From the NCBI GenBank assembly GCA_016937155.1, contig JAFGWM010000040.1, forward strand, positions 149,267 through 213,266: 64,000 nucleotides of DNA. Direction: 5' to 3'. How positions within the stretch are numbered: position 1 is the stretch's first letter; the number at the start of each line of letters is the position of its first letter. Position numbers and translations under genes: made by a program. This document shows, piece after piece, positions 1 to 64,000 of the stretch. Source of the DNA: Deltaproteobacteria bacterium. GTDB lineage: Bacteria > Myxococcota_A > Polyangia > HGW-17. The notes below the pieces were generated by a model, which saw only the letters and a program-made list of their open reading frames with translations, was not told where the DNA came from and did no database searches.

Positions 1-95
1 CAATACGTGTTATTACAACTTAATCAGTAAGAAGAGATGATTTTTTTCAGTATTTTAAGGGTAAAGGAGAGATTTACTCGATGGAGGGAAAATAA

Positions 96-872
96 TTATT
101 CACCTGGTCGATAATCAGCCTTACATACGCCCAAGTCACAAAATTCTCCAAAGCCACATTCGCTATCATCAGCACAGGTAGCATGGCAGTATGTGTTTAT
201 GCAGACATGATCATCTCCACACTGAGATGAAAATACACATTCAGGATCTTCAGGACTGGGATCATCAATGCAGACTCCATCATTGCAAATCTGACCGGTT
301 GGACAAAGAGGATCTGTACCTTCACAGGTTTCAGCACATTTTTGATCAATGCTGCATACTTTTGTTCCACACTGCTCATCGGATTCACAAAAAACCTTGG
401 AATCTCCGCAAACAGGGTTTTCTTCAGGAACACATCTTCCGCATGATGCACAGACATAACCCTCTGAACATTCGTCATCGCTTTGACAACCGGGTACACA
501 GATCAGATAACCAAGTTCTTCACTCATTTCACAGATAGTGCCATTTCCACAATCGTCATCTACACTGCATTTAGTTTCGGGAGCTTCTGCAGGACCACAA
601 ACCCCGGTATCCATGCATTCTTCACCAAGATTGCAGTCTGCATCGAACTGACAAAGTGATGCACATCCAAAATCAGTGCAGATCTGATCTTCTGCACAGG
701 TTTCGGTTTCATTACAGGAGTTGTTTTCAATCGGCCAGCAATAATCACCATCGCACCCATAACAACCTGAATCATCACAGTATCCACATGAATCGTCGTT
801 ATTGGTTGGGTGACAGCCTGAGAATATTGAAAGTGAAAGAACAGAAGCGAGTAAAAGTAATTTGCGTATCAT
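96..872 (-). CDS. Cys-rich secreted lipoprotein with repeated C-x(2-3)-D-[DE]-C-x2-G-x2-C modules
   Basis: 258-aa ORF; N-terminal signal peptide with lipobox-like LSIFSGC; dozens of Cys in acidic repeats such as CQFDADCNLGEEC, CSVDDDCGNGTIC, CQSDDECSEGYVC. Confidence 0.6.
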   Translation of the reverse strand: MIRKLLLLASVLSLSIFSGCHPTNNDDSCGYCDDSGCYGCDGDYCWPIENNSCNETETCAEDQICTDFGCASLCQFDADCNLGEECMDTGVCGPAEAPETKCSVDDDCGNGTICEMSEELGYLICVPGCQSDDECSEGYVCASCGRCVPEENPVCGDSKVFCESDEQCGTKVCSIDQKCAETCEGTDPLCPTGQICNDGVCIDDPSPEDPECVFSSQCGDDHVCINTYCHATCADDSECGFGEFCDLGVCKADYRPGE

Positions 873-1100
873 AATAAACCTCCAGGTAAAAAACTTTCAG
901 GGAGATATACCGCAAGAAACATGCCATCAACACGATGAAGAAACTTCATAATAAAAGCACCGAATATCTTTGAGATATATCATTCCATACTGAAGTTTAG
1001 TGCATTTCAGATATTTTCCAATGGTAAATTATGAACAAAATGTCACACTGTCTGTAATTTTTCTGTACTTAGAAATTCACATGGGTTAAATCAGCAGATC

Positions 1101-2507
1101 ATGTTTAAAATATTTTTTCTGATTTCATTTATTTTTGTAGGCTGTAAAAATCCGGATCCCGTTTCAACTGTCAGAAAATCAGTTTCTTTATGGGATAAGG
1201 GTAAAAAAAAGAAAAGTTGTGAAGTTATTAAGGAACTTTCACCCCGATATGTTGAAAACTGGTCTGATGATACAGCTTTTTCCTATCTCAGAATGCTTTC
1301 GATGTGTCTTTATGAATCAGGTGGAGATACTCGAACATATCGTGCCCGTTTAAGTGAACCATGGAAGTCTTATTTTACTGCATTAAGTCAGTTCGGGTCA
1401 GGTAAGGATATAAATAAAAGTGTTGTAATTCTTCAGAAAATTATCAAAAAATATCCAGAAAAAAAAGAATTTGTATACAGGTTAGGTCTTCTGTATATGC
1501 TTGATGAGCGTTTTTCAGTTGCTTGTCCTCTTCTAGAATCAGTACATAAAAAAGGTGGTGATATCCGATTTACACTTTCTCTGGCCAGGTGTTATCTTGG
1601 TAATGGAAAGATTAAATCAATACATACACTTTTGTCTTCAATAGTCCGTGAAGGTGTTACATTGAAGCAGATCTCCATGGGTCGGAAAATTATGAATGGA
1701 GCCCGATCATATAAAAATTTGTTTAACAGGGAGATGCTTGAAGCAGTAACAAGTGCAAGAAAGGCATTGAAATCAGAAAATGCGGGGATTGCTCTGGATA
1801 AACTGGATAAAGTCGCAAGAAAATATCCCGGATATCCAGCAATACATTATCTGATGGCAGTGATTCATCTCAGACTGGGTAATCGTCCGGATGCAGCTGT
1901 TGAACTTGGCAGAGCATTGAGGATAGATCCTGTTGACTCGGATTCTCACATGCTTCTTGGTATTATTTTCAAGCAGAGTATGCAGTTTAACAAAGCTGAG
2001 AAACATCTTAAGACTGCCATCAGTTACAATCCATTTAATTTGAGGGCACATGCAGTGCTGCGGGATATTTTTGAAAAAAGGGGAAAATTCATGCAGGCTG
2101 CTAGTGAACAGAGAAAAATTGTTTATCTGCATGGAGAAAATGCTACCTCAGATTTAAAAATGACACTCGCTGCATATCTTGAAAAAAGTAATAATCTTGA
2201 TGAAGCAATTAAGGAAAATCTTGGTATCCTAAAAAAATTAGGGGATGAAGCCGGATATGTGTCGTTAGTGGCTCTGGCAAGAATTTATTTAAATTTGAGT
2301 GCTGAAAAGCCTGAAAATGCAGTTAGTTATAGAAAGAAAGCAAGAGGTTTTGCTGACAGAGCCTATGCCGTGAGACCAACTGACAGTGAGGTGTATGCCA
2401 TAAGAGTTCAATTAGGGGCTGAGAAGAAACCACAAAGTGATTTTGAAAAAAAGATAAAGATATCAGGCGCCCGAAAGCTGGATGAGAAAAATGAGTATTT
2501 TCATTGA
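1101..2507 (+). CDS. TPR-repeat lipoprotein
   Basis: 468-aa ORF; lipobox FIFVGCKN after hydrophobic leader; TPR-like helical repeats (e.g. AIHYLMAVIHLRLGNRPDAAVELGRALRIDP). Confidence 0.6.
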   Translation: MFKIFFLISFIFVGCKNPDPVSTVRKSVSLWDKGKKKKSCEVIKELSPRYVENWSDDTAFSYLRMLSMCLYESGGDTRTYRARLSEPWKSYFTALSQFGSGKDINKSVVILQKIIKKYPEKKEFVYRLGLLYMLDERFSVACPLLESVHKKGGDIRFTLSLARCYLGNGKIKSIHTLLSSIVREGVTLKQISMGRKIMNGARSYKNLFNREMLEAVTSARKALKSENAGIALDKLDKVARKYPGYPAIHYLMAVIHLRLGNRPDAAVELGRALRIDPVDSDSHMLLGIIFKQSMQFNKAEKHLKTAISYNPFNLRAHAVLRDIFEKRGKFMQAASEQRKIVYLHGENATSDLKMTLAAYLEKSNNLDEAIKENLGILKKLGDEAGYVSLVALARIYLNLSAEKPENAVSYRKKARGFADRAYAVRPTDSEVYAIRVQLGAEKKPQSDFEKKIKISGARKLDEKNEYFH

Positions 2508-2547
2508 TTAATTGATTATTAACACTTTTATCTTAATGGAGTTCGGT

Positions 2548-3324
2548 ATGAGAAAATTGATATTATTTGCTATCTTATCCATGTCCACACTAACTTTGGT
2601 TAGTTGTGATGATTCTTCAGGGGGATGTAAAAATGATCCCACATATCAGTCACATGAAATTGCGATAAGATGGTATATAAATGGTAGAACTGCTGATAAT
2701 TCAAGCAGTTTTGATACTTGTGGTGATGTGGATGCTCTTAGAGTCAGAATGATACTGACAGGTCCTGAAGAGGAAGAGTATATCTGGGAGGATCAGATTC
2801 TATGTAATGAAATGATGAAAATATTCAGAGATGAAAGTTGTGACCAGTTTCCTGATGGCAACTATACTCTTGAAGCCACTTTAGTTGACGCAAATGATGT
2901 TCCAGTAAGTGATACCCTTATTCTTTCTGAAAATCTGATTCATGGAACTGATACATTTTTTGACCTGGATTTCACGATGGATCATCTTTTGGGGGATTAC
3001 ATCGGGACTATATATCTGGACCCAACATGGGATGGTGATGTTTGCGCCAATGCTGATCCTGAGATTTCATCAGTGGAAATGACTTTTTTCGACGATGGTG
3101 AATATATTGATACACTCAACTGGTCAGGTAACTGTGTCAATGAGCTGGATCTTCATGATTATCCGGCAAAATTATATGAGATGCGTATTGCAGGCTATAC
3201 CGATAATCAGATTACTTACTGTGGAATTTTTGAACTGAAGGTTGGTATTGGTTATAACATACCTGTTGATATAAATGTTACTTATGATGCCACAGAATGT
3301 GCAAATTTCAGTCTGACGGAGTAA
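2548..3324 (+). CDS. hypothetical lipoprotein
   Basis: ORF 2512..3324; probable start at MRKLILFAILSMSTLTLVSCDD (GGAG about 9 nt upstream); lipobox LVSC. Confidence 0.5.
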   Translation: MRKLILFAILSMSTLTLVSCDDSSGGCKNDPTYQSHEIAIRWYINGRTADNSSSFDTCGDVDALRVRMILTGPEEEEYIWEDQILCNEMMKIFRDESCDQFPDGNYTLEATLVDANDVPVSDTLILSENLIHGTDTFFDLDFTMDHLLGDYIGTIYLDPTWDGDVCANADPEISSVEMTFFDDGEYIDTLNWSGNCVNELDLHDYPAKLYEMRIAGYTDNQITYCGIFELKVGIGYNIPVDINVTYDATECANFSLTE

Positions 3325-3326
3325 AA

Positions 3327-3746
3327 ATGTCTGTTCGCCATTTATTACTGATTTTGGTTTTCTTCATCGGATGTACTGATCTGGATAAGAAAAAGACTCT
3401 TCATACTCTGGAGGGAAATGTACTGCAGTTCTACGAACAGGCAAGATGGGGAAGGGGAAATCTCGCAAAGGAATATGTAGTTCCCAGCGGAAGAATCAAG
3501 TTTCTTGATGATCTGGATTTGCTTCTTAAAAAAATTAAAATCAGCGAGATAAATGTCATCCGAATCACACCATATAAAAAAAATTCGAAAGCTGCTGTAA
3601 GACTAAGAATAAAGTGGTTGAACGAGGATGAAGGTATTCTAAATGAAACTCTTGTTGAAGACACCTGGATTCAGATAAAAAATATTTGGCTTAGAGATAA
3701 GTGCAAAGTAATAGATGGAAAAAAACTGCCATCAATTTTCAAATAA
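3327..3746 (+). CDS. hypothetical lipoprotein
   Basis: ORF 3297..3746; internal start MSVRHLLLILVFFIGCTD avoids overlap with the upstream gene; lipobox FIGC. Confidence 0.5.
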   Translation: MSVRHLLLILVFFIGCTDLDKKKTLHTLEGNVLQFYEQARWGRGNLAKEYVVPSGRIKFLDDLDLLLKKIKISEINVIRITPYKKNSKAAVRLRIKWLNEDEGILNETLVEDTWIQIKNIWLRDKCKVIDGKKLPSIFK

Positions 3747-3860
3747 AATACTGGAAACTGGGTGAAATATTTTGTAATTGAATTTATGAAAATTATTTCC
3801 GTAGCTTTTAGGTAACCGGGAAAAGTCCCATTAACTAAAATTATTTTTTGGAGTTAAATT

Positions 3861-4559
3861 ATGCAAAGAGGATTTCTTATCATATCCATACTGATGTTTG
3901 CTGAAACTGGATATGCACAGACAAAAACTTCTGTTACACCAACAGGCTATAATTTACCGGATTCACAGTTTCTTTGTTTGAAAATTCAGACTTACTATAA
4001 CAAAATTAAAACATTTAAATCTGATTTCAAACAGGTTTTTTCAAAAAAATTCCACGGAGATCAGAAACCTGAATATGGAAAAGTGTATATAAAGAAACCG
4101 GGAAAAATGACCTGGGAATATACCAGACCGGAAAAAAAATTGTTTATTGTTGATGGGAAGAAAGTATGGGTATATGAACCTGTGCAAAAGCAGGCTTTAT
4201 GGAAAAATCTTGGTGACAGCGGACTCCCGGCGCCTGTGAAATTCCTTTGGGGGAAAGGAAATCTGATTAATGAGTTTAATGTTAAGATTATAAAAAATTC
4301 CAAATTTGCCGGTAAAAATGAATCTGTTTTAAAGTTACTTCCTAAAAAGAAATCGCCACATTTTAAATCAGTTCTCTTTGTTGTTGATGCATCCGGAGCT
4401 GTTAAACAGAGCATTGTCTATGACAGAGAAGGAAACAGGAATAGAATTTATTTCAACTCAATAATACTTGATAAGCCAATTCCTGATAAATTATTTAAGT
4501 TTATTCCCCCTAAGGGCATTCAGGTACTTGAGGCGGGAGTGGAAAAGAAGAAAAAATAG
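3861..4559 (+). CDS. LolA-like outer-membrane lipoprotein carrier family protein
   Basis: 232 aa; signal peptide; central motif KPGKMTWEYTRPEKKLFIVDGKKVWVYEP resembles the LolA/LppX fold signature. Confidence 0.5.
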   Translation: MQRGFLIISILMFAETGYAQTKTSVTPTGYNLPDSQFLCLKIQTYYNKIKTFKSDFKQVFSKKFHGDQKPEYGKVYIKKPGKMTWEYTRPEKKLFIVDGKKVWVYEPVQKQALWKNLGDSGLPAPVKFLWGKGNLINEFNVKIIKNSKFAGKNESVLKLLPKKKSPHFKSVLFVVDASGAVKQSIVYDREGNRNRIYFNSIILDKPIPDKLFKFIPPKGIQVLEAGVEKKKK

Positions 4560-6566
4560 TATCAGTAAAAGAAAAACTGAAGGCATGTTTTGACTGTTTT
4601 TTCCTGCTGCTGAGCATCCACAACCATTATCCTCTGTTTTTTCATTTTTACAGTCCTCACTGCAGCCGTCTCCGGAGAGGGTGTTTCCGTCATCACAGGT
4701 TTCGTTAATATCGACAATAGAGTTACCACAGACTTCAGTGCTTTTACAGTCTTCACTGCAGCCGTCGCCGGAGAGAGTGTTTCCGTCATCACAGGCTTCG
4801 TTAATATCGATAATAGAGTTACCACAGACTTCAGTGCTTTTACAGTCTTCACTGCAGCCGTCGCCGGAGAGAGTGTTTCCATCATCACAGATTTCGTTAA
4901 TATCGACAATAGAGTTACCACAGACTTCAGTGCTTTTACAATTCTCACTGCAGCCGTCTCCGGACAGGGTGTTTCCATCATCACAGATTTCAAGTCCTTC
5001 AAGAATACCATTTCCACATTCTGAATTTAGACTGGTTAAAGCAGTTTCTATATCTGGAAAAGGCCCTATGTTTTCTGATGTATCACCGGTTTGAGGAATT
5101 CCGGTTGAGATCAGTAAATCCCTTATTGTTAATGCATCAAAGGAAGTTGCAGAAATACAACGCGGAGGATCGAAATATATGTCATCACAGGTTTCTCCAT
5201 TAGTGCATTCTGTTGAAGAACAGTCTGCTCCTGAACCACTTGCCCTCAATATTCCTAATAAAACAGCAATAGTTCCCGTGACAATTGGTGATGCACTGCT
5301 TGTTCCACCAAATTCACTTGTGTAGTATTGATTTACATCACCTCCTCCCGTGAAAAGATCTCCATAACCTGTGGAATACACCTGACTACCCCATGCCTGA
5401 ACGTCCATTCTGGAACCATAATTACTGTACCATTCACGGGATCTTGCCTGAGGATTTGTTCCCGGGAGTCCAGCACCAACCATAATTGCCCCTGAATCCG
5501 AAATTTCTTTATCAAAAGCATTATTGTAAACAGGATCATCCAGATTTTCCCATCCGTTGGCTCCAGCTTCAACTATGATGTAACCATTAGATACAGCTGT
5601 TCGGATTGCATCATATGTTGCTGGAATCCATTCAACCGGAACAAGTCCAGCATAGGTGGAATCATCATAATTTGGACCATATTCCTGAGCTTCCAGAAGA
5701 AATATGGATCCTGTTGGAAAATTTTCCAGAGCATTGGTGATTCCTCTGGCGACGTTGTATCCATATTCATATGTGTAGTCTGGTGAAAAACCACACAGCC
5801 CGTTTGTAGCAGCTCCCGTGATTCCATAACCGTTATGGGACCCAAAAATAATACCAAGAACGGAGGTTCCGTGATCAACAAATGCCTGTTCAGCATATAA
5901 TGTTCCCGCGTCGGGAATAAGAGCATTTATGCAGTTTTCCAGATCCTCGTGATCCTTGTTCCAGTTATATTCAATGTCAACAATTGTAATACCTTCTCCC
6001 CTGGAACCAGGAATATCCCTGACTGATTCGATTCCGGTTCCAATTGGCGACTCACTGAAATACCCCTGAAATTCAGCATAAGAGGGAGTAACAGGAGGAA
6101 TATCCTCAGGGGGGGGTACAGGTATGGTAAGTGGATATGCCACCTCAATAAAGTCCAGTGAATTAATGATTTTTAATAAAGTTGAGAGAGGTTTTTTACT
6201 GTTTCTGAAATCAATTCGATAATATTTTGTAAGATCAGCTAAAGTGCATCTGCAGTTTATTTCTCCAGTTGTTTTAAGTGTTTTTAAAAAACTGTAGTTT
6301 CTGCCAAATGTCGGGCTGGAAGCTGTTGCTCCAAGACTCTCCAGTAAATAAATTTCTTTTCCATTACTGTCTTTTACCACTAACTCCTGAATTGAATAAT
6401 CCAGTTCCTCACTCAATTTTATCTCAATATAACCACTCCAGATATTTTCGCTTATATCAGTAAAGGACAGCCAATTCATTTCTCTTCTGGGGCCTATAGT
6501 TTGAGAAGCCCAGGATGCAGGAACTAAAAAAAACAGTATTAGTGCAGTAGTAAGAAGATTTTTCAT
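4491..6566 (-). CDS. secreted subtilisin-like (S8) serine peptidase with four C-terminal Myxococcus-type Cys-rich repeats and a C-terminal Cys/TM/basic anchor
   Basis: 691 aa; signal peptide; S8 triad contexts (ITIVDIEY Asp, HGTSVLGII His, GGTSSASP Ser); four repeats of CGNSIVDINExCDDGNTLSGDGCSEDCKSTEV; tail GCGCSAAG + hydrophobic helix + RLKYLNALRGNKLK. Confidence 0.85.
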   Translation of the reverse strand: MKNLLTTALILFFLVPASWASQTIGPRREMNWLSFTDISENIWSGYIEIKLSEELDYSIQELVVKDSNGKEIYLLESLGATASSPTFGRNYSFLKTLKTTGEINCRCTLADLTKYYRIDFRNSKKPLSTLLKIINSLDFIEVAYPLTIPVPPPEDIPPVTPSYAEFQGYFSESPIGTGIESVRDIPGSRGEGITIVDIEYNWNKDHEDLENCINALIPDAGTLYAEQAFVDHGTSVLGIIFGSHNGYGITGAATNGLCGFSPDYTYEYGYNVARGITNALENFPTGSIFLLEAQEYGPNYDDSTYAGLVPVEWIPATYDAIRTAVSNGYIIVEAGANGWENLDDPVYNNAFDKEISDSGAIMVGAGLPGTNPQARSREWYSNYGSRMDVQAWGSQVYSTGYGDLFTGGGDVNQYYTSEFGGTSSASPIVTGTIAVLLGILRASGSGADCSSTECTNGETCDDIYFDPPRCISATSFDALTIRDLLISTGIPQTGDTSENIGPFPDIETALTSLNSECGNGILEGLEICDDGNTLSGDGCSENCKSTEVCGNSIVDINEICDDGNTLSGDGCSEDCKSTEVCGNSIIDINEACDDGNTLSGDGCSEDCKSTEVCGNSIVDINETCDDGNTLSGDGCSEDCKNEKTEDNGCGCSAAGKNSQNMPSVFLLLILFFLLFHSRLKYLNALRGNKLK
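4645..5005. repeat. about three near-identical tandem 120-bp DNA repeats (coding, inside the subtilase gene)
   Basis: direct reading: unit ...ttttacagtcttcactgcagccgtcgccggagagagtgtttccgtcatcacaggcttcgttaatatcgataatagagttaccacagacttcagtgc... recurs with only a few substitutions. Confidence 0.85.
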
Positions 6567-6582
6567 TCAGTTATCCTTTCTT

Positions 6583-8145
6583 TTACCCTTTAAACAGATT
6601 CAGAAGATTATCAAATGATTCGGGAGACCAGAAAATTACGTTTGCCCCAGCACTCCTGATTTCTTTTATCAAGCCTTTCCATCTGTAATGGGCTTCTTTT
6701 TCAACGATGCTTCTTTTCAGTGTTTTATCTGTTTCGGGTGAATCATCAAGAATGAGGAAAAATACCTTTAAATTTCTTTTTAGTGCAATCCGCAGTCTTG
6801 GAATAATATCACCCGGTGCTGGAACCGGCTCCAATTCTGAAAAAATTATTATGTGCTGAGAATATTTTTTCAGGGCATCATCAAGGGCTTTTCCAAGACC
6901 GCTCTGATAATTATCTAAAACCGGTGGTTCGTATCCTGTAAGAATACTGATTTTTGTTAAAATTTCCTGAATCGGTTCAGAATGACTTACCAATAATTTC
7001 TCAATACCCCTGGGAGCAGCCAGTGAATTGTAGGCTGCTATCATAGTTTTTTTAAAATTATCCATCTGGTTTGGTGTTGTTGATTCTGGAGGATATATAC
7101 CGGTTCCAAAATTATAATTCAGATATCTCAGTAAATTCAGAATATTCAACTGATCAACATTTTCACAAAGCTCAAGTGTTTTATATCGGTATTCAGCCAG
7201 AGTATAAATCAACTTATTTACTTTTATCCGATTGAGTATGACCTCAATTTCTTTTCTGAAAACAGTAATACCAACCTCGTGTTCCATTTTTTGCAGTTTT
7301 TTTATTATTTGAGGTAGGACCGATACATAGTAATCAAAGGGAGATTCACCAGGTCTGCCTCTGAATACTGAAGGTGTGGTGTCAAAAAGTATCTGCCATT
7401 TTCCTTTTTTTTCCGGATAGGACAGTCTTATAACGGGTTTTTGACGTTTTAATGATGCTGTTCGAACTATAGCCTTTCGAGGATCACCTGTTTGGTAAAG
7501 TCTTAATTCTGCAAGATCTCCGTTATGTGTAGGTTGTGGAAATTTTTCATAAACTGGAATTTTTTCTAGTTTTTTAGTGAATACGGGATCAAGATTCTCT
7601 GGACTCACATTGAGACACATAGGTAAAACCAGATAAAACCTTCGAGGTCTGAAACCAAAAGGAGCAGAAATTATAATACTTAATCCATAAAAGAAAATAT
7701 TTCCGCTTCTGACTGGAACCAAAGTGATATTCATGGAAGTTTTGGAGTTTTTATTTAATTTTATAATGAAAGGATCTCTCTTTCTTATTCCACTGCATGT
7801 TCTTGTTTCAATACGTATTTTTCCAATACTTCTAGGTGTTGAATTTAGAAGATCGATTCTGACAGTAAATTCTTTTCCTGCTGCTATTGAAACCAAAGGA
7901 GGATAAGCCATTCCTTTCAGTGGTGATTTCTTAAAAAGGCTGTTTATTCTGTATTCCACAAGAATTACCCATGACATTATCAGGAAAGGGATTAGACCTA
8001 AAATGAAGAAATCTAACCTTAGGGTGACTGCTCCCAGTATCAAGAGTGCTGTTGGCGCAAGTGTAAAAAGATATGGAGAAGGATAATTGTAATTACTGGC
8101 TTTTACTTTTTCCGGGATCTGGATTATTTCAGAATGTTTGTCCAT
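6583..8145 (-). CDS. DUF58-family membrane protein (MoxR partner)
   Basis: 520 aa; N-terminal TM helices; DUF58-like motif GDLAELRLYQTGDPRKAI...LFDTTPS; immediately downstream of the MoxR ATPase gene on the same strand. Confidence 0.7.
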   Translation of the reverse strand: MDKHSEIIQIPEKVKASNYNYPSPYLFTLAPTALLILGAVTLRLDFFILGLIPFLIMSWVILVEYRINSLFKKSPLKGMAYPPLVSIAAGKEFTVRIDLLNSTPRSIGKIRIETRTCSGIRKRDPFIIKLNKNSKTSMNITLVPVRSGNIFFYGLSIIISAPFGFRPRRFYLVLPMCLNVSPENLDPVFTKKLEKIPVYEKFPQPTHNGDLAELRLYQTGDPRKAIVRTASLKRQKPVIRLSYPEKKGKWQILFDTTPSVFRGRPGESPFDYYVSVLPQIIKKLQKMEHEVGITVFRKEIEVILNRIKVNKLIYTLAEYRYKTLELCENVDQLNILNLLRYLNYNFGTGIYPPESTTPNQMDNFKKTMIAAYNSLAAPRGIEKLLVSHSEPIQEILTKISILTGYEPPVLDNYQSGLGKALDDALKKYSQHIIIFSELEPVPAPGDIIPRLRIALKRNLKVFFLILDDSPETDKTLKRSIVEKEAHYRWKGLIKEIRSAGANVIFWSPESFDNLLNLFKG

Positions 8146-8148
8146 TGT

Positions 8149-9147
8149 TTAAGCCAGAAGATTAAGTTTTTCCAAAGCATTATCTATTATTGAGGAGCTG
8201 GAGATTCCAGCCATTTCAGCCTCGTAAGAGAGTCTCAGTCTGTGGCTTAAGACATATGGTGCAAGGAACTTTACATCATCTGGTGTTCCATAATCCCTCC
8301 CGTACAAGGCGGCAATGGCTTTTGTAGCTCTTATAAGTGCAATACCTGCCCTTGGAGAGGCTCCAAGTTCGGTTTGAGGGTGGCGTCTGGTCCATCTGAT
8401 GATGGAAAGAATATATCTCATTAAAGATTCGCTAATAGTAACATTGTTGATAATATTTTGATATTCTACAATACTTTTACTTTCAAGAAGAGGCTGTGGA
8501 AGGGGTGGTTCAATCTGATGCTTTTTCATCATTTGAAATTCCTGTTCAGTATCCGGATACGAAAGTTTTATTCTGATTATGAATCGGTCAACAGCTGCTT
8601 CAGGAAGTGGAAAGGTACCTGCAAGTTCCTGAGGATTTTGTGTGGCGATAACAAAAAAAGGTTTTTCAAGGGAGAATGTATTGCCTTCTACAGTGACGGT
8701 TTTTTCCTCAAGTGCTTCAAGTAATGCAGCCTGTGTTTTTGCTGGAGAACGGTTAATTTCATCTCCCAGAAGAACCTGAGTAAAAACAGGTCCAGGAATA
8801 AACCGGCTTGATTGAAAATCCGCGCTTGGGACAACAGTTCCTGTAATATCAGTTGGCATGAGATCCGGAGTGAACTGAATTCTCTTGAAAGTACAACCTG
8901 TTAGGGCACTATAGAATTTTGCCAGAGTTGTTTTTGCAACCCCAGGAACACCTTCCAGCAGGATATGTCCCTGAGCAAGCAAAGCTGAACTCATTAAAAC
9001 AGGAATTTCACGAGGACCAAAAAAGTATTTATTAATATTTTCGTGTACCTCGTTGAATATTTCAGAAATTTTAGAAATATCAGTCATGATGAATACTTTA
9101 CTAACATATGATATCGAATTCAATGCAAAACCTTTTATATAGTTCAT
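8149..9147 (-). CDS. MoxR-family AAA+ ATPase
   Basis: Walker A GVPGVAKTT, Walker B region FVIATQNP; MoxR-like C-terminal region; true start may be the internal MTDISKISEIF (about 9087). Confidence 0.85.
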   Translation of the reverse strand: MNYIKGFALNSISYVSKVFIMTDISKISEIFNEVHENINKYFFGPREIPVLMSSALLAQGHILLEGVPGVAKTTLAKFYSALTGCTFKRIQFTPDLMPTDITGTVVPSADFQSSRFIPGPVFTQVLLGDEINRSPAKTQAALLEALEEKTVTVEGNTFSLEKPFFVIATQNPQELAGTFPLPEAAVDRFIIRIKLSYPDTEQEFQMMKKHQIEPPLPQPLLESKSIVEYQNIINNVTISESLMRYILSIIRWTRRHPQTELGASPRAGIALIRATKAIAALYGRDYGTPDDVKFLAPYVLSHRLRLSYEAEMAGISSSSIIDNALEKLNLLA

Positions 9148-9267
9148 TTAAGGTGTAGTCACTGATAACATGTGTGAAATTCCTGTAGCAGGAGGTAAAA
9201 GAATGATCTACAAGGCTTAGAAAGATGATTTTTTTTTGTTCAGGTTAAGTTACGAAGAGGTGATGTT

Positions 9268-9894
9268 TTGAAAGAAGATTCGATATTCAGTAGAAATCCA
9301 CGTGGGACAACCGAAGTGTTTAAAAAAGCAAAAATTGGTATTGCCGGATGTGGTGGTCTGGGTTCTAACGTTGCTGTGGCACTCACAAGAGCAGGTGTTG
9401 AAAAATTTGTTCTGGCAGACTTTGATGTGGTTGAAAAATCAAATCTTAATCGGCAGCATTTTTTTCTTAATCATATAGGTATTCCCAAGGTGGTTGCACT
9501 AAAGGAACAGTTGCTGAAAATTAATTCACATCTTATCTGTAAATCTATACATACAAAAATCTCGGAAAATAATATTGGTGAAGCTTTTGGAGATTGTGAT
9601 GTTTTGGTTGAGGCATTTGACAATGCTCAGGAGAAAGTGATGCTGATAAACTACTGGCGTAAAAATTTTCCTGATAAATTCATCATATGTGGAAACGGAA
9701 TGGGTGGATTTGGAAATATTGAAGATATTAAAATAAGAAAGCTTGGAAAACTGATTATCATAGGAGATGAAGTAAATGATATGGATAAAGGCCTCTTATC
9801 CACGAGAGTTGGAATAACGGCTCTTAAACAGGCAGACGAGGTACTTAGAGTTTTAATGGAAAATTCAATTCCTGAAGATCCCATTTTTTCCTAA
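9268..9894 (+). CDS. ThiF/MoeB/HesA-family E1-like adenylyltransferase (short form)
   Basis: 208 aa; TTG start; nucleotide-binding GIAGCGGLGSNVAVALTRAGV and DFDVVEKSNLNRQ motif typical of ThiF/MoeB; no C-terminal CxxC or rhodanese domain. Confidence 0.7.
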   Translation: MKEDSIFSRNPRGTTEVFKKAKIGIAGCGGLGSNVAVALTRAGVEKFVLADFDVVEKSNLNRQHFFLNHIGIPKVVALKEQLLKINSHLICKSIHTKISENNIGEAFGDCDVLVEAFDNAQEKVMLINYWRKNFPDKFIICGNGMGGFGNIEDIKIRKLGKLIIIGDEVNDMDKGLLSTRVGITALKQADEVLRVLMENSIPEDPIFS

Positions 9895-10117
9895 AACGCT
9901 TAAACGTAAAATATTTGTATCCAGATAAGTTGATGATTGTTAAAAAATATTCACATTGTAGTTTAAATCCGAAAAAAGATCGATATTATGGTTGTTTGAA
10001 AATGTTTTAAAAGTGATATAAAAACAGTTGGATAAGAAATATTTTACATCATAATTTAAAATTTACAGAATTGGCATTTTACTTGCGGTTTAGGGCAGCA
10101 GTTGTTTGGAGGTTATC

Positions 10118-10969
10118 ATGAAAAAATTATTTTTATTAACAGCAGCATTCTCAGTAATTACATTTCTCAATATATCAACAGCAAATTCACAGGTTCCATG
10201 TGGTGGAGGAATAATTGGAATAGGTCCTATAGGAATAGGCGTCATTGTTGACTGTCCCCCACCCCCACCCCCACCGAGGGTTGTTGTTGTAAAAAGACCA
10301 GCGGTTATTCGCTATGCTGTTTCCAGAAGGGTTGTGGAAGAAGATTCCTGCGACGAGAGTTCTTCATGTCAGAGAAGATCTGCACCTTTGCCCCCACCAC
10401 CTGCTTCAATTCCTGCTGCACCTGCAAATCTTGGTGTGACTGAAGAGATGCCAAGGCTATCACTGGGAGCATTTATGGATAGTTCATCATATGAAGATGG
10501 TGGATTAATGGGTGGTGGTGTGAATCTGAAATACATGCTCAGTGATAACTTTGGTTTTGAATTGAGTACAAGTATTCTTCAGAGTTGCACAAACTGTAAT
10601 GAGTATGCATCCAGAACTGATGCAAGAGTTGGTTTAAGTGCTCTGTACTATCTTGGTAATCCAAGACCCATCGGGTTCAATGTTTATCTCAAGGGTGGAT
10701 TTGTAGTGAATAGCATAACATTTACCGACGACAGGAACGGATCAAGTGAATCTGTTGAGCAGACAAATCTTGAAGTTGGTGGTGGCCTGGAGTATAGACT
10801 TACCAGAAATCTTTCTCTGAATATAGAAGCAACTGGTATGATTGCATCTGAAACTGATGATTCAATAGGTTATGGACCAATTCCTGAAGCTATATCAACA
10901 GGAATTCCCTCATCTGATGTTAATTCCGGAGCTTTCAATGTAAGAGGTGGAGTAAATATTCATTTCTAG
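10118..10969 (+). CDS. outer-membrane beta-barrel protein (OmpA/OmpW-like barrel) with proline-rich N-terminal segment
   Basis: signal peptide MKKLFLLTAAFSVITFLNISTANS; PPPPPPP stretch; alternating amphipathic strands; C-terminal aromatic ...GGVNIHF. Confidence 0.6.
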   Translation: MKKLFLLTAAFSVITFLNISTANSQVPCGGGIIGIGPIGIGVIVDCPPPPPPPRVVVVKRPAVIRYAVSRRVVEEDSCDESSSCQRRSAPLPPPPASIPAAPANLGVTEEMPRLSLGAFMDSSSYEDGGLMGGGVNLKYMLSDNFGFELSTSILQSCTNCNEYASRTDARVGLSALYYLGNPRPIGFNVYLKGGFVVNSITFTDDRNGSSESVEQTNLEVGGGLEYRLTRNLSLNIEATGMIASETDDSIGYGPIPEAISTGIPSSDVNSGAFNVRGGVNIHF

Positions 10970-11078
10970 AGTTTTATTTCCTGGTTCCTCTTCTTCATTT
11001 CCCAGTATTCTTAAGAAATTAAACAAACAGCCGAAAGAAAAAGAAATAAAGTAAACCCTCACGAATAAGGAGAATACA

Positions 11079-11951
11079 ATGAAGAAGGCTGTGTTACTGA
11101 TTTGTCTCATTTTATCAATATGTTTAACTCCAGGGTGTGATGGAGAATCAACAACCGGCTCGAATAACACCATAAATAATGTGACTAATAATGCCACCAA
11201 TAATCTCTCGGATGGATCGGAAAATCTGGTAGTTGAATCTACGTATAACTCCACTCTGAAAACTGTAGCTGTGATGAATGCGTTTATCACTGATTCATCA
11301 AAAAAATCTTCCATTGATGACATAATACTGGATATCAATTTGACAGGATCTGAAAATGTAGAACTGATTATTGGAGCGATTACTTCAAGTGTTAATGACA
11401 CCTGTCTTTCAATAGATACATCTCTGGATGAATTAACATTTACAGCTGATTTTTCTGAAAACTGTCCAATTGATGAAGCTGGAATTAGTGTAGAAGGATC
11501 TGTAAGTGTATCTGTGGCCATTGATCAGGGAATTATAACTGTAGAGTTTGTTTTTACTGATTTTTCCGTTGAAAATCTTCCTGTGGTTAATGGAAACGCT
11601 TCTATAGCATGGGATGGAAATGGAAATTATGAAATAGATTTAGCCTTATCAGTTGGCGAAGCAGATATTTCATTTACTGGAACTGTAGTTTTCGATACTG
11701 GAGTATTTTTACTCAATGGGAGTGCTTCTTATAAAAAAGGTGTCGTGGAATATGATCTTTCAATAAGTGATCTGGCCTGGAATATTGATGATTGTTATCC
11801 CAGTGGAGGGGAAGTGGTTCTGGAAAATGGTATTCTGGATAAAACAGTGGTTTTTGATTCCAGCACACCATCAACAGGAGAAGCAACTTTAACTGTAAGA
11901 AATAGTTCAGAAACACTAAACCTCCCAGCATATGGTTCCTGCCCTCCATAA
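11079..11951 (+). CDS. hypothetical lipoprotein with Asn-rich post-lipobox linker
   Basis: lipobox LTPGC; linker NNTINNVTNNATNN; no recognisable catalytic motif. Confidence 0.5.
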   Translation: MKKAVLLICLILSICLTPGCDGESTTGSNNTINNVTNNATNNLSDGSENLVVESTYNSTLKTVAVMNAFITDSSKKSSIDDIILDINLTGSENVELIIGAITSSVNDTCLSIDTSLDELTFTADFSENCPIDEAGISVEGSVSVSVAIDQGIITVEFVFTDFSVENLPVVNGNASIAWDGNGNYEIDLALSVGEADISFTGTVVFDTGVFLLNGSASYKKGVVEYDLSISDLAWNIDDCYPSGGEVVLENGILDKTVVFDSSTPSTGEATLTVRNSSETLNLPAYGSCPP

Positions 11952-11977
11952 AAAAAAAGGCTCCCTTAGGAGCCAGA
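11952..11977. terminator. bidirectional rho-independent terminator (A-run, GGCTCC-CTTA-GGAGCC hairpin)
   Basis: aaaaaaaaaGGCTCCcttaGGAGCC directly after the stop of the 11079..11951 gene; on the minus strand the same hairpin is followed by a T-run and lies downstream of the small ORF 12016..12195. Confidence 0.6.
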
Positions 11978-12015
11978 TGGATATGGAAATACAAGTTGCC
12001 TGACCTGTATTGGAA

Positions 12016-12195
12016 TTAATTTGATGCTACAGAAAAGTCATCAGAATTTTTTTCGACATTATCATCAGTTAGAATTTCAGAAATTCTTGATGCAAGATCT
12101 TCCCGGATTCTATTTGTGATAATATTGGAAAAGGATTCGATACCCCGGTCAAAATGAGGAAGATTTTTTTCAACTGGAGATTTTAAAGTTTTCAT
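12016..12195 (-). CDS. small hypothetical protein (59 aa), absent from the ORF track
   Basis: minus-strand ATG preceded by strong SD (GGAGGTAATC-ATG); translation MKTLKSPVEKNLPHFDRGIESFSNIITNRIREDLASRISEILTDDNVEKNSDDFSVASN; followed by the terminator hairpin. Confidence 0.45.
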   Translation of the reverse strand: MKTLKSPVEKNLPHFDRGIESFSNIITNRIREDLASRISEILTDDNVEKNSDDFSVASN

Positions 12196-12344
12196 GATTA
12201 CCTCCTACTACATTATACTACATTGGAATACAAATAGATCAAATAAAATAAAATATTTTTCTTAAGTAGTATGATTTTTCATATTTATTGTTATCTTTCC
12301 GGTTATCAGAACGCTGTTGTGTTTTTTAAAAACGGAGTTGTAAA

Positions 12345-13145
12345 ATGTGGCCATTTTTAATGGAAGGATTACCAACTTACGGAATAATGCTGATAACTGG
12401 TATTTTTTTCGCAATAATCACATTTCGTATTATGGGTAAAAGTCTTTTTACAGACCATGAAACTATGTTTGATTATGCTCTTATTATGCTTTTGTCTGGT
12501 CTTTTTGGGGCAAGAATTCTTCATGTGGTGGTGAAGGGGGGAATATATTTCCAAAATCCTCTGAACATTTTAAGAATAAACGATGGGGGATTTACATTTT
12601 TAGGCGGAATACTTGGAGGTGCAGTGGTTTTAATAGTATTCCGTAAGAAAATTCCTGTTATGAGATTTGCGGATATTTCAGCTGTATCCGTGGCAATTGC
12701 CCATTTTTTTGGAAGAATGGGATGCAATTTTGCAGGTTGCTGCTGGGGAAAAGCTACCAGTTGTAAATTGTGTTCATTAAAATTCACAAGTAAAAGTGCA
12801 GTGGAAGAATTCTATAAAGGTACAGGTAATATTAATGGAATCAATCAATTCAGGTTGCCGGTACAGTTAATGGAAGCTGCTCTGGTGCTTGGAATATTCA
12901 TATTTCTCATAATCTACAATACAAAAAAAAGATTTGATGGTCAGTTGCTTGCTATTTACATGATTATTTATGGAGGAGGAAGGTTTTTGCTGGAGATCAT
13001 CAGAGATGACCCAGGTAGAGGATATCTGTTCAGATTGAATTTGTCCGGTGGTGATATGCAGTGCTGTTTTACTTCGCAGATAATCGGTTTGATAATGCTT
13101 GTTGGGGGAATTTTTATTATTAGACGAAAACTCAGGAAGCTTTAG
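12345..13145 (+). CDS. lgt: prolipoprotein diacylglyceryl transferase
   Basis: polytopic membrane protein; Lgt-like motifs FGRMGCNF and YGGGRFLLEIIRDDPG (Y-x3-RF-x2-E-x2-R-D); contains an unusual Cys-rich insert. Confidence 0.7.
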   Translation: MWPFLMEGLPTYGIMLITGIFFAIITFRIMGKSLFTDHETMFDYALIMLLSGLFGARILHVVVKGGIYFQNPLNILRINDGGFTFLGGILGGAVVLIVFRKKIPVMRFADISAVSVAIAHFFGRMGCNFAGCCWGKATSCKLCSLKFTSKSAVEEFYKGTGNINGINQFRLPVQLMEAALVLGIFIFLIIYNTKKRFDGQLLAIYMIIYGGGRFLLEIIRDDPGRGYLFRLNLSGGDMQCCFTSQIIGLIMLVGGIFIIRRKLRKL

Positions 13146-14352
13146 CTCTGGTTTCTATGCGTGGCATGGATCTCTCTATTACAACATCGCGATCAATCAC
13201 GCATCTGGTAACGTTTTCCATTGATGGAATCTCGTACATTATATCAAGCATAATGTCTTCGATAATAGCTCTCAGCCCTCTTGCCCCCATTTTACGGTTA
13301 TAGCTCTCTTCTGCAATTGTTCTGAGGGAATCCGGTGTGAAGACAAGTTCAACATTTTCAAGTTCAAACAGTTTTTTGTACTGGGAAACCAGACTGTTTT
13401 TAGGTTTCCATAGAATCTGCTCAAGATCTTCGATGCTGAGATCATCAACTGTTACAATTATTGGTACACGTCCCATAAACTCAGGGATCATACCGTACTT
13501 GAAAAGATCTTCATTTCGTACCTGCTGTCTCAGTTTGTTTTTATCTTCTTCTTTCGGTTGAATATTGGCACCAAATCCCATGCCCTTGTCACCAAGTCGT
13601 CTTTTGATGTTCTCTTCTATGTTATTGAAAGCTCCTGAAAGTATAAAAAGAATATCTGTGGTATCAATCTGGACTGGATTTGAGGAGCGAACCTTACTGT
13701 TGTCAGGCTGGATAGTTATAAGTTTTCCTTCAAGTAATTTTAAAAGAGCCTGTTGAACTCCTTCCCCTGATACATCTCTCCCGCTTCCTGAACCGGTACC
13801 TCTTTTTGCAATTTTATCTATCTCGTCGATAAAAATGATTCCGCGGCCAGCTTTTTCAACATCGTTTCCTGCGCTACGATAAAGAGATTTGATAAGACTT
13901 TCCACATCCTCTCCAACATAACCAGCTTCAGTGAGGGTAGTGGCATCACCAATAGCGAGAGGAACATCAAGTTTTTTCGCAAGAGTTTCCACAAGCAGTG
14001 TTTTACCGGTTCCTGTAGGCCCAATGAGAAGAATATTGCCCTTGGTCAGTTCAACTTTTTTTGAAACACTTCTTTTTCTGCTGTCCAGACGTTTATAGTG
14101 ATTGTAAACAGCAACACTTAAAACTCTTTTTGCCATATCCTGGCCAATAATATATCTGTTAAGTTCATCAAAAATTAGCTTTGGGCGGTATTCAGAAACA
14201 GATTTGGCAAATTCCTCCCTCATGAGCAGATCATTACAGACATTAACACACTCATCGCATATGTAGACTTTAGGTCCACTGATAAGTTTTCTTACTTCAG
14301 ACCTCTTTTTTGAACAAAATGAACACTTTATTTCAGGACGCATATTTCTCAC
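13132..14352 (-). CDS. clpX: ATP-dependent Clp protease ATP-binding subunit ClpX
   Basis: N-terminal C4 zinc finger (CSFC...CDEC), Walker A GPTGTGKT, IGF-loop region; 406 aa. Confidence 0.95.
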   Translation of the reverse strand: MRNMRPEIKCSFCSKKRSEVRKLISGPKVYICDECVNVCNDLLMREEFAKSVSEYRPKLIFDELNRYIIGQDMAKRVLSVAVYNHYKRLDSRKRSVSKKVELTKGNILLIGPTGTGKTLLVETLAKKLDVPLAIGDATTLTEAGYVGEDVESLIKSLYRSAGNDVEKAGRGIIFIDEIDKIAKRGTGSGSGRDVSGEGVQQALLKLLEGKLITIQPDNSKVRSSNPVQIDTTDILFILSGAFNNIEENIKRRLGDKGMGFGANIQPKEEDKNKLRQQVRNEDLFKYGMIPEFMGRVPIIVTVDDLSIEDLEQILWKPKNSLVSQYKKLFELENVELVFTPDSLRTIAEESYNRKMGARGLRAIIEDIMLDIMYEIPSMENVTRCVIDRDVVIERSMPRIETRAKAS

Positions 14353-14679
14353 CTGCCATCAGTGAAACGTAGATGGCTTTTATAACATATATCTTAATTT
14401 CCCAGTTGCAAGGTTAGGGAAACCACTTTTAAAATTATCCCTTCTACATGAAAAGGATCACAAATGTCCAGTCAATAGGTAATTATCGAACAATTTTGAG
14501 TAAAATTTACCACTGCAGGGCAAAAATGTCATACTTTACGTCCATTTTATGTATCAGATGGTTAGCAACAGCCAAAAGTACAAATTTATTTCTTGTAATA
14601 TCATCAATGTAGGTACATATATAATTTACATGGCACAAAGAATGCACAATCCTATGGTTCATTCTGGAGGTTTGTTAAA

Positions 14680-16404
14680 ATGCGCAGAAAAATACTTATT
14701 GTTTCCTATCTTATTTTAGCTCTTTCAATTCTCGAAGGTTGTTCAGATGATGATTCTGCAAAGGATTCTTATTCCAATAATGTTGCTAATAATGCATACA
14801 ACAACACCGCAAACGGTGGTAATGTTAATGTTGGAGGCGTTCAGGATATTGGAGTTTTCAGGGAAATTATTGAAAGTGGAGGTATTCCTGCACCTTCAAC
14901 ATTTTCTGATAACGGCTTTTTCTCTGAGCATTATATAGAATATCCGTTCAGTGACTGTGGGGAAAATATCTGCCTCAACGGAATGATGGGAAGAGGAAAT
15001 TCGGTTATATCCAATGATTATATGAATGTAATTCAGATTGTTCTTAAGTCTTATCTTGATCCGGCAGATTTTTCACGGCCACCCACAGATTTCATACTTG
15101 TTATCGATGTTTCAGGATCCATGGCAGGTGATAAAATTACGAAGGTAAGAGAAGGTCTTCATCTCATGGTTGATTCTCTTAACTCAGATGACAGAATCTC
15201 TTTGATAGCGTTTTCTGATTTTATTCAGGAAAAACTGGATCTTACGTATGCCGATTCTCTGGAAAACAAAGAGTCAATGCATCTGGCTGTAAGTAATCTT
15301 GTTCCTGGGGGTTCGACTAATATTTACGGTGGATTGAGTGCTGGTTTTGCAAAAGCACAAATCGGTGTTGAACAGGAAAGACATGTAAGAGTTGTACTTC
15401 TTTCTGATGGAGTTCCAACTTCCGGTGAAGTGGATCCTAATGTCATTCAAAGTTTTGCTGAATCAAGAGCTACTGATAATGTTCAACTTACAAGTATAGG
15501 AGTCGGTTCAGATATTAACTATGATCTTATGAAAAATCTGGCTCTCGAAGGCGGAAATTTTTATTATATCGAGAACTATAGTGCCCTCAGTGATATTTTT
15601 GTTACAGAACTTGATTATTTTGCATTTCCTATAGCAAAAGATATTACCATAAGTGTTGTTTCATCCACTGGTATAAAAATAGGAGATTCTGTTGGATTTG
15701 GTGATGCCTGGATTCCCGAAGGTAATGGAGGAAGTGCACAATTCCCCAATCTGTATCTTGCTTCAAGAACAAGTAATGATATTGAAGATCCCTATTCCAG
15801 AAGAGGTGGTGGCAGTGCACTGTTTTTAAGGGTTACCCCAACAGGAGAGACAGTGGATCTTTCTAAGGCATATGTAAAATTGAGATATCTGGACCCGGAT
15901 ATGGATGATTATGTGGATCAACTTTTCACTCTCAGTGATCTGGGAATGGATGGCTCTATTCCAGTTGATGAATATTACAGTGAGTACGAAATGAAAAAGA
16001 GCTTTGCAATGCTGAATGCTTACCTCGCTTTTTATGAGACGGTTGTTTTAGCTGAGAACTGGATGATGGAGGAGAGTTTTGATTTGATAACAGGGGCTAT
16101 TGACTGGATGTACACAGTGAACATCGTTCTAGATGATGATGATATATCAGCAGATATAGTATTGATGGAACAACTTTCAAATAATATATATCCTTACACT
16201 TATAGCGGGGATGACTATTACTGCAACAATGGTGATTGTTATTATCCAGAGACAGATTATGAAAACGACAGAGAAGAAGTTCATTACGGATGTTCCCAGG
16301 GTAATGGAAACAGTTCACACTTCATTTCAATAATGCTTCTGACCCTGAGTTTTGCCTTATATTTCCGCAGAAAATATTCCTTCAAAAAAGTTAAAGATCT
16401 CTAA
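14680..16404 (+). CDS. von Willebrand factor A domain lipoprotein with C-terminal Cys/TM/basic anchor
   Basis: lipobox ILEGCSDD; Asn-rich linker NNVANNAYNNTANGGNVNVGG; vWA MIDAS context DFILVIDVSGSMAGDKI; C-terminus GCSQGNGNSS + hydrophobic helix + RRKYSFKKVKDL. Confidence 0.75.
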   Translation: MRRKILIVSYLILALSILEGCSDDDSAKDSYSNNVANNAYNNTANGGNVNVGGVQDIGVFREIIESGGIPAPSTFSDNGFFSEHYIEYPFSDCGENICLNGMMGRGNSVISNDYMNVIQIVLKSYLDPADFSRPPTDFILVIDVSGSMAGDKITKVREGLHLMVDSLNSDDRISLIAFSDFIQEKLDLTYADSLENKESMHLAVSNLVPGGSTNIYGGLSAGFAKAQIGVEQERHVRVVLLSDGVPTSGEVDPNVIQSFAESRATDNVQLTSIGVGSDINYDLMKNLALEGGNFYYIENYSALSDIFVTELDYFAFPIAKDITISVVSSTGIKIGDSVGFGDAWIPEGNGGSAQFPNLYLASRTSNDIEDPYSRRGGGSALFLRVTPTGETVDLSKAYVKLRYLDPDMDDYVDQLFTLSDLGMDGSIPVDEYYSEYEMKKSFAMLNAYLAFYETVVLAENWMMEESFDLITGAIDWMYTVNIVLDDDDISADIVLMEQLSNNIYPYTYSGDDYYCNNGDCYYPETDYENDREEVHYGCSQGNGNSSHFISIMLLTLSFALYFRRKYSFKKVKDL

Positions 16405-17657
16405 AGGGGAGATTTATTTATACCGGCAGCCCGGCATTCATTACAGATTTCTTCAGGATTTTCCCTTGTACCGAGTTTTATTCGCAGAAGATCTTCGGGT
16501 GACAAAGTAAGCATGAGTTTCGAACACTGGGAACATATGATCTGCTTTCCGCTGCTGTGCTCATGCATGAATTTTTCACAAACCGGACATGGTTTAACAG
16601 GTTCAACATCTGGCAGTGATCCAGTTTTTTTCAGTATCCTTAATTGTGTTTCTCTTTTCCATTTCCATTTTCCGGTACAACCGAACTTTTCATATTTACA
16701 ACTGATTTCTTTATCCTCGAAATCATTCAACTGGTCATAACAACTGTCACAAAGTCTTCGTGGAACACTCTGACCACTTTTTTTTCTGGCGAATATACTT
16801 CCCCGTTTTTCAGTCCAAGTTCCATTGCATTCAGGAATTCTACACTTGTGTGTTAAATCGGACAACTGTGAGTAAAGTTCACTGCACTCCGGACACATTC
16901 TTAGAGGGTATTTTTCTTCACTGTGACTTGTGAAAGAGTATTCCAGTTGTGAAAATCTTGTCCAAACCCAGGTGTTGCTGCACTCTTCGACCCTGCAGTT
17001 TAGTTCTATATCATTTAACTGATTCATTTTTTCACTACAGGAATCACAAAGTTTGCGAGGAGGGTTTTTCCTGCCCTTTTTTATATTTTCCAGTTGTGAA
17101 ATTCTTGTCCATGTCCATGTGTTATCACAACCCTTTATTTTGCATTTCTGGGCTTTATCCTCGAGTGTTTTAAAGGTGGCATAACAATCATTACACATTT
17201 TTTGAGGTGGAGTTGAAGAGTCACTCACCATCTGATCTCTTCCTGTCCAGATCCAGGTGTTTGAACAGCCGCTTATTTTGCAGGGAATATGTTGTGCTTC
17301 GATGGATTTTGAACTATCCATACAGGCTTGGCAGAGCCTTTTGGGAATTGACTTCCTTTTATTTATCTTATCAGCAACCTGTGCAATTCGGTTATATCTC
17401 CATGTGTTTGGACAATCGGAATTTGAACAGGGTTCTTCTCGATCCTGAAAATTCTGAAATAATTCAAAACAACGGTCACACATTTTAAGAGGAGGATCGC
17501 GATGTCCTTCACTCATTGCTTTGAGTTGATCCTCACCTGTCCATATCCAGGTATTATTGCATCCGCTTATTCTACAAGGAACTTTTTTATCCTTAAGTCC
17601 CTGCATCAGAGACCCAACATTTTTCATGACCAACTCTCCTTTATCCAGTTCTGACAT
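16401..17657 (-). CDS. cytoplasmic tandem zinc-ribbon repeat protein (7 repeats of C-x4-C-x-N-T-W-x-W ... C-x2-C)
   Basis: 418 aa, no signal peptide; repeated modules CRISGCNNTWIWT...CDRC, CSNSDCPNTWRY...CQAC, CKISGCSNTWIWT...CNDC, CKIKGCDNTWTWT...CDSC, CRVEECSNTWVWT...CPEC, CRIPECNGTWTEK...CDSC, CTGKWKWK...CPVC; no family I can name. Confidence 0.7.
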   Translation of the reverse strand: MSELDKGELVMKNVGSLMQGLKDKKVPCRISGCNNTWIWTGEDQLKAMSEGHRDPPLKMCDRCFELFQNFQDREEPCSNSDCPNTWRYNRIAQVADKINKRKSIPKRLCQACMDSSKSIEAQHIPCKISGCSNTWIWTGRDQMVSDSSTPPQKMCNDCYATFKTLEDKAQKCKIKGCDNTWTWTRISQLENIKKGRKNPPRKLCDSCSEKMNQLNDIELNCRVEECSNTWVWTRFSQLEYSFTSHSEEKYPLRMCPECSELYSQLSDLTHKCRIPECNGTWTEKRGSIFARKKSGQSVPRRLCDSCYDQLNDFEDKEISCKYEKFGCTGKWKWKRETQLRILKKTGSLPDVEPVKPCPVCEKFMHEHSSGKQIICSQCSKLMLTLSPEDLLRIKLGTRENPEEICNECRAAGINKSPL

Positions 17658-17745
17658 CAGGGTTTATTTCCCGGAACATGAAATCCTGAAAAGTAACAGT
17701 GTTGGTAAAAGTTAGCAGATGTTAAAACTGCGTCAATACAAATTA

Positions 17746-18819
17746 TCAGTACCCAATAAACCAGAGGGTGTATCCGAAAAGGAGAGCGGTAAACAGATTT
17801 ATCAATTTTACCATTATGAAATCTTTTCTTGAGTGTGCCAGAAGAGGAATGGCTCCATGACCATCCTGAGAAATGGATGAAGCAAGAAGAATACTGAAAG
17901 GAATCATTCCATTTGCAAACATTGTCACAAAAATCAGATGTGGCCCGGATTCGGGAATCAATCCTATTAATGCTGCCACCAGCATAATAAGAGCCGGATT
18001 GCCGGTTATCGTGGAATCAAGTCTATTGTGTAGAAGAATACTGATTACAACAAATGCTCCAAACGTCCAGAGAAAGATTTTTGGTGCGTGTTTTAAAATA
18101 AGATGTTCCCACAGGTGTTCTCTGATAAAATGTTCTTCGGCCATGGAAATTATAACGAAGGCCAGAGCAGGAACTACTGTGAAAATAGTACTTTGTATGC
18201 TCGGCGTCTCAGCAATGGATTTCCAGAGAAAATAAGATGATATAGCTGCGAGAGATGCCAGAATTATTAACAAGCGGATGTCTCCTGATTTTAAATTTGG
18301 AATAATTCTGGAGATTTTAAATTTTTTTTCCACAGTAGTCTGATGAATTTCAAAGTTATCTTCACACGGACAATCAGAAAATCTGTTTCCCATTACAAGG
18401 TCAGTGACAACGCCTGTGATGATACCAATAAGAAATAAAATGCCAGTGAGTAAAACTGCTTTTTCAGGAAACATTGCGAACATTACAAATGCTTCATCTC
18501 CGCTTGTGGCAATTGTTGCAGCAACAACCGCGCCCACTTTAAATATTTTATGTGAGTAGAGAGAAACAACTGCGAAAGTACCAAAGCATCCCGGAGTTGC
18601 ACCAAGTAGCGAACCGATAATGTGCTGTCCGAGGAGATATCTTTTAAGGGATGTCTGCCATTTTCCCATGGATGCCACATTAAGAAAATCAATAAAAAGC
18701 ATCATGGAAAGTACAAAAATACTAATTGCAAGTGCATGTACGAAAGAGTGTATAAAAGGATGAATCAAATTGTGAGACAAAAAACCCCCTTTCCGGGATT
18801 TTAGGTAATACCGATTCAT
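17746..18819 (-). CDS. polytopic integral membrane protein, internally duplicated transporter-like fold, unknown substrate
   Basis: 357 aa, about 10 predicted TM helices; paired motifs GATPGCFG...TSGDEAF and LIPESGPH...SQDGHG plus a DCPCED loop. Confidence 0.5.
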   Translation of the reverse strand: MNRYYLKSRKGGFLSHNLIHPFIHSFVHALAISIFVLSMMLFIDFLNVASMGKWQTSLKRYLLGQHIIGSLLGATPGCFGTFAVVSLYSHKIFKVGAVVAATIATSGDEAFVMFAMFPEKAVLLTGILFLIGIITGVVTDLVMGNRFSDCPCEDNFEIHQTTVEKKFKISRIIPNLKSGDIRLLIILASLAAISSYFLWKSIAETPSIQSTIFTVVPALAFVIISMAEEHFIREHLWEHLILKHAPKIFLWTFGAFVVISILLHNRLDSTITGNPALIMLVAALIGLIPESGPHLIFVTMFANGMIPFSILLASSISQDGHGAIPLLAHSRKDFIMVKLINLFTALLFGYTLWFIGY

Positions 18820-18928
18820 TTATGTAACCATCAATATGTATTTTAGCAAGACGCAGGTGTGAGTTTTTCAGATTTATCTAATTCAGTAAGATGCAAATTG
18901 TAAAAGAGAGATCTTTTTAAAATATTGT

Positions 18929-18983
18929 TTGACAAATTGTCACAGTATAACTCCTTGATTAATATCATGTTGACAAATTGTCA
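18929..18983. promoter_or_regulatory. two copies of perfect palindrome TTGACAAATTGTCA, 41 bp apart, upstream of the secretion operon
   Basis: direct reading at 18929..18942 and 18970..18983; each is TGACAA-A-TTGTCA; about 170 bp upstream of the gspC-like start; TTGACA also matches a -35 hexamer. Confidence 0.5.
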
Positions 18984-19151
18984 TGGTTATTTCCGATGGA
19001 GATTCATTTTTACAACGAAATAAAAATCGAAAGTAATGTGTATAGTATTGATATAACAGGCAAAAAACTTTTTTTAGTTACTGGAGAATTTCTTTTGATT
19101 TGGATCAGTTTTTGCTTAATATGGCGTCAGTTCTGACCTGAAGGTTTATAT

Positions 19152-20057
19152 ATGGAGAATTTATCTAAATATTATCCGTTGATTATCAATCTTGCCATGA
19201 TTGCGCTTGTTAATTCAGGAGCAGGAATAGCTGCTGCTGATATTACAGCATATTTTTTGTACAGTGCTCCTGTTTATGAGATGGCAGCAAAAGGCATTTC
19301 AAAAAAATCATCCAAAAGGAAGAATGAAAAACGACTGTCCGGGGATATAAGAGCAATTTTGAAAAGAAATATGTTTTGTAGTACCTGTGAGCCCATTTCT
19401 CTTGATGACATTAAGGATGCCGGTGGAAAACAGCCTGAAAAGAAAGTTGACTCCCTCGAAGGTGCAACACTCCTGAGTACAATGCTTGCGGAAAGAGAGA
19501 TTTTTTCTCTTGCTGCCATTGCAGTGGAGAAACCTGAAGTGCGTACTATTCTTGTTGGTATTAACGATGAAGTGGGTGGAGCAAAAGTGATTATGATTGA
19601 GGATAAAAAGGTTACATTCCTTAAGGATGGTAAGGAAAAAATTCTTACCCTTACCGGAGAACCTAAGACAATTGCTTCTAAATCTTCAACCCCTGGAAAA
19701 CCGAAAACCAAGGATGAAGAATGGGCAAGCAAGATAAAGCAGATTGGACCAAATAAATACGAAGTGGAAAGATCTGTCGTAATGGATTTAATGCAGACAA
19801 TGGCTCAAAGAGGTCGTGGTGCAATGGTAATTCCTGATCCTAAAGGTGGATTCAGAGTTTCCTTTATACGATCCTACAGTATTTTCTATAAACTGGGTAT
19901 TAGATCAGGAGATGTGATCAAATCGGTAAATAATATCCAGCTTGATTCTTTTGATAAAGCTCTATTGATGTATACAAAACTGAAAAATGCAAATCACCTG
20001 ACTATTTCAATTAATCGTCGGGGTAAAACCGAAAATATGGATTTTTCAATCAGGTAA
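19152..20057 (+). CDS. gspC: type II secretion system protein C-like (N-terminal TM anchor, C-terminal PDZ-like domain)
   Basis: 301 aa; N-terminal hydrophobic helix; C-terminal GIRSGDVIKSVNNIQLDSFDKAL resembles a PDZ domain; directly precedes the secretin gene. Confidence 0.55.
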   Translation: MENLSKYYPLIINLAMIALVNSGAGIAAADITAYFLYSAPVYEMAAKGISKKSSKRKNEKRLSGDIRAILKRNMFCSTCEPISLDDIKDAGGKQPEKKVDSLEGATLLSTMLAEREIFSLAAIAVEKPEVRTILVGINDEVGGAKVIMIEDKKVTFLKDGKEKILTLTGEPKTIASKSSTPGKPKTKDEEWASKIKQIGPNKYEVERSVVMDLMQTMAQRGRGAMVIPDPKGGFRVSFIRSYSIFYKLGIRSGDVIKSVNNIQLDSFDKALLMYTKLKNANHLTISINRRGKTENMDFSIR

Positions 20058-20072
20058 CGAGAGGGATATACC

Positions 20073-22661
20073 TTGAGACTACTTAATTATTTAACAGTGT
20101 TTGTGGTAATACTTTCAACGTCGACCGGTTCTCTGGCCCAGCGGAAAGCCAGAGATTATAAGTACCGGAGAAACAACAGGGGGAATCTTGGCAAGCCTCA
20201 GGGTGGTGGTGGCGGTTCGGCCACTGCTGTTGGAAGTGCAAAGGATGATCCTAATTTCAATGAATGCAAGAACGTTCCCCAGTACCGGAGAATGAAGGTT
20301 TCACTTAAACCTGAAGCTAAACTTACTGAGTTGATAGGATGGATCAGTTCTCTCACATGCCGTAAATTTATTCTTACTAAAAACATCAGAGCTCAGGAAG
20401 TTACTATTTATTCACCCACCAAGGTAACTCCCAGAGAGTCGTACAGGGCATTTCTAAGTGCTCTGGAGGCAATGGGTCTTACAGTTCAGAAAAGCGGTTC
20501 ATATTATAAAATAATGGAATCAGAAAAAGCAAAGGGTCTTGTTCATCCTCTGGTTACTCCAGGTGGATATGTAGGAACAGGTGAAACTCTGGTTACCGCA
20601 ATGCTTAGAGTCAGATATGCAGAGCTTCAGGATGTGGCAGATGCTCTTGGTAAGTTTAAAAGTAAATATGGTGAAATCACTATTTATAAACCTACAAACC
20701 TTATTATTATCACAGATCTTGCAGATAGTATTACCAGGTTGCAGAGAATACTGAGACATCTTGATGTGGAAGGTGTCAACAATGAGAAAATCTGGGTTGT
20801 GAAGATTAAAAATGGTGATGCAGAGGAAATAGCAAATAAACTGAAAGAAGTTTTTGATACAGCAGGTGGCTCCTCAACATCAAAAACTGCAAAACCGACG
20901 AATTCCTACAGTAACAGAAGAAGTTCCAGAAGAAAACTGTACAAACCCGCAACTAGTACCCCTGCCTCAAAAGTCAATTCAGTGGGGAGTAACTCTTCAA
21001 TATCTAAAATAATTGCAGACGAAAGAACTAATTCACTTATTATTAAAGCTGATGACAGTTCTTATCTGGAAATACTTTCTCTTCTTGGAAAACTGGATGT
21101 AAAACTACCAGGTGGAGAAGAAAAAATTCATATTATTTATCTTGAAAATGCAGATGCAGAAGAAATGGCAGGCCTGTTAGGTTCACTTACTGGTTCTGGT
21201 GGCGGAAGTTCTTATAATTCCAGGAGAAATTCTACCTCAAGACGAGGTTCAACTTCCCGGCGTGGTTCAAGCAGTTCATACAGAGGATACAGTGGCTACG
21301 GATCATCATACGGACGTTCAAACAGTCAGCAGATCCAGGGAATTTTCAAGGGTCCCGTTCAGGTACAGCCTGACAGAAGCACAAACTCTCTGGTAATTAT
21401 GGCTTCGTCAAAAGATTTTCTATCCCTGAGAAGGATTATCAAGGAACTTGATAAACCCAGAAGACAGGTTTTCGTTGAAGTTACAATTATGGAAGTTAGT
21501 CTGGATAAAACCAGAAATCTCGGGTTATCTTTCCATGGTGGAAATACAATAGGAACCGGCGATGAACAATCCATACTTTTCGGAGGATCAATTTCAAATC
21601 AGGCAACCAACTCGATTATTATGAATCCATTGTCTCTTATGGGTTTTGCTGTTGGTTTGAGGGGACCTGAAATTGCGGACGCAGAGTCTCTTCTTGGAAT
21701 TCCAGGTCTTACATTTCCTTCATTTGGTGTGTTCTTTCAGGCACTTCAGACTAATAATGCAGTAAATGTTATTTCATCCCCGCATCTTCTTACCACAAAT
21801 AACGAAGAGGCTGAAATTACAGTGGGGGAGAATGTTCCTTTTCAGGCCGGAATTTCATCAATTTCCTCTCTGGCAAGTTCCTATGGTTCTTCAAGTTCTC
21901 TTGTGATGCCCAGTGTAGCCCCTATTCAGAGACAGGATGTTGCACTGAAGTTAAAAATAGTTCCCCATGTCAATAAGAGTAATTTTGTTCGCATGGAAGT
22001 TGAGCAGGAAATAAATGAGGTTAAATCCATCGATCAGATAGTTGGTCCGACTACATCCAAGAGAAAAGCTTCCACAGTTGTTGTGGTAAAGGATCAGCAG
22101 ACAGTTGTTATTGGTGGTCTGATGACGGAGAAATTCAAAAGTGCTGTTACCAAGGTACCACTTTTGGGGGATATTCCGCTTTTCGGGTATCTTTTTAAAT
22201 CCACAGTTAAAAATGTTGAAAAAACAAATCTTCTTATCTTCATAACTCCTTATATAATAAGAGATGAAAGTGATCTCAGAAGAATTTTTCAGGAAAAGAT
22301 AAAACAAAGAAAAGAGTTTATTGAAAAATTTGCAGCGTTTAAGGATCACGACATAGATCGAACCATAAATTACAAGCATAAATGCGGGATGTTTGAGGAG
22401 ATAAATCGTGAAGCCAAAAAAATGGAGGATGAGATCGAATTAAAGCGTAAAGCTATGGAGGAATACAAGGAAATAGATAATTCCGGTCCGGTTATTGTAA
22501 AAAATGCTGATGTTCTTAAGTTGCAGAAGGCACTTAAAAAAGTCAGAGATGATGATGAAAAGGAAACTGAAAAATCCGGAAAATTGGATAAAAAGGACAA
22601 CAAGTCAGAGTTATCCTCAAAGAATTCTAAAAAACCAGTAAAGACGGGAGAAAAAAAATAG
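20073..22661 (+). CDS. gspD: type II secretion system secretin GspD
   Basis: 862 aa; signal peptide; N-domains; secretin C-domain (VVIGGLMTE...VPLLGDIPLFGYLFK...LLIFITPYII); unusual RS/G-rich insert and long K/E-rich C-terminal tail. Confidence 0.9.
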   Translation: MRLLNYLTVFVVILSTSTGSLAQRKARDYKYRRNNRGNLGKPQGGGGGSATAVGSAKDDPNFNECKNVPQYRRMKVSLKPEAKLTELIGWISSLTCRKFILTKNIRAQEVTIYSPTKVTPRESYRAFLSALEAMGLTVQKSGSYYKIMESEKAKGLVHPLVTPGGYVGTGETLVTAMLRVRYAELQDVADALGKFKSKYGEITIYKPTNLIIITDLADSITRLQRILRHLDVEGVNNEKIWVVKIKNGDAEEIANKLKEVFDTAGGSSTSKTAKPTNSYSNRRSSRRKLYKPATSTPASKVNSVGSNSSISKIIADERTNSLIIKADDSSYLEILSLLGKLDVKLPGGEEKIHIIYLENADAEEMAGLLGSLTGSGGGSSYNSRRNSTSRRGSTSRRGSSSSYRGYSGYGSSYGRSNSQQIQGIFKGPVQVQPDRSTNSLVIMASSKDFLSLRRIIKELDKPRRQVFVEVTIMEVSLDKTRNLGLSFHGGNTIGTGDEQSILFGGSISNQATNSIIMNPLSLMGFAVGLRGPEIADAESLLGIPGLTFPSFGVFFQALQTNNAVNVISSPHLLTTNNEEAEITVGENVPFQAGISSISSLASSYGSSSSLVMPSVAPIQRQDVALKLKIVPHVNKSNFVRMEVEQEINEVKSIDQIVGPTTSKRKASTVVVVKDQQTVVIGGLMTEKFKSAVTKVPLLGDIPLFGYLFKSTVKNVEKTNLLIFITPYIIRDESDLRRIFQEKIKQRKEFIEKFAAFKDHDIDRTINYKHKCGMFEEINREAKKMEDEIELKRKAMEEYKEIDNSGPVIVKNADVLKLQKALKKVRDDDEKETEKSGKLDKKDNKSELSSKNSKKPVKTGEKK

Positions 22662-24410
22662 ATGTCCACTCATCGTCTACTTGGTGAAATTCTGATTAAA
22701 AATATGGGGATAAGTGCGACTGATATTCATAATGCTCTTGAAAAACAGGTGGAAGAAGAATCCAGAATTGGAGAAATACTTGTTAAATCAAAGATTCTTA
22801 TGGAAAAAGATGTTCTGAAAGCACTTGCTATCCAGCAGCATATTTTATTCCGTGAAATGGATCCTAAACCTGAAGATGTGGAACTTGATCTTATTGAGCA
22901 GATACCACTGAATTATGCAAAACAAAACAGAATTACACCCCTCTGGCACAATGATGACGGAACAGTTGAAATTGCATTAAGTGATCCGGGTGTTTACTGG
23001 GCAATCGATGATGTGGCTTCAAAACTGCGGAAAAAATTAAGTATATCACTAATGGAATCTCAAAGGATTCTGGAACTTATCAACAAAGCTTATACAAGAA
23101 GAGCCACAAGTGTTGATCTTGGTGATGAAAACGAAGATTTTGCAGATGGTGATGTTGAGGATCTTGCTGATAATATAGATATTAAAGATGAAGCACCTAT
23201 CATCAGATGGGTAAATGCTATCATATACAATGCTGCAAAGGAGCGGGCTAGTGATATTCATATAGAGCCCGGTGACAGAGAAGTTGTAGTAAGGTACAGA
23301 ATTGATGGTGTGTTGTATGAAACAAAACATGCCAATAAAAATTATCTGAGTGCGATTATTGCGAGAGTTAAAATTATGTCTGGTCTTGATATTGCGGAAA
23401 AGCGCCTTCCTCAGGATGGTAGAATTCGCAGAAAAATAGCGGGCAGGGATATTGATTTTCGTGTTGCAACTATTCCAACAGCAAGAGGTGAACGTATAAC
23501 AATCCGACTGCTTGATCAAAGCAGTATTCTTCTCGGTCTTGGGGATATCGGTTTTGCTCCAAGAGAACTTGATCTTATGGAAGATCTTATTGAGAGACCC
23601 CATGGAATTATTCTTGTTACCGGGCCTACCGGTAGTGGTAAAACTACAACTCTTTACGCATCTCTGAATAAAATAAACTCACCGGAACTTAATATTCTAA
23701 CAATTGAAGATCCCGTGGAATATCAACTTGAGGGAATTTCTCAGGTTCAGGTTAATCCAAAAATTCATCTGACTTTTGCAGCTGGATTGAGATCTTTTTT
23801 ACGTCATGATCCTGATGTTATTATGGTTGGTGAGATTCGTGATCTTGAAACTGCAGAAATTGCTATTCAGGCATCACTGACAGGTCATCTTGTTTTGAGT
23901 ACTGTTCATACAAATGACAGCGCTGGGGCACTTACGAGGCTTGTGGACATGGGAGTTGAGCCGTTTCTTGTTGCATCCTCTCTAAATGGAATTCTTGCCC
24001 AGAGACTGGTAAGAAGACTCTGTCCGGTTTGTAAGGAAGAATATGAGCCAACTCCTGAGGAAATTGATGATGTTGGACTTAACCCTGATGAATTTTTCAG
24101 TGGGATGATAAAGGGTTATCCGGTAAAAGCTGGAACAAGAGTTCCTGGCCCGGGTAAACTGTTCAGAGCCAAGGGTTGTCCACAATGTCTTAATACAGGA
24201 TACCAGGGACGAACAGGGATATATGAGCTCCTCATGATGGATGATGACATTCGTGCCATGTCAATGAAGAAGATAGATGCGAACCAGATTAAAAAACTGG
24301 GTGTTTCCAAAGGTCTGAAAACATTGCGTCAGGATGGGGCTTACAAAGCAATAAGCGGGATTACAAGTCTCAGTGAAGTGATGCTTGTAACCGCGGAAGA
24401 TATAGCTTAG
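22662..24410 (+). CDS. gspE: type II secretion ATPase GspE
   Basis: Walker A GPTGSGKTTT, Asp box, His box, C-terminal tetracysteine CPVC...CPQC; 582 aa. Confidence 0.95.
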   Translation: MSTHRLLGEILIKNMGISATDIHNALEKQVEEESRIGEILVKSKILMEKDVLKALAIQQHILFREMDPKPEDVELDLIEQIPLNYAKQNRITPLWHNDDGTVEIALSDPGVYWAIDDVASKLRKKLSISLMESQRILELINKAYTRRATSVDLGDENEDFADGDVEDLADNIDIKDEAPIIRWVNAIIYNAAKERASDIHIEPGDREVVVRYRIDGVLYETKHANKNYLSAIIARVKIMSGLDIAEKRLPQDGRIRRKIAGRDIDFRVATIPTARGERITIRLLDQSSILLGLGDIGFAPRELDLMEDLIERPHGIILVTGPTGSGKTTTLYASLNKINSPELNILTIEDPVEYQLEGISQVQVNPKIHLTFAAGLRSFLRHDPDVIMVGEIRDLETAEIAIQASLTGHLVLSTVHTNDSAGALTRLVDMGVEPFLVASSLNGILAQRLVRRLCPVCKEEYEPTPEEIDDVGLNPDEFFSGMIKGYPVKAGTRVPGPGKLFRAKGCPQCLNTGYQGRTGIYELLMMDDDIRAMSMKKIDANQIKKLGVSKGLKTLRQDGAYKAISGITSLSEVMLVTAEDIA

Positions 24411-24418
24411 GTGTAAAG

Positions 24419-25651
24419 ATGCCTGTTTTTCAGTATAAATGCGTGGATACCGCCGGAAAACCCGTATCGGGATCCAAGGAAGCTGATTCTGAAAAGGCCC
24501 TCAGGGCTTCACTCAGGAAGGAAGGTCTTTTTTTACAGGAATATAAAAAATCCACCGAAAAAGGGAAAGGTCTCCAGAGAGAAATCGAGATTGGATTTCT
24601 CAATACTGTAAGTGTTGCCGATATCGCATTGATCACAAGGCAGCTTGCCACACTTCTTCGTGCCAGCGTTCCACTTACTGAGTCACTGGCTGCAATAAGT
24701 GAACAGCTTGCGAATGATAAAAAGCGCAGGAAACTGTCGAATATTATTTCTGAGGTAAAAAGAAGTGTAAATGAAGGTCTTTCTTTAGCTGAGTCATTAA
24801 GTAAACATCCTAAAGAATTTAATCAATTCTACGTAAGTATGGTGAGAAGTGGCGAGGCTGCAGGAAATCTGGATGAAGTTTTACGGACTCTTAGTGAATT
24901 TCTGGAAAAACAGAAAAAACTGAAGGATAAAATTCGCAGTGCTATGACGTATCCAATGGTTATGGGTGTGGTTACTGTAATTATTATCGGTATTTTAATG
25001 ACAAGTGTTGTTCCTAATGTGGTGAGTGTTTTTGAGGATACAGATCAGACACTGCCTATTTATACAAAAATTCTGATTGGAACCAGTGAATTTGTGAGTT
25101 CCTGGTGGCTTATGCTGATAGTTGCCTTTAGTCTTTATGTGTATATCTTCAGAAAATGGAAAGCATCAGTTTCCGGTCGGAGGAATTGGGATTCCTTTGT
25201 TTTAAAGGTTCCGGTGGTTGGTGAACTGGTGAGAAAAGTGGCTATTTCAAGGTTTACAGCCACCATGGGAACTATGCTCACCAGTGGAGTTCCCATTCTT
25301 AAGGCTTTGGAAATAGTTAAGGCTGTAATGGGTAATGTGATTCTTCAGGAAGTTGTGGATGATGTTGAATCTGCAATAAGAGAAGGTAAGGGTATAGGTA
25401 AAACTCTTGAACTTTCAGGTGAATTTCCTCCCCTTGTAACACATATGATTGCTATTGGTGAGAAAAGTGGACAGCTTGAAGAAATGTTGAAGAATGTAGC
25501 GATGGCTTATGAAGATGAGGTTGAAACTGCCATCACCAGGCTCACGAGTGTACTTGAGCCGTTAATGATTGTCACAATGGGTAGTGTGGTAGCATTTGTT
25601 GTATTTTCAATACTTATGCCAATCATGCAGATGAATAATATAGGACTTTAG
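24419..25651 (+). CDS. gspF: type II secretion inner-membrane platform protein GspF
   Basis: 410 aa; duplicated GspF/PilC domain with three TM helices. Confidence 0.9.
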   Translation: MPVFQYKCVDTAGKPVSGSKEADSEKALRASLRKEGLFLQEYKKSTEKGKGLQREIEIGFLNTVSVADIALITRQLATLLRASVPLTESLAAISEQLANDKKRRKLSNIISEVKRSVNEGLSLAESLSKHPKEFNQFYVSMVRSGEAAGNLDEVLRTLSEFLEKQKKLKDKIRSAMTYPMVMGVVTVIIIGILMTSVVPNVVSVFEDTDQTLPIYTKILIGTSEFVSSWWLMLIVAFSLYVYIFRKWKASVSGRRNWDSFVLKVPVVGELVRKVAISRFTATMGTMLTSGVPILKALEIVKAVMGNVILQEVVDDVESAIREGKGIGKTLELSGEFPPLVTHMIAIGEKSGQLEEMLKNVAMAYEDEVETAITRLTSVLEPLMIVTMGSVVAFVVFSILMPIMQMNNIGL

Positions 25652-25661
25652 GAGAGAAACC

Positions 25662-26084
25662 ATGAAACGTGAAAATGTTACAGCAAGAGCATTAAGAAAT
25701 CTGAAATCCCAGAGAGGTATGACCCTGATAGAGATTATGATCGTTATTGTTATTCTCGGTCTTATCATTGGTGCAATTACCTTTGGTGTGATGCCCAGAT
25801 TTAAAAAGGCAAAGAAAAAGACTACTCAACTCAAATTGAATAATATTGCAAGTATCCTTACAGAGAGTGCCGAAGAACCAGAGCACAGCGGAAAAGAAGG
25901 AAACCAGATCCTTGAAGCTCTGGTTACTGATGGAACAATTAAAAAGTCTGATCTTAAGGATGCCTGGGGACAGGAAGTCAAGGCTGAAAAAGCTGGAGAA
26001 GGTTTTTGTGTCAGAAGTGCCGGACCTGACAAGAGTTTTAACACAGCTGATGATGTTCTCAGCAATGACTGTAATGAGAACTGA
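25662..26084 (+). CDS. gspG: major pseudopilin GspG (type IV pilin-like N-terminus)
   Basis: prepilin signature ...QRG/MTLIEIMIVIVILGLIIGAI with Glu at +5; 140 aa; unusually long 19-aa leader. Confidence 0.85.
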   Translation: MKRENVTARALRNLKSQRGMTLIEIMIVIVILGLIIGAITFGVMPRFKKAKKKTTQLKLNNIASILTESAEEPEHSGKEGNQILEALVTDGTIKKSDLKDAWGQEVKAEKAGEGFCVRSAGPDKSFNTADDVLSNDCNEN

Positions 26085-26089
26085 TTAAA

Positions 26090-26830
26090 ATGAAGTATTT
26101 CCCCTGTAAATACCCTGATAGGGAAATAAATAAGGGGGAAGAGGGATTTACCCTCATTGAGATACTGATAGTTATTGTTATTATGGGATTAATAATAGGA
26201 AGCATTGCTTTTTATTTTAAAGTTATCCCTAAAATGAGAATGAAAGAAAGCTCCAGGAAGTTTGCCAATGCTATCCGGTTCACTTCCAATCATGCGCGTA
26301 CCACTAGATTGTTTCACCGGTTGATTCTGGATCTGGATGCAGAAAATCCCTCTCTTGAACTTGAGATAGTTCCTTCCGGGGAAACTGTTCCTGATCTTGA
26401 TCCCGAAATAACGGAAGATGAAGAGGATTCGATTACCTTCGAAGAGTGGCCGGAATTCGATCCTGCATCCCCCATAGGACCCACTGGAACAGATGATAAT
26501 TCTAAGCCTTTCAGACCAAGGCTTGGGGGGTGGAAAAAGCCTGATAAATCTTTTATGAAACCAGTTAAGCTTGAGGGAATACATATCAGGAGAGTATCGT
26601 TTCCCTGTATAGGAAAGGAATATGACAGCGGGAAGGTGGCATACTATTTTTTCCCGAATGGACAGAATTTTGGTGGTGTAATTGAACTTACAAGTGCTTC
26701 AGGTGCCAGAATGAAAATGCTGGTTCACGCTGCAACTGGCCTTGTTCAATTTGTGGATGCTGATTCGGATAACAGAAATCTCTGTTTTGATGATGATGGA
26801 AACAACGTTGAGAAACTGGATAATAACTGA
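26090..26830 (+). CDS. minor pseudopilin (GspH-like)
   Basis: prepilin N-terminus ...EEG/FTLIEILIVIVIMGLIIGSIAF; 246 aa. Confidence 0.7.
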   Translation: MKYFPCKYPDREINKGEEGFTLIEILIVIVIMGLIIGSIAFYFKVIPKMRMKESSRKFANAIRFTSNHARTTRLFHRLILDLDAENPSLELEIVPSGETVPDLDPEITEDEEDSITFEEWPEFDPASPIGPTGTDDNSKPFRPRLGGWKKPDKSFMKPVKLEGIHIRRVSFPCIGKEYDSGKVAYYFFPNGQNFGGVIELTSASGARMKMLVHAATGLVQFVDADSDNRNLCFDDDGNNVEKLDNN

Positions 26831-26831
26831 C

Positions 26832-27572
26832 ATGAGAACTACCATGAGCACACTAAAAAGAGGATTTACACTTCTGGAAGTTGTGTTGTCACTGGCTATC
26901 TTAAGTATGTCTCTCCTGTGGATTCTCAAAGGTCAGAGTGATTCGGTTTCAAGGAGTGTAAGAAGCCGGCTTCTTACTCAGGGTATGCATCTGGCTCAGG
27001 CTAAACTTCTGGAAACAGAATTTAACCTCAGAAGAGATGGTTTTGGTACATTCGAGGATGAAAATTGCGGTGATTTTGATCCTTCTGATTATGAGGGTTC
27101 CGAGAGATTCAGATACTGCGTGATTATTGAGAAGATTGAATTGCCGGATATGGCTATGCTACAGGAAAAAATTATGGGTGGTATGGGTACCTCTGATGAA
27201 TCCGCTGAGGGAACAAATACTTCGCCACTTACAGATCTTATTAGTCAGTTTCTCCCAGGGGCAGGTTCATCTTCGATGGATGAAGGTCTGGGAAAAATGG
27301 CTTCCTCTTTTATGGGACAGGCCATGAGTATGATTCAGAGTGTTTTGGAGGCTGCAGTAAGACGTGTTACTGTCAGGGTGATGTGGAGAGTAGCAAAAAA
27401 AGAAAGATATTTTGAGCTGGTGTCATACCTTACTGATCTTGATGAGCTGGATAGATCACTCATCAGTCCTTCAAACACTGGGACTTCAGGTACAACAGGA
27501 ACTTCTTCCACAGGAACCTCTTCCACAACCAGAACGACAGGGAGTTCTTCATCGGGGAGTACAACAAGATGA
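26832..27572 (+). CDS. minor pseudopilin (GspI-like) with Ser/Thr-rich C-terminal tail
   Basis: ORF 26742..27572; likely start MRTTMSTLKRG/FTLLEVVLSLAIL (or MSTLKRG at about 26844); C-terminal TGTSGTTGTSSTGTSSTTRTTGSSSSGSTTR. Confidence 0.65.
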   Translation: MRTTMSTLKRGFTLLEVVLSLAILSMSLLWILKGQSDSVSRSVRSRLLTQGMHLAQAKLLETEFNLRRDGFGTFEDENCGDFDPSDYEGSERFRYCVIIEKIELPDMAMLQEKIMGGMGTSDESAEGTNTSPLTDLISQFLPGAGSSSMDEGLGKMASSFMGQAMSMIQSVLEAAVRRVTVRVMWRVAKKERYFELVSYLTDLDELDRSLISPSNTGTSGTTGTSSTGTSSTTRTTGSSSSGSTTR

Positions 27573-28381
27573 GGTACCTGATTCTTCAACCGCATACATG
27601 TTCAAAGAAAGGCATGACCCTTATAGAGGTGCTTGTTTCACTGGTTATTATTTCAATAATGACAGCAAGTGTGTATGGAACAATTTATACATCCAGACAG
27701 GTACAAAAGGCAAATGAACAGAAATCCAAACAGTATCAGTTGATTAGAGGTTTTCTGTCAATGCTGGAAGATGATTTGAGTATGTCCTATCTGTCACTTG
27801 GGGAAGACACAAGTGCTCCTGAAAAGAGAACTTTTTTCAGGGCAAACTACGATGGTGCCGGCTTAAATCTGGTTTTTTCAACATTTTCACATATCAGAAG
27901 CAGTCGAAAAAATCATGAAGCTGATAATGCCATCGTGCAATATGCAATCATTGACGATCCCGAGATGCCATCAAGATATGCCATAAAGCGCAGAGAAACC
28001 CACAGGCTGGAACAGAAGTATTTCGAAGAAATTCCTGGGGAAAGCTGGCTTATTCTACCAAGAGTAGACTCGTTAAGAATGGAATTTTATGACAAAACCC
28101 GTGATGAATGGCTCGAGGAATGGGATACAACAACCATAGACGGACAGATCAATCGTCTTCCAAATCAGATAAAAATTCATCTGGTGGTTGAAGATGGAAG
28201 GGAGAATCTTATCCACTTCACAACATTTGTTCAGCCAAAACTAATTGATTCAATAAACCTTACACCTTCAGGAAATTCAAGCAGCAGTTCGAGTAGTACC
28301 AGCTCTTCAACGTCAGGAAGTTCATCCACCGGAAGAACAACTACCGGTTCTACAACTTCCAGCACCAGGGTGACAAGATGA
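27569..28381 (+). CDS. minor pseudopilin (GspJ-like) with Ser/Thr-rich C-terminal tail
   Basis: prepilin N-terminus ...KKG/MTLIEVLVSLVIISIM; 270 aa; C-terminal SSSSSSTSSSTSGSSSTGRTTTGSTTSSTRVTR. Confidence 0.65.
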   Translation: MRYLILQPHTCSKKGMTLIEVLVSLVIISIMTASVYGTIYTSRQVQKANEQKSKQYQLIRGFLSMLEDDLSMSYLSLGEDTSAPEKRTFFRANYDGAGLNLVFSTFSHIRSSRKNHEADNAIVQYAIIDDPEMPSRYAIKRRETHRLEQKYFEEIPGESWLILPRVDSLRMEFYDKTRDEWLEEWDTTTIDGQINRLPNQIKIHLVVEDGRENLIHFTTFVQPKLIDSINLTPSGNSSSSSSSTSSSTSGSSSTGRTTTGSTTSSTRVTR

Positions 28382-29604
28382 ACAAATCTTCTTCACGTTC
28401 CCAAAGAGGATATGCGCTGCTTATAGTTACCATGGCAATTGCTATTATTGGTGTTCTTGTACAAATGTTTATTCTTTCTTCACAGGCTGAACTCAGATCC
28501 GTCCGGGCAGAGGGAGATCGGATAAAAGCAAGATATATCAGTTATAGCGTACTGGAAGTAACGAAACTATTTCTTAAGGTTCAGGAAAAATTTCTTGATA
28601 ACAACGCAATGCTGTCACAAATGGGTCTTGATATGGGACAGTTTCTTCCGATGATACTTCCGCTTTTTTTTGGGGATGTGGATATGGTTGGCGCAATGAT
28701 TGGCACCGATGTTGTTGGTCTTGGTATGAAACCCGGTCAGGGAAGTGGTGGAATGATTTCTATGGATGCTGAAGATGGAAAAATCAATATAAACTGTGCA
28801 ATTTCAGATGCTAATATTCAGCAATTAAATCTTAATCTCACAGCACTTTTTTCCAGCAGGCGTTATGATGAACTCTTTGGAAGACTTCTTTCAGATTCCG
28901 ATTCGCTGGATAGAGTTCAGCAGGTGGGGGCCTTTATCGACTTCATTGATCTGGATCAGGGAGGTTATGCCGGGGGTGATGAGGATGGATACTATATGGG
29001 ACTGTCTGAACCCTATGTTTCAAAAAATAATTTGCTTGATTCCAATGAAGAAATCAGACTTATAAGGGGTGTTGATGACGTTTTCTGGACGAATTTTGGG
29101 AGTTCATTGACAGTATATGGTTCATGTAATCTGAATCTATGTGCTGTTGATTCAAATAACTGGCAACTGGTTGCAGGAATAATTGTTGCCAGTGCAAAGG
29201 ATCCCAATCATAAGGTTATAAATGATCCAGTTTTACTGAAAATGCTGGCGACTACTGTTGCACCACAAATTCCAGGGATTTGCAAAGACACAAGTACTTT
29301 TATACAGGCAGTGGCTAATCCTGGTGTTGCATCAAATGTAATGGCTGCGGCTCTTGGAATAAGTGCAGATGAAATGAGTGATCTTGGTAATGATGGGGTA
29401 AATGATGCAGAGGTTCAGGGGGTTGAACTTGATCAGAGTAAGCTTAGTAAAATAGTTACAAGTGCCTCCAAGCGTTTTTATCGTCTGAAGGTTTATGGTG
29501 TATCCGGAAAATCAAAACATATGGTTAATGCAGTTTGGGATCAAAAGCTGGTTTCAACTTCTTCCGGAAAAACCGGTGGTTTTGTTTACTGGAGGGAAGA
29601 ATAA
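28378..29604 (+). CDS. gspK: type II secretion minor pseudopilin GspK-like
   Basis: 408 aa; N-terminal RGYALLIVTMAIAIIGVL helix lacking Glu+5 as in GspK; operon position after the I/J-like genes. Confidence 0.65.
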   Translation: MNKSSSRSQRGYALLIVTMAIAIIGVLVQMFILSSQAELRSVRAEGDRIKARYISYSVLEVTKLFLKVQEKFLDNNAMLSQMGLDMGQFLPMILPLFFGDVDMVGAMIGTDVVGLGMKPGQGSGGMISMDAEDGKININCAISDANIQQLNLNLTALFSSRRYDELFGRLLSDSDSLDRVQQVGAFIDFIDLDQGGYAGGDEDGYYMGLSEPYVSKNNLLDSNEEIRLIRGVDDVFWTNFGSSLTVYGSCNLNLCAVDSNNWQLVAGIIVASAKDPNHKVINDPVLLKMLATTVAPQIPGICKDTSTFIQAVANPGVASNVMAAALGISADEMSDLGNDGVNDAEVQGVELDQSKLSKIVTSASKRFYRLKVYGVSGKSKHMVNAVWDQKLVSTSSGKTGGFVYWREE

Positions 29605-29651
29605 TATCCCTTAAAATTTGTTCACGTTTAGTGGACTGGACAGGATGAAAG

Positions 29652-31331
29652 ATGAGTGGCAGATATTTTGTCATTGATATTGGAAGCAGAAACATAAAAG
29701 GAGCTGTCTGTGATGTCAGAAAAAAGGAATTTACTGTAATCGACACCATCGCAGTCAAAAAACCTCTTTTAAAAATAGAATACAGTTCTGCGATTAAAAA
29801 TATCCTTGAAAAACTCGGTGGAAAATCTTCCCAGAATATAATTATTTCCATAGGAGATGGAGTATATCTGAGAAATATGACATTTCCATTCAGTGAAAGA
29901 TCTAAAATAGATCCTCTTGTTCTATATGAATTTGGAGATCAACTTCCTGAAGAAATAGATGATCTTACCACTACCTGGACAATTAATCCCAAGGGGCAGA
30001 GTTCTGAAAGTATTGTTTTGTGCGCAGCTACTTCCTCAGACAATGTTGTTCAGATGATAAACAATATAAATACACTAGGAGGGGATGTATGCCGATTTGT
30101 GATGAGTGGTGCAAGAGCAATGACATTCGGTATTCCTGGGGATAATTATGCCGCGGTTATTGATTTTGGTGCCGGTTTAACAGAAATATCCATTCTGCAC
30201 GGAGATACGGTTGTGATGTCCAGAATTATTTACTCAGGTGTGGAGGATATAATTGATTCTTTGGCTTCATTTACCGGTCAGGATGTGGATGTAATAAGAA
30301 ACTGGATTATTACTTCCGGTGGTGTGAGTATGGAACATCCTGATGAAGAAGAATTTGAAAAAATAATCAGAAATGAACTGGTAAAACAGACTGAAGAATG
30401 GAGAAAATTTATTGGCATATCTGAAAAGGAACTTGGTTTAACAATAGGTGATATAGTTCTTACCGGGGGAGGAAGTGCACTACAGGGACTTTTACCGTTT
30501 GTATCAAATGTTACCGGAAAAAAAGTTACTCATGCTTCGATACCCAATGTGATTATGCCTCAGGAGTGGATTTCAACTATTGCCCTGGTTTCCACAGCAA
30601 CAAAATACAGTAGTGATATGTGTGATTTCAGAAGAGGTGGTTTGGCCAGAGGGGCTTCTTTTTCACTGGTGAAGGACAGAGCTTTAATGGTGATGATGTC
30701 TTTGATGTTGTTTTTTGGATCTCTGGTTGTTTCAGGGGTGGTAAGCCTTAATAATCTTGAAAGACAGGAAAAGGATCTTCTTGGTTTGAGTGCTCTGTTA
30801 TCCAGAGAAGTTCTCGGAAAAAAATTCATGGATCCTGGTTCAATAAATCGAAGTATCAAGAAAAAATTTAAGAAAGGTAAAAAGGGAATAGATAAGTCCG
30901 AGTCTCCGATTCCCAGAATGAGCGCATATACGGTGCTTGGGCTGATATCGAGTAATCTGCCACCAGCTAAACCTTTGAAAAAGGATGGAGAGAAGGCAAC
31001 GGAAGAAAAGCCGGATGAAAAAGAAAAGACTTCTCCTCCTTCAGATAAAAAATCTGATGAAAAAGCAAAAAAACCATCAGATTCAAAACCCGAAGTTGTT
31101 GATGAAAAATTAAAAGAAATCGCTCTGGATATCACCAAAATACATATTAAAACCGGAAAAATTTCAATAACCGGAACTGTGGAAAGAGCCCAGGACGTTG
31201 ATGAAATATCAAAAGGTCTTAAAAGAATTGAATGTTTTCAGGAAATCAGACAGGGAAAAATGAAAACAGTTGGTTCCGGGGAAAATGAAAAAAGGGAATT
31301 TACCCTTGATATAACAATGAACTGTTTATAG
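29652..31331 (+). CDS. gspL: type II secretion protein GspL-like (cytoplasmic actin-like domain, single TM, periplasmic domain)
   Basis: N-terminus YFVIDIGSRNIKGAVCD (PilM/GspL actin-like fold); TM ALMVMMSLMLFFGSLVVSGVV; K/E-rich linker; 559 aa. Confidence 0.7.
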   Translation: MSGRYFVIDIGSRNIKGAVCDVRKKEFTVIDTIAVKKPLLKIEYSSAIKNILEKLGGKSSQNIIISIGDGVYLRNMTFPFSERSKIDPLVLYEFGDQLPEEIDDLTTTWTINPKGQSSESIVLCAATSSDNVVQMINNINTLGGDVCRFVMSGARAMTFGIPGDNYAAVIDFGAGLTEISILHGDTVVMSRIIYSGVEDIIDSLASFTGQDVDVIRNWIITSGGVSMEHPDEEEFEKIIRNELVKQTEEWRKFIGISEKELGLTIGDIVLTGGGSALQGLLPFVSNVTGKKVTHASIPNVIMPQEWISTIALVSTATKYSSDMCDFRRGGLARGASFSLVKDRALMVMMSLMLFFGSLVVSGVVSLNNLERQEKDLLGLSALLSREVLGKKFMDPGSINRSIKKKFKKGKKGIDKSESPIPRMSAYTVLGLISSNLPPAKPLKKDGEKATEEKPDEKEKTSPPSDKKSDEKAKKPSDSKPEVVDEKLKEIALDITKIHIKTGKISITGTVERAQDVDEISKGLKRIECFQEIRQGKMKTVGSGENEKREFTLDITMNCL

Positions 31332-31343
31332 GAAGTCTGACTG

Positions 31344-31967
31344 ATGAAGATTTTTAGTAAAATTGAAAATGGTTTTGATAATCTGAGCTCAAGAGAACAG
31401 AAAATGGTTGTGGCCACCATTATAAGTTCTATGTTTATGATTTGTGGGTTATTTATTTTTCTAATCAGTGATTCTTTTTCTGAACGGGAACAGAGAATAG
31501 ATGGACTCAAGGGAGCTATAAAAAATCTGTACAAAAACAGAGGAAAAGTGGCAAATGTCAAGGATATTCTCGCTTCCTACGAAATGAAAGCAATAAAAAA
31601 ACCTCCCATGCTTCAGGGTTTTATTGATACTGCCGCACAGGATTTTGAACTAAAGGGATTGAATTATAATCCTAAAAAACCAAAGGATCTTGGAGAACAC
31701 AAGGAATATCATGAAGAGAGCGTAGAAGTTAAACTTCATGATGTGGACCTTAAAAAATTTTCACAACTCATGGATAGAGTTGAAAACAACCAGTATCTTA
31801 TTATGGTTACTGAGTTGAAATCAACTTCAAGAAGAGGACATCACGACAGACTTGATTCCTCCATTATTGTTTCTTCATATTACAAAAGAAATGCAAAAGA
31901 GTTGAAAGAGTTAGCCACTGATAAAAAAGGTAAAAATGAAAAACGCAAGAAGAAGGGAGAAAAATAA
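31344..31967 (+). CDS. gspM: type II secretion protein GspM-like
   Basis: 207 aa bitopic protein, N-terminal TM (VVATIISSMFMICGLFIFLI); follows the gspL-like gene. Confidence 0.6.
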   Translation: MKIFSKIENGFDNLSSREQKMVVATIISSMFMICGLFIFLISDSFSEREQRIDGLKGAIKNLYKNRGKVANVKDILASYEMKAIKKPPMLQGFIDTAAQDFELKGLNYNPKKPKDLGEHKEYHEESVEVKLHDVDLKKFSQLMDRVENNQYLIMVTELKSTSRRGHHDRLDSSIIVSSYYKRNAKELKELATDKKGKNEKRKKKGEK

Positions 31968-33145
31968 TGAGAATAAGAACTCTGCTTATCAAAGGTCTTA
32001 AATATTTTTCTGTCTCCACCTTTGGAAGTATTATCTTTTTTCTTTCGTTCTGGATGTTTATGGATTGGTCGCTTATCAAGGATAGAATTGAAAAGGAATT
32101 GGGAAAAGCAACTGGATTTACAGTTAAAATAGGTGATTTCAGTCTGGGTTTTGGAAGTGTTTCTCTGACGGATATAGTGATGACAGGTGACAGTGACAAG
32201 GAAGGGGAGAAACCTACAAAATTTAAAATTTCCACTCTTAATCTGAAATCATCCCTTCTAAGTCTTGCAAGAGGAGAGGAGAATCTTTCCTTTTATATGG
32301 ATGCAATGGGTGGAAGTGTCGAAGGTTCTTATTATAATAGTGAAAATAAAAAGAAATTTTCTCTTGAAATAAAGGATATCAAGGTCAGTGCAATTCCATT
32401 AATGAAGAATTTTATGAGTCTTCCTATTGTTGGAAGAATTACCGGAAAAGGAGAAATGACAATTCCTGGAAAGGGTTTCAGGAAAGCCGATGGAAAACTG
32501 GAGATAGCATGTAATAAATGTATTATCGGAGATGGCAAAACCAAGGTTAAGGCAACTTTTTTAGCCCCTCCTAAAAACAAAGGTAGTCAGAAGTGGGCTC
32601 AGGAAGGTGTTACTCTTCCTCCGATGAATCTTGGTAAATTCGGTGGAAATATTGATATTAAAAATGGTGTGGCTGGCTTCAACGATTTCGTAGCAAAAAG
32701 TTCCGATGGAGAGGCAGAACTTGCAGGAAATATAAAGTTGAGGGATCCTTTAAAAACTTCTATTTCTGACCTTTATTTTAAATTTAAGTTTTCAGATGAA
32801 GCAAAAAAGAAAAATGAAAGTCTTGAGGCTATTGAATTTTCGATGGCTCGTCAGGGAAAAAGACCTGATGGTTTTTATGGCCTGGCTATAACAGGTGCTA
32901 TTTCTAAAATTAAATTCAAGCAGCGCAGACGTGGTATTGTTGATAACAAAAAGAAGCATGCAAACGGCGGAAAGCTTAAGAAACCCCATCGACCGAGGGA
33001 TAGAACTCCCCGAAATCCCAGAAAACCGGGTTTAAACAAAAAATTTGGGGGAAAAATAAAACCGGGACTTTCAAGAAAAATTATGGCACCAAAATTTAAC
33101 AGAGCAGGGAAAATGCCAGGAGCTGCCCCGGCAAAAAAAGACTGA
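31967..33145 (+). CDS. GspN-like bitopic protein with polybasic Pro-rich C-terminal tail
   Basis: 392 aa; N-terminal TM; last gene of the secretion operon; tail KPHRPRDRTPRNPRKPGLNKKFGGKIKPG. Confidence 0.5.
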   Translation: MRIRTLLIKGLKYFSVSTFGSIIFFLSFWMFMDWSLIKDRIEKELGKATGFTVKIGDFSLGFGSVSLTDIVMTGDSDKEGEKPTKFKISTLNLKSSLLSLARGEENLSFYMDAMGGSVEGSYYNSENKKKFSLEIKDIKVSAIPLMKNFMSLPIVGRITGKGEMTIPGKGFRKADGKLEIACNKCIIGDGKTKVKATFLAPPKNKGSQKWAQEGVTLPPMNLGKFGGNIDIKNGVAGFNDFVAKSSDGEAELAGNIKLRDPLKTSISDLYFKFKFSDEAKKKNESLEAIEFSMARQGKRPDGFYGLAITGAISKIKFKQRRRGIVDNKKKHANGGKLKKPHRPRDRTPRNPRKPGLNKKFGGKIKPGLSRKIMAPKFNRAGKMPGAAPAKKD

Positions 33146-33194
33146 TTCAGCATAATTCTGTAGGTAAAAAATCTGATCCTGTGAAAATCAGGTA

Positions 33195-34430
33195 TTATTC
33201 ACCGGTAATAGAAAGGGTAACGTAGTAGGTGTAAGTTCCACCGGCAGTGTTTTTTCTGCATACACCCACTCCAGCCTTTTTATACCCTGGAATTATAATA
33301 TTCATTCTGTGGGTTTTAGAGGAAAGCCATCCCTTGATAATTTCTTCAGGTGTATATCCTGATGCAACATTTTCTCCCAGAGTAGTTGCTTTAACCTGAT
33401 ATTTTTTTAATCGGTCCTCCGGTCTCCCGGAATTTGGTGATATATGAAGTACAGTTTCAAGAGAGCACATGTCTCTGGAATGATTTTCACTCACAGCAGT
33501 AAGTGTTTTATCTGATATAAATTCAGGAAGACCATTGTTTTTTCTGTAAGTGTTCAAAAGAGATGTGAGAATTTCAGAAAATCTGGTTTCTCCAAGTTCT
33601 TTTTCACTACCCAGATATATTTTTTCCGGAACTGATGGCCAGTTTTTTTTCCCACAAACCAGAGGAAAATCAGCTACCAGTGATGCCCCGTTGCTGTTTG
33701 ATGCCATGAACTGGAATCTGTAAGAGGAAATATCTTTTTTTTCACATACTGAAAGGGCAAGTTTAAAATAATTTTTCGATGAAAGATTGATTTCTCTTGT
33801 TATTGATTTACCAGTAGAGTCAGTAATTGCCACTTCAATACTTTTAAATTCACCTGAAACAATGCCTTCAATGGATGTTTTGGAGTGCATTGCATAAAAT
33901 TTAGAAATAAGAGAAAAATGAACACTTCGCTTTTGTGTAAGCAGGAGCAGAGTTTTACCCTTTTTGTTTTCTTTAACAGCAAGACCGAAATGAGTTATAT
34001 TATGATTTTTTACAAAATGAAGAATGGTTTCAACTACAGCTGTTGATTCGACATCCTTATCAAAATTCATCCACGACTGAAAAATCCAGGGAGCTGTTAT
34101 TCCAAAATGGGGACTCAGTTCGTACATGTAAAAAGGAGAGAGCGTTTTCATATCTCCAATAACAAAGTTTGCCAATTGAGACAGTGTCTGAGAGTAATCT
34201 GGTATGGAATCAGAAGATTTTAATGAAGACTGGATGGAATTAACCAGATAAATGTTATCAGAAACAGAAAATGAGCTGTCAGAGTAATAATTTTTATAGT
34301 CAACTGATGAATGCAGTGAGTTGACTGGTGCAGTTGCAGCAGTGGAACTGTCTGTGGAAGTACTGTTAAGTCCAGATGATGAGGAACAGCCGGATATAAT
34401 CAGAAGAACTGTGAGTAAACACAACATCAT
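33195..34430 (-). CDS. lipoprotein with C-terminal CAP/SCP (PR-1-like) domain
   Basis: lipobox IISGCSSS; C-terminal ...GENVASGYTPEEIIKGWLSSKTHRMNIIIPGYKKAGVG resembles the CAP superfamily. Confidence 0.5.
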   Translation of the reverse strand: MMLCLLTVLLIISGCSSSSGLNSTSTDSSTAATAPVNSLHSSVDYKNYYSDSSFSVSDNIYLVNSIQSSLKSSDSIPDYSQTLSQLANFVIGDMKTLSPFYMYELSPHFGITAPWIFQSWMNFDKDVESTAVVETILHFVKNHNITHFGLAVKENKKGKTLLLLTQKRSVHFSLISKFYAMHSKTSIEGIVSGEFKSIEVAITDSTGKSITREINLSSKNYFKLALSVCEKKDISSYRFQFMASNSNGASLVADFPLVCGKKNWPSVPEKIYLGSEKELGETRFSEILTSLLNTYRKNNGLPEFISDKTLTAVSENHSRDMCSLETVLHISPNSGRPEDRLKKYQVKATTLGENVASGYTPEEIIKGWLSSKTHRMNIIIPGYKKAGVGVCRKNTAGGTYTYYVTLSITGE

Positions 34431-34433
34431 GAC

Positions 34434-34934
34434 TCAGGGCAATTCTCCAGGACCGCAAAATTTCACTGTGGATACAGTGGCATAATTTTCATTCTCCCCA
34501 GGTACCTTCTGTGATCCGTAAGTATTGGTTTCCCTGCATTCATAACCACCTCTGCAGTCATCCTGTGATGAACATTTTTTCATACAGAATCTGGTTTCAT
34601 AATCTGTGCTGGCACAATATCCTGATGACAGACAGACTTCTCCAGCAAGGCAGTCATCAGTGGGAGTAAGCGAACTGATTGAATCTTCAGTTTGAGGATT
34701 ACACTCATAGATGAGGCTTTGAACAGGATAAAACGCAATACACCTGGAACCTTCAGGACATGAAGACTCTGTGCAGTTGGCGATTGTACAGTAGCCATTG
34801 GGAGAAGCCGTATCGCAAATTAAATCACCAGTAGTTGAGCAGTCAATGTTCTGCGAGCAGCTGTCTCCGATTTCCGGATCACACCCCGCAAATAAGAGAG
34901 AAAATACAAATAAAACAGCAAATAAATTTTTCAA
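34434..34934 (-). CDS. Cys-rich secreted lipoprotein (paralogous to 96..872)
   Basis: 166 aa; lipobox LFAGCDPE; Cys-rich modules CSQNIDCSTTGDLIC, CSSQDDCRGGYEC. Confidence 0.55.
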   Translation of the reverse strand: MKNLFAVLFVFSLLFAGCDPEIGDSCSQNIDCSTTGDLICDTASPNGYCTIANCTESSCPEGSRCIAFYPVQSLIYECNPQTEDSISSLTPTDDCLAGEVCLSSGYCASTDYETRFCMKKCSSQDDCRGGYECRETNTYGSQKVPGENENYATVSTVKFCGPGELP

Positions 34935-35324
34935 CTGAAAATCCTTGGGTTAATCATGTAAATTGCAACCGGTCAGGGTGGCATTTTATTCTCTGTAAAC
35001 ATAGATAAAAACAAAAAAAGGGCAACAATATTATTGTCAGATTTAGTATGATAATTATCCATTCTTTATTGTGCAAAAAGAAACGTTAAAAAATTAAAAA
35101 ATATTCATTTAGGCTGTTGTCAATCCCTCATGATTGGTTATAAAGGCATGACATGGGATTTTTTTAACTTTTACTACTTTCGCGCGGATGCTTTCTGATT
35201 TTCAGAAAGGAACCTGACCCAAAAGGGCCATGGGCGAACAAAACTACTTACTGACTAATACAGACACCAAAAAAGTCTGTTCAGAAAATAAAAACCCGTA
35301 TTACAAACCATACAGGAGGAAAGA

Positions 35325-37241
35325 ATGGGTCTAACTGTAACTGAAAAAGTATTATCTACTCATGTGGGAGATGGAAAACTTGAAAAAGGGAGTGTAATTG
35401 GTCTTAGGATAGATCAATGCCTAACTCAGGATTCAACTGGTACTATGGCCTGGCTTCAATTTGAATCTCTGGGTATTCCAAGAGTTAAATGTGAAACAGC
35501 TGTTTCCTATGTTGACCACACATCACTCAGTTTCAAGGGAGAATCCAGTGATGATCACCTTTTTCTGAAAACAAGTGCTCAGAAATTTGGAGCTTTTTAT
35601 TCTAAAGCCGGAAATGGTGTATGTCATCAGGTGCATTATGAGCGTTTTGCCGCTCCGGGGAAAACTCTTCTTGGTAGTGATTCTCACACCCCAACTTCTT
35701 CATCACTTGGTATGATTGCTATTGGAGCAGGTGGAGCGGATGTAGCAGTTGCGATGGGAGGTGGTTACTTCTATATGAGAGTTCCGAAAGTAATGAAAAT
35801 AAATCTTGAGGGATTTCTCCGCAAAGGTGTAAGTGCCAAAGATGTAATTCTTGAGGTGTTAAGAAGAATCAGTGTAAAGGGAGGGGTAGGATATATTCTT
35901 GAATATACAGGGCCTGGAGTTGAGACACTTTCCATACCTGAGCGTGCAACAATAACAAATATGGGAGCTGAAACAGGTGCCACAACATCGATTTTCCCAT
36001 CTGATGAAATCACAAGAGATTTTCTTAGAATGCAGGGGAGAGAAAGAGAGTGGGTGAAACTTGCTGCAGATGAAGATGCTGTATATGACAGTGAAATGAC
36101 CATAGATCTTTCAATACTTGAACCACTGGTGGCTATGCCTGGAAGTCCTGATAACATCAAACCTGTAAAAGAAGTTGAAGGGTTTGAAATTCAGCAGGTT
36201 TACATTGGAAGTTGTACAAATGGTTCATACCGAGATCTTTCAGCAGGTGCTCTTATGCTTGAGGGAAGACGGGTGAGTAAGGATATTGAGGTTATTTTGA
36301 GTCCAGGATCCAGACAGGTTGAACAGCTTCTTTTAGATGATGGAAGTTACAACACATATGTTAAAGCTGGTGTGAGAATTGTAGAACCTGGATGTCATGC
36401 TTGTATTGGCATGGGCTATGTGCCGGGATACGGCCATCACAGTGTGAGAACAGTAAACCGTAACTGGTTTGGAAGAGGGGGATCTAATGATGCCCGTTTA
36501 ATACTTTCAAGTGTTGAAACTGCAATAGCCAGCGCAATAGCCGGAAAGCTTGCTGATCCCACCAAAGTTGATTTTGATGATTTCGATGATTTTTACTATG
36601 AAGATGGATACATAGTTGATGATTCAATGCTGCTGCCACCTGTAGCTCAGGCTGATAGTGCAAAAATAGAAATATCCAGAGCTCCCAACATTAAACCAAT
36701 CAAACCTCAACTTCCACCTGAAAAGATCCTCAAGGGTAAAGTTCTGCTTAAGGTTGGTGATGGAATTTCTACGGATGATATTCTTCCTGCAGGATCATTA
36801 ACACAGCATCTTCGTTCAAATCTTCCGGAGATTGCTAAATATACTTACTACTACATTGATAAAACTTTCGCTTCCAGAGCACTTGAGGCCAATGGTGGAT
36901 TTATAGTCGGTGGTGAAAATTATGGACAGGGTTCCAGCCGTGAACACGCAGCCCTGGCCCCCTGGCAGTTGAATATCAAAGCTGTAATAGCAAAAAGTTA
37001 TGCAAGAATTCATAAAGCCAATCTAATAAACGCTGGAGTAATACCATTTGTCTGTAAAGATGATTTCGATTTTGAAGATGAAATAAGTATAAATCTTGAT
37101 ACGTTAGCTTCTGGAAAAGTTAAAGCCCAGAATGTTACAAAAAACAGTGAAATGGTTCTGGAAGTTGAACTTGGTGAAAGAGATTATGATATCATTATGG
37201 CTGGTGGACTTTTAGCCTATACCAGACAGAAACACTCATAA
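35325..37241 (+). CDS. aconitase-family hydratase (fused catalytic plus swivel domains; probable aconitate hydratase)
   Basis: 638 aa; Fe-S ligand contexts IGSCTNGSY and EPGCHACIGMG; substrate motifs GSDSHT and GENYGQGSSREHAALA; sits directly upstream of aclB-aclA. Confidence 0.8.
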   Translation: MGLTVTEKVLSTHVGDGKLEKGSVIGLRIDQCLTQDSTGTMAWLQFESLGIPRVKCETAVSYVDHTSLSFKGESSDDHLFLKTSAQKFGAFYSKAGNGVCHQVHYERFAAPGKTLLGSDSHTPTSSSLGMIAIGAGGADVAVAMGGGYFYMRVPKVMKINLEGFLRKGVSAKDVILEVLRRISVKGGVGYILEYTGPGVETLSIPERATITNMGAETGATTSIFPSDEITRDFLRMQGREREWVKLAADEDAVYDSEMTIDLSILEPLVAMPGSPDNIKPVKEVEGFEIQQVYIGSCTNGSYRDLSAGALMLEGRRVSKDIEVILSPGSRQVEQLLLDDGSYNTYVKAGVRIVEPGCHACIGMGYVPGYGHHSVRTVNRNWFGRGGSNDARLILSSVETAIASAIAGKLADPTKVDFDDFDDFYYEDGYIVDDSMLLPPVAQADSAKIEISRAPNIKPIKPQLPPEKILKGKVLLKVGDGISTDDILPAGSLTQHLRSNLPEIAKYTYYYIDKTFASRALEANGGFIVGGENYGQGSSREHAALAPWQLNIKAVIAKSYARIHKANLINAGVIPFVCKDDFDFEDEISINLDTLASGKVKAQNVTKNSEMVLEVELGERDYDIIMAGGLLAYTRQKHS

Positions 37242-37277
37242 ATTATATAGTGTTACACTACAAGGAGAAAACACAAA

Positions 37278-38564
37278 ATGGCAGTTAGAGGAATTAGAGA
37301 ATACGATGGGAAAAAGTTAATGGCTTCTCTTCTCCGAAGGTATTCAGATGATAAAGTTTCCATGCGTGGCGATTTTGTTCTGGTGGATCCCCAAACGGAT
37401 TTTGAAGCTCTTTTAAATGAAAATCCCTGGCTTGGTAAAGACAAACTGGTTGCAAAACCAGATATGCTCTTCGGAAAAAGAGGAAAGAATAATCTTCTTA
37501 AACTTAACGCTACATGGGAAGAAGCTGTTTCCTGGATCAGGGGAAAAATGGCAGAAGACACTGTATTAAGCGGGGTAACCGGAAAACTGACTCATTTTCT
37601 TGTGGAGCCTTTTATCCCTCACGAAGATGAATATTATATTGCTATCAGAAGTTTCAGAGACCATGATGTAATATATTTTTCAACAGAAGGTGGTGTAAAC
37701 GTCGAGGAAAACTGGGAAAAAGTTAAAGAAATAACCATTCCTGTAATGACTGATGGTAAAATTTCTGCAGCAGATGATTTTGATGCATTTAAAACACTTC
37801 CTCTTTCCGGAGAGGAACTGGCCAGTGTTGCACCGTTTGTTAATGCTCTTTATAAGTTTTATTTTGAACAGGGATTTGCTTATCTGGAAATTAATCCCTT
37901 TGCTATTAAGGATGGTGTTGTTGTTCCACTGGATCTGGTTGCAAAACTTGATGATACAGCAGCCTTTGAAAATCTTGACTCATGGGGAAGAACTTTGGAT
38001 TTTCCCGCTCCTTTTGGCAGAACTCCTACGAAGGAAGAAGCTTTTGTTAAAGAACTGGATTCGAAAACCGGTGCTTCACTTAAACTTACAGTACTGAATC
38101 CTGCTGGTCGTATATGGCCAATGATAGCTGGTGGTGGTGCAAGTGTTATCTATGCTGATACCGTGAGTGATCTGGGATATATTGATGAACTTGGAATGTA
38201 TGGAGAATACAGTGGTGATCCCAATGAGGAATTAACTTATCAGTATGCATGTACAGTTCTGGATCTTATTACCCGTAATCCTGATGGACGTGGTAAAGCT
38301 CTGCTTATTGGTGGAGGTATTGCAAACTTCACAGATGTTGCAAAAACATTTACCGGAATTATTCGGGCGGTTGAAAAATATCGTCAGCAGATCATGGATG
38401 CAAAAGTTAAAATTTTTGTACGTCGTGGTGGTCCTAATTATAAAGTTGGCCTTGAGAAAATGAGAAATCTTGGTGACAACCTTGGAGTTCCAATTGAGGT
38501 TTACGGACCCGAAACCCATATGTCAAAAATTGTACCCATGGCCATAGACTATATTAATGGATAA
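37278..38564 (+). CDS. aclB: ATP-citrate lyase beta subunit (ATP-grasp domain)
   Basis: 428 aa; N-terminus closely parallels human ACLY (IREYDGKKLM..., DWARLL-type region NPWLGKDKLVAKPDMLFGKRGK, FLVEPFIPH). Confidence 0.85.
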   Translation: MAVRGIREYDGKKLMASLLRRYSDDKVSMRGDFVLVDPQTDFEALLNENPWLGKDKLVAKPDMLFGKRGKNNLLKLNATWEEAVSWIRGKMAEDTVLSGVTGKLTHFLVEPFIPHEDEYYIAIRSFRDHDVIYFSTEGGVNVEENWEKVKEITIPVMTDGKISAADDFDAFKTLPLSGEELASVAPFVNALYKFYFEQGFAYLEINPFAIKDGVVVPLDLVAKLDDTAAFENLDSWGRTLDFPAPFGRTPTKEEAFVKELDSKTGASLKLTVLNPAGRIWPMIAGGGASVIYADTVSDLGYIDELGMYGEYSGDPNEELTYQYACTVLDLITRNPDGRGKALLIGGGIANFTDVAKTFTGIIRAVEKYRQQIMDAKVKIFVRRGGPNYKVGLEKMRNLGDNLGVPIEVYGPETHMSKIVPMAIDYING

Positions 38565-38586
38565 TGGAATATAAGGAGCATACCAA

Positions 38587-40452
38587 ATGAGTAGATCTGA
38601 TTACCAGTTATTTACCCGTGAAACACGGGCTATTATTTTTAATCTGCAGGCAAATGCAATCCAGAGAATGCTTGATTTCGATCATGTCTGCAAAAGAGAA
38701 AAGCCTTCGGTTGCGGCTGTTGTAAATCCAAATGCCAAGCAGGGCGGGTTTCATAAAGTATTTTGGGGTACAAAAGAGATTCTGATTCCTGTTTACAACA
38801 CAATTGATCAGGCTGTTACCAAACACAATGATGCTGATGTTATGATAAACTTTGCATCATTCAGAAGTGCTTTTCAGACAAGTGTTGATGCACTGCATGC
38901 TGACACCATTAAAACTGTGGTTATCATAGCTGAGGGAGTTCCTGAAAGAAGAGCAAGGGAGCTTGCTGCTATGGCACAGAAAATGGGAAAAATAATTATT
39001 GGACCTGCAACCGTCGGGGGAATTCTGGCTGGTGGTTTTAAAATTGGTAACACCGGGGGAACGATTGAAAATATCATTGAATCAAAACTTCATCTTCAGG
39101 GCAGCGTTGGTTTTGTATCAAAGTCCGGTGGGATGAGTAATGAGGCTTACAATATCATTTCTCACAACAGTGATGGTCTTTATGAGGGTATAGCTATAGG
39201 TGGAGATTCGTATCCCGGAAGTACACTTTTGGATCATCTTTTGAGATATGAAGCTAATCCTGATGTAAAAATGATGGTTTGTCTTGGTGAAGTCGGTGGA
39301 ACAGAAGAATACAGAATAGTCGAGGCACTCAAGGAAAAACGCATTACCAAGCCCCTGGTGTGCTGGGTCACAGGAACTATTGCTTCCAGAATGAAGGGAG
39401 AAGTTCAGTTTGGTCATGCGGGAGCCAAAGCCGGGGCTTCTAATGAGACAGCAGAAGCAAAAAATAAAGCTCTAGCTGAAGCAGGAGCAATTGTTCCGGT
39501 TTCTTTTGATGATTATGGTGAAAAGATAAATCAGGAGTTTAAAAAACTTGAAGCTGCTGGAAAAATCGGCTCCCGTGAAGAGACAGAGGTTCCTTTTGTT
39601 CCTGTTGATTTCAAGACTGTTGCTAATAAGGTGAGAAAACCCACTGGTTTTATATGTACAATTACTGATGACAGTGGTGATGAACCTCTTTACTCTGGCG
39701 TTCCCATGAGTAAGGTTGTCGAGAACAATATGCCTCTTGGGGAAATGATTGGTCTTTTATGGTTCAAGAAAAAATTACCTGAATTTGCTGCAAGATACAT
39801 TGAACTTGTTCTAAGGCTTACTGCTGATCACGGACCATGTGTTAGTGGTGCCCATAACACAATAGTTACAGCAAGAGCAGGTCGGGATCTTATGAGCAGT
39901 GTTGCCGCTGGTATTCTCACCATAGGTCCAAGATTCGGTGGAGCTGTGAGCGGAGCAGCAAAACATTTCAGCAGTGCTCTTAAAAGCGGACTTTCCCCTC
40001 TTGAGTTTGTGAATGATATGAAAAAGAAGGGAATTAATATTCCCGGTATCGGTCACAGAATCAAAAGCGCTACTAATCCTGATATTCGTGTGACACTTAT
40101 CAAAGCTTTCGCAAAAGAGAATTTTGTTTCAACTCCCCATCTGGATTATGCACTGGAAGTTGAAAAAATTACACTAACTAAAAGAAATAATCTGATTCTC
40201 AATGTTGATGGTGCTATTGGAGTAATTTTCCTTGATTTAATGGAAAGCTGCGGAGAAATTTTCTCTGATCAGGAAAAATCAGAAATTGTAGAATTTGAAA
40301 TACTTAATGGTCTTTTCATGCTTGGAAGAACAATAGGAATGATAGGTCACTACTTTGATCAGAAGAGACTCAGAAGTGCTCTGTATCGTCATCCAATGGA
40401 TGATGTTCTCTACGACCTTCCTGATTCATCGGATCTGGGTTACGACTTCTAA
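38587..40452 (+). CDS. aclA: ATP-citrate lyase alpha subunit (CoA-binding, phospho-His and citryl-CoA lyase domains)
   Basis: 621 aa; CoA-ligase motif GFVSKSGGMSNE; phosphohistidine loop QFGHAGAKAG; citrate-synthase-like C-terminal domain. Confidence 0.85.
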   Translation: MSRSDYQLFTRETRAIIFNLQANAIQRMLDFDHVCKREKPSVAAVVNPNAKQGGFHKVFWGTKEILIPVYNTIDQAVTKHNDADVMINFASFRSAFQTSVDALHADTIKTVVIIAEGVPERRARELAAMAQKMGKIIIGPATVGGILAGGFKIGNTGGTIENIIESKLHLQGSVGFVSKSGGMSNEAYNIISHNSDGLYEGIAIGGDSYPGSTLLDHLLRYEANPDVKMMVCLGEVGGTEEYRIVEALKEKRITKPLVCWVTGTIASRMKGEVQFGHAGAKAGASNETAEAKNKALAEAGAIVPVSFDDYGEKINQEFKKLEAAGKIGSREETEVPFVPVDFKTVANKVRKPTGFICTITDDSGDEPLYSGVPMSKVVENNMPLGEMIGLLWFKKKLPEFAARYIELVLRLTADHGPCVSGAHNTIVTARAGRDLMSSVAAGILTIGPRFGGAVSGAAKHFSSALKSGLSPLEFVNDMKKKGINIPGIGHRIKSATNPDIRVTLIKAFAKENFVSTPHLDYALEVEKITLTKRNNLILNVDGAIGVIFLDLMESCGEIFSDQEKSEIVEFEILNGLFMLGRTIGMIGHYFDQKRLRSALYRHPMDDVLYDLPDSSDLGYDF

Positions 40453-40530
40453 TATACTGTTTCGATTTAAATCTTCTATCTCTAATAAATATACCTTGAA
40501 AACTGATATTCAGATGATAAATATCAAGGT

Positions 40531-42186
40531 ATGAATTTCAAAAAATATTACTTACTTTACATTATTTTTCTGTTTGTAGGCTGTGATTCCGATGAGAACC
40601 CGCTTAATAACAACGTTTTCAATAATAACAATGTTCAGGTCTATAATCTGGAGGTAGTTTACCCACCTGCTGGAGAAATAAATATAGCGGCGGGTGAAAC
40701 CGATGTTTTAGAATTAAAGCTTAGTGATGAAAAAGGAAATCCTGTTAAAGAAGAGCGCATAGATTTTATGATTGTTGGTACTGCTGGAGGTAGTTCACTG
40801 GGGACTACTTCAGGAATTACAGATAGTCAGGGAAGTGTTTCAATTGTACTTCGGACTGGGACCATGAGTGCTCATTTTACTATTACGGGGGAGCATACCA
40901 ATGCTGCACCAGTATCAATAGATGTGACAGTATCAGAAGAGGGTTCAGTAGATTTTCATGCCACAATCGATTATTCCGGGAAGTATGATTTGGAAGAGAT
41001 AGACGAGATAGAGGTTGGGGTTTCTTTTAACAGTAACTGTGAAAAATCACTTGAATCAATGATTATTTCAAGAAAAAGATATCTTGATGATTTTAATGGT
41101 GTCGCTGTTTTTGAAGATCTACCGGTTGATCTTCCATTTGTTCTTCTATCACTTTTTCGCAGTTCTGATGATAATCTTCTTGCATGGGGTTGTGTTGAGC
41201 CGGATCCAATGACACTTGTTCCAGGAAATACAGTTGATATTTCTATACCTACTGATGATTATGAAATGCTTATGACAGAGCCATTTCCTGTTACATACAC
41301 AGTTTATACAGGCTTATATGGAGAATTTCTTGATGAGTATCTTCAGGACTGGTTTACAGTTGGGGAATGTAACTATGCTTTAGCTGCGAGGTTCTTTGAT
41401 TGTCTGGTATCCTGGCTTGAGGGAAATCCTTCAGATGCATGTGAAAGAGGTGAAGAAACACCTCTTAGTGCAGAGATTACTCATCTAAGAGGAACCTTTA
41501 ATATTGATGGGTGTAGAGGTCCCTATAATTCGGAAGGTGATATTAGTCTGGAATATATTTTTCAAAATATGGCTGAAGGAATAGATGATATTCAGTACAG
41601 TCTTATCAGGACAGTTGATGAGTTGAATATAAAACCGTTCCAGATAATTGAACTTAATTCTCAGCTTCTTTACACTGATCAAATGCTTTCAAATAATGTT
41701 GAAAGTATTTCATTCCCAAGACTTGATACAGATAAATGGTTAATAATGCAGGGCTATGAGGAAACATGCAGATGGTCAGCATCTGTTCCGGTACTTACCC
41801 AAAATATCAGTATTTTTGGGGAATATATGAAGTGCAACGTTTTAAAGACGATTTTAAGTGTAATTTCCTCCTGGGATTTTGATGGTCTTGGAATATCCAT
41901 GACGGGTGATTCGATAAAAAATCTTATTCTTGAATATGTTGATGAAGAGTATGGTGGCAATCCGTATGAGGTAATGGCTGAGATTTTCCACGAAAATCTG
42001 GTTTCTGACGATATTATCAATGCTTTTCAATTGTTTGTTGACAGTCTCAGACTTGAATCAATTGGAATTACTACTGGAGATCTCGTTTATTCAGGTGAAT
42101 TTTCGTTTTATGATCAGGATATGGATGGAAATGTTGAGTCGGTGGATTATTCCATAGATGTTGATTTGTATCCCCAGGGATTTTAA
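40531..42186 (+). CDS. hypothetical lipoprotein with Asn-rich linker
   Basis: lipobox LFVGCDSDEN; linker NPLNNNVFNNNNVQ; 551 aa, no recognisable catalytic motif. Confidence 0.5.
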   Translation: MNFKKYYLLYIIFLFVGCDSDENPLNNNVFNNNNVQVYNLEVVYPPAGEINIAAGETDVLELKLSDEKGNPVKEERIDFMIVGTAGGSSLGTTSGITDSQGSVSIVLRTGTMSAHFTITGEHTNAAPVSIDVTVSEEGSVDFHATIDYSGKYDLEEIDEIEVGVSFNSNCEKSLESMIISRKRYLDDFNGVAVFEDLPVDLPFVLLSLFRSSDDNLLAWGCVEPDPMTLVPGNTVDISIPTDDYEMLMTEPFPVTYTVYTGLYGEFLDEYLQDWFTVGECNYALAARFFDCLVSWLEGNPSDACERGEETPLSAEITHLRGTFNIDGCRGPYNSEGDISLEYIFQNMAEGIDDIQYSLIRTVDELNIKPFQIIELNSQLLYTDQMLSNNVESISFPRLDTDKWLIMQGYEETCRWSASVPVLTQNISIFGEYMKCNVLKTILSVISSWDFDGLGISMTGDSIKNLILEYVDEEYGGNPYEVMAEIFHENLVSDDIINAFQLFVDSLRLESIGITTGDLVYSGEFSFYDQDMDGNVESVDYSIDVDLYPQGF

Positions 42187-42431
42187 AATTATATAGAATG
42201 TTAAATTATTGTGTTAAAACAGAATGTTATAAAGTTATTCGGAAAAAAAGAAGAATCAAAAAAAATTTAGTATGTCTGTGATATTCACAATGTTTTTTTG
42301 AACTAATTGAAATAGCTCTTGACACAGGGCTAAAAATCATTATCAATACCGTGTCTTATTTTGCTTTCGGTGGTTGAATAAAAACATCGAATGATTGGTT
42401 TTGAACATCAGAAGGTTTTAAAGGTAGAATT

Positions 42432-43046
42432 ATGGCAAGATATTTAGGCCCCAGAGTTAAAGTATTAAGATCATTGGGATTAGATCTCCCAGGACTTACT
42501 TCCAAATCAATGCAGCGCAGGCCCGCAAGACCTGGACAGCATGGTGCAAAGAGAAAAGGTAGAAAGTCCGATTTCGGTCGTCAGTTGTCTGAGAAGCAGA
42601 AAATCAGATATAATTACGGAATTGGTGAAAAACAGCTTCGTCGTCTTATGAAAGAAGCCAGAAGATCAAAACAGGCAACTGGTGAAAAACTGGGTGAACT
42701 TCTTGAAAGAAGACTTGATAATGTGGTATTTCGTGCAGGTTACGCAAGAACTATTCCTCAGGCAAGACAGCTTGTAAACCATGCTCACTTTACTGTCAAC
42801 GGCCGTAAAGTTGATGTTCCTTCCTTCCGTGTAAAAGAAGGTGACACAATTACTCTCAGGACAAAAAGTGAAAATCTTGGTGTTGTGGCTGAGTCACTTG
42901 AATCACCGACTCTTTCAAGACCTGACTGGATTGATGTGGATAATGGGAAAAAACTGACTCAGGTTAAAAGTCTCCCCACAGTTGAATCAATTCCCTTTGA
43001 GCTGGATCTTCAGGCAGTTGTTGAATACTACTCCAAGAGAATGTAA
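42432..43046 (+). CDS. rpsD: 30S ribosomal protein S4
   Basis: MARYLGPRVKVLRSLG... N-terminus and S4 domain (RRLDNVVFRAGYARTIPQARQLVNHAHFTVNGRKVDVPSF). Confidence 0.95.
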   Translation: MARYLGPRVKVLRSLGLDLPGLTSKSMQRRPARPGQHGAKRKGRKSDFGRQLSEKQKIRYNYGIGEKQLRRLMKEARRSKQATGEKLGELLERRLDNVVFRAGYARTIPQARQLVNHAHFTVNGRKVDVPSFRVKEGDTITLRTKSENLGVVAESLESPTLSRPDWIDVDNGKKLTQVKSLPTVESIPFELDLQAVVEYYSKRM

Positions 43047-43118
43047 TTCATCCTGTTAGTTTGAAACTTTCTGATATTATAAATATTTTGGGGAATAATG
43101 AAGGGTGTTGTGGCTTCT

Positions 43119-43541
43119 TTATTTCTCTAGAATTTCTGCAATGGTGGACTCAGTATATGGTCCTAGTAGAACATCCTGAATAATTTTATCCTTGATTATA
43201 ATTGTTGTTGGAGTTGCAAGAACTCCAAAGCTTCTTGCAGTGTTCAGATCCGAACTGAGATCAATAACAAAGACATTTTCTTTGTCTTTTTCAAACTGTT
43301 TCATCCATGGAGTCATTTTTGCACATGCGTTGCATCTGGGTGCATAAAAATAAAAAAGGGATTTTTCTCCACTTTCAATAATTTTCCCCATTTTCCCCAT
43401 TAAAGCAGGCGCTGGTTTTCCCTTCTGTCCTTTTATTTTCATTACAGTCATGATCTGAATGATCATAAACAGGGCAAAGATACCAAGAAGAATATAAACA
43501 ATAATCATAGTGTGTTTCGTCCTTTCAGGATAGTCTTTCAA
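43119..43541 (-). CDS. membrane-anchored thioredoxin-fold protein (CxxC = CNAC)
   Basis: 140 aa; N-terminal TM helix; YFYAPRCNACAKMTP active-site context. Confidence 0.65.
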   Translation of the reverse strand: MKDYPERTKHTMIIVYILLGIFALFMIIQIMTVMKIKGQKGKPAPALMGKMGKIIESGEKSLFYFYAPRCNACAKMTPWMKQFEKDKENVFVIDLSSDLNTARSFGVLATPTTIIIKDKIIQDVLLGPYTESTIAEILEK

Positions 43542-43737
43542 AAGAGAAGACGGTAATAAAATATCCTCATTTACATGATGAAAATAGTAACGATTTTATC
43601 AATGTCAATTTCACAGTTATCAACTCATTGCCAAATTCCAATTAACTGCTTGAATGTATTGAAATGGTATCTTCATTCTGATATGTTTGCCATCTGAAGT
43701 TTCGGAAATTAATTTTCAAGCAGGATTAGGTGATTGA

Positions 43738-44778
43738 ATGGATAAAATTGTTGAATGTGTTCCAAATTTTTCAGATGGGGTGAATCCTGAAGTTCACGCT
43801 GCAATTGGAAAGGCTATTTCCTCTGTAAAGGGAGTTAGACTTCTGGATATAGATCCCGATGCTTCATATAACCGTGTTGTTGTGACTTTTGTTGGGGAGC
43901 CTCAGCCCTGTGTAGAAGCTGCACTAAGAGCGACCAGGGTAGCCGTCGATATGATCGATATGCGAACACAAAAAGGTGAACATCCAAGATTTGGCGCAAT
44001 TGATGTCTGTCCCTTTGTTCCTGTCAGAGGTGTTACGATGGCAGACTGCGTGGAGTTATCAAAACAGTATGGGAAAAGAGCATCTGAAGATTTTGGAGTT
44101 CCTGTTTTTCTGTATGAACAGAGTGCATCAAGACCGGACAGAAAAAACCTTGCCACAGTAAGGGCCGGGGAATATGAAGGTCTTGAAGAAAAATTTAAAA
44201 ATCCTGACTGGGCTCCTGATTTTGGTCCCGCCAAATTCGTTCCGCATTTCGGTGCAGTTGCAACAGGAGCAAGATTTTTTCTTGTCGCCTATAATGTTAA
44301 TATGGGAACAAGTGATGTTTCGATAACACATGATATTGCACTGACAATCAGACAAATGGGAAAACCACGCAAAAAGGATGGAAAATTTGTTCTTAATGCT
44401 GCCGGGAAGAAGATTTTTGATCCCGGAAAATTGAGAATGGTAAAGGCAATGGGTGTTCCACTTGAGAATGATCCGAGAACTCAGATTTCAATGAATTTGA
44501 ACAACTATCTTATTACTCCTCCTCATGTTGCTTTTGAAGAAGCCAGATTTGAGGCTGAAAAAAGAAATATAAAAGTAACTGGAAGTGAAATTGTGGGTCT
44601 TGTCCCCCTTGCCCCCGTTATTATGGCGGCTCACTACTACCTTCATACTCAGGGTGAAAGTGGGCTAAAAATGACAGAAGAGGAACTTGTGGGTGTAGCT
44701 CATGATTATCTCGGATTGTCGGATTACAAGAAATTTGAAAGTTCCAAAAAAATAATTGAAATGGCCGTAAGGTCATAA
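43738..44778 (+). CDS. glutamate formimidoyltransferase (FtcD transferase domain, stand-alone)
   Basis: N-terminus MDKIVECVPNFSDG matches the formiminotransferase domain; 346 aa. Confidence 0.8.
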   Translation: MDKIVECVPNFSDGVNPEVHAAIGKAISSVKGVRLLDIDPDASYNRVVVTFVGEPQPCVEAALRATRVAVDMIDMRTQKGEHPRFGAIDVCPFVPVRGVTMADCVELSKQYGKRASEDFGVPVFLYEQSASRPDRKNLATVRAGEYEGLEEKFKNPDWAPDFGPAKFVPHFGAVATGARFFLVAYNVNMGTSDVSITHDIALTIRQMGKPRKKDGKFVLNAAGKKIFDPGKLRMVKAMGVPLENDPRTQISMNLNNYLITPPHVAFEEARFEAEKRNIKVTGSEIVGLVPLAPVIMAAHYYLHTQGESGLKMTEEELVGVAHDYLGLSDYKKFESSKKIIEMAVRS

Positions 44779-44793
44779 TTCAGGAGGAAAAAA

Positions 44794-45444
44794 ATGGCCG
44801 ATAAATCACAGGCTTCATTACTCGCGTATCTACCATTAGCCAGTTTCATTCAGAATGTTTCATCCCGTTCACCGGCTCCAGGTGGTGGAAGTGTAGCCGC
44901 CCTCAGTGGATCTCTTGGTGCTTCACTGGGAGCGATGGTATGCCGATTGACCATTGGTAAGAAAAAATACAAGGAAGTTGAAGATTTGATGAGAAATACA
45001 GAAAAACTTCTGTTACCTCTAAGAGATAAATTGCGTGATCTTATTGATGATGATACTCAGGCATTTGACAGTGTTATGGAAGCTTTTGGCCTTCCTGATG
45101 GAACTCCTGAAGAGAAGAAGATTAAGGATGAACAGATTATGCTTGCTTCACAGAAGGCTGCTATGGTTCCACTTCATGTTATGAAGAAGTGTCTGGAGGC
45201 GGTTGAACTCCTTAAAGATGTTGCTCATTATGGAAATGTGAACTCCATTTCGGATGCTGGTGTCGCAAATTACTGCCTTAAAACTGGTTTTGAAGGTGCA
45301 AAATTAAATGTTCTGATAAATACAAAGGATATGGAAGATTCTCAGTGGAAAAGTGAAGTTATGAACGAGGTTAAAGAATTATCTGTAGTTTTTGAAGATG
45401 CATATAATATAAATGACAGGTTTGTTCTTGAGAGACTTGGTTGA
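44794..45444 (+). CDS. formimidoyltetrahydrofolate cyclodeaminase (FtcD cyclodeaminase domain, stand-alone)
   Basis: motif SPAPGGGSVAALSGSLGASLGAMVCRLTIGKKKY; 216 aa; adjacent to the formiminotransferase gene. Confidence 0.8.
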   Translation: MADKSQASLLAYLPLASFIQNVSSRSPAPGGGSVAALSGSLGASLGAMVCRLTIGKKKYKEVEDLMRNTEKLLLPLRDKLRDLIDDDTQAFDSVMEAFGLPDGTPEEKKIKDEQIMLASQKAAMVPLHVMKKCLEAVELLKDVAHYGNVNSISDAGVANYCLKTGFEGAKLNVLINTKDMEDSQWKSEVMNEVKELSVVFEDAYNINDRFVLERLG

Positions 45445-46295
45445 TGACGAGTGATTGGTTTACAACCAGCGATGGTGTAAAACTCAAATACCAGATAACG
45501 GGCACAGGTCCTGCTTTTGTTCTTGCAAACGGGCTTGGTGGGTCATTTCCCGCATGGCACTATATTATTGATTACTTCAGCGATCATTTTACTTTCTATA
45601 CATGGGATTACAGGGGACTTTTCGAAAGTACCGGTCCGGAAGATCCTGATAGTATAACAGTTCATTCTCAAAGCAGGGATCTTGATGAACTCATGGCTTT
45701 TTGGGGAATAGAAAAAGCTGTTTTTGCAGGATGGAGCTATGGTGGGCAGGTACTTGTGGATTATTATTCAAAAAGGCCCGAAAAATTCAAAGCTCTTATA
45801 CTTTTGAATGCCATGGTTGGAAGTGCCGGGGATTCTCAGAGTATTCCCACTGTTTTACTTCCTCTTTATAAAAGAATTCTTGGTTTATGGTCTATGGGGT
45901 GGCATATGTTGAAACCTCTTGCCGGAAAAGCTGTTTCAAGTGGTGTTTTTCTCAATTTTATAAAGGGGACCGGTCTTATTTCATCATCTCTTGATGATTT
46001 ACTTTTTGAAGAAATGGCTCTCAACTTTGTAAATCTTGATCATAAAGCATTTCAGGCTACTCTTGAAAGTGCTCAGAATTTTAATGGAATGGATGTACTT
46101 GATACAATTACTATTCCGGCTCTTGTAATTGCTGGAAGCCGGGATTTTATCGTAATGCCATCATCTTCCAGAACCATAGCTTCCAGAATTCCTAATTGTA
46201 ATTTGAAAATAATAAAAAATACTTCCCACTACAGTGCTGTGGAAAAACCTGCTGAAGTAATAACTTCCATGGAAAACTTCATATCCAGACTGTGA
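45441..46295 (+). CDS. alpha/beta-hydrolase fold protein
   Basis: nucleophile elbow GWSYG; 284 aa; specificity unknown. Confidence 0.65.
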   Translation: MMTSDWFTTSDGVKLKYQITGTGPAFVLANGLGGSFPAWHYIIDYFSDHFTFYTWDYRGLFESTGPEDPDSITVHSQSRDLDELMAFWGIEKAVFAGWSYGGQVLVDYYSKRPEKFKALILLNAMVGSAGDSQSIPTVLLPLYKRILGLWSMGWHMLKPLAGKAVSSGVFLNFIKGTGLISSSLDDLLFEEMALNFVNLDHKAFQATLESAQNFNGMDVLDTITIPALVIAGSRDFIVMPSSSRTIASRIPNCNLKIIKNTSHYSAVEKPAEVITSMENFISRL

Positions 46296-46308
46296 GACCG
46301 GATTCAAA

Positions 46309-47088
46309 ATGATTAATGTACTTATTACCAATGATGATGGAATTTTTTCCAAAGGTATTGGAATACTTTCAGAAACTCTTGGAAAGCAGGGGTATAATGT
46401 TTGGGTCGTAGCACCGGATAGAGAAAGAAGTGCTGTTTCTCATACGATTACATTAAGAGATCCTTTAAGGATTAATGAAATCGCAAAACAGACATTTGCA
46501 GTTTCAGGGACACCGGCTGATTGTGCATATATGGGTATGTTTTATGTGATGCCTGAAATTCCGGATATTGTTATTTCAGGAATAAATAATGGATACAATC
46601 TTGGAAATGATATTTTTTACAGTGGAACGATTGCAGGAGCATTCGAAGCTGCTCTAAGGGGTATAAGCAGTATCAGTGCAAGTTCAGATAGAGGTTCAAC
46701 AGAAAATCAGTTAAAAGATTTTTCAGAAAAAATAGGAAATATTATTCCTTCTGTGTGTGAAAAATCAGGAAAATCAATTCTTTATAATATGAATTATCCA
46801 CCTGTTGAAGAGTGTAAAGGATACATGTTTACAAGTGTTGGACACAGGAATTACAGTAATGTGGTTGATATCCGCAAGGATCCTAAAGGTGCTGAATACT
46901 TCTGGATTGGAGGACCTGTCTCAAAGGGTTATGAAAATCTTCAGGGAGGGGAAAGATCTGCACTTGATTCGGGATGCATAAGTATTTCTCCAATAGATCC
47001 ATTTATTTATTCCAAAGATGACTCTTCAATGTACAACATGATCAAGTCTGATGATCTTTCAGCACTAAAGGCAATGTTTAACGATTAA
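46309..47088 (+). CDS. surE: 5'/3'-nucleotidase SurE
   Basis: N-terminal MINVLITNDDGIFSKGI signature. Confidence 0.85.
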   Translation: MINVLITNDDGIFSKGIGILSETLGKQGYNVWVVAPDRERSAVSHTITLRDPLRINEIAKQTFAVSGTPADCAYMGMFYVMPEIPDIVISGINNGYNLGNDIFYSGTIAGAFEAALRGISSISASSDRGSTENQLKDFSEKIGNIIPSVCEKSGKSILYNMNYPPVEECKGYMFTSVGHRNYSNVVDIRKDPKGAEYFWIGGPVSKGYENLQGGERSALDSGCISISPIDPFIYSKDDSSMYNMIKSDDLSALKAMFND

Positions 47089-47103
47089 TTCTGGAAGTTA
47101 TTA

Positions 47104-48045
47104 ATGAAAATTTCAAAACAAGATTCAAAAAAATATGGATTTCTATTTTTCAAAGGAACTATGATGGGTGCTGCAGATGTTGTTCCCGGTGTCAGTGGGG
47201 GAACCATAGCATTCATTATGGGTATTTATGATCAGTTTGTAGCTGCCATAAACAGTATAAATATTGATGCATTCAGATTGCTTTTCAAAGGAAAAATAAG
47301 AGAAGCTTTTTCCCGGGTTCATTTATCCTTTTTAATTCCACTGGGTCTCGGAATATCCTTTTCAATAATTTCTCTGGCAAAGCTTGTTACATGGTTAATT
47401 ACAAAATATCCGGTCTATGTCTGGTCTTTCTTTTTTGGTCTTATAATAGCTTCAAGCTGGTTTGTGGTTAAAGAAATAGGCAGAATTAAAATACCTGTAA
47501 TTATTTCCCTTGCTCTTGGGTTTATCTTCGCCTGGTTGATTGTTGGTATTATTCCAGTAAGTTCTCCGGATAACTGGTATTTTACAGTTTTTGCAGGGGC
47601 TATTTCCATTATTGCCATGGTACTACCGGGAATAAGCGGTTCCTTTATACTTCTTTTGATAGGGCAATATGAAAGAATAATGACAGCAGTAAAAAGTCTT
47701 CAACTGAGTACTATGGCAACATTTTCACTGGGAAGTGCTCTTGGAATATTATCCTTCAGCAGACTTTTGGGATATCTCCTCAATAAGCATAGAGAAGTAA
47801 CAATGGCTATGCTGGCGGGATTTATGATGGGATCGTTGAGAAAGGTTTGGCCATATAAGGAAATTCTTGAAATAAAAATTGTGGGAGGAAAAGAAATTCC
47901 CATCAAATCAATAAATGTGCTTCCTGGAAATATGGACGGTTCATTTTTCTTTGCTCTTATGTGTGCCATTTCTGGGATTGTACTTGTTTTTGTGTTAGAA
48001 GGAATTTCTGGAAGTATGAAAGGAGATCAAGATGAAACTGCTTGA
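47104..48045 (+). CDS. DUF368-family membrane protein
   Basis: motif GVSGGTIAFIMGIYD and polytopic topology typical of DUF368. Confidence 0.7.
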   Translation: MKISKQDSKKYGFLFFKGTMMGAADVVPGVSGGTIAFIMGIYDQFVAAINSINIDAFRLLFKGKIREAFSRVHLSFLIPLGLGISFSIISLAKLVTWLITKYPVYVWSFFFGLIIASSWFVVKEIGRIKIPVIISLALGFIFAWLIVGIIPVSSPDNWYFTVFAGAISIIAMVLPGISGSFILLLIGQYERIMTAVKSLQLSTMATFSLGSALGILSFSRLLGYLLNKHREVTMAMLAGFMMGSLRKVWPYKEILEIKIVGGKEIPIKSINVLPGNMDGSFFFALMCAISGIVLVFVLEGISGSMKGDQDETA

Positions 48046-48559
48046 AAAAACAATTAGGGCAATTCCTGATTTTCCTCAAAAAGGGATTATTTTTAGGGAT
48101 ATTACACCTGTTCTGGCAGAACCTTCAGTCTTTAAACATACTGTGGAATCATTATGTGAAAAAGCAGCTGCCACAAACTGTAATTCCATTGTTGCTATTG
48201 AAAGCAGGGGATTTCTTTTTGCAAGCGCAATGGCATACAAAATGAATCTTCCTCTGATAATTGTCAGAAAACCGGGAAAACTCCCATGGAAAGTGGAAAA
48301 AGAGGAATATTCTCTGGAGTATGGAACTGATACTCTGGAAATTCATAAAGATTCAATTACAAAAACTGACAAAATTGTCATAGTGGATGACCTTCTGGCT
48401 ACAGGTGGTACAGCCGCCGCCGCAGCGAGATTAGTAAAAAAACTAGGTGGATCTGTTGTAGGTTATCTTTTTGTTGTTGAACTTGACGGTCTTGGGGGCA
48501 GAGTTAAACTGAGTGAAGCACCGGTTGAATCATTGATAACATATAAGGAAGAAGGATAA
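48032..48559 (+). CDS. apt: adenine phosphoribosyltransferase
   Basis: PRPP-binding motif VIVDDLLATGGTA; 175 aa. Confidence 0.9.
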   Translation: MKLLEKTIRAIPDFPQKGIIFRDITPVLAEPSVFKHTVESLCEKAAATNCNSIVAIESRGFLFASAMAYKMNLPLIIVRKPGKLPWKVEKEEYSLEYGTDTLEIHKDSITKTDKIVIVDDLLATGGTAAAAARLVKKLGGSVVGYLFVVELDGLGGRVKLSEAPVESLITYKEEG

Positions 48560-48560
48560 G

Positions 48561-48842
48561 ATGGACGAAATAACTTATGATTATGAAGAAGATGGCGTTT
48601 TGGTTAGAAAGGAAATATCCAAGGAGTTTCTTTCAAAGGGTGCCTGGTCGACTGTGATGTTTAAATATCAGGAAATGGATGGAAAAACTAAAGAATATAA
48701 AGCTCCCAAGGTGGCTCTGGTGAGATATAAGAAAGCTAATGGTCGCTTCATGAAACAATCCAGTTTTAACATTTCCAGTAAAAAACAGGCTATGCAAATT
48801 TCTGATATTCTTCAGAAATGGTTTTCTGAGGAAGATGAATAA
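48561..48842 (+). CDS. hypothetical small protein
   Basis: 93-aa ORF tightly following apt; no recognisable motif. Confidence 0.4.
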   Translation: MDEITYDYEEDGVLVRKEISKEFLSKGAWSTVMFKYQEMDGKTKEYKAPKVALVRYKKANGRFMKQSSFNISSKKQAMQISDILQKWFSEEDE

Positions 48843-49320
48843 ACAAAGATCTTCAATTGAATCAGCAGTCTTAAAATGTGAAAAAGACAAGGGGTATATT
48901 TTATCCAGAGTTGGGGAAATCTTAAATGAGATAAATGAGTGCGCTGAAAAAGTATCTTTAATTAAATCTGAAATCACTAGTCTTGAAAGCAAATATGAGT
49001 GTATTTCGTTAAAACTGGTAAACAGTATTATAAAAAAGTCTTCAGAACTTCTACTCTATAAAAACAATATAAGAGTACTTAAAGATAAAATTACGGTTAA
49101 ATTTAAAGAGCTTGAAGAATATATTAAAAAACAGAATCATCTTGAATCTGAAAAAGCAAATCTTTTTGTGGAGATGGAAAGGGTATCTGAAAAGATAAAA
49201 CTTCTTGAGGAAAAACAGAGAAATCTAGGAATAATTGAACACAGGAAACTGGAAGAAAAACAACTCGATGAAGTGTCTGAAATGGTTATACAATTCAAAA
49301 ATAAAATCAGTCAAGATTAA
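48835..49320 (+). CDS. hypothetical coiled-coil protein
   Basis: 161 aa, heptad-rich (LEEYIKKQNHLESEKANLFVEMERVSEKIKLLEEKQRNL). Confidence 0.4.
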   Translation: MNKQRSSIESAVLKCEKDKGYILSRVGEILNEINECAEKVSLIKSEITSLESKYECISLKLVNSIIKKSSELLLYKNNIRVLKDKITVKFKELEEYIKKQNHLESEKANLFVEMERVSEKIKLLEEKQRNLGIIEHRKLEEKQLDEVSEMVIQFKNKISQD

Positions 49321-49636
49321 TAAGAATATCTTCAAAGTTCAGCGAGAGTTCTACCATTGAATCAAATATATTTGCCTGAGAGTGATTTTCATCAAGAAGA
49401 TCGTAAATAATTGCTCTTAATGCAAGATTCAGAGATCTCATTCTTTCAATTTTAGATATCCAGTTATTGTGAATCAAATCAAGGAATAAACGGTCAACTC
49501 CCTGTTTTACTGCCTCTATCTCCCATCGTTCTATTCTTGATGTGGGTCTTATTGTTTCTGTTATTGAATTGAGTTCTCTCAGAATGAAGAGTAACTGATT
49601 TCTGTTGTCTTCGCGTGTTTTAACCAGAGTAACCAT
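49307..49636 (-). CDS. hypothetical small protein
   Basis: 109-aa ORF downstream of and co-directional with 49714..50087. Confidence 0.4.
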   Translation of the reverse strand: MVTLVKTREDNRNQLLFILRELNSITETIRPTSRIERWEIEAVKQGVDRLFLDLIHNNWISKIERMRSLNLALRAIIYDLLDENHSQANIFDSMVELSLNFEDILINLD

Positions 49637-49713
49637 AACAAACCTCCAAATTAGTAATCCTGTGTGTTAACATCGGCAATTTTTATGCCATAATTAAAAT
49701 TTTTTTTAATTTT

Positions 49714-50087
49714 TTATGCTCGGATATTGTTTATTGCACTCTTTGCAGTATCATGTTTTGCTTTTGAAATATTTGATAGTGTAGTGAATTTTCTGTTTTC
49801 TATCTGCATTTCATTCTGAAGTTTTAAAAATTCCATATTAAAATCCTGTCCCTGTTTTTGCAGTTCACTCATTGATGATATACCAGAAGAAGAGGATGAA
49901 CTGTTCACAGTTGCACTGGCGATTGTCAAAATCGGATTACCAGTTAGTGCAGCAGCAGCATTTGTGGTAGTTAATGCTGCAGATTTCGCTTTGTCTACAT
50001 ACTTTTTAAACTGTTCCACTCTGTTTCTCTTGTAATTCAGGCTTTCTGTGGATTTAACAACTGAGTAAGAAGAATTGATTTTCATTT
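49714..50087 (-). CDS. hypothetical small helical protein with Ser-rich linker
   Basis: ORF 49714..50304 trimmed to internal ATG with AAGGA SD (MKINSSYSVV...); C-terminal helix ...LSNISKAKHDTAKSAINNIRA. Confidence 0.45.
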
Positions 50088-50197
50088 TTTTTCCTTTCGT
50101 TCTGGATGATATTTCCAGCGGTGTTGATATCTTTTTCGCCGTTGAATCCAAAATGTTGCAAAAAAAATGCAATTTGGTTAATTTCACATTGAAATGG

Positions 50198-50533
50198 ATG
50201 AGTAAAGACATGAATGAAACTAAAAAGCCGGAAAATAATCCAACCTGGTTTGAATACCTTCTGGTGTGGCTGATAATGGGCGGTATTTTATTTGCTGTAT
50301 ACAAAACCGTTTTAAAACCAAGTGGTTATACTCCGGGATATGTATATAGTCTTGTTACTGGTAAAGGAAAAAAAGCATCTGGAAGTATGAAATCAGATAG
50401 TAAAAACTCTCAGTCTATGAAGGCTGGTCCTGAAAAGAAATCAGACACTGAACAGTCAGTGAAAAAAAGACCCTCCGCAAAACCTCAGACCGGTACAATG
50501 AAAAGTATGGAACTCAGCGAGGATGATGATTAA
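50198..50533 (+). CDS. small single-pass membrane protein with basic low-complexity tail
   Basis: ORF 50075..50533 trimmed to MSKDMNETKK...; TM helix WFEYLLVWLIMGGILFAVY. Confidence 0.4.
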   Translation: MSKDMNETKKPENNPTWFEYLLVWLIMGGILFAVYKTVLKPSGYTPGYVYSLVTGKGKKASGSMKSDSKNSQSMKAGPEKKSDTEQSVKKRPSAKPQTGTMKSMELSEDDD

Positions 50534-51676
50534 TTATCTGAATTTTCTTTTGTGCAGTTTCATGTGTCCATGTTGAATTCCAGAAGTGGCAATAGCAAAA
50601 AGAGCGGAAAAATTGTTTGCAAGTCCTGCACTGGCAGCCATCATATTTGCGGTTTCTGAATTGTTTATGCGAAGCTTTGTTTTAAGGAGAGATACTTCAG
50701 GATGGTGAGAAGTCATACCGCCCACTGTGGCTACTGCCAATGGAAAGTCAGCTTCACCATGAAGAAAATCTCCTGAAACACTCCACCTGGAAAGCGGCTG
50801 ATAAATTCCATTTGATGCAGCCCGGAAATGCAATCCACTTTCTATTGCTCTGGTATCATTTCCCAGCGCCATGGCTACACCGGATATCCCATTTATAATT
50901 CCTTTGTTATGTGTTACTGCCCTCGAAGGATCAATTTTCGCCCATTCGTAAATCCGTAGGAAATTTTCAACACTTCCAGGAAAAATATTTTCGAGAATTT
51001 TTTTTGAATAATTAACACTGACAGAGGTTGTTCTTTGAGGAAATGAATTTGTTACAATAGCACCATGAACAGTTGTATCACAGTTTGCTGTCAGAATATT
51101 TCCAAGTTTTTCTCCGGCAGAATTAACAATATTTGCCCCCATTGCATCAACAGTAATGATGTCAAGTCGGATTTTCAGGTATTTTATGTCTGAAGAATTG
51201 GGGAGATCCATATAATGAATATCAGTTACTTTACCACCAGACTGAACCAGATCTGTATTTTCACAAATCAGATTTTCCTTTAAAAACTCAACACTGGATT
51301 TTATGTACTCCTTTACAATGGTAATATTTTCTGACACCAAGAGTTCACAACTGGTGACAGAAGCTTCAGGTTTGACCTTAAAACCTCCTGTATCCCGGCA
51401 CAGCTTTGCTGCATTTGATGCGGCGGCAACGATGCTGGGCTCTTCTGTAACCATTGGAAGGATGTATTCCTCATCATTTATCAGAAAGTTAGGAACAACA
51501 CTTAAAGGGAGGGCAAAGATACCAATTACATTTTCAGTTATTGTGTCTGCTTTTGAGTTTGAAAGACCTCCAGTATTGAGGATACCGAGTTCTTCAGGAT
51601 CAAGATCCCCAAGTGACAACAACCGTCGTTCCTCAATGGATTTATTGTGAAGACCTTTTATTCTGCTGCTTTTCAT
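50534..51676 (-). CDS. mvaA: class II HMG-CoA reductase
   Basis: 380 aa; motifs EEPSIVAAASNAAK, DAMGANIVN, THNKGIINGI, GIQHGHMKLH parallel Pseudomonas mevalonii-type HMGR. Confidence 0.85.
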   Translation of the reverse strand: MKSSRIKGLHNKSIEERRLLSLGDLDPEELGILNTGGLSNSKADTITENVIGIFALPLSVVPNFLINDEEYILPMVTEEPSIVAAASNAAKLCRDTGGFKVKPEASVTSCELLVSENITIVKEYIKSSVEFLKENLICENTDLVQSGGKVTDIHYMDLPNSSDIKYLKIRLDIITVDAMGANIVNSAGEKLGNILTANCDTTVHGAIVTNSFPQRTTSVSVNYSKKILENIFPGSVENFLRIYEWAKIDPSRAVTHNKGIINGISGVAMALGNDTRAIESGLHFRAASNGIYQPLSRWSVSGDFLHGEADFPLAVATVGGMTSHHPEVSLLKTKLRINNSETANMMAASAGLANNFSALFAIATSGIQHGHMKLHKRKFR

Positions 51677-51703
51677 TACTTTTCTCTTTATGTGAAGTTT
51701 ATA

Positions 51704-53164
51704 TTATTGAATTTTATAATTAGGGGCTTCTTTTGTAATAATTACATCATGTACATGACTTTCTCTCAGGCCGCTTGAACTGATTCTTAAAAATCTGACA
51801 TTTTCTTTCAGTTCCGCCAGATTTGAGCTTCCGGTATAACCCATTCCGGACCTCAGACCACCGGCCAACTGAGCGAGAGTTGCATGCACGGGGCCTTTTG
51901 ATGGAACTCTACCTTCAATTCCTTCGGGAACAAGTTTGCCAGGATTTGTTTCACTTTGAAAATACCTGTCAGCACTGCCCTGTTTCATTGCACCCAGACT
52001 TCCCATGCCTCTGTACTGTTTATATGATCTTCCCTGATAGAGGATAATTTCTCCGGGAGTTTCATCAGTACCCGCCAGAAGTGAGCCCATCATAACAGTA
52101 TCAGCACCCGCTGCAAGAGCCTTAACTATATCTCCACTGAACTTGATTCCTCCATCTGCAATTAAAGGAATATTAAATTTGGATGTTTCTTCGTAAACAT
52201 CCATTATTGCGGTCAACTGAGGTACACCAATTCCGCTTACAATGCGGGTAGTACATATGCTCCCCGGTCCGATTCCCACCTTAACTGCATCAGCACCAGC
52301 TTCTATGAGGAAAGCAGCCCCCTGGGCGGTGGCAATATTTCCAGCAATTATATCTATCTCTGGATAATTGGCTTTTATCCATTTCACCATATCACCAACA
52401 CTTTTAGTGTGCCCATGAGCGGTATCTACACAGATTACATCGACCTGTTCCTGAGCCAGAAGTCTTACTCTAATTTTATCCTTTTCTCCTGCTCCAACAG
52501 CCGCTCCAACAATCAGTCTTCCCATTGAATCCTTTGCACTGTGGGAAAATTTTTCACAACTGAGAATATCTTTCAGAGTCAGTAATCCACCGAGAGTACC
52601 ATCGGTATTTAGAAGAATAAGTTTTTCAATTCGATGACGATGCATTATATCCAGAGCATCAGTTGTATTGATATCCAGTGGTGCAGTGATGAGATCACTT
52701 GTCATTACATCTCTGATGTATACTGACAGATTCTTTTCGAATCTTACATCTCTGGCAGTTACTATACCAATTGGTCTTGAATTAGAGTCAACAACAGGTA
52801 ATCCGCTTATGGAGTTTTCACCCATAAGTCCAACTGCTACTCTGAGTTGATCCCCTGGAGATATTACGACGGGATTTGAAATGATCGAACTCTCGCTTCT
52901 TTTTACTTTTTTTACCAGTAATGCCTGATTTTCAGGAGTGAGATTCTTATGAATAATGCCACATCCACCTTCTCTGGCCATGGAAAGAGCCATTTCAGAT
53001 TCGGTGACCGTATCCATTGCGGCACTTAAAAACGGAATTTTCAGTTTTATATTTTTTGTCAGATTAGTTTCTATTACAGTTTCTGATGGAAGAACACAGG
53101 AATATCCTGGTGAAATAAGAACATCATCAAAAGTTAAAGCTTCTATGAAATCAATATGTTTCAT
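51704..53164 (-). CDS. guaB: inosine-5'-monophosphate dehydrogenase
   Basis: catalytic loop [13 protein letters not shown] pair, GGIKFSGD; ORF extends to 53203 but the conserved start is [16 protein letters not shown] (about 53164). Confidence 0.9.
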
Positions 53165-53928
53165 ATCCCTGATTTTCCTTTCATAGTTATCGCAATGTTG
53201 CAAAGTTCATCATGTTTTTTATACCATCGTCTGGTTTTATAACTCATTAATGATAGGATATCTTTATATGTTTTTCCCAAAGACCACATTCCTGTCCGGG
53301 ATTTTCGTGCCTGAAACTCACTTTTGCAGTAAAGAGAACGATTGTGACTTGGGTATTTTGTAAAAGAAAATGCATTTCCACTTTCAACAAGAATATTATT
53401 AATGTTGGTCTTATTGATGAAAACCGTTATGAGAGAGCGGCCATAATTTCCGGTAATGCAGTTTTTGTCTTTATCTGAGTCACATTCTATGGATACTTTT
53501 TTCCCCTCCATAAGATCTTTAGCTTTCAGATAGGCTTTAAAACCCCATGCTTCATCATCGCTTCGGCATTTGGAACTACGTCTTCCATCGATTGTAACTG
53601 CTTTTTTCTTATGACATTCAGGACTATTGATTCCGTCAAGGCGGCATTTCATGATTTTGCCACCGTCAGTTAAAATGTGTATAGTGTCAGCATCAACTAC
53701 ATGTACAACCCGGCCGCTTATTCTGATTTTCCCAAAAGAAACACTTTTCTTTTTATGATTTTTTCGCTTAAGTTTTTTCCTTTTTTTATGGCTTTTTTTA
53801 ATTCTTTTTTTTGCAAATTTATTTTTCTTCTTAATGTGGTTTGTATCAGGGGAATCTTTTTCATTGTGACAACCACTTGCAAACTGAGACAGGAAAAGGA
53901 AAGATAAAAACAGAAAAAAATATTTCAT
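53161..53928 (-). CDS. secreted thermonuclease (staphylococcal nuclease-like) lipoprotein with polybasic linker
   Basis: ORF 53161..54048; likely start MKYFFLFLSFLFLSQFASGC; SNase motifs VVHVVDADTIHIL...CRLDGINSPE...GNYGRSLITVF; linker KKKNKFAKKRIKKSHKKRKKLKRKNHKKK. Confidence 0.7.
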   Translation of the reverse strand: MKYFFLFLSFLFLSQFASGCHNEKDSPDTNHIKKKNKFAKKRIKKSHKKRKKLKRKNHKKKSVSFGKIRISGRVVHVVDADTIHILTDGGKIMKCRLDGINSPECHKKKAVTIDGRRSSKCRSDDEAWGFKAYLKAKDLMEGKKVSIECDSDKDKNCITGNYGRSLITVFINKTNINNILVESGNAFSFTKYPSHNRSLYCKSEFQARKSRTGMWSLGKTYKDILSLMSYKTRRWYKKHDELCNIAITMKGKSGI

Positions 53929-54126
53929 TTTATTCTCCAGTCGACAAAATGGTTTTGCGATTAATACCATGTTATATGTCCACATAGAAACATTTTTGTT
54001 AAAACAGTATCTGCGATTTGGTTTAAATAGAGGTTTAGTGATAAACACTCAGAAACATCCGTATTTTTTATAGGTTATCTGATTAAATAAATATAAAAAA
54101 TCCGGTGTCTAAAAGGAGAACTAAAA

Positions 54127-55095
54127 GTGTATTTAAAAAAACAGTCACCTGGTGGGGTAAGTTTAATTTATATCATAATATCAGTTGTTTTTTTCTGGGG
54201 ATGTTCTGGAAAAAGTAAATCTGAAATTGAAAAAAAAGTATCTGAATCCAAAAACAGATCTGAGAAAAAAGAAAACTCCAAAAAATCCGAAAATCTGTAC
54301 ACTGAGGTACCTCAATCAAATAAAAAATCTGAACTTTCAGGCAGCGGGACTTTTTATGGAAAAATTAATCTGGAAAATATATTAAAAGTGAGTTCATTCA
54401 GAAAAAAAACAGGGGAGCTCCTTTCAAAAGGTGGAGGAGGATTGAATAAACTGTTTATGGAGTGTGGTATAAATCCAACAAAAAATCTGAAGGAACTGGA
54501 AGTATTTTCAAAAACTGAAAAAACAGAAATGAAAAAAGGACTTGTTGCAATTAGTGGAGATTTTGAAAAAACTAAAGCATCAGAGTGTCTTAAAGAAAAA
54601 TTATCCGTTCTATCCACCGGAATTTTTAATTCAGGAACAAAAATCAAAGTTTTCGGAAACAAGATTATTATTAATAATGGAAAAGAAAAACTTTCATCAG
54701 CAATTTCATCATTGGAAAAAACAGGATTCAAAAATGAAACCGACGATCAACTGTTCTTTTTGATAATTAATCCTAGATTTAACCTTCCGGCAAACCCGGA
54801 GTATATGATTATATCAGGCTTATTGAAGGAATTTGATCTTCGAATTAATGTAATGCTTTACTTTAAAAATAAAAGAGAATCAGCCCTTATCGAATTGCTG
54901 GTTAAAAAAATAATTACAACCGCCTCTTCAGGGAGTAATTCTGTTCTTAAGGAGGTAAGCTCCCTTGTTAAAGTGACATCCAGTGATAAGTTAGTGAAAA
55001 CTGTAATTCCGATGACCTGGATTCAGGTGTTAAAGTTGATGAAAATGTTTCGTTTGAATGTGGTAAATGGAAGAGTCCTGAGTGTACCTCACTGA
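54127..55095 (+). CDS. hypothetical Lys-rich lipoprotein
   Basis: lipobox FFWGCSGK; 322 aa; no recognisable domain. Confidence 0.45.
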   Translation: MYLKKQSPGGVSLIYIIISVVFFWGCSGKSKSEIEKKVSESKNRSEKKENSKKSENLYTEVPQSNKKSELSGSGTFYGKINLENILKVSSFRKKTGELLSKGGGGLNKLFMECGINPTKNLKELEVFSKTEKTEMKKGLVAISGDFEKTKASECLKEKLSVLSTGIFNSGTKIKVFGNKIIINNGKEKLSSAISSLEKTGFKNETDDQLFFLIINPRFNLPANPEYMIISGLLKEFDLRINVMLYFKNKRESALIELLVKKIITTASSGSNSVLKEVSSLVKVTSSDKLVKTVIPMTWIQVLKLMKMFRLNVVNGRVLSVPH

Positions 55096-55179
55096 TTTTA
55101 TACTTGACTATATTCGGGATCTCCAATATGTAGAAACTGCTTAACTGTTTTAAATTATTTCATGATTAACATTTAAAAT

Positions 55180-55548
55180 TTGATTGCAAGGAAGTTCGTA
55201 ATGACACAGAAAAAACAGAAAAGACGTTCAATTTCCGTTAGAGGAGATATTTATGACAGAGTTCACGCTTATTGTCAGGACAAAGATGTAAGTATGAGTT
55301 CCTTTGTGGAAGACAGAATTCTCAATTATCTTGATGGTACTGAGGTTATTCCCCAGAGAACTGAAAAAAATATGGATACAAAACCAACTGTGGATATTAT
55401 AGAAGATTCCCAACCGCCCAAAATCGAAGTTGAAGATGTGCTTCCTCAGCCTTCTCCAACACCACCACCTCCGGTGAGAAAAGAAAATTTCAGTAACATG
55501 GATGATAGTCAGATCAGGGATGAGATAAGGCAGCATTTCACTTTCTGA
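55180..55548 (+). CDS. hypothetical protein, possible ribbon-helix-helix DNA-binding N-terminus
   Basis: N-terminal RRSISVRGDIYDRVHAYCQDKDVSMSSFVEDRI resembles an RHH (CopG/Arc-like) strand-helix-helix; Pro-rich tail. Confidence 0.35.
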   Translation: MIARKFVMTQKKQKRRSISVRGDIYDRVHAYCQDKDVSMSSFVEDRILNYLDGTEVIPQRTEKNMDTKPTVDIIEDSQPPKIEVEDVLPQPSPTPPPPVRKENFSNMDDSQIRDEIRQHFTF

Positions 55549-55561
55549 GAGGGTTTGTAAA

Positions 55562-56632
55562 TTGAAAAAGAAATATTCCAGATTAGCCATATGGGTGTTG
55601 ATGGTGGCGGTGTTTTATTCGGGATGTAAACAAAAGGATCCTGCAGAACTGGATATGAAGGAATGGGTCGACAGGAATGACAGCTGTGCTGTTCAGGCAA
55701 TAAAGGATATCCATGAACGTCTTCGTAAGAAAATCGCAGATGCTGAGGAGTTGACTAAACAGCTTCAGGCCGAGTTACTGAAGGGAAATTGTCCGTTAGC
55801 TAAAAATCCTGAGTGTATTCCGGAAGTTGGTGTTCAGGCTATGGCTACATATATCAGTTATGCCGCCAACAGGATAATTAAAAAAACTTCAAACGATTCC
55901 ATAGTTGATAATGCTGATAATGAATCTATTGCTGATGCCCTAGCCGGTCTCAAGAAAAAAGGGGGAGGAAGGGAGTTAAAAACTTCAGGAAAAATTCCTG
56001 AGAAGAAAGAATCTCCTAAAGTGGAAGTTCGTACGGAAGCTATTCAGAATGAGCTTTCTCCTGAAGTTCTTGAAAAAAAGAGTATGTGCGCAATGAAGGT
56101 TTCCGAAAAATGCAGTTTTGAAACCCTTGATAAAATCGTTGCTAAACTCATTGTGTTTGCTGATCAGGTACGTAATTTTGAAAAGGAAATAAAAAGTATT
56201 CTTTCCACAACCTCGTCACATATATCCCAGGATAGTGTTTTGGGTATGTATAAAATACTTAAAACAATTGAAAGTAATGTTTCAGATCTGGTTTTAAGGG
56301 AAGAAGCCAGCAGAAAGAACCCTAAAATGTACGGACAGCGGTATAACGCCATTAATCCTCTTAAAATTAAAGGAATAATGGTGAATATGACCGGGGCTAT
56401 TCCATCTACAATCACGTCTATACTTAAAAAATATTCTCCAGCCTTAAAGAAATCAAAGGAAATGTATATCGCTAACCGTGACGGCTTTAAAAGTCGTCTC
56501 AGAGCTCAGAGTAAGAATTTTTTCAGGGATAAACGTATGCATGCGAATAACTGTCTTGAAAAAAAAGGCTGCTGGAATTTTCGAACATGCATAAAACGAT
56601 TTTCTCTTCCAGGAATTTTGATGTTTAAATAG
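55562..56632 (+). CDS. hypothetical lipoprotein
   Basis: TTG/ATG start region; lipobox VFYSGCKQ; 356 aa. Confidence 0.45.
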   Translation: MKKKYSRLAIWVLMVAVFYSGCKQKDPAELDMKEWVDRNDSCAVQAIKDIHERLRKKIADAEELTKQLQAELLKGNCPLAKNPECIPEVGVQAMATYISYAANRIIKKTSNDSIVDNADNESIADALAGLKKKGGGRELKTSGKIPEKKESPKVEVRTEAIQNELSPEVLEKKSMCAMKVSEKCSFETLDKIVAKLIVFADQVRNFEKEIKSILSTTSSHISQDSVLGMYKILKTIESNVSDLVLREEASRKNPKMYGQRYNAINPLKIKGIMVNMTGAIPSTITSILKKYSPALKKSKEMYIANRDGFKSRLRAQSKNFFRDKRMHANNCLEKKGCWNFRTCIKRFSLPGILMFK

Positions 56633-56656
56633 TCAATGGAATAAGTGTGATAAATT

Positions 56657-57394
56657 TTGAATATTGTTGAATCAAACATAAATCGCAAGTTTGTAGGTGA
56701 GTTCACCAAGGGGATGGAAGTTCAGAAGGCTGTTTCAAGAATTCTTCTGGATAAAGGAATACGTACCGGACTAATCAGAATTTTCGGTCATATAGAAAAT
56801 GTTGTACTACTTTCTGATAAGGATGGTGGTATTCTCAATGAAAAAAGAGTACTTAACCGCGCCGGCCAGCTTTTGAGATGTGAAGGTATAATATCAGAGA
56901 TGGATGGGAAATTTGATCCTGTTCTTTATACAACCATCGGGATAGAAACAGAGGGTGGTATGATGGTTCTTGGAGGAGTTCTTCAGGAAGCCAGAGTACT
57001 TCAGTGTGAGTTTGTACTGGAATCCTTTGATGATATTTTCATAAGAAAAACCATGAACCAGACGGGGCTCCCTTCCTGGACAGATGTATTTACTCCTGGT
57101 GAATCAGGAGAGCTTACAGTTGATGAAAGTATTGTTTCCACAACCAGTGTGGAAGTGGAGGAAACTGAAGAGGATGAGGATGATTCAACAGTACCTTCAC
57201 CGGGTGACATTCTGAATCACTTTAAGTTTGGAAAATGTCTTGTTCAAAAGGTGGACGTGACAACTGATATCATTCAGGTTAAATTACCAAGTGACAGATC
57301 CGCCAGACTGGGTATGCAGTATCTGACCTTTTTGCTGATTGATGAGTCGGAAGATGGAATCAGAGTATTTGATGTGAAGGGGAAGAAAAGTTAA
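56657..57394 (+). CDS. hypothetical protein (possible PPC/DUF296-like N-terminal domain) with acidic linker
   Basis: 245 aa; N-terminal beta-rich region with GG motifs; acidic stretch VEETEEDEDD. Confidence 0.3.
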   Translation: MNIVESNINRKFVGEFTKGMEVQKAVSRILLDKGIRTGLIRIFGHIENVVLLSDKDGGILNEKRVLNRAGQLLRCEGIISEMDGKFDPVLYTTIGIETEGGMMVLGGVLQEARVLQCEFVLESFDDIFIRKTMNQTGLPSWTDVFTPGESGELTVDESIVSTTSVEVEETEEDEDDSTVPSPGDILNHFKFGKCLVQKVDVTTDIIQVKLPSDRSARLGMQYLTFLLIDESEDGIRVFDVKGKKS

Positions 57395-57426
57395 ATATCC
57401 AGAATTCTTGTTTCAGAGGTTTTATT

Positions 57427-58080
57427 GTGTTTTCAAATGAAGAGAATTTGGAATTAATTGAAAAATATCGTCTGATGGTTTTTAAACTGGCAACCGATAT
57501 AAAGAGCAAATCAACAATACCTCTTGAACTTGAAGATCTTATTTCATATGGAATAACGGGGCTTTTAGAAAGTAAAAGCAGATTTGATCCTCTAAAAGGA
57601 TCTAAATTTTCCACTTTTGCATGGTACAGAATTAGAGGGGCAATTTATGATGGAATAAGGGAACACGGGAATTTTGGTCGAAGTGGTCTTAGGGCAATGG
57701 AGCGGTTTAATGAGTATATGTCCATAAAATCAGAAGAGAAAAATATTGATATTTCTCTGGAAGGCAGCATGTCTGGACTTGCTCAGGGTATCGAAGCAAT
57801 TCTAGTAATGAAAAGTCTGGATGATTCAATTAACATAGCATCAGATGATGCAGTGGAAGAAAATGTTGAGCGAAACCAGTTGATAGATATGGTTAGAGCC
57901 AATGTTGACAGCCTTCCTGAGCCTGAAAAAAATGTTTTAAAGGAATACTACTTTGCTGACAAGACTCTTACGGAAATTGGGAATGAAAGGAATAGGTCGA
58001 AGAGCTGGGCCACAAGGATGCATGCAAGAGCAATAGATAAAATTAGAAAGAAAATGGCTAAACAACTTCCAGCATTTTAA
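57427..58080 (+). CDS. sigma-70 family RNA polymerase sigma factor (FliA/sigma-28-like)
   Basis: region 2 motif FSTFAWYRIRGAIYDGIRE; region 4 HTH LKEYYFADKTLTEIGNERNRSKSWATRMHARAIDKIRK. Confidence 0.75.
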   Translation: MFSNEENLELIEKYRLMVFKLATDIKSKSTIPLELEDLISYGITGLLESKSRFDPLKGSKFSTFAWYRIRGAIYDGIREHGNFGRSGLRAMERFNEYMSIKSEEKNIDISLEGSMSGLAQGIEAILVMKSLDDSINIASDDAVEENVERNQLIDMVRANVDSLPEPEKNVLKEYYFADKTLTEIGNERNRSKSWATRMHARAIDKIRKKMAKQLPAF

Positions 58081-58993
58081 GAATAGCTTTTTTAGCTTTC
58101 ACTGCAGTTTTTTCATCCACTGTTATTACGTGCTGATTGAATTTTAGAGCATCGTGAACATGGCTGAGTCTGGTTTTTTTCATGTTTGAACACACAGTAT
58201 CCGGACTTGCACTGATGTAGATGATATCAGGTCTTTCTTTACGGAGCCTGTTAATCATTCCGGATTCAGTTCCAACTATAATTTGAGATCCCTCAGGCAA
58301 ATTTCTGACATATTTTACCATTCCACCTGTACTTTCAACAACATCAGCAAGTTTTAGAACATCAAGAGGAGCTTCAGGATGGATCATAACCTGAGCATTG
58401 GGAAACTGTTTCTTCTTCTCCAGAATTTCCCATGGTTCAAGTCGGTGATGAACAGGACAGTAACCAGGCCACAGAATATCATGTCCCGATCTTTTTCTGG
58501 TGACCCATGCACCAAGATTCATATCAGGAGTAAAAATTATTTTCTGACCTTCGGGAAGAGAATCCGTGATTTTTTGTGCATTGGCACTGGTACAGCAGTA
58601 ATCACTGAACGCCTTGGTTGCAGCACTACTGTTGATGTAAGTGACAACAACAGCATCAGGGTGCTTTATTCGTGCTTCAATCAACTGTTCAGGGGTAATC
58701 ATATCCGCCATTGGACATCCTGCATCAGCCACAGGCAGTAGCACTGTTTTTTCCGGGGATAAAATAGATGCGGTTTCTGCCATAAAATGAACTCCGCAGA
58801 AAACTATTATTTCAGCATCAGTTTCAGCTGCTTTTCGAGAAAGCTCGAGTGAATCTCCCAGAAAATCCGCAATCGACTGAACTTCATCAAGTTGGTAGTT
58901 ATGAACAAGAATAACAGCATTTTTTTCTTCTGCCATTGAACGGATTTCAGTGGTCAGTTGTTTTCTGGAAAGTGGAATATTTGAAGTATTCAT
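58058..58993 (-). CDS. nadA: quinolinate synthase
   Basis: 311 aa; NadA motifs ILVHNYQ, FCGVHFMAET, three conserved Cys contexts. Confidence 0.9.
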   Translation of the reverse strand: MNTSNIPLSRKQLTTEIRSMAEEKNAVILVHNYQLDEVQSIADFLGDSLELSRKAAETDAEIIVFCGVHFMAETASILSPEKTVLLPVADAGCPMADMITPEQLIEARIKHPDAVVVTYINSSAATKAFSDYCCTSANAQKITDSLPEGQKIIFTPDMNLGAWVTRKRSGHDILWPGYCPVHHRLEPWEILEKKKQFPNAQVMIHPEAPLDVLKLADVVESTGGMVKYVRNLPEGSQIIVGTESGMINRLRKERPDIIYISASPDTVCSNMKKTRLSHVHDALKFNQHVITVDEKTAVKAKKAILKMLEVV

Positions 58994-59051
58994 TTAAATC
59001 TCCTGAAGGATGAACTTAAATGATTCTGAAAGTTTTGCAAGAGGGAGAAAA

Positions 59052-59387
59052 TTAAGGAGTCTGTGTTAGTTGAATAATTTCAAGAACTACCTGTGAATAA
59101 TAGTCGTATGATTTTTTTCCGTTTTTAGTTAGGGATAATGTAGTGAGTGGTTTGTTATTACGAAATTCTTTATGAACTTTAATAAATTCAGCATCCTGTA
59201 GCTTTTTAAGATGAAAACTTAGATTTCCCTGAGTCAGTCCGGAGTTTCTTAAAAGCTCCATAAATTCTGCACTTTTAAATTTATAAAGATAAGTCAGTAT
59301 TACAAATCTGGCTGGTTCATTGATATAACGATCCAGTTTATCAATATTGTGAAATGGAAATACTTCTCTCTCCTTTTTGCTCATCAT
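59052..59387 (-). CDS. winged-helix transcriptional regulator (ArsR/PadR-like)
   Basis: 111 aa; RFVILTYLYKFKSAEFMELLRNSGLTQGNLSFHLKKLQDAEFIKV is a typical wHTH. Confidence 0.6.
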   Translation of the reverse strand: MMSKKEREVFPFHNIDKLDRYINEPARFVILTYLYKFKSAEFMELLRNSGLTQGNLSFHLKKLQDAEFIKVHKEFRNNKPLTTLSLTKNGKKSYDYYSQVVLEIIQLTQTP

Positions 59388-59643
59388 ATGTTTCCTTTCA
59401 TTTTTTTGTTCAGGTATGCTGTACCATTGAGTACATCGGCAGTCAGAACCCTCAGTTTAACAAAATCGTCTGTAATAGTAATAAATCACAATAACTACAG
59501 ACGTCTTTCCACCGAAAATACCTCTGGATATGGAACACCATGAAAATATCAGACAACAAACCTGTATGATTTTTTTCCCTCAGAAATAATTCATTGGTGT
59601 TATTTTCAATAATCAAACATAAAATACAAGTTTTTCCTGAATT

Positions 59644-60306
59644 TTAGTTATTTTTTTTATCATCAGAATATCCTGTTTTATTGTCAGTTTTATTATTTGT
59701 ATTAACTTCAGACCCGGTTATCAGTTTGTTCCACGGAACTTTATTAGATTCATAGCACGTATATTTTAAATAATTTTCATCTCCAAGAGTCTCCAGGAGT
59801 TCAGTGGAAAAAATTCTTATTATCTCCTGACTTCTTTTTAGGGTTTCATTGAGTCTGGCATTTCCTGCAATCCATTTGTTTTTGTTTTCAAACATTGAAA
59901 TTCCAGCTTTAATGGCTGCTCTGATTATCTTCTGTTTGACGTTCTCAGAGAGATCTTCTCCAAATTTGTTTTTTAAACGCTTTTTATGAAACATTATAAT
60001 TTTACGGATTATTTGTGATTTTTGAATCTGTAACAGTTTGTAATTCAGCGGTAAAACAACTGTGTTTGAGGTGTTATTTACTTTGATATCAGTTATTTCA
60101 AGCAACTGTCTTCGCGAAAGCGGGTTTTTATCATGAGGATAATTTAACTGTTTTGCAGCGTGAGAGGTAACTCTGGATGTGTCTGAGTTATTAAATGATT
60201 TATTCGAAAAGTTTATGATCATTACAAATATGACAACAGCTCCAGTGATGGAAACAGCTCCAACAACCATGTTTCTGGAATTTTCAGTATCACGCTTTTC
60301 AGACAT
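59644..60306 (-). CDS. hypothetical membrane-anchored protein
   Basis: 220 aa; N-terminal TM helix (VVGAVSITGAVVIFVMII); no recognisable domain. Confidence 0.4.
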   Translation of the reverse strand: MSEKRDTENSRNMVVGAVSITGAVVIFVMIINFSNKSFNNSDTSRVTSHAAKQLNYPHDKNPLSRRQLLEITDIKVNNTSNTVVLPLNYKLLQIQKSQIIRKIIMFHKKRLKNKFGEDLSENVKQKIIRAAIKAGISMFENKNKWIAGNARLNETLKRSQEIIRIFSTELLETLGDENYLKYTCYESNKVPWNKLITGSEVNTNNKTDNKTGYSDDKKNN

Positions 60307-60540
60307 CCGTGTCCTCTGGTTGAAAGAGATTAGCTAGGAACAGTCCTTATTACATATAGTTTTTTCACATACATAAAAATCATGGAGGAACTCTGGCTAA
60401 ATTTTTTGGTATTATGTAAAAAAAATGTTTCATGGCTCTTTCCATTCAGATAGTAAATACAGCTCATTTGTTATACTAAGCAAAAACCCTGCCAAGAACT
60501 GATGTTTATTGATAACTATTTGAAAGCAAACACCAGATAG

Positions 60541-60730
60541 AAATACTTTTTAAAGAAAAAAAAAAACACTGGATTGTATAAAATATATACATAAAAATTT
60601 TAAAAATTTGAAAGTTTGAAAATATGTACATAATAAATTAATAAAAACAAATACTTTAAAATATATTTTGAGTTTTTAACTAAATGTATAAAAAATTAAC
60701 ATATATGTAAAAAATATATACTGTTTTAGG
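60541..60730. promoter_or_regulatory. AT-rich divergent intergenic region with repeated TATGTACATA-like palindromic motifs
   Basis: direct reading: aaatatatacataaaaa, aaatatgtacataataaa, aaatgtataaaaaa, catatatgtaaaaaatatatac within a 606-bp gap between divergent genes. Confidence 0.4.
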
Positions 60731-60936
60731 GCTATGGGATTTTGTACTGAAATTTTTAAGATCCTAAAAAATTCTGGGATAAAAGTTTTGAGCATATGTC
60801 TGATATGATGTGGGAATGGAAAAATTAATTATTATATTTCAATTGGATAGAACAGATGGTCTTGTGGGGTTGAAACATTTTAAAATGAGTGTATTAAGGA
60901 AAAATCTGCTTTTTGCAGTTTTTAAGGAGTATAAAT

Positions 60937-61725
60937 ATGTCTGATTTATCTGGAGTTAAAAATCGAATAATTGTTTTATCAGGTAAGGGTGGAGTTGGAA
61001 AAAGTACTGTAAGTGTAAATATCGCCGCCGGACTTGCTGCAAAAGGATTTAAAACAGGCCTTATGGATGTAGACTTTCATGGTCCAAGTATTCCTACAAT
61101 GCTGGGAATCAAGGATGGTTCAGCAGTTGGAGGCGAAAACGGAATTATTCCGGTTGAGAGTCATGGAATTAAGGTTATCAGTATTTCCTTTTTTGTGGAT
61201 AATCGTGATGAAGCTGTTATCTGGAGAGGACCGATGAAGGCAGGAGCAATCAAACAGTTTCTTGGTGATGTGGACTGGGGTGATCTTGATTATCTGATTA
61301 TTGATGCGCCTCCAGGGACAGGTGATGAACCTTTAAGTGTAGTGCAGGAAATTAAAACATCTCTGACTTCAGTTATTGTCACAACGCCACAGCTTGTAAG
61401 TGAAACTGATGTCAGAAAATCCTTGAATTTCTGTAGAAAGTTAAATATTCCAGTGGCTGGAGTAATCGAAAATATGAGTGGTTTTGTCTGTCCTCACTGT
61501 GGTGAGACAACACCAATTTTCCGTTCCGGTGCAGGCTCCCGTCTTAGTGATGAGTTTCATGTTCCTTTTCTGGGTACAATTCCTGTTGAACCTGTTATTG
61601 GAGAAGCCTGTGACACGGGAGTTCCATATATTACTGCCCATCCTGAAAGTGTAAGTTCAAAATCCATGTCTGCAATGCTGGACAGTATTACTTCATTCAT
61701 AAACAGTAATTCCACCGGGGAATAG
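60937..61725 (+). CDS. apbC: Mrp/ApbC/NBP35-family Fe-S cluster carrier ATPase
   Basis: ORF 60913..61725; start MSDLSGVKNRIIVLSGKGGVGKST (deviant Walker A); CPHC motif. Confidence 0.9.
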   Translation: MSDLSGVKNRIIVLSGKGGVGKSTVSVNIAAGLAAKGFKTGLMDVDFHGPSIPTMLGIKDGSAVGGENGIIPVESHGIKVISISFFVDNRDEAVIWRGPMKAGAIKQFLGDVDWGDLDYLIIDAPPGTGDEPLSVVQEIKTSLTSVIVTTPQLVSETDVRKSLNFCRKLNIPVAGVIENMSGFVCPHCGETTPIFRSGAGSRLSDEFHVPFLGTIPVEPVIGEACDTGVPYITAHPESVSSKSMSAMLDSITSFINSNSTGE

Positions 61726-61789
61726 TTGTTCTTTATCCCAAAAGGCAATTTATTTGAGTCAATTTTCATAAAGTGGGGTATAACTCCCT

Positions 61790-63532
61790 TTGTATATGCT
61801 TTTGCAAAGGAGCTGCATTATGTTCAGGAACCTGTTTTATTTTACGATGATGCTTTTATTGTCAATGGGATGCAAGTCAATCGATGATAGCAACAAAACT
61901 GATTCCGGAATTGATTCGGGATTTGACAGTGGAGTAGACAGCTCTGAAGATGCAGATAGCAGCTTTGATACAGTAGAGGATGATATAACGGACATTATTG
62001 ATCCCGCCTGGTATGAAGATGATCCTGAGGGATTTGTAACACCTGACAATCTCATACAAAACTCGGTTCATGGATCCTTGGTGATAATCACCGGGTCTTC
62101 ACTTAAAACCCGGTGGGAGTATTTTGCAGGAATTAAAAATTCTGAAGGAATTTCAACTGAGGTTGTAACTATGGACGAAATATCATCCGCATATCAGGGG
62201 GTGGATGATGCAGAAAAACTGCGAAATTTTTTAAAGGAAAGATATAACGAGGGTACCTTGCGTTTTGCTCTTATGGGTGGTGATTCTCAGATTGTTCCAT
62301 TCAGGAGGGTTGAAAATTATATTATGGTAACTGAGGAATATACTTCCAATGGTCCAAGTCAGTTATATTTTTCAAATCTCTCAGTTGATTTTGATGCAGA
62401 CAGTGATGGTGTTTTTGGTGAGAAGGATGAAGATTTTTCTCTTGAGGCTGCAAGAAATACAGATATTGCTGTTGGAAGAGTGAGTGTGTCAACCGAAGAG
62501 GAACTTTCAAATTATATTGCAAAATATCTCAAATATTCCAGTGGTAACTCAGGAAAGAATTATTATCCACTTCTTTTATCGGATATAGCTTCAACACTCC
62601 CAATAATAGGGGCTGTAGATGCAGCTGAAGGTGTTGAATCAACTTTCGATGCGTTTTTCCCTGAAATTTATACTGAAAATGTGAAAAAACTTTATGCCAC
62701 AGAGAGTGCTGCAGGCTTATATGGTGGTGAAGTGATAACTGTGGAGAAAGTGAGAGAAGCTCTCTCCGACGGATATGGAATGATTTTTCATAACGGACAT
62801 GGATCCCATGGCTGGCTTACTGATATTTTAAACGCCGCCTTTGTGGATTCACTTACAAATACTGTTCCTCCTGTTATGCTGTCATGCGCCTGTCTCACGG
62901 GAAATTTTGCAGATGTTGCGGTATCATCCACTTTTGATGGGTGGTCTGTTCAAACTGAAGATCAGGACAGTGCAGGTGAAAAATTTATTAATAATCCGGA
63001 AGGTGGTGTTGCTTATGTTGGCAACACTGGTACAGGGCTTGGTCCCATAGGTGGTAGTCAGTTTCTCCATGCAATGTATGAGGGTCTTTTCGTAATGGGA
63101 TACCAATATATAGGTGAAGCATTCAATTATGGCAGAACAAGAGCCAGAAGTATTGAATACAGTCTTGCCATGCTACCGGTATCCATGACAGATGACAGCG
63201 AATGGTGGACTTCTCATGCGATAATTCTTCTTGGAGATCCTTCACTCCGGATTCCTGTTAATGATATGAATTATTTTTCAATAGAAACTCCTGTGGTTTA
63301 TGGTCCGGGAATTAATGATCTGTCGCTGATTGTAAAAAATTCTGGAGGAGAGGCTTTGTCAGGGGCAAAAGTTTCACTTTTTAAAGAGGGTGATTTTCGT
63401 ATTGAAGGTATATCAGATAATCAGGGTCACGTAACTTTCAATTTTATACCCCGTGGTCCTGGTGAGATTAATGTGATCGCACAAATGGACGGTTATTTCT
63501 TTTTTCATACTGTAATTCTTCCGGATATTTAG
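61790..63532 (+). CDS. clan CD (gingipain/C25-like) cysteine peptidase-like lipoprotein
   Basis: 580 aa; lipobox LSMGCKS; His-Gly and Cys contexts MIFHNGHGSHG and VMLSCACLTGNF as in caspase-like peptidases. Confidence 0.5.
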   Translation: MYMLLQRSCIMFRNLFYFTMMLLLSMGCKSIDDSNKTDSGIDSGFDSGVDSSEDADSSFDTVEDDITDIIDPAWYEDDPEGFVTPDNLIQNSVHGSLVIITGSSLKTRWEYFAGIKNSEGISTEVVTMDEISSAYQGVDDAEKLRNFLKERYNEGTLRFALMGGDSQIVPFRRVENYIMVTEEYTSNGPSQLYFSNLSVDFDADSDGVFGEKDEDFSLEAARNTDIAVGRVSVSTEEELSNYIAKYLKYSSGNSGKNYYPLLLSDIASTLPIIGAVDAAEGVESTFDAFFPEIYTENVKKLYATESAAGLYGGEVITVEKVREALSDGYGMIFHNGHGSHGWLTDILNAAFVDSLTNTVPPVMLSCACLTGNFADVAVSSTFDGWSVQTEDQDSAGEKFINNPEGGVAYVGNTGTGLGPIGGSQFLHAMYEGLFVMGYQYIGEAFNYGRTRARSIEYSLAMLPVSMTDDSEWWTSHAIILLGDPSLRIPVNDMNYFSIETPVVYGPGINDLSLIVKNSGGEALSGAKVSLFKEGDFRIEGISDNQGHVTFNFIPRGPGEINVIAQMDGYFFFHTVILPDI

Positions 63533-63601
63533 TCTGACCTTCTTTAAATCCTCCCATATGTGATATTGAGAACCATATTTTAATGTGGTATCATCCCTCC
63601 C

Positions 63602-64000
63602 ATGGCAAAACAGAAAAAAGAAACTCAGAAAACTCATAAAAGAATGAGGATCTTTATTGATGCCAATTCAGGTGTCGAAACTGTTGAAATTGATATACCT
63701 CAGATTCAGGATACAATACGTACTGAAGCAGGCAGAGCACTTTCAGAGGGTGACAAAAATCTTCTTCCTGATGTTGATACGGAAAGATATCACTTCAGAA
63801 ATGAGCTTGGTAAGGGTGGTATAGGAAGAGTATGGGTGGCTCTTGATAAGAATCTTATGAGGAAGGTTGCAATAAAAGAACTTCTGATTCCCACAAGGGA
63901 TGATGCTGAGGATACTTATATTCCATCCGAAGAGAGTGAACAGAGATTTCTTTATGAAGCCAGACTCACAGGAATTCTTGAACATCCGGGGATTGTACCG
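63602..64000 (+). CDS. Hanks-type Ser/Thr protein kinase, N-terminal fragment (truncated by window end)
   Basis: not in ORF track (no stop in window); ATG at 63602; Gly-rich loop LGKGGIGRVW, ATP lysine VAIKEL, EQRFLYEARLTGILEHPGIV. Confidence 0.75.
   Translation, partial: MAKQKKETQKTHKRMRIFIDANSGVETVEIDIPQIQDTIRTEAGRALSEGDKNLLPDVDTERYHFRNELGKGGIGRVWVALDKNLMRKVAIKELLIPTRDDAEDTYIPSEESEQRFLYEARLTGILEHPGIVP

Follow-up and report, generated by a model that had tools for sequence, protein, structure and literature searches.

The gene on the minus strand at positions 4491-6566 of the window (the whole 64-kb stretch of DNA analysed here) raises the question of what kind of protein it encodes and where in the cell that protein would act. 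Its product is an exact match to MBN2724115.1 in the NCBI protein database, where it is named only as a 'DUF4215 domain-containing protein'. An earlier note, made from the DNA sequence alone, had read it as an S8 peptidase joined to Myxococcus-type Cys-rich repeats and ending in a MYXO-CTERM-like anchor. The ORF is real and this overall reading is essentially right; judging from the features listed in Table 1, the product is probably a surface-anchored subtilase. A Shine-Dalgarno-like AAGGA lies 7 nt 5' of the ATG. The ORF at 4681-5094 on the plus strand and the nested minus-strand ORF at 4562-5017 are by-products of the repeat array and not genes.

Table 1. Features of the S8 gene, the second tail-bearing gene and the secretion operon in the window.
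Feature	Positions	Strand	Basis and remarks
Complete pre-pro-subtilase gene with Cys-rich repeat stalk and C-terminal sorting tail (putative)	4491..6566	-	691 aa; ATG-to-stop ORF
Sec signal peptide (predicted), aa 1-20, MKNLLTTALILFFLVPASWA	6507..6566	-	hydrophobic core then A-S-W-A, by inspection
N-terminal pro-domain (putative), aa 21-156	6099..6506	-	ends in conserved PPPxDIPPxTP linker; propeptide role inferred
S8 catalytic domain, aa 157-513	5028..6098	-	PF00082, invariant catalytic residues, profile matches to solved subtilases, subtilisin fold
Asp197	5976-5978	-	catalytic residue
His232	5871-5873	-	catalytic residue
Asn337	5556-5558	-	catalytic residue (oxyanion)
Ser423	5298-5300	-	catalytic residue
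4-Cys insertion, aa 443-472	5151-5240	-	only in P0001-P0008 clade
Four tandem 32-aa (96-bp) Cys-rich acidic repeats, aa 517-644	4635..5018	-	Tandem Repeats Finder, TIGR02232, DUF4215
Repeat unit 1	4923-5018	-	
Repeat unit 2	4827-4922	-	
Repeat unit 3	4731-4826	-	
Repeat unit 4	4635-4730	-	
Tripartite sorting tail (putative), aa 645-691	4494..4634	-	TIGR03901.2 top match (below cut-off), orthologue-tail HMM, invariant C651
Tail: GCGC	4614-4625	-	
Tail: polar spacer	4584-4613	-	
Tail: helix PSVFLLLILFFLLF	4542-4583	-	
Tail: basic cluster HSRLKYLNALRGNKLK	4494-4541	-	
VWA lipoprotein gene	14680-16404	+	VWA domain
Second similar tail, GCSQGNGNSS + HFISIMLLTLSFALYF + RRKYSFKKVKDL	16288..16401	+	pattern scan; end of VWA lipoprotein gene
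Type II secretion operon: PDZ GspC-like protein, secretin GspD, ATPase GspE, GspF, pseudopilins, others	19152..33145	+	Pfam Secretin, T2SSE, T2SSF, N_methyl

The host appears from ClpX matches and from submitters' labels to be a member of an uncultured lineage of 31-38% GC labelled Myxococcota; the nearest named ClpX matches are all to 'Myxococcota bacterium', at 89, 81, 73 and 68% identity. Full-length orthologues of the S8 protein are present in species-representative genomes of Haliangium, Kofleriaceae and Myxococcota MAGs, and loci that carry other orthologues have 57-70% GC as opposed to 38% in the host genome. The MYXO-CTERM sorting system is known only from Myxococcota or Bradymonadales, and the host lineage falls inside that range. 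The sorting enzyme of such a system is a myxosortase, either MrtX, MrtC or MrtP, for which the core model is NF040914. The reading that we favour, and think likely, is that the protein is a cell-surface serine protease of the subtilisin family sorted by the MYXO-CTERM/myxosortase route, for which a mechanism has been published (PMC11980579, doi 10.1101/2023.06.07.544157).

A MYXO-CTERM signal has a motif with Cys, often GCGC, near the end of the protein, then a transmembrane helix free of charged residues and Pro, and an Arg-rich cluster last. The C-terminus of the S8 protein runs in the order GCGCSAAG, KNSQNM, PSVFLLLILFFLLF and HSRLKYLNALRGNKLK, with GCGC at residues 648-651 of 691. The helix (SVFLLLILFFLLF) carries no charge and has its sole Pro at the N-terminal boundary, and AlphaFold predicts a helix over residues 662-690. 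The basic cluster that follows has 2 Arg, 3 Lys and 1 His over 16 residues, so is Lys-rich, and is about 10 residues longer than those of the orthologues; the high-GC orthologues have RRRR in this position. The substitution of Lys for Arg fits a genome of 38% GC.

When sorting-signal models were compared with the isolated tail, the MYXO-CTERM model TIGR03901.2 was the top match at 17.2, 17.7 and 18.8 bits (E = 0.0015-0.005), which is below its 20-bit cut-off; with the full-length protein no match to this model was reported. The cut-off is operational, and according to the author of TIGR03901.2 it takes lineage-specific models and a review by hand to decide on membership. An HMM built from the orthologue tails only, with the window's own tails left out, gave 43.7 bits on the S8 tail. 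TIGR03901.2 matched 20/23 scanned tails at E <= 0.1, and 13 of 21 orthologue tails matched it at E <= 6e-4 (about 20 bits), the best at 8.6e-10. Five of the scanned tails were also matched by TIGR03382, and some JGI orthologues are already named as members of the TIGR03382 (GC_trans_RRR) family. None of the JDVT-CTERM, Synerg-CTERM, GlyGly-CTERM, PEP-CTERM and LPXTG models matched the S8 tail at E <= 10 or E <= 0.1, and each of the other sorting-signal models matched at most 1-2 of the 23 tails. MYXO-CTERM is therefore the best and only sorting-signal model that matches the S8 tail, and from its sequence the tail is orthologous to tails that pass this model. The description of the tail as 'MYXO-CTERM-like' is thus borne out, with a score under 20 bits, by the top match, by the orthologue tails that pass and by the invariance of C651.

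A second tail of this type was found at the end of the VWA lipoprotein gene, the one further candidate within the 64-kb window; from 3 to 73 tail-bearing proteins per genome have been reported for MYXO-CTERM. The earlier note had proposed that its reading would fall if the models gave no significant match and no other protein in the genome shared such an ending, and the VWA protein does share it, having GCS, a helix and RRK. The pattern (VHYGCS, helix and K/R tail) is kept in the VWA orthologues of three relatives (loci L085, L086 and L087). The orthologue-tail HMM gave this tail 15.4 bits (E = 0.006), which is weak support, and the VWA tails matched no NCBIfam model, with no TIGR03901 match at E <= 1.

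Could the S8 tail instead be a plain transmembrane anchor, with the protease staying in the inner membrane facing the periplasm, unlipidated and uncleaved, and GCGC being just the end of the Cys-rich region? Such an anchor would be in keeping with a tail under the MYXO-CTERM cut-off and a weak basic cluster. It would also suit the result of the search for the sorting enzyme, as a screen of the 64-kb window and 85 loci (1.37 Mb) for at least 4 hydrophobic helices and EExxxR detected no CPBP/myxosortase gene, the matches being only an ArsP permease and unrelated proteins. The conservation of the tail argues the other way, as 23 orthologues all have a Cys in the column of C651, the second Cys of the motif, and preserve its G-C-x-C context, while the neighbouring residues vary freely. 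Furthermore, a spacer that is not part of the repeats stands between the last unit and the motif, most of the orthologous tails pass the curated model, and the unrelated VWA protein has the same ending of Cys, helix and basic residues. We consider a plain anchor unlikely.

The tail could also belong to a separate, lineage-specific sorting system of the Cys type with its own Mrt-like enzyme, comparable to JDVT-CTERM/MrtJ and Synerg-CTERM/MrtS. According to Haft, sorting signals co-evolve with their enzymes lineage by lineage and three subtypes of myxosortase are already distinguished, and the tails of the 31-38% GC lineage are rich in Lys and Phe; a score below threshold with the generic model, and VWA tails from this lineage that miss TIGR03901 entirely, would be expected of such a system. 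However, the S8 tail aligns in each of its columns with orthologous tails that are bona fide MYXO-CTERM signals, the JDVT-CTERM and Synerg-CTERM models each match 1 of the 23 tails and in neither case that of the S8 protein, and a shift from Arg to Lys is expected from an AT-rich genome without any change of system. A separate system thus seems to us improbable, and sorting by the MYXO-CTERM route remains the preferred reading. We would give as little credence to a variant of it, in which the 31-38% GC Myxococcota-labelled lineage uses a diverged, Lys-rich form of MYXO-CTERM that is missed by the curated model and is processed by an unclassified subtype of myxosortase.

The earlier claim of an S8 peptidase domain holds up well. 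The Pfam model PF00082 matches at 37.6 bits, above its gathering score of 21.8, in a partial match over residues 319-438, and the triad (Asp197, His232 and Ser423) and the oxyanion residue Asn337 do not vary among 23 orthologues with identities of 38-58%. With a best E of 7e-14, a profile of the orthologues matches many solved subtilases; the alignment starts at the mature N-terminus and runs on beyond the catalytic Ser, and the catalytic residues correspond to the HGT and GTS motifs in StmPr1. The AlphaFold model has a mean pLDDT of 77.9; residues 397-423, directly before the catalytic Ser, fall below 50 and are uncertain. Foldseek placed this model with >50 subtilases at a probability of 1.00, with target-normalised TM-scores of up to 0.75. 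Based on the invariant residues, the alignment to solved subtilases and the predicted fold, the domain is predicted to be catalytically competent.

Cleavage of the N-terminal signal peptide is predicted by inspection at MKNLLTTALILFFLVPASWA|SQ, and a comparable hydrophobic stretch begins every full-length orthologue. Residues 30-150 are modelled with pLDDT 90-98 and are followed by a disordered linker (155-174), and the mature N-terminus of StmPr1 aligns from about residue 157. Structures that retain the propeptide (pro-Tk-subtilisin and fervidolysin) align to the S8 model over >440 columns. By analogy with the general behaviour of subtilases, residues 21-156 may function as a propeptide.

In fold and in the order of the triad the protein resembles the solved subtilases StmPr1 (9i67, 9g8v), AprV2/BprV of Dichelobacter nodosus (3lpd, 3ti7), fervidolysin (1r6v) and pro-Tk-subtilisin (2e1p), and it shares with them a mature-domain start of the 'P..TP.Y..Q.Y' type and, for the precursor forms, an N-terminal propeptide. 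Its identity to them is only 15-22%, and they are distinct in several respects. The family formed by this protein and its orthologues has D-[IVM]-E at the catalytic Asp instead of D-T-G, with G-T-S-S-A around the Ser, and a conserved insertion (GYGDLF...Q.YT) before the Ser, unlike the solved subtilases. None of those compared has a Cys-repeat stalk or a sorting tail.

The repeat array follows the catalytic domain, and its motif, CGN(S/G)I..(I/L).E.CDDGNTLSGDGCSE(D/N)C, is present in four copies. TIGR02232 (myxo_disulf_rpt) matches in 4 stretches with 117.4 bits against a cut-off of 20.8 (E = 1.6e-34), and DUF4215 (PF13948) in 4 stretches with 85.3 bits against 27; this agrees with the four Myxococcus-type Cys-rich repeats that had been claimed. 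All 4/4 units have the Cys spacing C-x10-C-x10-C-x3-C with an acidic CDDGN...GDGC core, and the Cys columns of the repeats are invariant or almost so among the orthologues. In the phylum of M. xanthus and its MYXO-CTERM proteins, TIGR02232 repeats are frequent. Tandem Repeats Finder reported a period of 96, 3.6 copies and 94% matches (score 587), while the protein motif gives the four copies. By this score and the TIGR02232 match the repeats are far beyond chance. The unit is therefore 32 residues or 96 bp and not 40 residues or 120 bp as the earlier note had it; the motif quoted there was itself 31 residues long. 'Near-identical' was used of all the repeats and is true of units 2 and 3 (95.8% DNA identity), but not of unit 4 (85% to units 2 and 3, the linker being the main difference) or of unit 1 (72-80% to the others). 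Unit length and degree of identity are the sole points on which the interpretation in the earlier note was in error.

A Logan assembly of SRR13394436 is identical to the window over 4911-24343 and breaks off 12 nt into repeat unit 2, and the array contains an exact direct repeat of 69 bp. The count of four units is that of the MAG assembly alone, because this independent assembly ends within unit 2. The array itself is real, since in each of the 22 orthologues that come from other samples this position holds 3-6 repeats of the same kind, and it is the exact copy number here that is unverified. This range of 3-6 units also agrees with the variation in repeat number that had been suggested. Arrays of orthologues are tandem at the DNA level too (80% and 87% matches), and the high DNA identity between units comes from a recent duplication of units or from gene conversion, which recurs in the family. 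A non-catalytic role for the protein, as adhesin or pseudo-protease, is very improbable, and so is an assembly artefact as the source of the array: the PF00082 match is weak and partial and the independent assembly does break within the array, but the triad and oxyanion Asn are invariant, the orthologue profile aligns with solved subtilases from the mature N-terminus to past the catalytic Ser, and every orthologue from another sample has the same repeats in the same place.

If the protein is sorted by the MYXO-CTERM route, the Sec signal peptide (residues 1-20) would carry the precursor over the inner membrane, where the C-terminal helix (residues 662-675) and basic cluster would retain it. 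The pro-domain (about residues 21-156) would help folding and be removed near the PPPxDIPPxTP linker to give the active Asp197/His232/Ser423 enzyme, and the four 32-residue repeats, with four Cys each, could form a disulfide-stabilised acidic stalk from enzyme to anchor. One of the GCGC cysteines would be lipidated, the C-terminal helix removed by a CPBP-family intramembrane protease (myxosortase), and the lipid-anchored protein brought by type II secretion to the exterior side of the outer membrane. Lipidation, cleavage, dependence on the secretion system and surface exposure are here proposed by analogy with what has been published for Myxococcus xanthus. A type II secretion operon is present 13 kb from the S8 gene, and may provide the export route to the cell surface, the link being taken from the literature (PMC11980579); the export of MYXO-CTERM proteins via type II secretion agrees with the connection to a secretion locus that the earlier note had drawn.

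The arrangement resembles known systems to differing degrees. As in the MYXO-CTERM proteins of Myxococcus xanthus, which are hydrolases and adhesins of the cell surface (TraA, MXAN_4924 and MepA; TIGR03901.2), there is an N-terminal signal peptide and a tripartite tail with a GCGC-type motif, an uncharged helix and a basic cluster, and a type II secretion system and the Myxococcota label are common to both; unlike in the MYXO-CTERM members, the tail is Lys-rich and under the curated cut-off. A hydrolase passenger is also found in myxosortase-dependent families such as NF038112 (M36 metallopeptidase). The passenger here is an S8 subtilase, whereas the domain legend to the list for M. xanthus DK1622 has trypsin-like and zinc proteases and no S8. 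VesB offers a parallel to the proposed route, as it is a secreted serine protease kept at the surface, with a tripartite C-terminal tag cut by an intramembrane protease and with type II export (PMC11980579). It differs in being trypsin-like, with a Gly-Gly motif and a rhomboid serine protease as sorter, where the S8 protein is a subtilase with a Cys motif and a CPBP glutamic protease is proposed; GlyGly-CTERM, the tag type of VesB, does not match the S8 tail.

In the window, one tail-bearing gene lies on each side of lgt, and both lolA and the operon for type II secretion are nearby; in the 31-38% GC lineage the VWA lipoprotein gene always adjoins the clpX-lgt pair. That Lgt is the acyltransferase which lipidates the MYXO-CTERM cysteine is a published, untested idea. 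The order of moxR, a DUF58-like gene and the S8 gene was also considered as a functional clue and rejected; it is common only to the closest orthologue and represents lineage synteny and not a system, because none of the other orthologue loci examined has it.

The S8 gene product adds one ordinary member to an already known class of cell-surface proteins, and its host belongs to an uncultured myxobacterial lineage with an unusually high AT content. The main gain is in annotation, with the public 'DUF4215' label giving way to that of a putative surface-anchored subtilase, and the subtilase family to which it belongs is conserved, with at least 23 clusters, and is without a curated family model. 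The generic MYXO-CTERM model is less sensitive in AT-rich members of the phylum, and therefore sorted surface proteins are undercounted in such genomes. A possible link between tail genes and lgt, based on gene order in fairly close relatives, bears on which enzyme lipidates MYXO-CTERM proteins; if the signal has indeed diverged in this lineage and the linkage to lgt is functional, it would give genomic support to Lgt as the MYXO-CTERM acyltransferase.

A 691-aa ATG-to-stop ORF lies at exactly 4491-6566 on the minus strand, starting 16 nt past the stop of the preceding gene and with an AAGGA ribosome-binding motif 7 nt 5' of the ATG. It is recorded at NCBI as MBN2724115.1, 'MAG: DUF4215 domain-containing protein [Deltaproteobacteria bacterium]', on a contig of 254 kb, and a homology search retrieved 22 proteins of matching end-to-end architecture (38-58% identity). 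The Peptidase_S8 match scores 37.6 bits against a gathering score of 21.8, and D197, H232, N337 and S423 are invariant in the orthologue alignment, as are many neighbouring glycines. The profile of this alignment matches solved subtilases, with the HGT and GTS motifs aligned; the best is StmPr1 (E = 7e-14), whose mature N-terminus aligns at about aa 157. An AlphaFold model with a 23-sequence alignment as input has a mean pLDDT of 77.9; it shows a compact alpha/beta domain at aa 30-150 (pLDDT 90-98), disorder at aa 155-174, and a catalytic domain that is mostly confident, aa 397-423 excepted. At probability 1.00 Foldseek returned only subtilases from the PDB, the longest alignments being to the propeptide-retaining precursors fervidolysin and pro-Tk-subtilisin. 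A Sec signal peptide is read at aa 1-20 and a pro-domain at aa 21-156; the latter would act as a propeptide, as in subtilase maturation generally. Towards its C-terminal end the catalytic domain has a four-Cys insertion of roughly 30 residues that occurs only in one clade (P0001-P0008), the other 15 orthologues being without it.

Coordinates of features (window positions, unless residues of the protease or a fetched locus are named)
Feature	Position	Strand	Remark
Repeat unit 1	aa 517-548		32 residues
Repeat unit 2	aa 549-580		32 residues
Repeat unit 3	aa 581-612		32 residues
Repeat unit 4	aa 613-644		32 residues
Four-Cys insertion	aa 443-472		window 5151-5240
lolA	3861-4559	+	
moxR and 520-aa protein genes	6583-9147	-	
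lgt	12345-13145		
clpX-lgt pair	12345-14352		
VWA protein	14680-16404	+	tail at 16288-16401
Type II secretion operon	19152-33145		
Two minor pseudopilin-like proteins	26742-28381	+	
Aconitase and ATP-citrate lyase genes	35325-40452	+	
Peptidase_C25 protein	61790-63532	+	580 aa
40-Cys lipoprotein	96-872	-	258 aa
17-Cys lipoprotein	34434-34934	-	166 aa
32-Cys protein	16401-17657	-	418 aa
VWA orthologue	L085 7868-9526		
VWA orthologue	L086 12805-14523		
VWA orthologue	L087 7817-9547		

The Cys-rich region matches DUF4215 (85.3 bits) and TIGR02232 'cysteine-rich acidic repeat' (myxo_disulf_rpt; 117.4 bits against a cut-off of 20.8), each in four stretches. Tandem Repeats Finder gives one array at 4646-4991 with a period of 96 bp, 3.6 copies and 94% matches. 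The earlier note's repeat length of 40 aa / 120 bp was therefore wrong; the motif that it quoted was correct, and C-x10-C-x10-C-x3-C is found in all four units. At the DNA level units 2 and 3 are 95.8% identical, unit 4 is 85% identical to both, differing mostly in the linker, and unit 1 shares 72-80% with the remaining units. Orthologues carry 3-6 units, and in two loci these are also tandem at the DNA level (L088, the contig of the closest orthologue: 96 bp, 80% matches; L001, a further fetched locus: 102 bp, 87%). It follows that the stalk is old and that duplication or homogenisation of its units has recurred. Copy-number variation between strains is likely; here it was seen between orthologues.

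The Logan assembly of run SRR13394436 (contig SRR13394436_160913, L084) equals window 4911-24343 over 19,433 nt with zero mismatches, and stops 12 nt into repeat unit 2. An exact 69-bp direct repeat within the array (4716 and 4812) makes the number of copies depend on how the reads are assembled; the array is real, and the count of four is that of the MAG assembly alone. Other Cys-rich products in the window are a 40-Cys lipoprotein (matching DUF7107 and, weakly, Myxo_Cys_RPT), one with 17 Cys, and a 32-Cys protein with faint FYVE/zinc-finger matches.

The last 47 residues of the protease read EDN-GCGC-SAAGKNSQNM-PSVFLLLILFFLLF-HSRLKYLNALRGNKLK, extending about 10 residues past the end point of the orthologous tails. 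Searched in isolation against NCBIfam, this tail has TIGR03901.2 MYXO-CTERM as its top match (17.2-18.8 bits, E = 0.0015-0.005), just under the curated cut-off of 20 bits, and no other sorting-signal model matches it. MYXO-CTERM matches at E <= 0.1 were found for 20 of the 23 tails scanned, and at E <= 6e-4 (about 20 bits) for 13 of 21 orthologue tails (best 8.6e-10); the older TIGR03382 GC_trans_RRR model also matches five. The Cys in the C651 column is invariant in the full orthologue alignment. The author of TIGR03901.2 describes a short, divergent model that requires lineage-specific models and manual review, with true members near the C-terminus, always with Cys and often with GCGC; by these criteria the sequence of the window tail qualifies it as a putative member, though it scores under the cut-off. 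The basic cluster is the least convincing part of this tail, with Lys in most Arg positions, which a genomic GC content of 38% leads one to expect; the other orthologues' loci are 57-70% GC, and tails there end in RRRR.

The ClpX of the window is closest to proteins labelled 'Myxococcota bacterium' (89, 81, 73 and 68% identity), matches under 68% being phylogenetically mixed. Among species-representative genomes, the closest full-length protease orthologues come from Haliangium-labelled (52% and 51%), Kofleriaceae-labelled (45%) and Myxococcota-labelled (38% and 43%) MAGs. The published MYXO-CTERM range covers Myxococcia, Polyangia and Bradymonadales, and together these matches place the host, by record labels, as an uncultured, unusually AT-rich lineage inside a phylum with known MYXO-CTERM. 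The window also encodes an aconitase followed by both ATP-citrate lyase subunits (Citrate_bind and ATP-citrate synthase ATP-grasp domains in the first, CoA-ligase and citrate synthase C-terminal domains in the second). Such a gene set marks the reductive TCA cycle or a cytosolic supply of acetyl-CoA, and is unusual in a Myxococcota-labelled genome.

In M. xanthus, MYXO-CTERM proteins cross the inner membrane via the Sec pathway and stay in it through their C-terminal helix; the invariant Cys is thought to receive a lipid, the CPBP protease MrtX then cuts the protein, and the type II secretion system takes it to the surface (PMC11980579). The architecture, conservation and taxon observed here are joined by a type II secretion operon in the window; lipidation, cleavage and localisation of the protease would, by analogy, follow the M. 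xanthus route. This would yield a subtilase anchored to the surface by lipid, with the disulfide-rich acidic stalk spacing the enzyme off the membrane, and we consider this explanation probable. Two minor pseudopilin-like proteins of the operon have long Ser/Thr-rich low-complexity C-terminal tails, e.g. SSSSSSSTSSSTSGSSSTGRTTTGSTTSS. The M. xanthus MYXO-CTERM hydrolases are the closest systems, and the GlyGly-CTERM protease VesB of Vibrio cholerae is alike by analogy. An S8 passenger is present here, whereas the M. xanthus list has none in its domain legend, and a family search found no NCBIfam model that names the S8 family of MBN2724115.1; this S8 family is therefore undescribed, though unsurprising.

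That the helix stays as an unprocessed inner-membrane anchor is unlikely; in its favour, no CPBP-type protease was found in the 64-kb window or the fetched loci screened, and the invariant Cys speaks against it. A distinct, lineage-specific Cys-type system is about equally doubtful, with the Lys-rich cluster on one side and the MYXO-CTERM top match on the other. A pseudo-enzyme or assembly artefact is very improbable: the end of the Logan contig inside the array speaks for it, the invariant catalytic residues and the repeats of the orthologues against it. The window also encodes a lipoprotein-like protein with a Peptidase_C25 (gingipain/PorU-type) domain (176 bits), matching type IX secretion sortase PorU models weakly (62 bits against a cut-off of 420).

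The expectation that other proteins share the tail held in part. A pattern scan of all window ORFs gave one further candidate, a VWA-domain protein ending in VHYGCSQGNGNSS-HFISIMLLTLSFALYF-RRKYSFKKVKDL, and TIGR03901 does not match the VWA tails of the window and its relatives. An HMM from S8 orthologue tails only scored the VWA tail at 15.4 bits (E = 0.006 over 7,759 ORF tails). A third pattern match, in Lgt, was rejected as merely the last membrane helix of that protein. VHYGCS, a helix and a K/R cluster are kept at the extreme end of VWA orthologues in three relatives (31-37% GC), and all have an N-terminal lipoprotein box too (e.g. LEGC|S). The VWA protein is a plausible second sorting substrate, a candidate and not a proven one, and conservation of both ends in four low-GC relatives suggests lipid anchoring at both termini.

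lolA and the protease gene converge and share 69 bp at their 3' ends (4491-4559). On the 5' side, on the same strand, are genes for a MoxR AAA+ ATPase and a 520-aa membrane protein with a DUF58-like LAELRxYxxGDP motif and no Pfam match, with gaps of 3 and 16 nt along the three genes. Of the orthologue loci examined, only the contig of the closest one (L088 2072-4593; 520-aa protein 50% identical) repeats this order, and the more distant ones do not have it. In each of the four relatives examined (L084-L087; ClpX 78-100% identical) the clpX-lgt pair adjoins the VWA gene that carries the tail; L086 has the pair inverted with respect to the VWA and secretion genes, and L087 lacks secretion genes in the vicinity. 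Among such close relatives this gene order is weak evidence. Lgt is the leading candidate of the M. xanthus authors for the missing MYXO-CTERM acyltransferase (PMC11980579), and the adjacency of lgt and the VWA gene is the sole observation here that goes past routine annotation.

Follow-up and report, generated by a model that had tools for sequence, protein, structure and literature searches.

The array gene and its neighbour

The locus lies within a 64,000-nucleotide stretch of a Deltaproteobacteria contig (JAFGWM010000040.1, positions 149,267 to 213,266), hereafter the window, and comprises a gene for an ArsP_2-family permease followed on the same strand by a gene for a protein of tandem cysteine modules, hereafter the array (Table 1). 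The array gene is real and encodes a conserved protein. The 418-aa frame reported in a first-pass annotation is uninterrupted, with a revised start: M11 is probably the true initiator, since a Shine-Dalgarno-like motif precedes it, the NCBI model has 408 aa and homologues begin with MKN.G, aligning at this methionine. The NCBI entry (P0001) is identical over the 408 aa and is recorded as a hypothetical protein from a Deltaproteobacteria MAG. The product is cytoplasmic; no hydrophobic stretch was found at its N-terminus, in keeping with the signal peptide having been described as absent, and the earlier view of a cytoplasmic array of Cys4 metal-binding modules is supported. It contains 12 Trp, and its cysteines occur solely in regularly spaced pairs.

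Table 1 Features of the array locus, in window coordinates; module residues are numbered from the start of the 418-aa frame.
Feature	Coordinates	Strand	Details
ArsP_2-family permease (TCDB 2.A.119, 4+4 TMS)	17746..18819	minus	directly upstream of and co-directional with the array
Array gene, longest ORF	16401..17657	minus	418 aa, uninterrupted (ORF list)
Shine-Dalgarno-like AAGGAG	17636..17641	minus	8 nt 5' of the M11 ATG (sequence read)
Array gene from M11, probable start	16401..17627	minus	408 aa
N-terminal cap motif MKNVGSLMQGLKDK, then KVPC	17586..17627	minus	kept in ~57 family members
Module 1, residues 25-73	17439..17585	minus	C28, C33 / C60, C63; 73.9 bits (family repeat profile)
Module 2, residues 74-122	17292..17438	minus	C77, C82 / C109, C112; 54.1 bits
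Module 3, residues 123-168	17154..17291	minus	C126, C131 / C155, C158; 60.9 bits
Module 4, residues 169-217	17007..17153	minus	C172, C177 / C204, C207; 72.5 bits; most canonical
Module 5, residues 218-268	16854..17006	minus	C221, C226 / C255, C258; 61.7 bits
Module 6, residues 269-316	16710..16853	minus	C272, C277 / C303, C306; 57.4 bits; without second Trp
Module 7, residues 317-371	16545..16709	minus	C320, C327 (C-x6-C) / C357, C360; 24.6 bits
Module 8, residues 372-418	16404..16544	minus	C375, C378 / C405, C408; 44.2 bits (module-8 profile)

The permease matches PF11449 at 124.5 bits (cut-off 32.5) over profile positions 15–358 of 359 and NF037962 at 135.5 bits (cut-off 100). The internal duplication noticed in it at first reading agrees with its membership of the ArsP family, whose members are internally duplicated with 4+4 TMS and include the Campylobacter jejuni organoarsenical exporter, and which is related to the NiCoT metal transporters (PMC7176098). 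The characterised C. jejuni ArsP belongs to the PF03773 branch, whereas the window permease belongs to PF11449/NF037962. We know of no PF11449 member with a known substrate, nor of any that needs a soluble Cys-rich partner.

Repeat architecture and conservation

The array protein consists of seven tandem repeats of 46–55 residues followed by an eighth module (CSQC-x26-CNEC), with 32 Cys in total; the seven repeats of ~50 residues described previously thus stand, while the accompanying count of 28 Cys gives way to 32 in eight modules. Each repeat has the pattern C-x4-C (C-x6-C in repeat 7), 24–30 residues, then C-x2-C, with a linker of 14 residues. The signature G-C-x-N-T-W-x-W, previously called invariant, is a consensus only, being complete in three of the seven repeats (1, 3 and 4): its G is replaced by D or E in repeats 2, 5 and 6 and its N by G in repeats 6 and 7, and its second W is missing from repeats 2 and 6, so that strict conservation in all seven is limited to the first W and the four Cys. 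The repetition far exceeds chance expectation: the seven repeats score 25–74 bits against a family repeat profile, although this profile contains the window's own repeats.

More telling is that none of the 32 Cys varies in eight homologues of 31–60% identity, and the repeats of members from two phyla correspond at every position. The repeat DNA has a pairwise identity of only 46–61%, indicating that the duplications are old. In module 1 of five family proteins (P0013, P0014, P0017, P0018 and P0019) a Cys is exchanged for His (MC-x-E-H), the kind of change that a metal ligand would tolerate. The N-terminal cap repeats the spacing L(-11), hydrophobic(-7), D(-5) of the helix 2 end and linker found before every repeat, and is kept also in family members with long N-terminal extensions.

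Relationship to PF13451 and predicted fold

While no family had been assignable in the first-pass annotation, comparison with hhalign places the modules with Pfam PF13451 (zf_Tbcl, "probable treble clef domain"): an alignment of module 8 matched 40 true PF13451 proteins at 97.1% (E 5.5e-11), and repeats 1–7 matched module 8 at 94.9% (E 4.5e-8) and the PF13451 set at 80.9% (E 1.2e-5). Judged by these profiles, the modules are derived relatives of PF13451 and the array is a derived tandem version of a known finger that is itself uncharacterised. The Pfam model gave no match to the window protein at E<=1, its own module 8 included; against this model, orthologous copies of module 8 in relatives score 11.7–22.6 bits, below the gathering threshold of 24 bits, and repeat 4 of one homologue (P0005) scores 17.1 bits. 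Members of PF13451 are usually annotated as "zinc-ribbon domain-containing protein". Literature searches returned no paper on PF13451, no solved structure of it and nothing relevant on treble-clef arrays in Myxococcota; a preprint on a Borrelia zinc-ribbon RNA chaperone concerns another domain.

Features shared with PF13451 are a module of ~48 residues with two Cys pairs 25–27 residues apart, an aromatic-x-aromatic strand after the first knuckle, a helix containing (E)Q, a conserved Gly, and a Pro 2–3 residues ahead of the second Cys pair. Module 8, in which two CxxC pairs lie ~25 residues apart (CxxC-x26-CxxC), is nearest to the Pfam family, whereas the first pair of modules 1–7 is a variant (C-x4-C, or C-x6-C in module 7) and the motifs T-W-x-W, Q-L and P-P-x-R-M of these modules stand against C-x2-C-G, F-x-F, EQEFY and EPKRC in PF13451. 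Canonical PF13451 members are single-domain proteins of 50–90 aa, whereas the window protein fuses eight modules in a fixed order. The register of one module, from knuckle 1 to knuckle 2, is fixed by stand-alone PF13451 proteins of 50–60 aa. An alternative register, in which CxxC-x13-Cx4C would form one site, was rejected because these proteins run from knuckle 1 to knuckle 2 with no further knuckle, and because the array protein opens with Cx4C and closes with CxxC.

Structure prediction with AF2 gave a pLDDT of 85.8 for the full-length array and 94.5 for a single repeat, with a global pTM of only 0.49, and the same strand–knuckle–strand–helix–loop–helix pattern in every module. The predicted topology (strand, knuckle, strand, helix, loop, CxxC at a helix N-terminus) is treble-clef-like and not that of a classical zinc ribbon, the fold to which the modules had earlier been assigned. 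Searches of PDB sequences with the protein, the repeat profile and the PF13451 profile gave no significant match, only superficial C2H2 or E6-like Cys patterns, and no significant PDB structural neighbour was found for the modules.

Distribution and gene neighbourhoods

With just 166 clusters in 1.84 billion representatives, the array family is rare. It is limited to Myxococcota and Lentisphaerota, and almost every full-length member of these clusters has 7+1 modules in orthologous order. An ArsP_2 gene precedes the array gene in all 11 loci whose array shares at least 43% identity with that of the window, and this order is kept despite differing flanks, with a gap of ~90–270 nt; scanning for promoters and terminators was uninformative and showed no terminator-like site on the minus strand in the gap at the window locus. 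ArsP_2 is absent upstream of the array from the other Myxococcota and from all Lentisphaerota loci examined. Conversely, 61 related ArsP_2 loci extend far enough downstream to be judged, and only one of them has an array. The idea that ArsP_2 permeases in general need a PF13451-type partner was rejected, since 80 related ArsP_2 loci held one array and no PF13451-like ORF. The two-gene module proposed earlier therefore holds in one Myxococcota clade (11/11 loci) and fails elsewhere in the family. A nearby T2SS reflects local synteny only: when 10 ArsP_2-linked loci were examined, it occurred at 4.

In Lentisphaerota the array is fused to a C-terminal degenerate SGNH-like domain and lies in an OmpA-like/NUDIX operon; this fusion was present in 18 of the 50 family proteins scanned. 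One further protein (P0112) joins five repeats to TPR and an SF2 helicase (DEAD/Helicase_C). A NUDIX gene (PF00293 + PF14815) adjoins the array gene in both phyla, being in the same operon at 14 Lentisphaerota loci and convergent, directly downstream, at three Myxococcota loci (L006, L008 and L023), with a distance of 2.7 kb in a fourth (L125). No NUDIX or helicase gene lies near the window locus.

Proposed role and alternatives

We infer that the metal is zinc, that the modules interlock and that the protein acts as an adaptor; this reading of a structural-zinc array as a binding platform for lineage-specific effectors has, in our estimate, a probability of roughly 0.45. An adaptor is a default reading of a fixed multi-finger array. 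The protein would comprise eight consecutive Cys4 modules of ~49 residues with structural zinc, each derived from the PF13451 finger and consisting of a strand, a Cys knuckle (C-x4-C in modules 1–7, C-x2-C in module 8), a strand with T-W-x-W, a helix (x-Q-L) and a loop ending in P-P-x-R-M, after which C-x2-C would open the second helix. The end of this helix and a D-x-E-x-P linker would run straight into the next module, and a vestigial copy of the same segment would cap module 1. As helix 2 and linker lead into the following module and the first module is capped, the modules may interlock as one rod or solenoid and not as beads on a string. Such an array would bind a macromolecular ligand, protein or nucleic acid, while the effector would vary: the ArsP_2 permease just upstream, in trans, in the window genome and its Myxococcota relatives; the SGNH-like domain, in cis and within the OmpA-like/NUDIX operon, in Lentisphaerota; and the TPR-helicase in one protein.

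Somewhat unlikely, in our view, is that the eight-finger rod binds RNA or DNA lengthwise, as a bacterial analogue of the eukaryotic poly-zinc-finger proteins, working with enzymes that act on RNA or nucleotides, such as a NUDIX hydrolase or a helicase. Such a function would be consistent with the NUDIX gene adjoining the array in both phyla, the helicase fusion of P0112, the K/R-rich inserts (such as KKKRRNRKKKRRK) in a module loop of high-GC Myxococcota members, the apo-protein pI of 8.3–9.0, and the canonical PF13451 proteins, which in two cases examined have basic tails and stand beside S1-domain, L13/S9 and TyrRS genes. The best Foldseek matches, DNA-bound C2H2 arrays, point the same way but are insignificant (probabilities <0.1). 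These points are all circumstantial, however; the net charge of +12 would be cancelled by eight Zn(Cys)4 centres of about -2 each, the window locus lacks both candidate co-workers, and the Trp alternating with Thr on the strand may simply form the core of a small domain.

It is unlikely that the array is a metal(loid) partner of the permease, with 32 thiolates that would take up and give off Zn, Cd or trivalent arsenicals, the protein acting as a buffer of high capacity, a sensor or a chaperone that feeds ArsP_2 or is fed by it. The conserved gene order in 11 loci, down to 43% array identity and with changed flanks, would fit this role, as would the organoarsenical exporter and NiCoT kinship of the ArsP family (PMC7176098) and the many invariant His, Asp, Glu and Cys of the partner permeases, of which one Cys and one His lie in the central loop. 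The surroundings of other ArsP_2 loci, with methyltransferase, radical-SAM, flavin-reductase and MBL genes, also look like a detoxification setting. Against it, the array occurs without the permease in Lentisphaerota and other Myxococcota, 60 of 61 ArsP_2 loci have neither array nor PF13451-like ORF, PF11449 permeases have no established substrate, and the modules resemble ordinary structural fingers in their hydrophobic/aromatic cores, high pLDDT and stand-alone PF13451 homologues, without the CxC/CC clusters or aromatic-poor composition of metallothioneins. Of the three roles first suggested for the array, that of a metal or redox buffer fits worst, since the modules are well-folded (pLDDT 86–94), aromatic-rich and homologous to stand-alone single-domain proteins.

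Another proposal, which we consider distinctly improbable, is a poly-zinc-finger solenoid whose eight non-equivalent modules would jointly read an extended ligand, either a particular nucleic acid or the side of a membrane protein that faces the cytoplasm, and which in this Myxococcota clade would be a soluble gating or sensing subunit giving ArsP_2 a zinc or thiophilic-metalloid response via the Cys4 sites. A chain of rubredoxin-like iron centres for electron transfer is very improbable: the C..C-x~27-CxxC spacing and aromatics superficially recall rubredoxin, and one orthologous module gave sub-threshold matches to RUBY_RBDX (13.9 bits) and zf-ChsH2 (12.9 bits), but the window protein has no rubredoxin-family match at E<=1, its C-x4-C first knuckle and the Cys-to-His swap are unlike rubredoxin, and redox partners are absent from all loci.

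If the array is only an ordinary structural scaffold, the value of these findings lies mainly in better annotation and a new family model; if the solenoid gating or sensing reading is true, both the protein class and this mode of regulating a TOG-superfamily transporter would be new. The orphan domain PF13451 gains a multi-domain relative with informative contexts (permease, SGNH-like fusion, NUDIX and helicase), and the PF11449 branch of ArsP transporters gains a candidate soluble partner. Experiments are feasible, as Oligosphaera ethanolica DSM 24202 is a cultured carrier of the array.

Comparison with known families

No curated Pfam or NCBIfam model matched the whole array protein above threshold except FYVE (PF01363), at a borderline 28.1 bits against a cut-off of 27.8. 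FYVE is a single domain of ~65 residues with eight cross-braced Cys, and it too has treble-clef elements. This match was judged a spurious effect of Cys spacing, since it straddles parts of two modules (residues 252–311), the motifs WxxD, R(R/K)HHCR and RVC are absent from the array protein, and only one of 50 relatives scanned gave it. The distinction drawn at first reading from the MJ0042-family CXXC finger (TIGR02098; Pfam zinc_ribbon_4/5) is borne out, with no match at E<=1 in Pfam or NCBIfam. The array is not part of a defence system, given that PADLOC returned no match for it, for ArsP_2 or for a VWA neighbour.

Metallothioneins have CxC/CC clusters, few aromatics and little regular secondary structure, whereas the array has spaced Cys pairs, 12 Trp and predicted helices and strands (pLDDT 86–94); one relative has a marginal Metallothi_Euk2 match (E 5e-4).

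To our knowledge, long zinc-finger arrays of fixed order typify eukaryotic regulators and are hardly known in bacteria; the window-type bacterial array is kept module for module across two phyla. It resembles the eukaryotic tandem C2H2 arrays (ZFP568, CTCF, TFIIIA and KLF) in its series of small strand-strand-helix zinc modules, and KLF/GLI-type fingers in that an aromatic strand and a helix come after the C-x4-C knuckle. All of these similarities are non-significant (E 0.03–0.5, probability <0.1), including the PDB profile matches of the repeats to KLF/GLI fingers (E 0.07–0.16) and the top Foldseek matches. The helix after the knuckle has no conserved His, and thus no His ligands as in C2H2 fingers; the second pair of ligands is instead supplied by a CxxC further along, on an additional helix, and the period is ~49 residues, compared with 28 in C2H2 arrays.

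The array gene and its modules

The array gene, encoding the Cys-rich tandem-module protein, lies in an uninterrupted ORF whose second Met (M11) has AAGGAG 8 nt 5' of it. Since M11 is also where all close homologues begin, as does the 408-aa NCBI gene model P0001 (a "hypothetical protein" from a Deltaproteobacteria MAG), the shorter of the two extents tabulated below is the most likely. The gene is real; homologues of 31–60% identity keep all 32 Cys and align repeat by repeat. The repeats share 46–61% DNA identity and therefore reflect old duplications.

The 32 Cys of the translation (28 in the first-pass annotation) are spaced with striking regularity (5, 27, 3, 14, 5, 27, 3, 14 and so on). 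Seven repeats of 46–55 residues apiece, joined by 14-residue linkers, each comprise C-x4-C (C-x6-C in repeat 7), 24–30 residues and C-x2-C; the original description of seven ~50-residue repeats fits these but missed an eighth, C-terminal module (CSQC-x26-CNEC, residues 372–418). Only repeats 1, 3 and 4 carry the supposedly invariant G-C-x-N-T-W-x-W in full; across repeats, invariance is limited to the first Trp and the set of four Cys. The protein had been called cytoplasmic and free of a signal peptide, and its N-terminus indeed contains no hydrophobic stretch.

AlphaFold2 models were obtained for the whole protein with nine homologues as input (pLDDT 85.8, pTM 0.49) and for a single repeat from an alignment of 58 repeats (pLDDT 94.5). 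Every module is predicted to run strand, knuckle, strand, helix, loop and a CxxC opening the second helix, a topology that is treble-clef-like in these models. Searches of the models against PDB structures gave no significant match, the best being DNA-bound C2H2 arrays (E 0.03–0.5). Five relatives replace a ligand Cys of module 1 with His (MC-x-E-H), exactly what a metal ligand would tolerate. A short motif at the N-terminus, G-S-L-x-[DE]-x-[LF]-x-D-[KR]-E-V-P-C, is retained across the family, also behind long N-terminal extensions, and its L(-11), hydrophobic(-7), D(-5), E(-3) and P(-1) mirror the helix 2 end and linker before every other module. This mirroring suggests that the motif is a cap, that every module rests against the tail of the one before it and that the array may form a single interlocked body.

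Relationship to PF13451

The sole Pfam match of the array protein at threshold was FYVE (28.1 bits vs 27.8), which was rejected because it straddles two modules and FYVE motifs are absent; NCBIfam and PDB sequence searches gave no match. The profile search and structure prediction proposed at first pass thus yielded a confident treble-clef-like model but no threshold match judged genuine. The MJ0042 finger, already discounted at that stage, was rejected in agreement with these searches. A C2H2 finger, a metallothionein and a defence-system protein (PADLOC gave no match) were rejected as well.

The array, initially considered unplaceable, can be related to PF13451 (zf_Tbcl, "Probable treble clef domain"). 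Module 8 of relatives scored 17–22.6 bits against this model (gathering score 24) while covering nearly its whole length. Genuine PF13451 members were collected and 40 of them aligned for profile-profile comparison, in which module 8 matched PF13451 with 97.1% probability (E 5.5e-11), and repeats 1–7 matched module 8 with 94.9% (E 4.5e-8) and PF13451 itself with 80.9% (E 1.2e-5). On these profiles, the array modules are homologous to PF13451. The alignments pair GC..TWtWt, QL and PPxRMCxxC of the array repeats with DCGkEFvFT, EQEF and EPKRCxxC of PF13451, respectively, and the conserved Gly matches. Most PF13451 proteins consist of a single free-standing module of 50–60 residues, which fixes the module register as that adopted from the start, knuckle 1 to knuckle 2. 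The PDB sequence search found no solved PF13451 structure, and literature searches gave nothing on the family. Two unrelated small canonical PF13451 genes (loci L036–L044) have translation-associated neighbours, the first lying immediately before an IspH-S1 fusion gene on five contigs and the second between TyrRS and L13/S9 ribosomal-protein genes.

Distribution and architectures

A single-repeat profile run against 1.84 billion representative proteins recovered 166 clusters at E<=1e-3 (83 below 1e-30). Full-length members almost always have seven repeats plus module 8, and module number and order are fixed. Some are bare arrays (about 400–450 aa, 32 Cys), some high-GC arrays with low-complexity K/R-rich inserts within a module loop, and others (630–740 aa) add a C-terminal SGNH/GDSL-like domain (PF13472 in 18 of 50 scanned proteins). 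The metagenomic P0112 (1769 aa) combines five N-terminal Cx4C modules, TPR repeats and a DEAD/ResIII plus Helicase_C SF2 helicase core in one protein, with only faint Cas3-like PADLOC scores.

The 27 loci among species-representative genomes come from two groups: Myxococcota (Polyangia, Haliangiales, Kofleriaceae), and Lentisphaerota/Victivallales, including the cultured Oligosphaera ethanolica DSM 24202, with one MAG labelled Verrucomicrobia. The SGNH/GDSL-like domain forms the C-terminal ~270 residues of P0005–P0009 and about 18 further Lentisphaerota relatives; its catalytic GDS is GDD, GDE or GDC in most members and it lacks the block-V Asp-x-x-His, so that it may be a pseudo-enzyme or perform other chemistry.

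Genomic context

Features of the window in and around the array locus
Feature	Coordinates	Strand	Details
Array ORF	16401..17657	-	418 aa
Array gene, most likely extent	16401..17627	-	starts at M11
ArsP_2 permease	17746..18819	-	PF11449 124.5 bits; NF037962 135.5 bits
Type II secretion operon (T2SS), complete-looking	19152..~33100	+	GspC (NF041515 GspC_delta), GspD secretin, GspE, GspF, N_methyl-motif pseudopilin, further ORFs
VWA-domain lipoprotein-like protein	14680..16404	+	574 aa
MoxR block	4491..9147	-	the three genes below
MoxR-type AAA+ ATPase	8149..9147	-	adjoins 520-aa ORF
520-aa ORF	6583..8145	-	no Pfam match
S8 subtilase	4491..6566	-	beside 520-aa ORF; four Cys-rich DUF4215 repeats

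The co-directional gene upstream of the array clearly encodes an ArsP_2 permease. It falls within the TCDB ArsP family of 4+4 TMS proteins, which has a characterised member in the PF03773 branch only (PMC7176098). ArsP_2 immediately precedes the array in the window, L001, L005, L006, L009–L013, L023 and L086, with gaps of about 90–270 nt and, in the window, no terminator seen between the genes. The two-gene module anticipated by the first-pass annotation holds in all loci with an array sharing 43% identity or more with the window protein but is missing from the remaining Myxococcota and all Lentisphaerota loci. Viewed from the permease side (80 metagenomic ArsP_2 loci, L045–L124, 40–49% identity), an array lay downstream in one of 61 loci with at least 600 bp downstream, and a PF13451-like ORF in none, 60 of the 61 being array-free. 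The proposed co-occurrence therefore reflects a genuine module, but one confined to a particular lineage.

Neighbours of the metagenomic permeases include OYE/pyridine-nucleotide-disulphide (flavin/pyridine-nucleotide) oxidoreductases, some as fusions, SAM methyltransferases, radical-SAM enzymes, MBL hydrolases, cupins, Nitro_FeMo-Co proteins and MFS transporters, which looks like a detoxification or redox setting away from Myxococcota. Array-paired permeases share the invariant polar motifs PGC, GDE.F, HF...H...H.I, P.SGPHL and QDGH, and one invariant Cys and one invariant His in the central loop; so many invariant polar residues suggest a metal or metalloid substrate for this PF11449 branch.

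The flanks of the pair vary. The T2SS operon, divergent from the pair in the window, also adjoins it in L001, L009 and L013 (4 of 10 loci examined), with different genes elsewhere. The VWA gene is convergent with the array gene, their stops overlapping by 4 bp, and is conserved downstream of the array in L009 only; its C-terminus (..YGCSQGNGNSS-HFISIMLLTLSFALYF-RRK..), which matched no NCBIfam model at E<=1, looks like a MYXO-CTERM-type C-terminal sorting signal with a Cys. A tig-clpP-clpX cluster is the array's neighbour in both L008 and L125, and in the window the distance to clpX is 2 kb, which points to an old, vertically inherited chromosomal position.

In 14 Lentisphaerota loci (among them L007 (10019-11052), L002, L016, L019, L021, L022, L025, L027, L030 and L032–L035) the array-SGNH-like gene heads an operon followed by OmpA-like and NUDIX (MutT/NUDIX_4) genes, with gaps down to 6 bp and a 4 bp OmpA-like/NUDIX overlap. 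Against the Nudt16-like decapping enzymes, the NUDIX protein scores 26.7 bits, marginally under the threshold of 27. In Myxococcota, a NUDIX gene lies convergent just downstream of the array in L006, L008 and L023; in L125 the separation is 2.7 kb.

Possible roles and comparison with known systems

Because eight Cys4 modules, homologous to PF13451 and fixed in layout, form a conserved cytoplasmic array whose fused or adjacent effectors differ by lineage, we tentatively favour, at a probability of roughly 0.45, a structural-zinc binding platform (adaptor) that would work with the ArsP_2 permease in the window genome. It is rather unlikely that the array instead reads nucleic acids: adjacent NUDIX genes in two phyla, fusion to a helicase, K/R-rich inserts, a basic pI (8.3–9.0) and the translation-related neighbours of the two canonical PF13451 genes, which hint faintly at a link of the parent domain family to translation or RNA, all favour this circumstantially. 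Against it, Zn-thiolate charge would neutralise the protein. Somewhat less probable still is that the array serves the permease as a metal(loid) buffer, sensor or chaperone. The gene pair, the 32 thiolates and the partner permeases' many invariant residues (His, Asp, Glu and Cys) speak for this; however, most of the family is permease-free, most ArsP_2 loci are array-free and the modules look like ordinary, well-packed fingers. A rubredoxin-like iron array has essentially no support and is very improbable.

With its domain now placed, the array stands apart from a generic "Cys-rich hypothetical" in being both rarer and more structured. Neither its C-x4-C knuckle with its own signature nor the fixed eight-module fusion was described in the literature and databases searched. 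PF13451 is the closest known family, sharing the module plan with detectable homology, but the array differs in falling under the Pfam threshold, in a first knuckle of C-x4-C form accompanied by a distinct T-W-x-W, Q-L and P-P-x-R-M signature, and in the fusion of its modules into a fixed array of eight.

What the first reader, a model, noticed from the sequence alone, without database searches (positions are those of the whole stretch)
14680..16404. vWA-domain protein with both an N-terminal lipobox and a C-terminal Cys/TM/basic sorting-like tail
The protein carries a lipoprotein signal (ILEGCSDD) and ends with GCSQGNGNSS-FISIMLLTLSFALYF-RRKYSFKKVKDL, the same tripartite architecture as the subtilase tail 10 kb away. 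Two independent instances in one window argue that the tail is a genuine sorting signal, not chance. Dual anchoring (N-terminal lipid plus C-terminal helix) is unusual and may mean the C-terminal part is cleaved off during surface sorting.
Basis: partly seen in the sequence, partly recalled or inferred. Interest (0 to 1): 0.55.

Follow-up and report, generated by a model that had tools for sequence, protein, structure and literature searches.

The report
Myxobacterial surface-sorting tail on adhesin lipoprotein
The gene encodes a metal-dependent adhesion (vWA) protein from an uncultured myxobacterium-like organism whose C-terminal Cys/membrane-helix/basic tail is a diverged copy of the already known MYXO-CTERM surface-sorting signal, so the feature is real but largely ordinary.

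Summary
ORF 14680..16404(+) encodes a 574-aa protein (GenBank MBN2724124.1) with a signal peptide ending in a lipobox-like LEGC, a vWA domain with an intact MIDAS site, and the tail GCSQGNGNSS / HFISIMLLTLSFALYF / RRKYSFKKVKDL. The tail is not chance. Thirty-six of the 95 best-scoring homologues carry it, and in the 33 tails aligned the only invariant residue is the Cys, 21-25 residues before the basic cluster in 31 of them. Eighteen of those 33 tails hit NCBIfam TIGR03901.2 (MYXO-CTERM) at E<=1e-3. The subtilase tail 10 kb away has the canonical GCGC motif, and 11 of the 19 aligned tails (the window's own among the non-hitters) hit the same model. The window's own two tails fall below the curated cut-off, being Lys-rich in a 38% GC genome. 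An HMM of homologue tails still ranks them first and second of 435 ORF ends. MYXO-CTERM is a known signal: myxosortase MrtX cleaves it and the type II secretion system displays the protein. A full T2SS operon and lgt lie in the window. The one less ordinary point is that the lipobox and MYXO-CTERM are co-conserved across this family, so the protein may be lipid-anchored at both ends. Verdict: new member of a known kind, low to moderate interest.

The parts
14666..14670 (+). Shine-Dalgarno sequence GGAGG, 9 nt upstream of the ATG
   Evidence: Read directly from the sequence
14680..16404 (+). Complete ORF for the 574-aa vWA protein (GenBank MBN2724124.1, annotated only as 'VWA domain-containing protein')
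14680..14742 (+). Signal peptide MRRKILIVSYLILALSILEG plus Cys21. The lipobox-like L-E-G-C is at 14731..14742 and the Cys21 codon TGT at 14740..14742
   Evidence: Sequence. Cys21 is at least 90% conserved in 89 homologues. Most homologues match the PS51257-type lipobox pattern, but this protein does not because of Glu at -2. Residues 20-42 are predicted disordered, like a lipoprotein tether
15088..15600 (+). vWA domain (residues 137-307) with MIDAS residues D143, S145, S147 (15106..15120), T213 and D243
   Evidence: Pfam PF00092, E 2.3e-18. The MIDAS residues are invariant in 89 homologues. Foldseek matches vWA proteins ArnB, ITIH1 and 4fx5
15634..16200 (+). Beta-sandwich (residues 319-417) and three-helix bundle (residues 436-507) following the vWA domain
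   Evidence: AlphaFold2 model, mean pLDDT 86.5. The vWA + beta-sandwich architecture resembles ArnB, ITIH1 and the Sec23/24 trunk
16282..16317 (+). Signature motif of the sorting tail, H-Y-G-C538-S-Q-G-N-G-N-S-S. The Cys538 codon is at 16291..16293
   Evidence: Cys538 is the only invariant column in 33 homologue tails. The local consensus is [YH]-[GA]-C-S-[ATS]-[GS]-G. hhalign against the subtilase-tail profile gives probability 96.3% over these columns
16318..16365 (+). Hydrophobic transmembrane segment HFISIMLLTLSFALYF (residues 547-562), with no acidic, basic (K/R) or Pro residues
   Evidence: Sequence. AlphaFold2 helix at 546-572
16366..16404 (+). Basic cytoplasmic end RRKYSFKKVKDL (2 Arg, 4 Lys) plus the stop codon
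   Evidence: Sequence. Homologues have 3-7 Arg here; the low-GC relatives use Lys
4494..4628 (-). Second instance: the MYXO-CTERM-like tail of the S8 subtilase (ORF 4491..6566, MBN2724115.1), N-G-C-G-C651-SAAGKNSQNMP / SVFLLLILFFLLF / HSRLKYLNALRGNKLK
   Evidence: Weak direct hit to TIGR03901.2 (11.2 bits, cut-off 20). Of the 19 aligned tails (the window's own plus 18 homologues), 11 hit TIGR03901.2 at E<=1e-3 and the window's own is not among them. It is the top hit of the homologue-tail HMM
19152..33145 (+). Type II secretion system operon, the pathway reported to carry MYXO-CTERM proteins to the surface: PDZ protein (GspC-like), secretin GspD, ATPase GspE, GspF, pseudopilins (N_methyl motif, T2SSJ, T2SSK), and a weakly PilM/FtsA-like protein at the GspL position, below the Pfam cut-offs
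   Evidence: Pfam hits. The role of the T2SS is taken from PMC11980579. Linkage to the vWA gene is kept only in the closest relatives, so it is context, not proof
12345..13145 (+). lgt, prolipoprotein diacylglyceryl transferase. It is needed for the N-terminal lipobox and is the published candidate for lipidating the MYXO-CTERM Cys
   Evidence: Pfam PF01790, E 1.1e-45. The hypothesis comes from PMC11980579

Best explanation
The protein is a MYXO-CTERM-tagged cell-surface adhesin of an uncultured low-GC member of the Myxococcota. The proposed pathway follows; which steps are shown, published or inferred is marked in the For line. The precursor is exported by Sec through its N-terminal signal peptide. 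The C-terminal helix (547-562) with its basic end (563-574) holds it in the inner membrane with Cys538 at the periplasmic face. Cys538 is modified, probably lipidated. A CPBP-family intramembrane glutamic endopeptidase (a myxosortase of the MrtX/MrtC/MrtP type) then cuts off the helix. The type II secretion system encoded 3 kb downstream moves the folded protein to the cell surface. There the vWA domain binds a ligand through its metal-ion-dependent adhesion site. The N-terminal Cys21 is most likely also lipidated by Lgt and processed by LspA, so the mature protein may be tethered at both ends by disordered linkers. The subtilase at 4491..6566 uses the same C-terminal route but has an ordinary signal peptide.
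For: SHOWN HERE. The ORF, its RBS, the vWA domain with a fully conserved MIDAS, and the tripartite tail are all present. Thirty-six of the 95 best-scoring homologues carry the tail, all from MAGs that either have no name in the search output or are labelled Myxococcota or 'Deltaproteobacteria'. Cys538 is the only invariant tail residue in the 33 tails aligned, and the Cys-to-basic-cluster spacing is 21-25 residues in 31 of 33. Eighteen of 33 tails hit TIGR03901.2 at E<=1e-3 (best 6.5e-9) and 27 of 33 at E<=10; every other C-terminal sorting model scores far worse. Subtilase homologues carry GCGC + helix + RRRR, and 11 of the 19 aligned tails hit TIGR03901.2. The two tail profiles align over the Cys motif (hhalign probability 96.3%). 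A homologue-tail HMM that excludes the window's own tails ranks those two tails first and second of 435 ORF ends. A genome scan found 389 relatives; of the 80 kept, nearly all come from MAGs labelled Myxococcota, one of its groups (Haliangiales/Kofleriaceae, Polyangia, Nannocystaceae, Bradymonadales) or old-style 'Deltaproteobacteria', with a few labelled only 'Proteobacteria', 'bacterium' or 'Bdellovibrionales'. A T2SS operon and lgt are in the window. Nearly all homologues, tailed or not, have a canonical lipobox at the position of Cys21. PUBLISHED. MYXO-CTERM is defined as an invariant Cys, a helix free of charge and Pro, and an Arg cluster; the curated HMM misses lineage-specific forms (Haft preprint). 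MrtX cleaves MYXO-CTERM in a Cys-dependent way, also in E. coli (PMC11980579). T2SS-dependent surface localisation is what that paper reports from Sah et al. 2020, which could not be read here. INFERRED. Lipidation of Cys538, cleavage in this organism, lipidation of Cys21, and the adhesin role.
Against: The window's own vWA tail gives no hit to TIGR03901.2 even at E<=10, and the subtilase tail reaches only 11.2 bits against a cut-off of 20. The basic end is Lys-rich and unusually long (12 residues). No CPBP/myxosortase gene is present in the 64-kb window or in 86 related loci, and the rest of the source genome could not be read. The lipobox has Glu at -2, which the PS51257 pattern forbids. Linkage to the T2SS operon is not kept outside the closest relatives. 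No experimental data exist for this protein or lineage.
Confidence: 0.78

Rival explanations
1. The C-terminal tail is MYXO-CTERM, but the N-terminal signal of this particular protein is not lipidated. Glu at -2 spoils the lipobox, so the signal is cut by signal peptidase I or stays uncleaved. The mature protein would then be anchored only at its C-terminus, like typical MYXO-CTERM proteins such as TraA.
For: LEGC fails the PS51257-type lipobox pattern, while most of its homologues pass. The other lipoproteins in the window have S, V, A, M, P or W at -2, never an acidic residue. Myxobacterial lipobox-containing metallo-beta-lactamases were not processed as lipoproteins when expressed in E. coli, where type I cleavage operated (PMC13616975).
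Against: Cys21 sits at exactly the position of the canonical lipobox Cys, which is conserved in at least 90% of 89 homologues. Gly at -1 and Leu at -3 are retained. Cys21 is followed by a 22-residue disordered, Asn/Asp/Ser-rich tether typical of lipoproteins. lgt is present.
Confidence: 0.3
2. The C-terminal helix is a permanent membrane anchor that is never cleaved. The protein would be a bitopic or doubly tethered inner-membrane protein displaying its vWA domain in the periplasm.
For: No myxosortase gene was found in the sequence available. The tail scores below the curated MYXO-CTERM cut-off.
Against: A plain anchor does not need an invariant Cys at a fixed distance from the helix, yet that Cys is the only invariant tail residue across the 33 tails aligned, whose helices are otherwise free to vary. 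Aligned tails of the same protein family hit MYXO-CTERM strongly. Related family members dispense with the helix entirely and end in PEPWPxD, so membrane spanning is not needed for the protein's core function.
Confidence: 0.12
3. [quoted passage not shown]
For: Some homologue tails give weak hits to these models: PEP-CTERM in 10 of 33 (best E 0.0039), JDVT-CTERM in 9 (0.0023), GlyGly-CTERM in 7 (0.082) and Synerg-CTERM in 3 (1.4). All share the tripartite design.
Against: MYXO-CTERM is by far the best match (27 of 33, best E 6.5e-9). The diagnostic features listed by Haft are absent: the DP motif before the helix (JDVT), the GP directly after the Cys (CGP) and the invariant Pro inside the helix (Synerg). 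There is no PEP motif. The family is found in MAGs labelled Myxococcota or old-style 'Deltaproteobacteria'.
Confidence: 0.04
4. Chance: a hydrophobic, basic C-terminus that happens to follow a Cys, with no function.
For: The element is short and of low complexity, and the curated HMM does not detect it in this protein.
Against: It is conserved in 36 homologues down to about 33% overall identity, with an invariant Cys and constant spacing. The homologue-tail HMM gives E-values of 5.9e-5 and 4.6e-6 for the two window tails, against at least 0.18 for all other ORF ends.
Confidence: 0.01

Closest known systems
MYXO-CTERM proteins of Myxococcota (NCBIfam TIGR03901.2), prototype TraA of Myxococcus xanthus, processed by myxosortase MrtX
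   Same: C-terminal tripartite signal: a short motif with an invariant Cys (G/A before it), a helix free of charged and Pro residues, and a basic cytoplasmic cluster. N-terminal Sec signal. Cargo is an adhesin or a hydrolase. A T2SS is present. Myxococcota lineage. Tails of other members of the same protein families hit the model at up to E 6.5e-9.
   Different: The window's own tails fall below the curated cut-off. The basic cluster is Lys-rich (RRKYSFKKVKDL) and longer than usual, in a 38% GC genome. The vWA tail has a single Cys (YGCS) rather than GCGC. An N-terminal lipobox is co-conserved, which the two MYXO-CTERM papers read here do not mention. The cognate myxosortase has not been identified.
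GlyGly-CTERM / rhombosortase system (e.g. VesB of Vibrio cholerae)
   Same: A tripartite C-terminal tail is removed by an intramembrane protease. The protein then stays on the cell surface and depends on the T2SS.
   Different: The signature (Gly-Gly, no invariant Cys) and the protease family (rhomboid rather than CPBP) both differ. Homologue tails hit that model only weakly (best E 0.082).
Pullulanase PulA of Klebsiella oxytoca, a T2SS-exported surface lipoprotein
   Same: It has an N-terminal lipobox and is carried to the cell surface by a T2SS. Guo et al. 2025 cite it as a parallel.
   Different: PulA has no C-terminal sorting tail and a different enzymatic cargo.
vWA + beta-sandwich proteins: archaeal ArnB (8s05, 5a8j), inter-alpha-inhibitor heavy chain ITIH1 (6fpy), Catenulispora vWA protein 4fx5, and distantly the E. 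coli YfbK family
   Same: The fold of the body is shared: a vWA domain with MIDAS packed against a beta-sandwich (Foldseek E 1e-19 to 1e-15). The most distant sequence hits carry the YfbK-type domains PF12450 and PF12034.
   Different: Sequence identity is only 14-16%. The YfbK-specific Pfam domains do not hit this protein. None of these proteins has a MYXO-CTERM tail.

Membership tests
MYXO-CTERM sorting domain (TIGR03901.2) | Located at the extreme C-terminus with a tripartite layout (motif, transmembrane helix, basic cluster) | tested here: met
   Residues 535-574 are the last 40 of 574. The helix is 547-562 and the basic end 563-574
MYXO-CTERM sorting domain (TIGR03901.2) | [quoted passage not shown] | tested here: met
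   Cys538 is the only invariant column in 33 homologue tails. The subtilase has GCGC, and its second Cys is invariant in 19 tails
MYXO-CTERM sorting domain (TIGR03901.2) | Transmembrane segment free of charged and Pro residues (Haft's description) | tested here: met
   HFISIMLLTLSFALYF has no D, E, K, R or P (read from the sequence)
MYXO-CTERM sorting domain (TIGR03901.2) | Arg-rich cluster at the C-terminus | tested here: inconclusive
   The end RRKYSFKKVKDL has 2 Arg and 4 Lys over 12 residues, whereas homologues have 3-7 Arg over 3-10 residues. It is basic but not Arg-rich, consistent with the low GC content (0.37)
MYXO-CTERM sorting domain (TIGR03901.2) | Score at or above the curated HMM cut-off (20 bits) | tested here: not met
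   The vWA tail gives no hit at E<=10 and the subtilase tail scores 11.2 bits. Eighteen of the 33 aligned vWA tails and 11 of the 19 aligned subtilase tails do hit at E<=1e-3. Haft states that the single HMM misses lineage-specific forms and that curator review is needed
MYXO-CTERM sorting domain (TIGR03901.2) | Host belongs to Myxococcota (including Bradymonadales) | tested here: inconclusive
   The source MAG is labelled 'Deltaproteobacteria bacterium'. The closest homologues come from MAGs labelled Myxococcota, and nearly all of the 80 loci kept from 389 genome hits carry a Myxococcota-group or old-style 'Deltaproteobacteria' label. The subtilase carries the myxobacterial Cys-rich repeat TIGR02232. 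No marker-gene phylogeny was done
MYXO-CTERM sorting domain (TIGR03901.2) | Cognate myxosortase (CPBP family; NF040593, NF040914 or NF040674) in the same genome | not testable with these tools
   No EExxxR...HxxxN membrane ORF was found in the window or in 86 related loci. The rest of the 254-kb contig and of the MAG could not be fetched, and the MAG is not among the genome representatives
MYXO-CTERM sorting domain (TIGR03901.2) | Cys-dependent C-terminal cleavage and T2SS-dependent surface display | not testable with these tools
   This needs experiments. Only the presence of a T2SS operon at 19152..33145 is shown
Bacterial lipoprotein (lipobox / signal peptidase II substrate) | Lipobox [LVI][ASTVI][GAS]C at the end of the hydrophobic region (PROSITE PS51257-type pattern) | tested here: not met
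   LEGC has Glu at -2 and fails the pattern. Most homologues pass at the aligned Cys, and Cys21 is at least 90% conserved. Membership is therefore inferred from the family, not from this sequence alone
Bacterial lipoprotein (lipobox / signal peptidase II substrate) | Lgt and LspA present in the genome | tested here: inconclusive
   lgt is present at 12345..13145 (PF01790, E 1e-45). lspA was not seen in the window
vWA domain with MIDAS | DxSxS...T...D metal-ion-dependent adhesion site in a Rossmann-like vWA fold | tested here: met
   PF00092, E 2.3e-18. D143, S145, S147, T213 and D243 are invariant in 89 homologues. The fold was confirmed
YfbK family (PF12450 + VWA + PF12034) | N-terminal vWF_A (PF12450) and C-terminal YfbK_C (PF12034) domains | tested here: not met
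   Neither domain hits at E<=0.1. They occur only in the most distant hits, P0105-P0120
Marine proteobacterial sortase target (TIGR03788) | Full-length equivalog score of at least 551 bits, and an LPXTG-type tail | tested here: not met
   The score is 60.8 bits over the vWA domain only. There is no LPXTG motif
[quoted passage not shown] | DP before the helix (JDVT), invariant Pro inside the helix (Synerg), GP right after the Cys (CGP) | tested here: not met
   None of these motifs is present in the tail or in the homologue consensus. HMM hits are weak

The most novel reading that the evidence does not exclude
The protein, and the whole clade of at least 36 tailed homologues, would be lipid-anchored at both termini: acylated at Cys21 by the Lgt/LspA route, and lipidated at Cys538 and then cleaved by myxosortase. 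That would make it a natural doubly tethered, T2SS-displayed adhesin. The C-terminal motif [GA]-C-S mirrors the N-terminal lipobox G-C-S. Such proteins would therefore be natural test substrates for the open hypothesis that Lgt itself lipidates the MYXO-CTERM cysteine despite the inverted topology.
Probability: 0.3. Interest if true: 0.5.

Novelty: new member of a known kind. Interest (0 to 1): 0.27.

Why it matters
It shows that the MYXO-CTERM sorting signal extends into uncultured low-GC relatives of the myxobacteria in a Lys-rich form that the curated NCBIfam model does not detect. GenBank names these two proteins only 'VWA domain-containing' and 'DUF4215 domain-containing', so surface proteomes of such MAGs are under-annotated. 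It also identifies a conserved protein family in which a lipoprotein signal and MYXO-CTERM coexist. That family could be used to test how the MYXO-CTERM cysteine is modified, the step still unknown in the published model. Beyond that, the finding is an expected instance of a described system.

Tried and rejected
1. Fetching more of the source contig failed. The look-up of encoding contigs had no record for MBN2724124.1 or for the window-end C25 peptidase, so the myxosortase could not be sought in the genome.

2. A motif scan (EExxxR...H...HxxxN/D in multi-helix ORFs) of the window and of 1.43 Mb of related loci found no CPBP protease. The only window match lies inside the ArsP_2 permease at 17746..18819 and is judged fortuitous, since Pfam sees only PF11449.

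4. The idea that the vWA gene is functionally linked to the adjacent T2SS operon or to lgt was rejected. The order lgt-clpX-vWA-Zn-ribbon-ArsP_2-T2SS is kept only in the closest relatives (62% and 53% identity). It is absent around more distant tailed or untailed homologues.

5. The best NCBIfam hit, 'marine proteobacterial sortase target', is only vWA-domain similarity at 60.8 bits against a cut-off of 551.

6. Sah et al. 2020 (PMC7237302) is not held in the library. Its conclusions are cited only through Guo et al. 2025.

7. Full-text searches of the library (two read directly, plus two library searches) found no paper describing the lipobox + MYXO-CTERM combination. This is absence in the library searched, not proof of novelty.

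8. My first regular-expression tail finder was leaky and missed the window's own tails. It was replaced by an HMM.
Full report
**Observation.** The ORF 14680..16404(+) is real and complete at 574 aa. It is preceded by GGAGG at 14666..14670, 9 nt upstream of the ATG. It is identical to GenBank MBN2724124.1, 'VWA domain-containing protein' from a MAG labelled Deltaproteobacteria bacterium, on a 254,359-bp contig that also carries the subtilase MBN2724115.1. Pfam places a vWA domain at residues 137-307 (E 2.3e-18). The N-terminus is MRRKILIVSYLILALSILEG-C21-SDDD. The C-terminus is VHYG-C538-SQGNGNSS / HFISIMLLTLSFALYF / RRKYSFKKVKDL. The subtilase ORF 4491..6566(-) has an S8 domain and four TIGR02232/DUF4215 Cys-rich repeats. 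It ends in NGCGCSAAGKNSQNMP / SVFLLLILFFLLF / HSRLKYLNALRGNKLK. A crude scan of the reading frames of at least 100 aa, in all six frames, found this kind of end only in these two proteins; the polytopic Lgt also ends in a membrane helix plus basic residues.

**Is it more than chance?** Yes.
- The homologue search returned a family of similar-length vWA proteins whose source labels, where given, are Myxococcota or 'Deltaproteobacteria'.
- Thirty-six of the 95 best-scoring homologues, 62% down to about 33% identical overall, carry a tail of the same design.
- In an alignment of 33 tails the single invariant column is the Cys. The local consensus is [YH]-[GA]-C-S-[ATS]-[GS]-G, and the Cys lies 21-25 residues before the basic cluster in 31 of 33.
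- The subtilase homologues likewise end in G-C-G-C, a helix and RRRR.
- I built an HMM from 49 homologue tails, leaving out both window tails and the closest vWA homologue. It ranks the subtilase tail first (21.9 bits, E 4.6e-6) and the vWA tail second (18.3 bits, E 5.9e-5) among 435 ORF C-termini of the window. The next best score is 7.3 bits, for Lgt.
- The two tail profiles align with each other over the Cys motif (hhalign probability 96.3%).

**What it is.** The tail is a MYXO-CTERM sorting signal in a diverged, low-GC form.
- Scanned one by one against NCBIfam, 18 of the 33 vWA-family tails hit TIGR03901.2 (MYXO-CTERM) at E<=1e-3 (best 6.5e-9), and 27 at E<=10.
- PEP-CTERM, JDVT-CTERM, GlyGly-CTERM, LPXTG and Synerg-CTERM models score orders of magnitude worse.
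- Eleven of the 19 aligned subtilase tails hit TIGR03901.2 at E<=1e-3 (best 8.6e-10). The window's own tail is one of the 19 and does not hit.
- The window's own tails are sub-threshold. The subtilase tail scores 11.2 bits against a cut-off of 20, and the vWA tail is not reported even at E<=10.
- The likely reason is composition. The window is 35-42% GC. The cytoplasmic ends use Lys where the model expects Arg: 2 R and 4 K here, against 3-7 R and no K in the high-GC relatives.
[quoted passage not shown] All of these hold here.
- The diagnostic motifs of the other Cys-containing signals are absent: DP for JDVT, GP for CGP, and a Pro inside the helix for Synerg.

**The body of the protein.**
- An alignment of 89 homologues shows invariant D143, S145, S147, T213 and D243, a complete MIDAS. 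It also shows two invariant Cys (C93, C98) and a Cys21 conserved in at least 90%.
- The AlphaFold2 model has mean pLDDT 86.5. It shows a signal helix at 2-19, a disordered stretch at 20-42, a vWA domain packed on a beta-sandwich (to about residue 417), a three-helix bundle at 436-507, a disordered Tyr/Asp/Cys-rich linker at 519-547, and a terminal helix at 546-572.
- Foldseek finds vWA + beta-sandwich proteins: ArnB, inter-alpha-inhibitor heavy chain 1 and Catenulispora 4fx5 (E 1e-19 to 1e-15, 14-16% identity).
- This fits a ligand-binding surface adhesin. That is the class, together with hydrolases, that the M. xanthus MYXO-CTERM proteins are predicted to fill.

**How it most likely works.** Guo, Haft and Wall (mBio 2025, PMC11980579) showed that the CPBP-family intramembrane protease MrtX cleaves the MYXO-CTERM of TraA, that this needs the conserved cysteines, and that it also occurs in E. 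coli. They propose the following order: Sec export, anchoring in the inner membrane by the C-terminal helix, lipidation of the Cys (Lgt is the leading candidate), cleavage by MrtX, then T2SS-dependent transfer to the cell surface. The T2SS dependence they take from Sah et al. 2020, which I could not read.
- By homology I assign the same route to both window proteins.
- The window supplies two of the required parts. One is a T2SS operon at 19152..33145, with secretin, GspE, GspF and pseudopilin/T2SSJ/T2SSK domains above the Pfam cut-offs, plus weaker sub-threshold PDZ (GspC-like) and PilM/FtsA-like (GspL position) matches. The other is lgt at 12345..13145.
- What is shown here is the homology of the signal and the presence of those parts.
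- What is inferred is cleavage, the modification of Cys538 and surface exposure.

**The N-terminus.** Nearly every family member, tailed or not, has a PROSITE-type lipobox at the aligned Cys, so the family is ancestrally a lipoprotein.
- The tailed clade keeps both signals, which argues that both are used.
- In the window protein itself the lipobox is LEGC, and Glu at -2 fails the pattern. None of the other ten or so lipoproteins in the window has an acidic residue there.
- I rate lipidation of Cys21 as likely but not secure, at about 0.7.
- If both ends are processed, the mature protein would carry a lipid at each end, each on a flexible linker of about 20 residues.
- A few other ORFs in related loci also combine a lipobox with a MYXO-CTERM-like tail: L086, L082, L055 and L083. 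The combination is therefore a recurrent minority.
- The two MYXO-CTERM papers I could read do not mention it, and two library searches found no description of it.

**What could not be tested.** The defining partner, a myxosortase gene, could not be sought.
- It is not in the window or in 1.43 Mb of related loci.
- The rest of the MAG was not retrievable, and the MAG is not among the genome representatives.
- The literature reports mrtX orthologues in all known Myxococcota genera and MrtP in Bradymonadales, so I expect one. That remains an expectation.

**Context that turned out not to matter.** The gene order lgt-clpX-vWA-Zn-ribbon protein-ArsP_2-T2SS is kept in the closest relatives, at 62% and 53% identity. 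It is not kept around more distant homologues. The proximity to the T2SS is therefore lineage history rather than a functional operon.

**Comparison and novelty.** The feature works like, and by homology belongs to, the MYXO-CTERM class.
- It fails one formal criterion (the curated HMM cut-off), and one criterion is untestable here (the cognate protease).
- It differs from the prototype in its Lys-rich, longer basic end, its single-Cys YGCS motif and the co-conserved lipobox.
- It is a new member of a known kind. It is of practical interest for annotating MAGs, and of modest mechanistic interest as a natural substrate carrying both a lipobox Cys and a MYXO-CTERM Cys.

**Verdict.** Interest 0.27.

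Noticed in passing
Homologues P0038-P0092; no window coordinates: Family members without the MYXO-CTERM tail (Polyangium, Paraliomyxa and Nannocystaceae among others) end instead in a conserved P-(E/N/D)-P-W-P-x-D C-terminus. This may be an alternative C-terminal signal or interaction motif.
   Followed up: no
window 16401..17657 (-): A 418-aa cytoplasmic protein built of about 8 repeats of CxxC...NTWxW...CxxC zinc-ribbon-like units. It gives only a marginal FYVE hit (28.1 bits against a cut-off of 27.8, E 2e-6). It is convergent with the vWA gene and overlaps its stop codon by 4 nt. The neighbourhood is kept only in the closest relatives.
   Followed up: partly
window 6583..9147 (-), upstream of the subtilase 4491..6566: A MoxR-type AAA+ ATPase (AAA_3, E 9e-55) and a 520-aa membrane protein with no Pfam hit lie co-directionally just upstream of the MYXO-CTERM subtilase. 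MoxR ATPases usually partner vWA proteins, and the vWA gene lies 5.5 kb away on the other strand.
   Followed up: partly
window 96..872(-), 1101..2507(+), 2512..3324(+), 11079..11951(+), 33195..34430(-), 34434..34934(-), 40531..42186(+), 55562..56632(+), 61790..63532(+): The window is unusually dense in predicted lipoproteins with xxGC/xxSC lipoboxes. They include a C25 (gingipain-like) peptidase, a CAP-domain protein and several Cys-rich proteins. None of them has a MYXO-CTERM tail.
   Followed up: partly
alignments A1 and A3; window 16288..16296 and 14737..14745: In the vWA-family tails the residue before the invariant MYXO-CTERM Cys is G or A in 30 of 33, and the residue after it is Ser in 26 of 33. 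This [GA]-C-S pattern resembles positions -1 to +2 of a lipobox and matches the protein's own N-terminal G-C-S. It is in line with, but does not prove, the published idea that Lgt modifies this Cys.
   Followed up: partly
L086 (+, about 8872, 291 aa); L082 (+, about 11560, 473 aa); L055 (+, 598 and 411 aa); L083 (+, 312 aa): Other, unrelated ORFs in Myxococcota MAG loci also combine a canonical lipobox with a MYXO-CTERM-like tail, so the dual arrangement is not confined to the vWA family.
   Followed up: partly
window 35325..40452 (+): An ORF that reads like an aconitase family protein is followed by a pair that read like the two subunits of ATP-citrate lyase. This is my reading of the translations, with no family search. 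The gene set suggests a reverse TCA cycle or a citrate-cleavage route to acetyl-CoA and may be worth a look in this lineage.
   Followed up: no
window 4562..5017 (-), inside the subtilase gene: Four nearly identical 37-38-aa Cys-rich repeats (EVCGNSI(V/I)DINExCDDGNTLSGDGCSEDCKST; TIGR02232, E 1.6e-34). They imply a recent tandem DNA duplication just upstream of the sorting tail.
   Followed up: partly

Follow-up and report, generated by a model that had tools for sequence, protein, structure and literature searches.

A duplicated palindrome upstream of a type II secretion operon as a putative two-site enhancer of a sigma-54 promoter in an uncultured Myxococcota-like bacterium

What reads the duplicated palindrome that lies upstream of the type II secretion (gsp) operon in an uncultured 'Deltaproteobacteria bacterium', and which gene does it serve? 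The original prediction, made from the DNA letters of this locus, had two identical inverted repeats bound cooperatively by a dimeric regulator that would overlap sigma-70 promoter elements. The source MAG has a GC content of ~38% and its nearest relatives are annotated as Myxococcota; we analysed a 64-kb stretch of its DNA (the window), together with related loci from other genomes and metagenomes. Based on these comparisons we consider it likely that the palindromes are a two-site enhancer for an NtrC-family activator of a sigma-54 promoter located before the gsp operon.

The paired palindrome and its surroundings

The 14-mer TTGACAAATTGTCA occurs exactly twice, at 18929–18942 and 18970–18983, and nowhere else in the 64-kb window. 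The strict palindrome is 13 bp (TGACAA-A-TTGTCA, at 18930–18942 and 18971–18983), to which the 14-mer adds a leading base. The two copies are spaced by 41 bp start-to-start, with 27 nt between the 14-mers, and the two palindromes together lie 169–223 bp from the gspC ATG (19152); both copies, their spacing and their distances from the gspC-like start were thus re-found as originally described. The core GACAAAWTGTC has no third copy in the 64 kb, only two other matches to it have a single mismatch, and matches to the palindrome with two or three mismatches are no more frequent within the window than expected by chance; because the relaxed counts stay at chance level, the signal is the exact duplication itself. 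Calculated from the base composition of the window, the probability of a second identical 14-mer less than 100 bp away is ~2e-6, in keeping with the earlier view that the duplication is unlikely to be accidental. Weightier than this p-value is the conservation of both sites in relatives, where position, spacing and dyad are kept, as this is independent proof of non-randomness. An Rfam search of the region gave no match at E ≤ 1.

The palindromes had been placed in non-coding DNA upstream of the gsp operon, which is correct, but the setting needs one amendment: the intergenic region is divergent, with a permease gene on its left. The start of this gene is ~150 bp left of the nearest palindrome, and ~150–200 bp spans both sites. 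The features of the region are as follows:

17746–18780, minus strand: permease gene of the ArsP_2 type (annotated 'arsenic efflux' / 'putative manganese transporter'), the divergent left neighbour
18930–18942: distal site, putative upstream activating sequence, TGACAAATTGTCA, a perfect 13-bp palindrome centred at about -191 from the predicted transcription start
18971–18983: proximal site, putative upstream activating sequence, the identical palindrome 41 bp 3' of the distal one, centred at about -150
18984–19100, plus strand: AT-rich spacer from the sites to the promoter, 117 nt, 73.5% AT (window, 62%), with five A/T tracts
19101–19115, plus strand: predicted sigma-54 promoter TGGATCAGTTTTTGC, with its -24 GG at 19102–19103 and its -12 GC at 19114–19115
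19152–20057, plus strand: gspC, first gene of the operon (NCBIfam NF041515 GspC_delta, 190.9 bits; cut-off 150)
20073–22661, plus strand: gspD, above the NCBIfam equivalog cut-off (497.5 vs 351)
22662–24410, plus strand: gspE, above the NCBIfam equivalog cut-off (663.3 vs 630)
24419–25651, plus strand: gspF, above the NCBIfam equivalog cut-off (464.6 vs 424)
25662–28381, plus strand: pseudopilin genes, with matches below the NCBIfam cut-off
28378–29604, plus strand: gspK, with a match below the NCBIfam cut-off

The identity of the type II secretion operon is given by GspC, GspD, GspE and GspF, all of which reach curated equivalog scores, and the operon probably continues to ~33145, across unassigned ORFs at 29652–33145. 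At its N-terminus the GspE protein (22662–24410) matches the MshEN-type motif for c-di-GMP binding (NF053729, 39.1 bits, cut-off 38; also Pfam MshEN), a hint that a second messenger controls the secretion ATPase. Further along the window (35325–40452) we also found genes for an aconitase and then both ATP-citrate lyase subunits (with the domains Citrate_synth_N/Citrate_bind, followed by CoA_binding/Ligase_CoA/Citrate_synt), a combination usually associated with the reductive TCA cycle and surprising for a Myxococcota-like MAG.

Conserved sites and a sigma-54-like promoter before gspC

A syntenic relative (L002, GCA_018820545.1), whose permease has 60% amino-acid identity to that of the window, has at the equivalent place TTGACAAAATGTCA, 27 nt and TGGACAAAATGTCC, the spacing again being 41 bp. 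The distal site in this genome and in L204 is TGACAAAATGTCA, and in the proximal site of L002, GGACAAAATGTCC, the two halves have changed symmetrically, T having become G in the left one and A having become C in the right one, so that the dyad is preserved. In L206 the two sites are TGACAAAATGTCA and TGACAATTTGTCA, 41 bp apart, and in L205 TGCCAAAATGGCA occurs twice, also 41 bp apart; the same spacing is found in L006. Aligned pairwise with L002, the intergenic region of the window is conserved at just three places, the two palindromes and a block containing TGG-N9-TGC before gspC, and L205 and L206 have this same pattern, with the remainder of the intergenic region diverged. Across the gspC loci examined the spacing is 40–42 bp in 10 of 11, the exception being L137 (51 bp).

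That the sites would be conserved upstream of gsp operons in relatives was therefore borne out, as the pair precedes gspC across several lineages whatever its upstream neighbour. The kept dyad and the 40–42 bp spacing (four helical turns) across these lineages likewise favour a dimeric regulator at paired sites, and comparison of these sequences supports the view that the palindromes are bound by a dimeric regulator of the gsp operon which recognises their dyad, and that they would act as a pair.

The conserved block next to gspC resembles a sigma-54 promoter. The element TGGATCAGTTTTTGC is located 37 nt before the gspC ATG and 119 nt downstream of the proximal palindrome, and its GG and GC fall exactly where TGGCAC-N5-TTGC puts them, though its -24 region (TGGATC) deviates from the TGGCAC consensus. 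The predicted transcription start is at ~19127 (~12 nt past the -12 GC), giving a leader of 25 nt. L002/L204, L004, L009, L205 and L206 all share the motif nGGATCGGTTTTTGC, the element itself being TGGATCGGTTTTTGC in L002, GGGATCGGTTTTTGC in both L004 and L205, CGGATCGGTTTTTGC in L206 and AGGATCGGTTCTTGC in L009. On its own, TGG-N8-TTGC shows no enrichment across the window (11 matches vs 7.9 expected), and no sigma-54-like element facing the permease was found in the region. A reading of the conserved block as a sigma-70 promoter (TTGATT-N16-TAATAT) was considered and dropped, the sigma-54 consensus being the better fit.

A further block, GAATTTCTTTTGATT (19086–19100), abuts the -24 TGG on its 5' side. 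L002/L204, L004 and L205 all retain it, L206 only in part, and it might be bound by a second protein or serve to extend the promoter contacts. The spacer as a whole contains a sole IHF-like match with one mismatch (19041–19053, minus strand). An IHF site or an intrinsic bend between enhancer and promoter is frequent but not obligatory in sigma-54 systems, and the composition of the spacer together with this match is compatible with looping, which is not to say proof of it.

In addition, the window contains four further TGGCA-N6-TTGC elements:

926–912, minus strand: element preceding the ORF at 96–872
10072–10086, plus strand: element preceding an OmpA/OprF-like beta-barrel gene (10118–10969)
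49690–49676, minus strand: element preceding a 109-aa ORF (49307–49636)
60494–60480, minus strand: element preceding a 220-aa ORF (59644–60306)

As all four are intergenic and correctly oriented, 20–170 bp before an ORF, they suggest that this organism uses sigma-54, and seemingly on a wide scale. The palindrome had also been proposed as a means of defining a regulon. A motif search within the window found no further exact copy, and one near-site of interest with a single mismatch, TGACATTTTGTTCA (1033–1046). A strong sigma-54-like promoter, TGGCATGTTTCTTGC (912–926, minus strand), follows ~105 bp downstream of this near-copy and precedes the ORF at 96–872 (258 aa, with a DUF7107 match); we estimated the probability of such an arrangement by chance at roughly 0.04. 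This gene, which perhaps codes for a secreted protein, may be controlled by the same activator as well.

To place the arrangement more widely we ran a pattern scan of 185,579 species genomes for GACAAAWTGTC-N18..42-GACAAAWTGTC, with totals that are lower bounds, which identified at least 120 stretches against an estimated ~7–15 by chance. Among the matches listed, the gaps peak at 20–21 and 29–31 nt, i.e., at three and four helical turns. The flanking ORFs of the listed matches were clustered and representatives were searched against Pfam; among these matches, seven loci have the palindrome pair 116–225 bp upstream of gspC (T2SSC and PDZ domains), their lineages being Oligoflexia, Bdellovibrionota, Bacteriovoracaceae, Persicimonas and a deltaproteobacterial MAG. 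In six of the seven, TGGCAC/TGGCAT/TGGTAC-N5-TTGC lies between the pair and gspC (the canonical elements TGGCACTGACTTTGC, TGGCACGGAACTTGC, TGGCATCGGACTTGC, TGGCATTACTCTTGC, TGGCATCGACCTTGC and TGGTACGAATATTGC). The form TGGCAC/TGGCAT-N5-TTGC is present at the equivalent place in L126, L132, L134, L137, L141 and L189, and L140 has the variant sigma-54 element AGGCACGAAAGTTGC. In gspC loci the proximal site and the -24 GG are a variable 54–129 nt apart.

We also retrieved 80 metagenome loci with an alignment of 22 GspC homologs. About 45 of the 80 have TGG(C/T)CCCGG(T/C)GTTGC immediately 5' of gspC, and these same loci have the palindrome TGCCAAATTGGCA ~63 nt upstream of the promoter element, with the same 5-3-5 geometry and the changes A to C and T to G. 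Of the 70 gspC-homolog loci for which 250 bp or more of upstream sequence was available, 59 have a TG[AC]CA-N3-TG[GT]CA palindrome no further than 400 bp upstream; the strict TGG-N9-TGC was also present in 51 of these 59, most of the others having nGG variants. The same palindrome had no match in 193 kb of downstream sequence from those loci.

A linked activator gene, the proposed mechanism and its alternatives

In four of the loci (L090, L132 from Persicimonas, L140 and L189) the gene that ends just upstream of the sites encodes a protein with Response_reg, Sigma54_activat and HTH_8 domains. A tblastn search with the L132 activator identified an ortholog (~57–61% identity) that ends just upstream of gspC in ~45 of the 80 metagenome loci, these ~45 being from soil. 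No activator gene was detected in the 64-kb window, either by tblastn with the L132 protein or by Pfam searches of ten large ORFs (411–691 aa), and none is adjacent to gspC in the closest relatives (L002, L004–L009 and L204–L206). The linked activators score 424–452 bits against the NtrC model TIGR01818 (cut-off 558.6), and an attempt to name them was given up, as they are below every NCBIfam equivalog cut-off (AtoC, ZraR, PEP-CTERM PrsR and others); scores below the NtrC, AtoC and ZraR cut-offs indicate that the protein is not an NtrC ortholog. In three of the loci (L090 1538–3328, L132 4050–5756 and L189 1–1594), all Bradymonadales-like, a gene for an FHA-GAF-adenylate/guanylate cyclase is adjacent to the gsp-linked activator gene and divergent from it, and this cyclase may be a signalling input for the activator.

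The C-termini of these proteins vary together with the sites. Activators ending in ...TRTIYRKL occur with TGACA-N3-TGTCA, and those ending in ...TRTIYRRL with TGCCA-N3-TGGCA. The switch between TGACA and TGCCA is symmetric in both half-sites and simultaneous in both sites; the TGCCA group comprises L205, L004, L009 and L010–L083, and the TGACA group the window, L002, L206, L006, L132 and L189. This apparent co-variation of Lys/Arg with A/C, drawn from few independent lineages, is as expected if the recognition helix reads that base pair.

Sigma-54 enhancers consist of dyad activator sites ~80–200 bp upstream of the promoter, usually two or more of them and helically phased. Directly seen at our locus and its counterparts are the conserved, regularly spaced sites, a -24/-12 element that is likewise conserved and, in relatives, an activator gene linked to them; based on these we propose the following mechanism. 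A candidate activator with a receiver domain, an AAA+ sigma-54-interaction domain and a Fis-type HTH, presumably present in this genome along with rpoN, would bind as one dimer per dyad; as the sites are four helical turns apart, both dimers would be on one face of the DNA. The activated protein would oligomerise and loop over the AT-rich spacer of ~119 nt to reach an RNA polymerase-sigma-54 complex at TGGATCAGTTTTTGC, ATP hydrolysis would open the promoter, and gspCDEFG... would be transcribed from ~19127 in a sigma-54-dependent manner. The position of the -24/-12 element 119 nt past the proximal site, with no fitting sigma-70 promoter, argues for an activator's enhancer rather than a promoter-occluding operator.

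The original prediction differed on this last point, as it equated the half-site TTGACA with a sigma-70 -35 hexamer and had the bound regulator overlap the promoter. This part was not supported: by promoter scan and direct reading there is no -10 hexamer 16–18 bp 3' of either TTGACA (TCCTTG and CCGATG are found there), and the leading T of the hexamer is lost in relatives, the second site of L002 having TGGACA and those of L205, L004 and L009 having GTGCCA. As the hexamer varies and the dyad is kept, the conserved unit is the dyad and not a -35-like hexamer. A fuller version, in which the palindromes are operators of a dimeric repressor (e.g., TetR-like) acting on sigma-70 promoters at or between the sites, could draw on weak sigma-70-like matches that use the inner half-sites, TTGTCA-N17-TAATAT (plus strand) and TCAACA-N18-TATACT (minus strand), and on pairs of the palindrome core 4–7 bp before TetR-family genes in four other loci (L100, L174, L197 and L203). 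However, such promoter-like matches are about as numerous as in shuffled sequence (4 found vs 3.3 expected), the sequence between the sites is unconserved and in GC-rich relatives has no -10-like hexamer, no repressor gene flanks the region, and the conserved sigma-54 promoter with its linked activator gene accounts better for the data, so we regard repression of this kind as very unlikely. For annotation, the lesson is that a TTGACA embedded in a palindrome should not be taken as a -35 box.

A second alternative makes the divergent ArsP_2 permease gene the target of the sites, for instance through a metal-responsive regulator, with their position before gspC incidental, or assigns them to both genes. 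The sites are as near to the permease start (18780) as to gspC (~150–200 bp), and the permease-gspC adjacency is common to the window, L002/L204, L205 and L206. Against this, paired palindromes precede gspC in many loci without the permease, which have the activator gene, a conserved gene in divergent orientation or something else in its place; the 288 bp available upstream of the permease ortholog in L003 contain no such site; no sigma-54-like element points toward the permease; and conservation is poor close to the permease start. Since the sites follow gspC where there is no permease, and the L003 permease lacks them, we reject the reading as a metal operator of the permease; on this comparison the ArsP_2 permease is probably not a target of the palindromes, and its control as their main role strikes us as very unlikely, though they may conceivably act in both directions. 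The idea that the two copies arose by accident, or form a short repeat or a structural element (hairpins in DNA or RNA) without regulatory function, for which the chance-level counts of matches with two or three mismatches could be quoted, is negligible in the face of an exact duplicate within 41 bp (p ~2e-6), the empty Rfam search and a stem of 5–6 bp with a loop of 1–3 nt that would be too weak for such an element, and it is effectively refuted by the preservation of position, spacing and dyad symmetry where the flanks of relatives have diverged.

The palindrome in other settings and its relation to known systems

The same palindrome is found in other contexts. The pairs before TetR-family genes mentioned above are TGACAAATTGTCA pairs with a gap of 27–28 nt in other phyla; the core palindrome is evidently used there by an unrelated regulator family, so the family of the bound protein cannot be read from the motif alone. 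The core GACAAAATGTC also occurs in tandem iteron-like arrays with periods of ~13–39 bp (L112, L175, L159, L150, L124, L105 and L155), on contigs of Clostridia, Brocadiaceae, Treponema, Ktedonobacterales and Leptospirales.

A third setting is in Bacteroidota/Ignavibacteria, where, among the matches listed (L086–L198), paired GACAWWWTGTC is found upstream of hsp20 (at least 23 loci) and clpB (at least 14 loci), e.g., L089 3518–3640, L104 5296–5440 and L093 2699–2830; in Flavobacteria the palindrome-bearing clpB is divergent from a BrxC-like gene. The hsp20 and clpB pairs are followed by a sigma-54-like GG-N8-TTG(A/C) element, with 14 nt (12 of 27 loci), 24–25, 34 or 45–46 nt from the end of the proximal core to the GG, distances which indicate that the position shifts in steps of ~10.5 bp. 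A promoter-proximal position of this kind is unusual for an enhancer-binding protein. From their placement, these palindromes are a candidate activator site of a sigma-54 chaperone regulon. Sigma-54-dependent chaperone promoters (motif SM4) have been described in Flavobacterium psychrophilum, where their activators are unknown (PMC9723704). What our loci share with these is the core GACAWWWTGTC in pairs before sigma-54-like clpB/hsp20 promoters in many Bacteroidota; the chaperone sites are promoter-proximal and helically phased, whereas those of the gspC loci are at a variable 54–129 nt. We speculate, while thinking it rather doubtful, that one cross-phylum subfamily of sigma-54 activators reads TGACA-N3-TGTCA and drives gsp in Myxococcota-, Bdellovibrionota- and Oligoflexia-like bacteria and hsp20/clpB in Bacteroidota. 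If so, secretion would be wired to the signal of a chaperone regulon, possibly proteotoxic or envelope stress, and the Bacteroidota version would act from an unusual promoter-proximal, helically phased position.

Our searches of the literature on sigma-54, type II secretion and an activator found only a 2025 survey, in which predicted sigma-54 promoters were enriched upstream of type II secretion COGs, including COG3031 GspC, predominantly in Myxococcia (PMC12316311). That the promoter class serves type II secretion is therefore already predicted, and our locus shares with the survey this class and the target genes, in a related phylum. The survey scored promoters only, and a search of its text found no mention of upstream activating sites; the present lineage is an uncultured, low-GC MAG. 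A paper on the sigma-54 regulome of Desulfovibrio has no type II secretion regulon (PMC4641369). The literature searched appears to contain no description of the palindrome pair and its 41-bp spacing, nor of the activator linked to gspC or the half-site/helix switch. To promoter-only surveys our analysis adds a putative activator site, TG[A/C]CA-N3-TG[T/G]CA, whose 41-bp pairing is conserved, and a candidate family of regulators in which a Lys/Arg position apparently sets the specificity. Together the predicted promoter, two-site enhancer and response-regulator activator would give a concrete control logic for type II secretion in a poorly known, uncultured Myxococcota-like lineage.

The kind of mechanism proposed is textbook, ordinary bacterial control, so its general importance is modest, and one of its closest counterparts is NtrC at glnAp2 of enteric bacteria. 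Common to both are two helically phased dyad sites 100–200 bp upstream of a -24/-12 promoter and a response-regulator-type AAA+ activator with a Fis-type HTH (here a candidate), and the CCA-N3-TGG at the heart of the TGCCAAATTGGCA variant is reminiscent of the NtrC box TGCACCA-N3-TGGTGCA. The systems differ in that the sites here are 13 bp rather than 17 bp, their spacing is 41 bp rather than 32 bp, and the target is a type II secretion operon. PilS/PilR of Pseudomonas, Myxococcus and Geobacter would be similar in another respect, as there too sigma-54 and a response-regulator activator serve a machine of the type IV filament superfamily, and PilR sites contain TGTC repeats. In contrast to PilS/PilR, the predicted target here is the whole gsp operon from gspC onward and not a pilin gene, and the site is a paired 5-3-5 palindrome.
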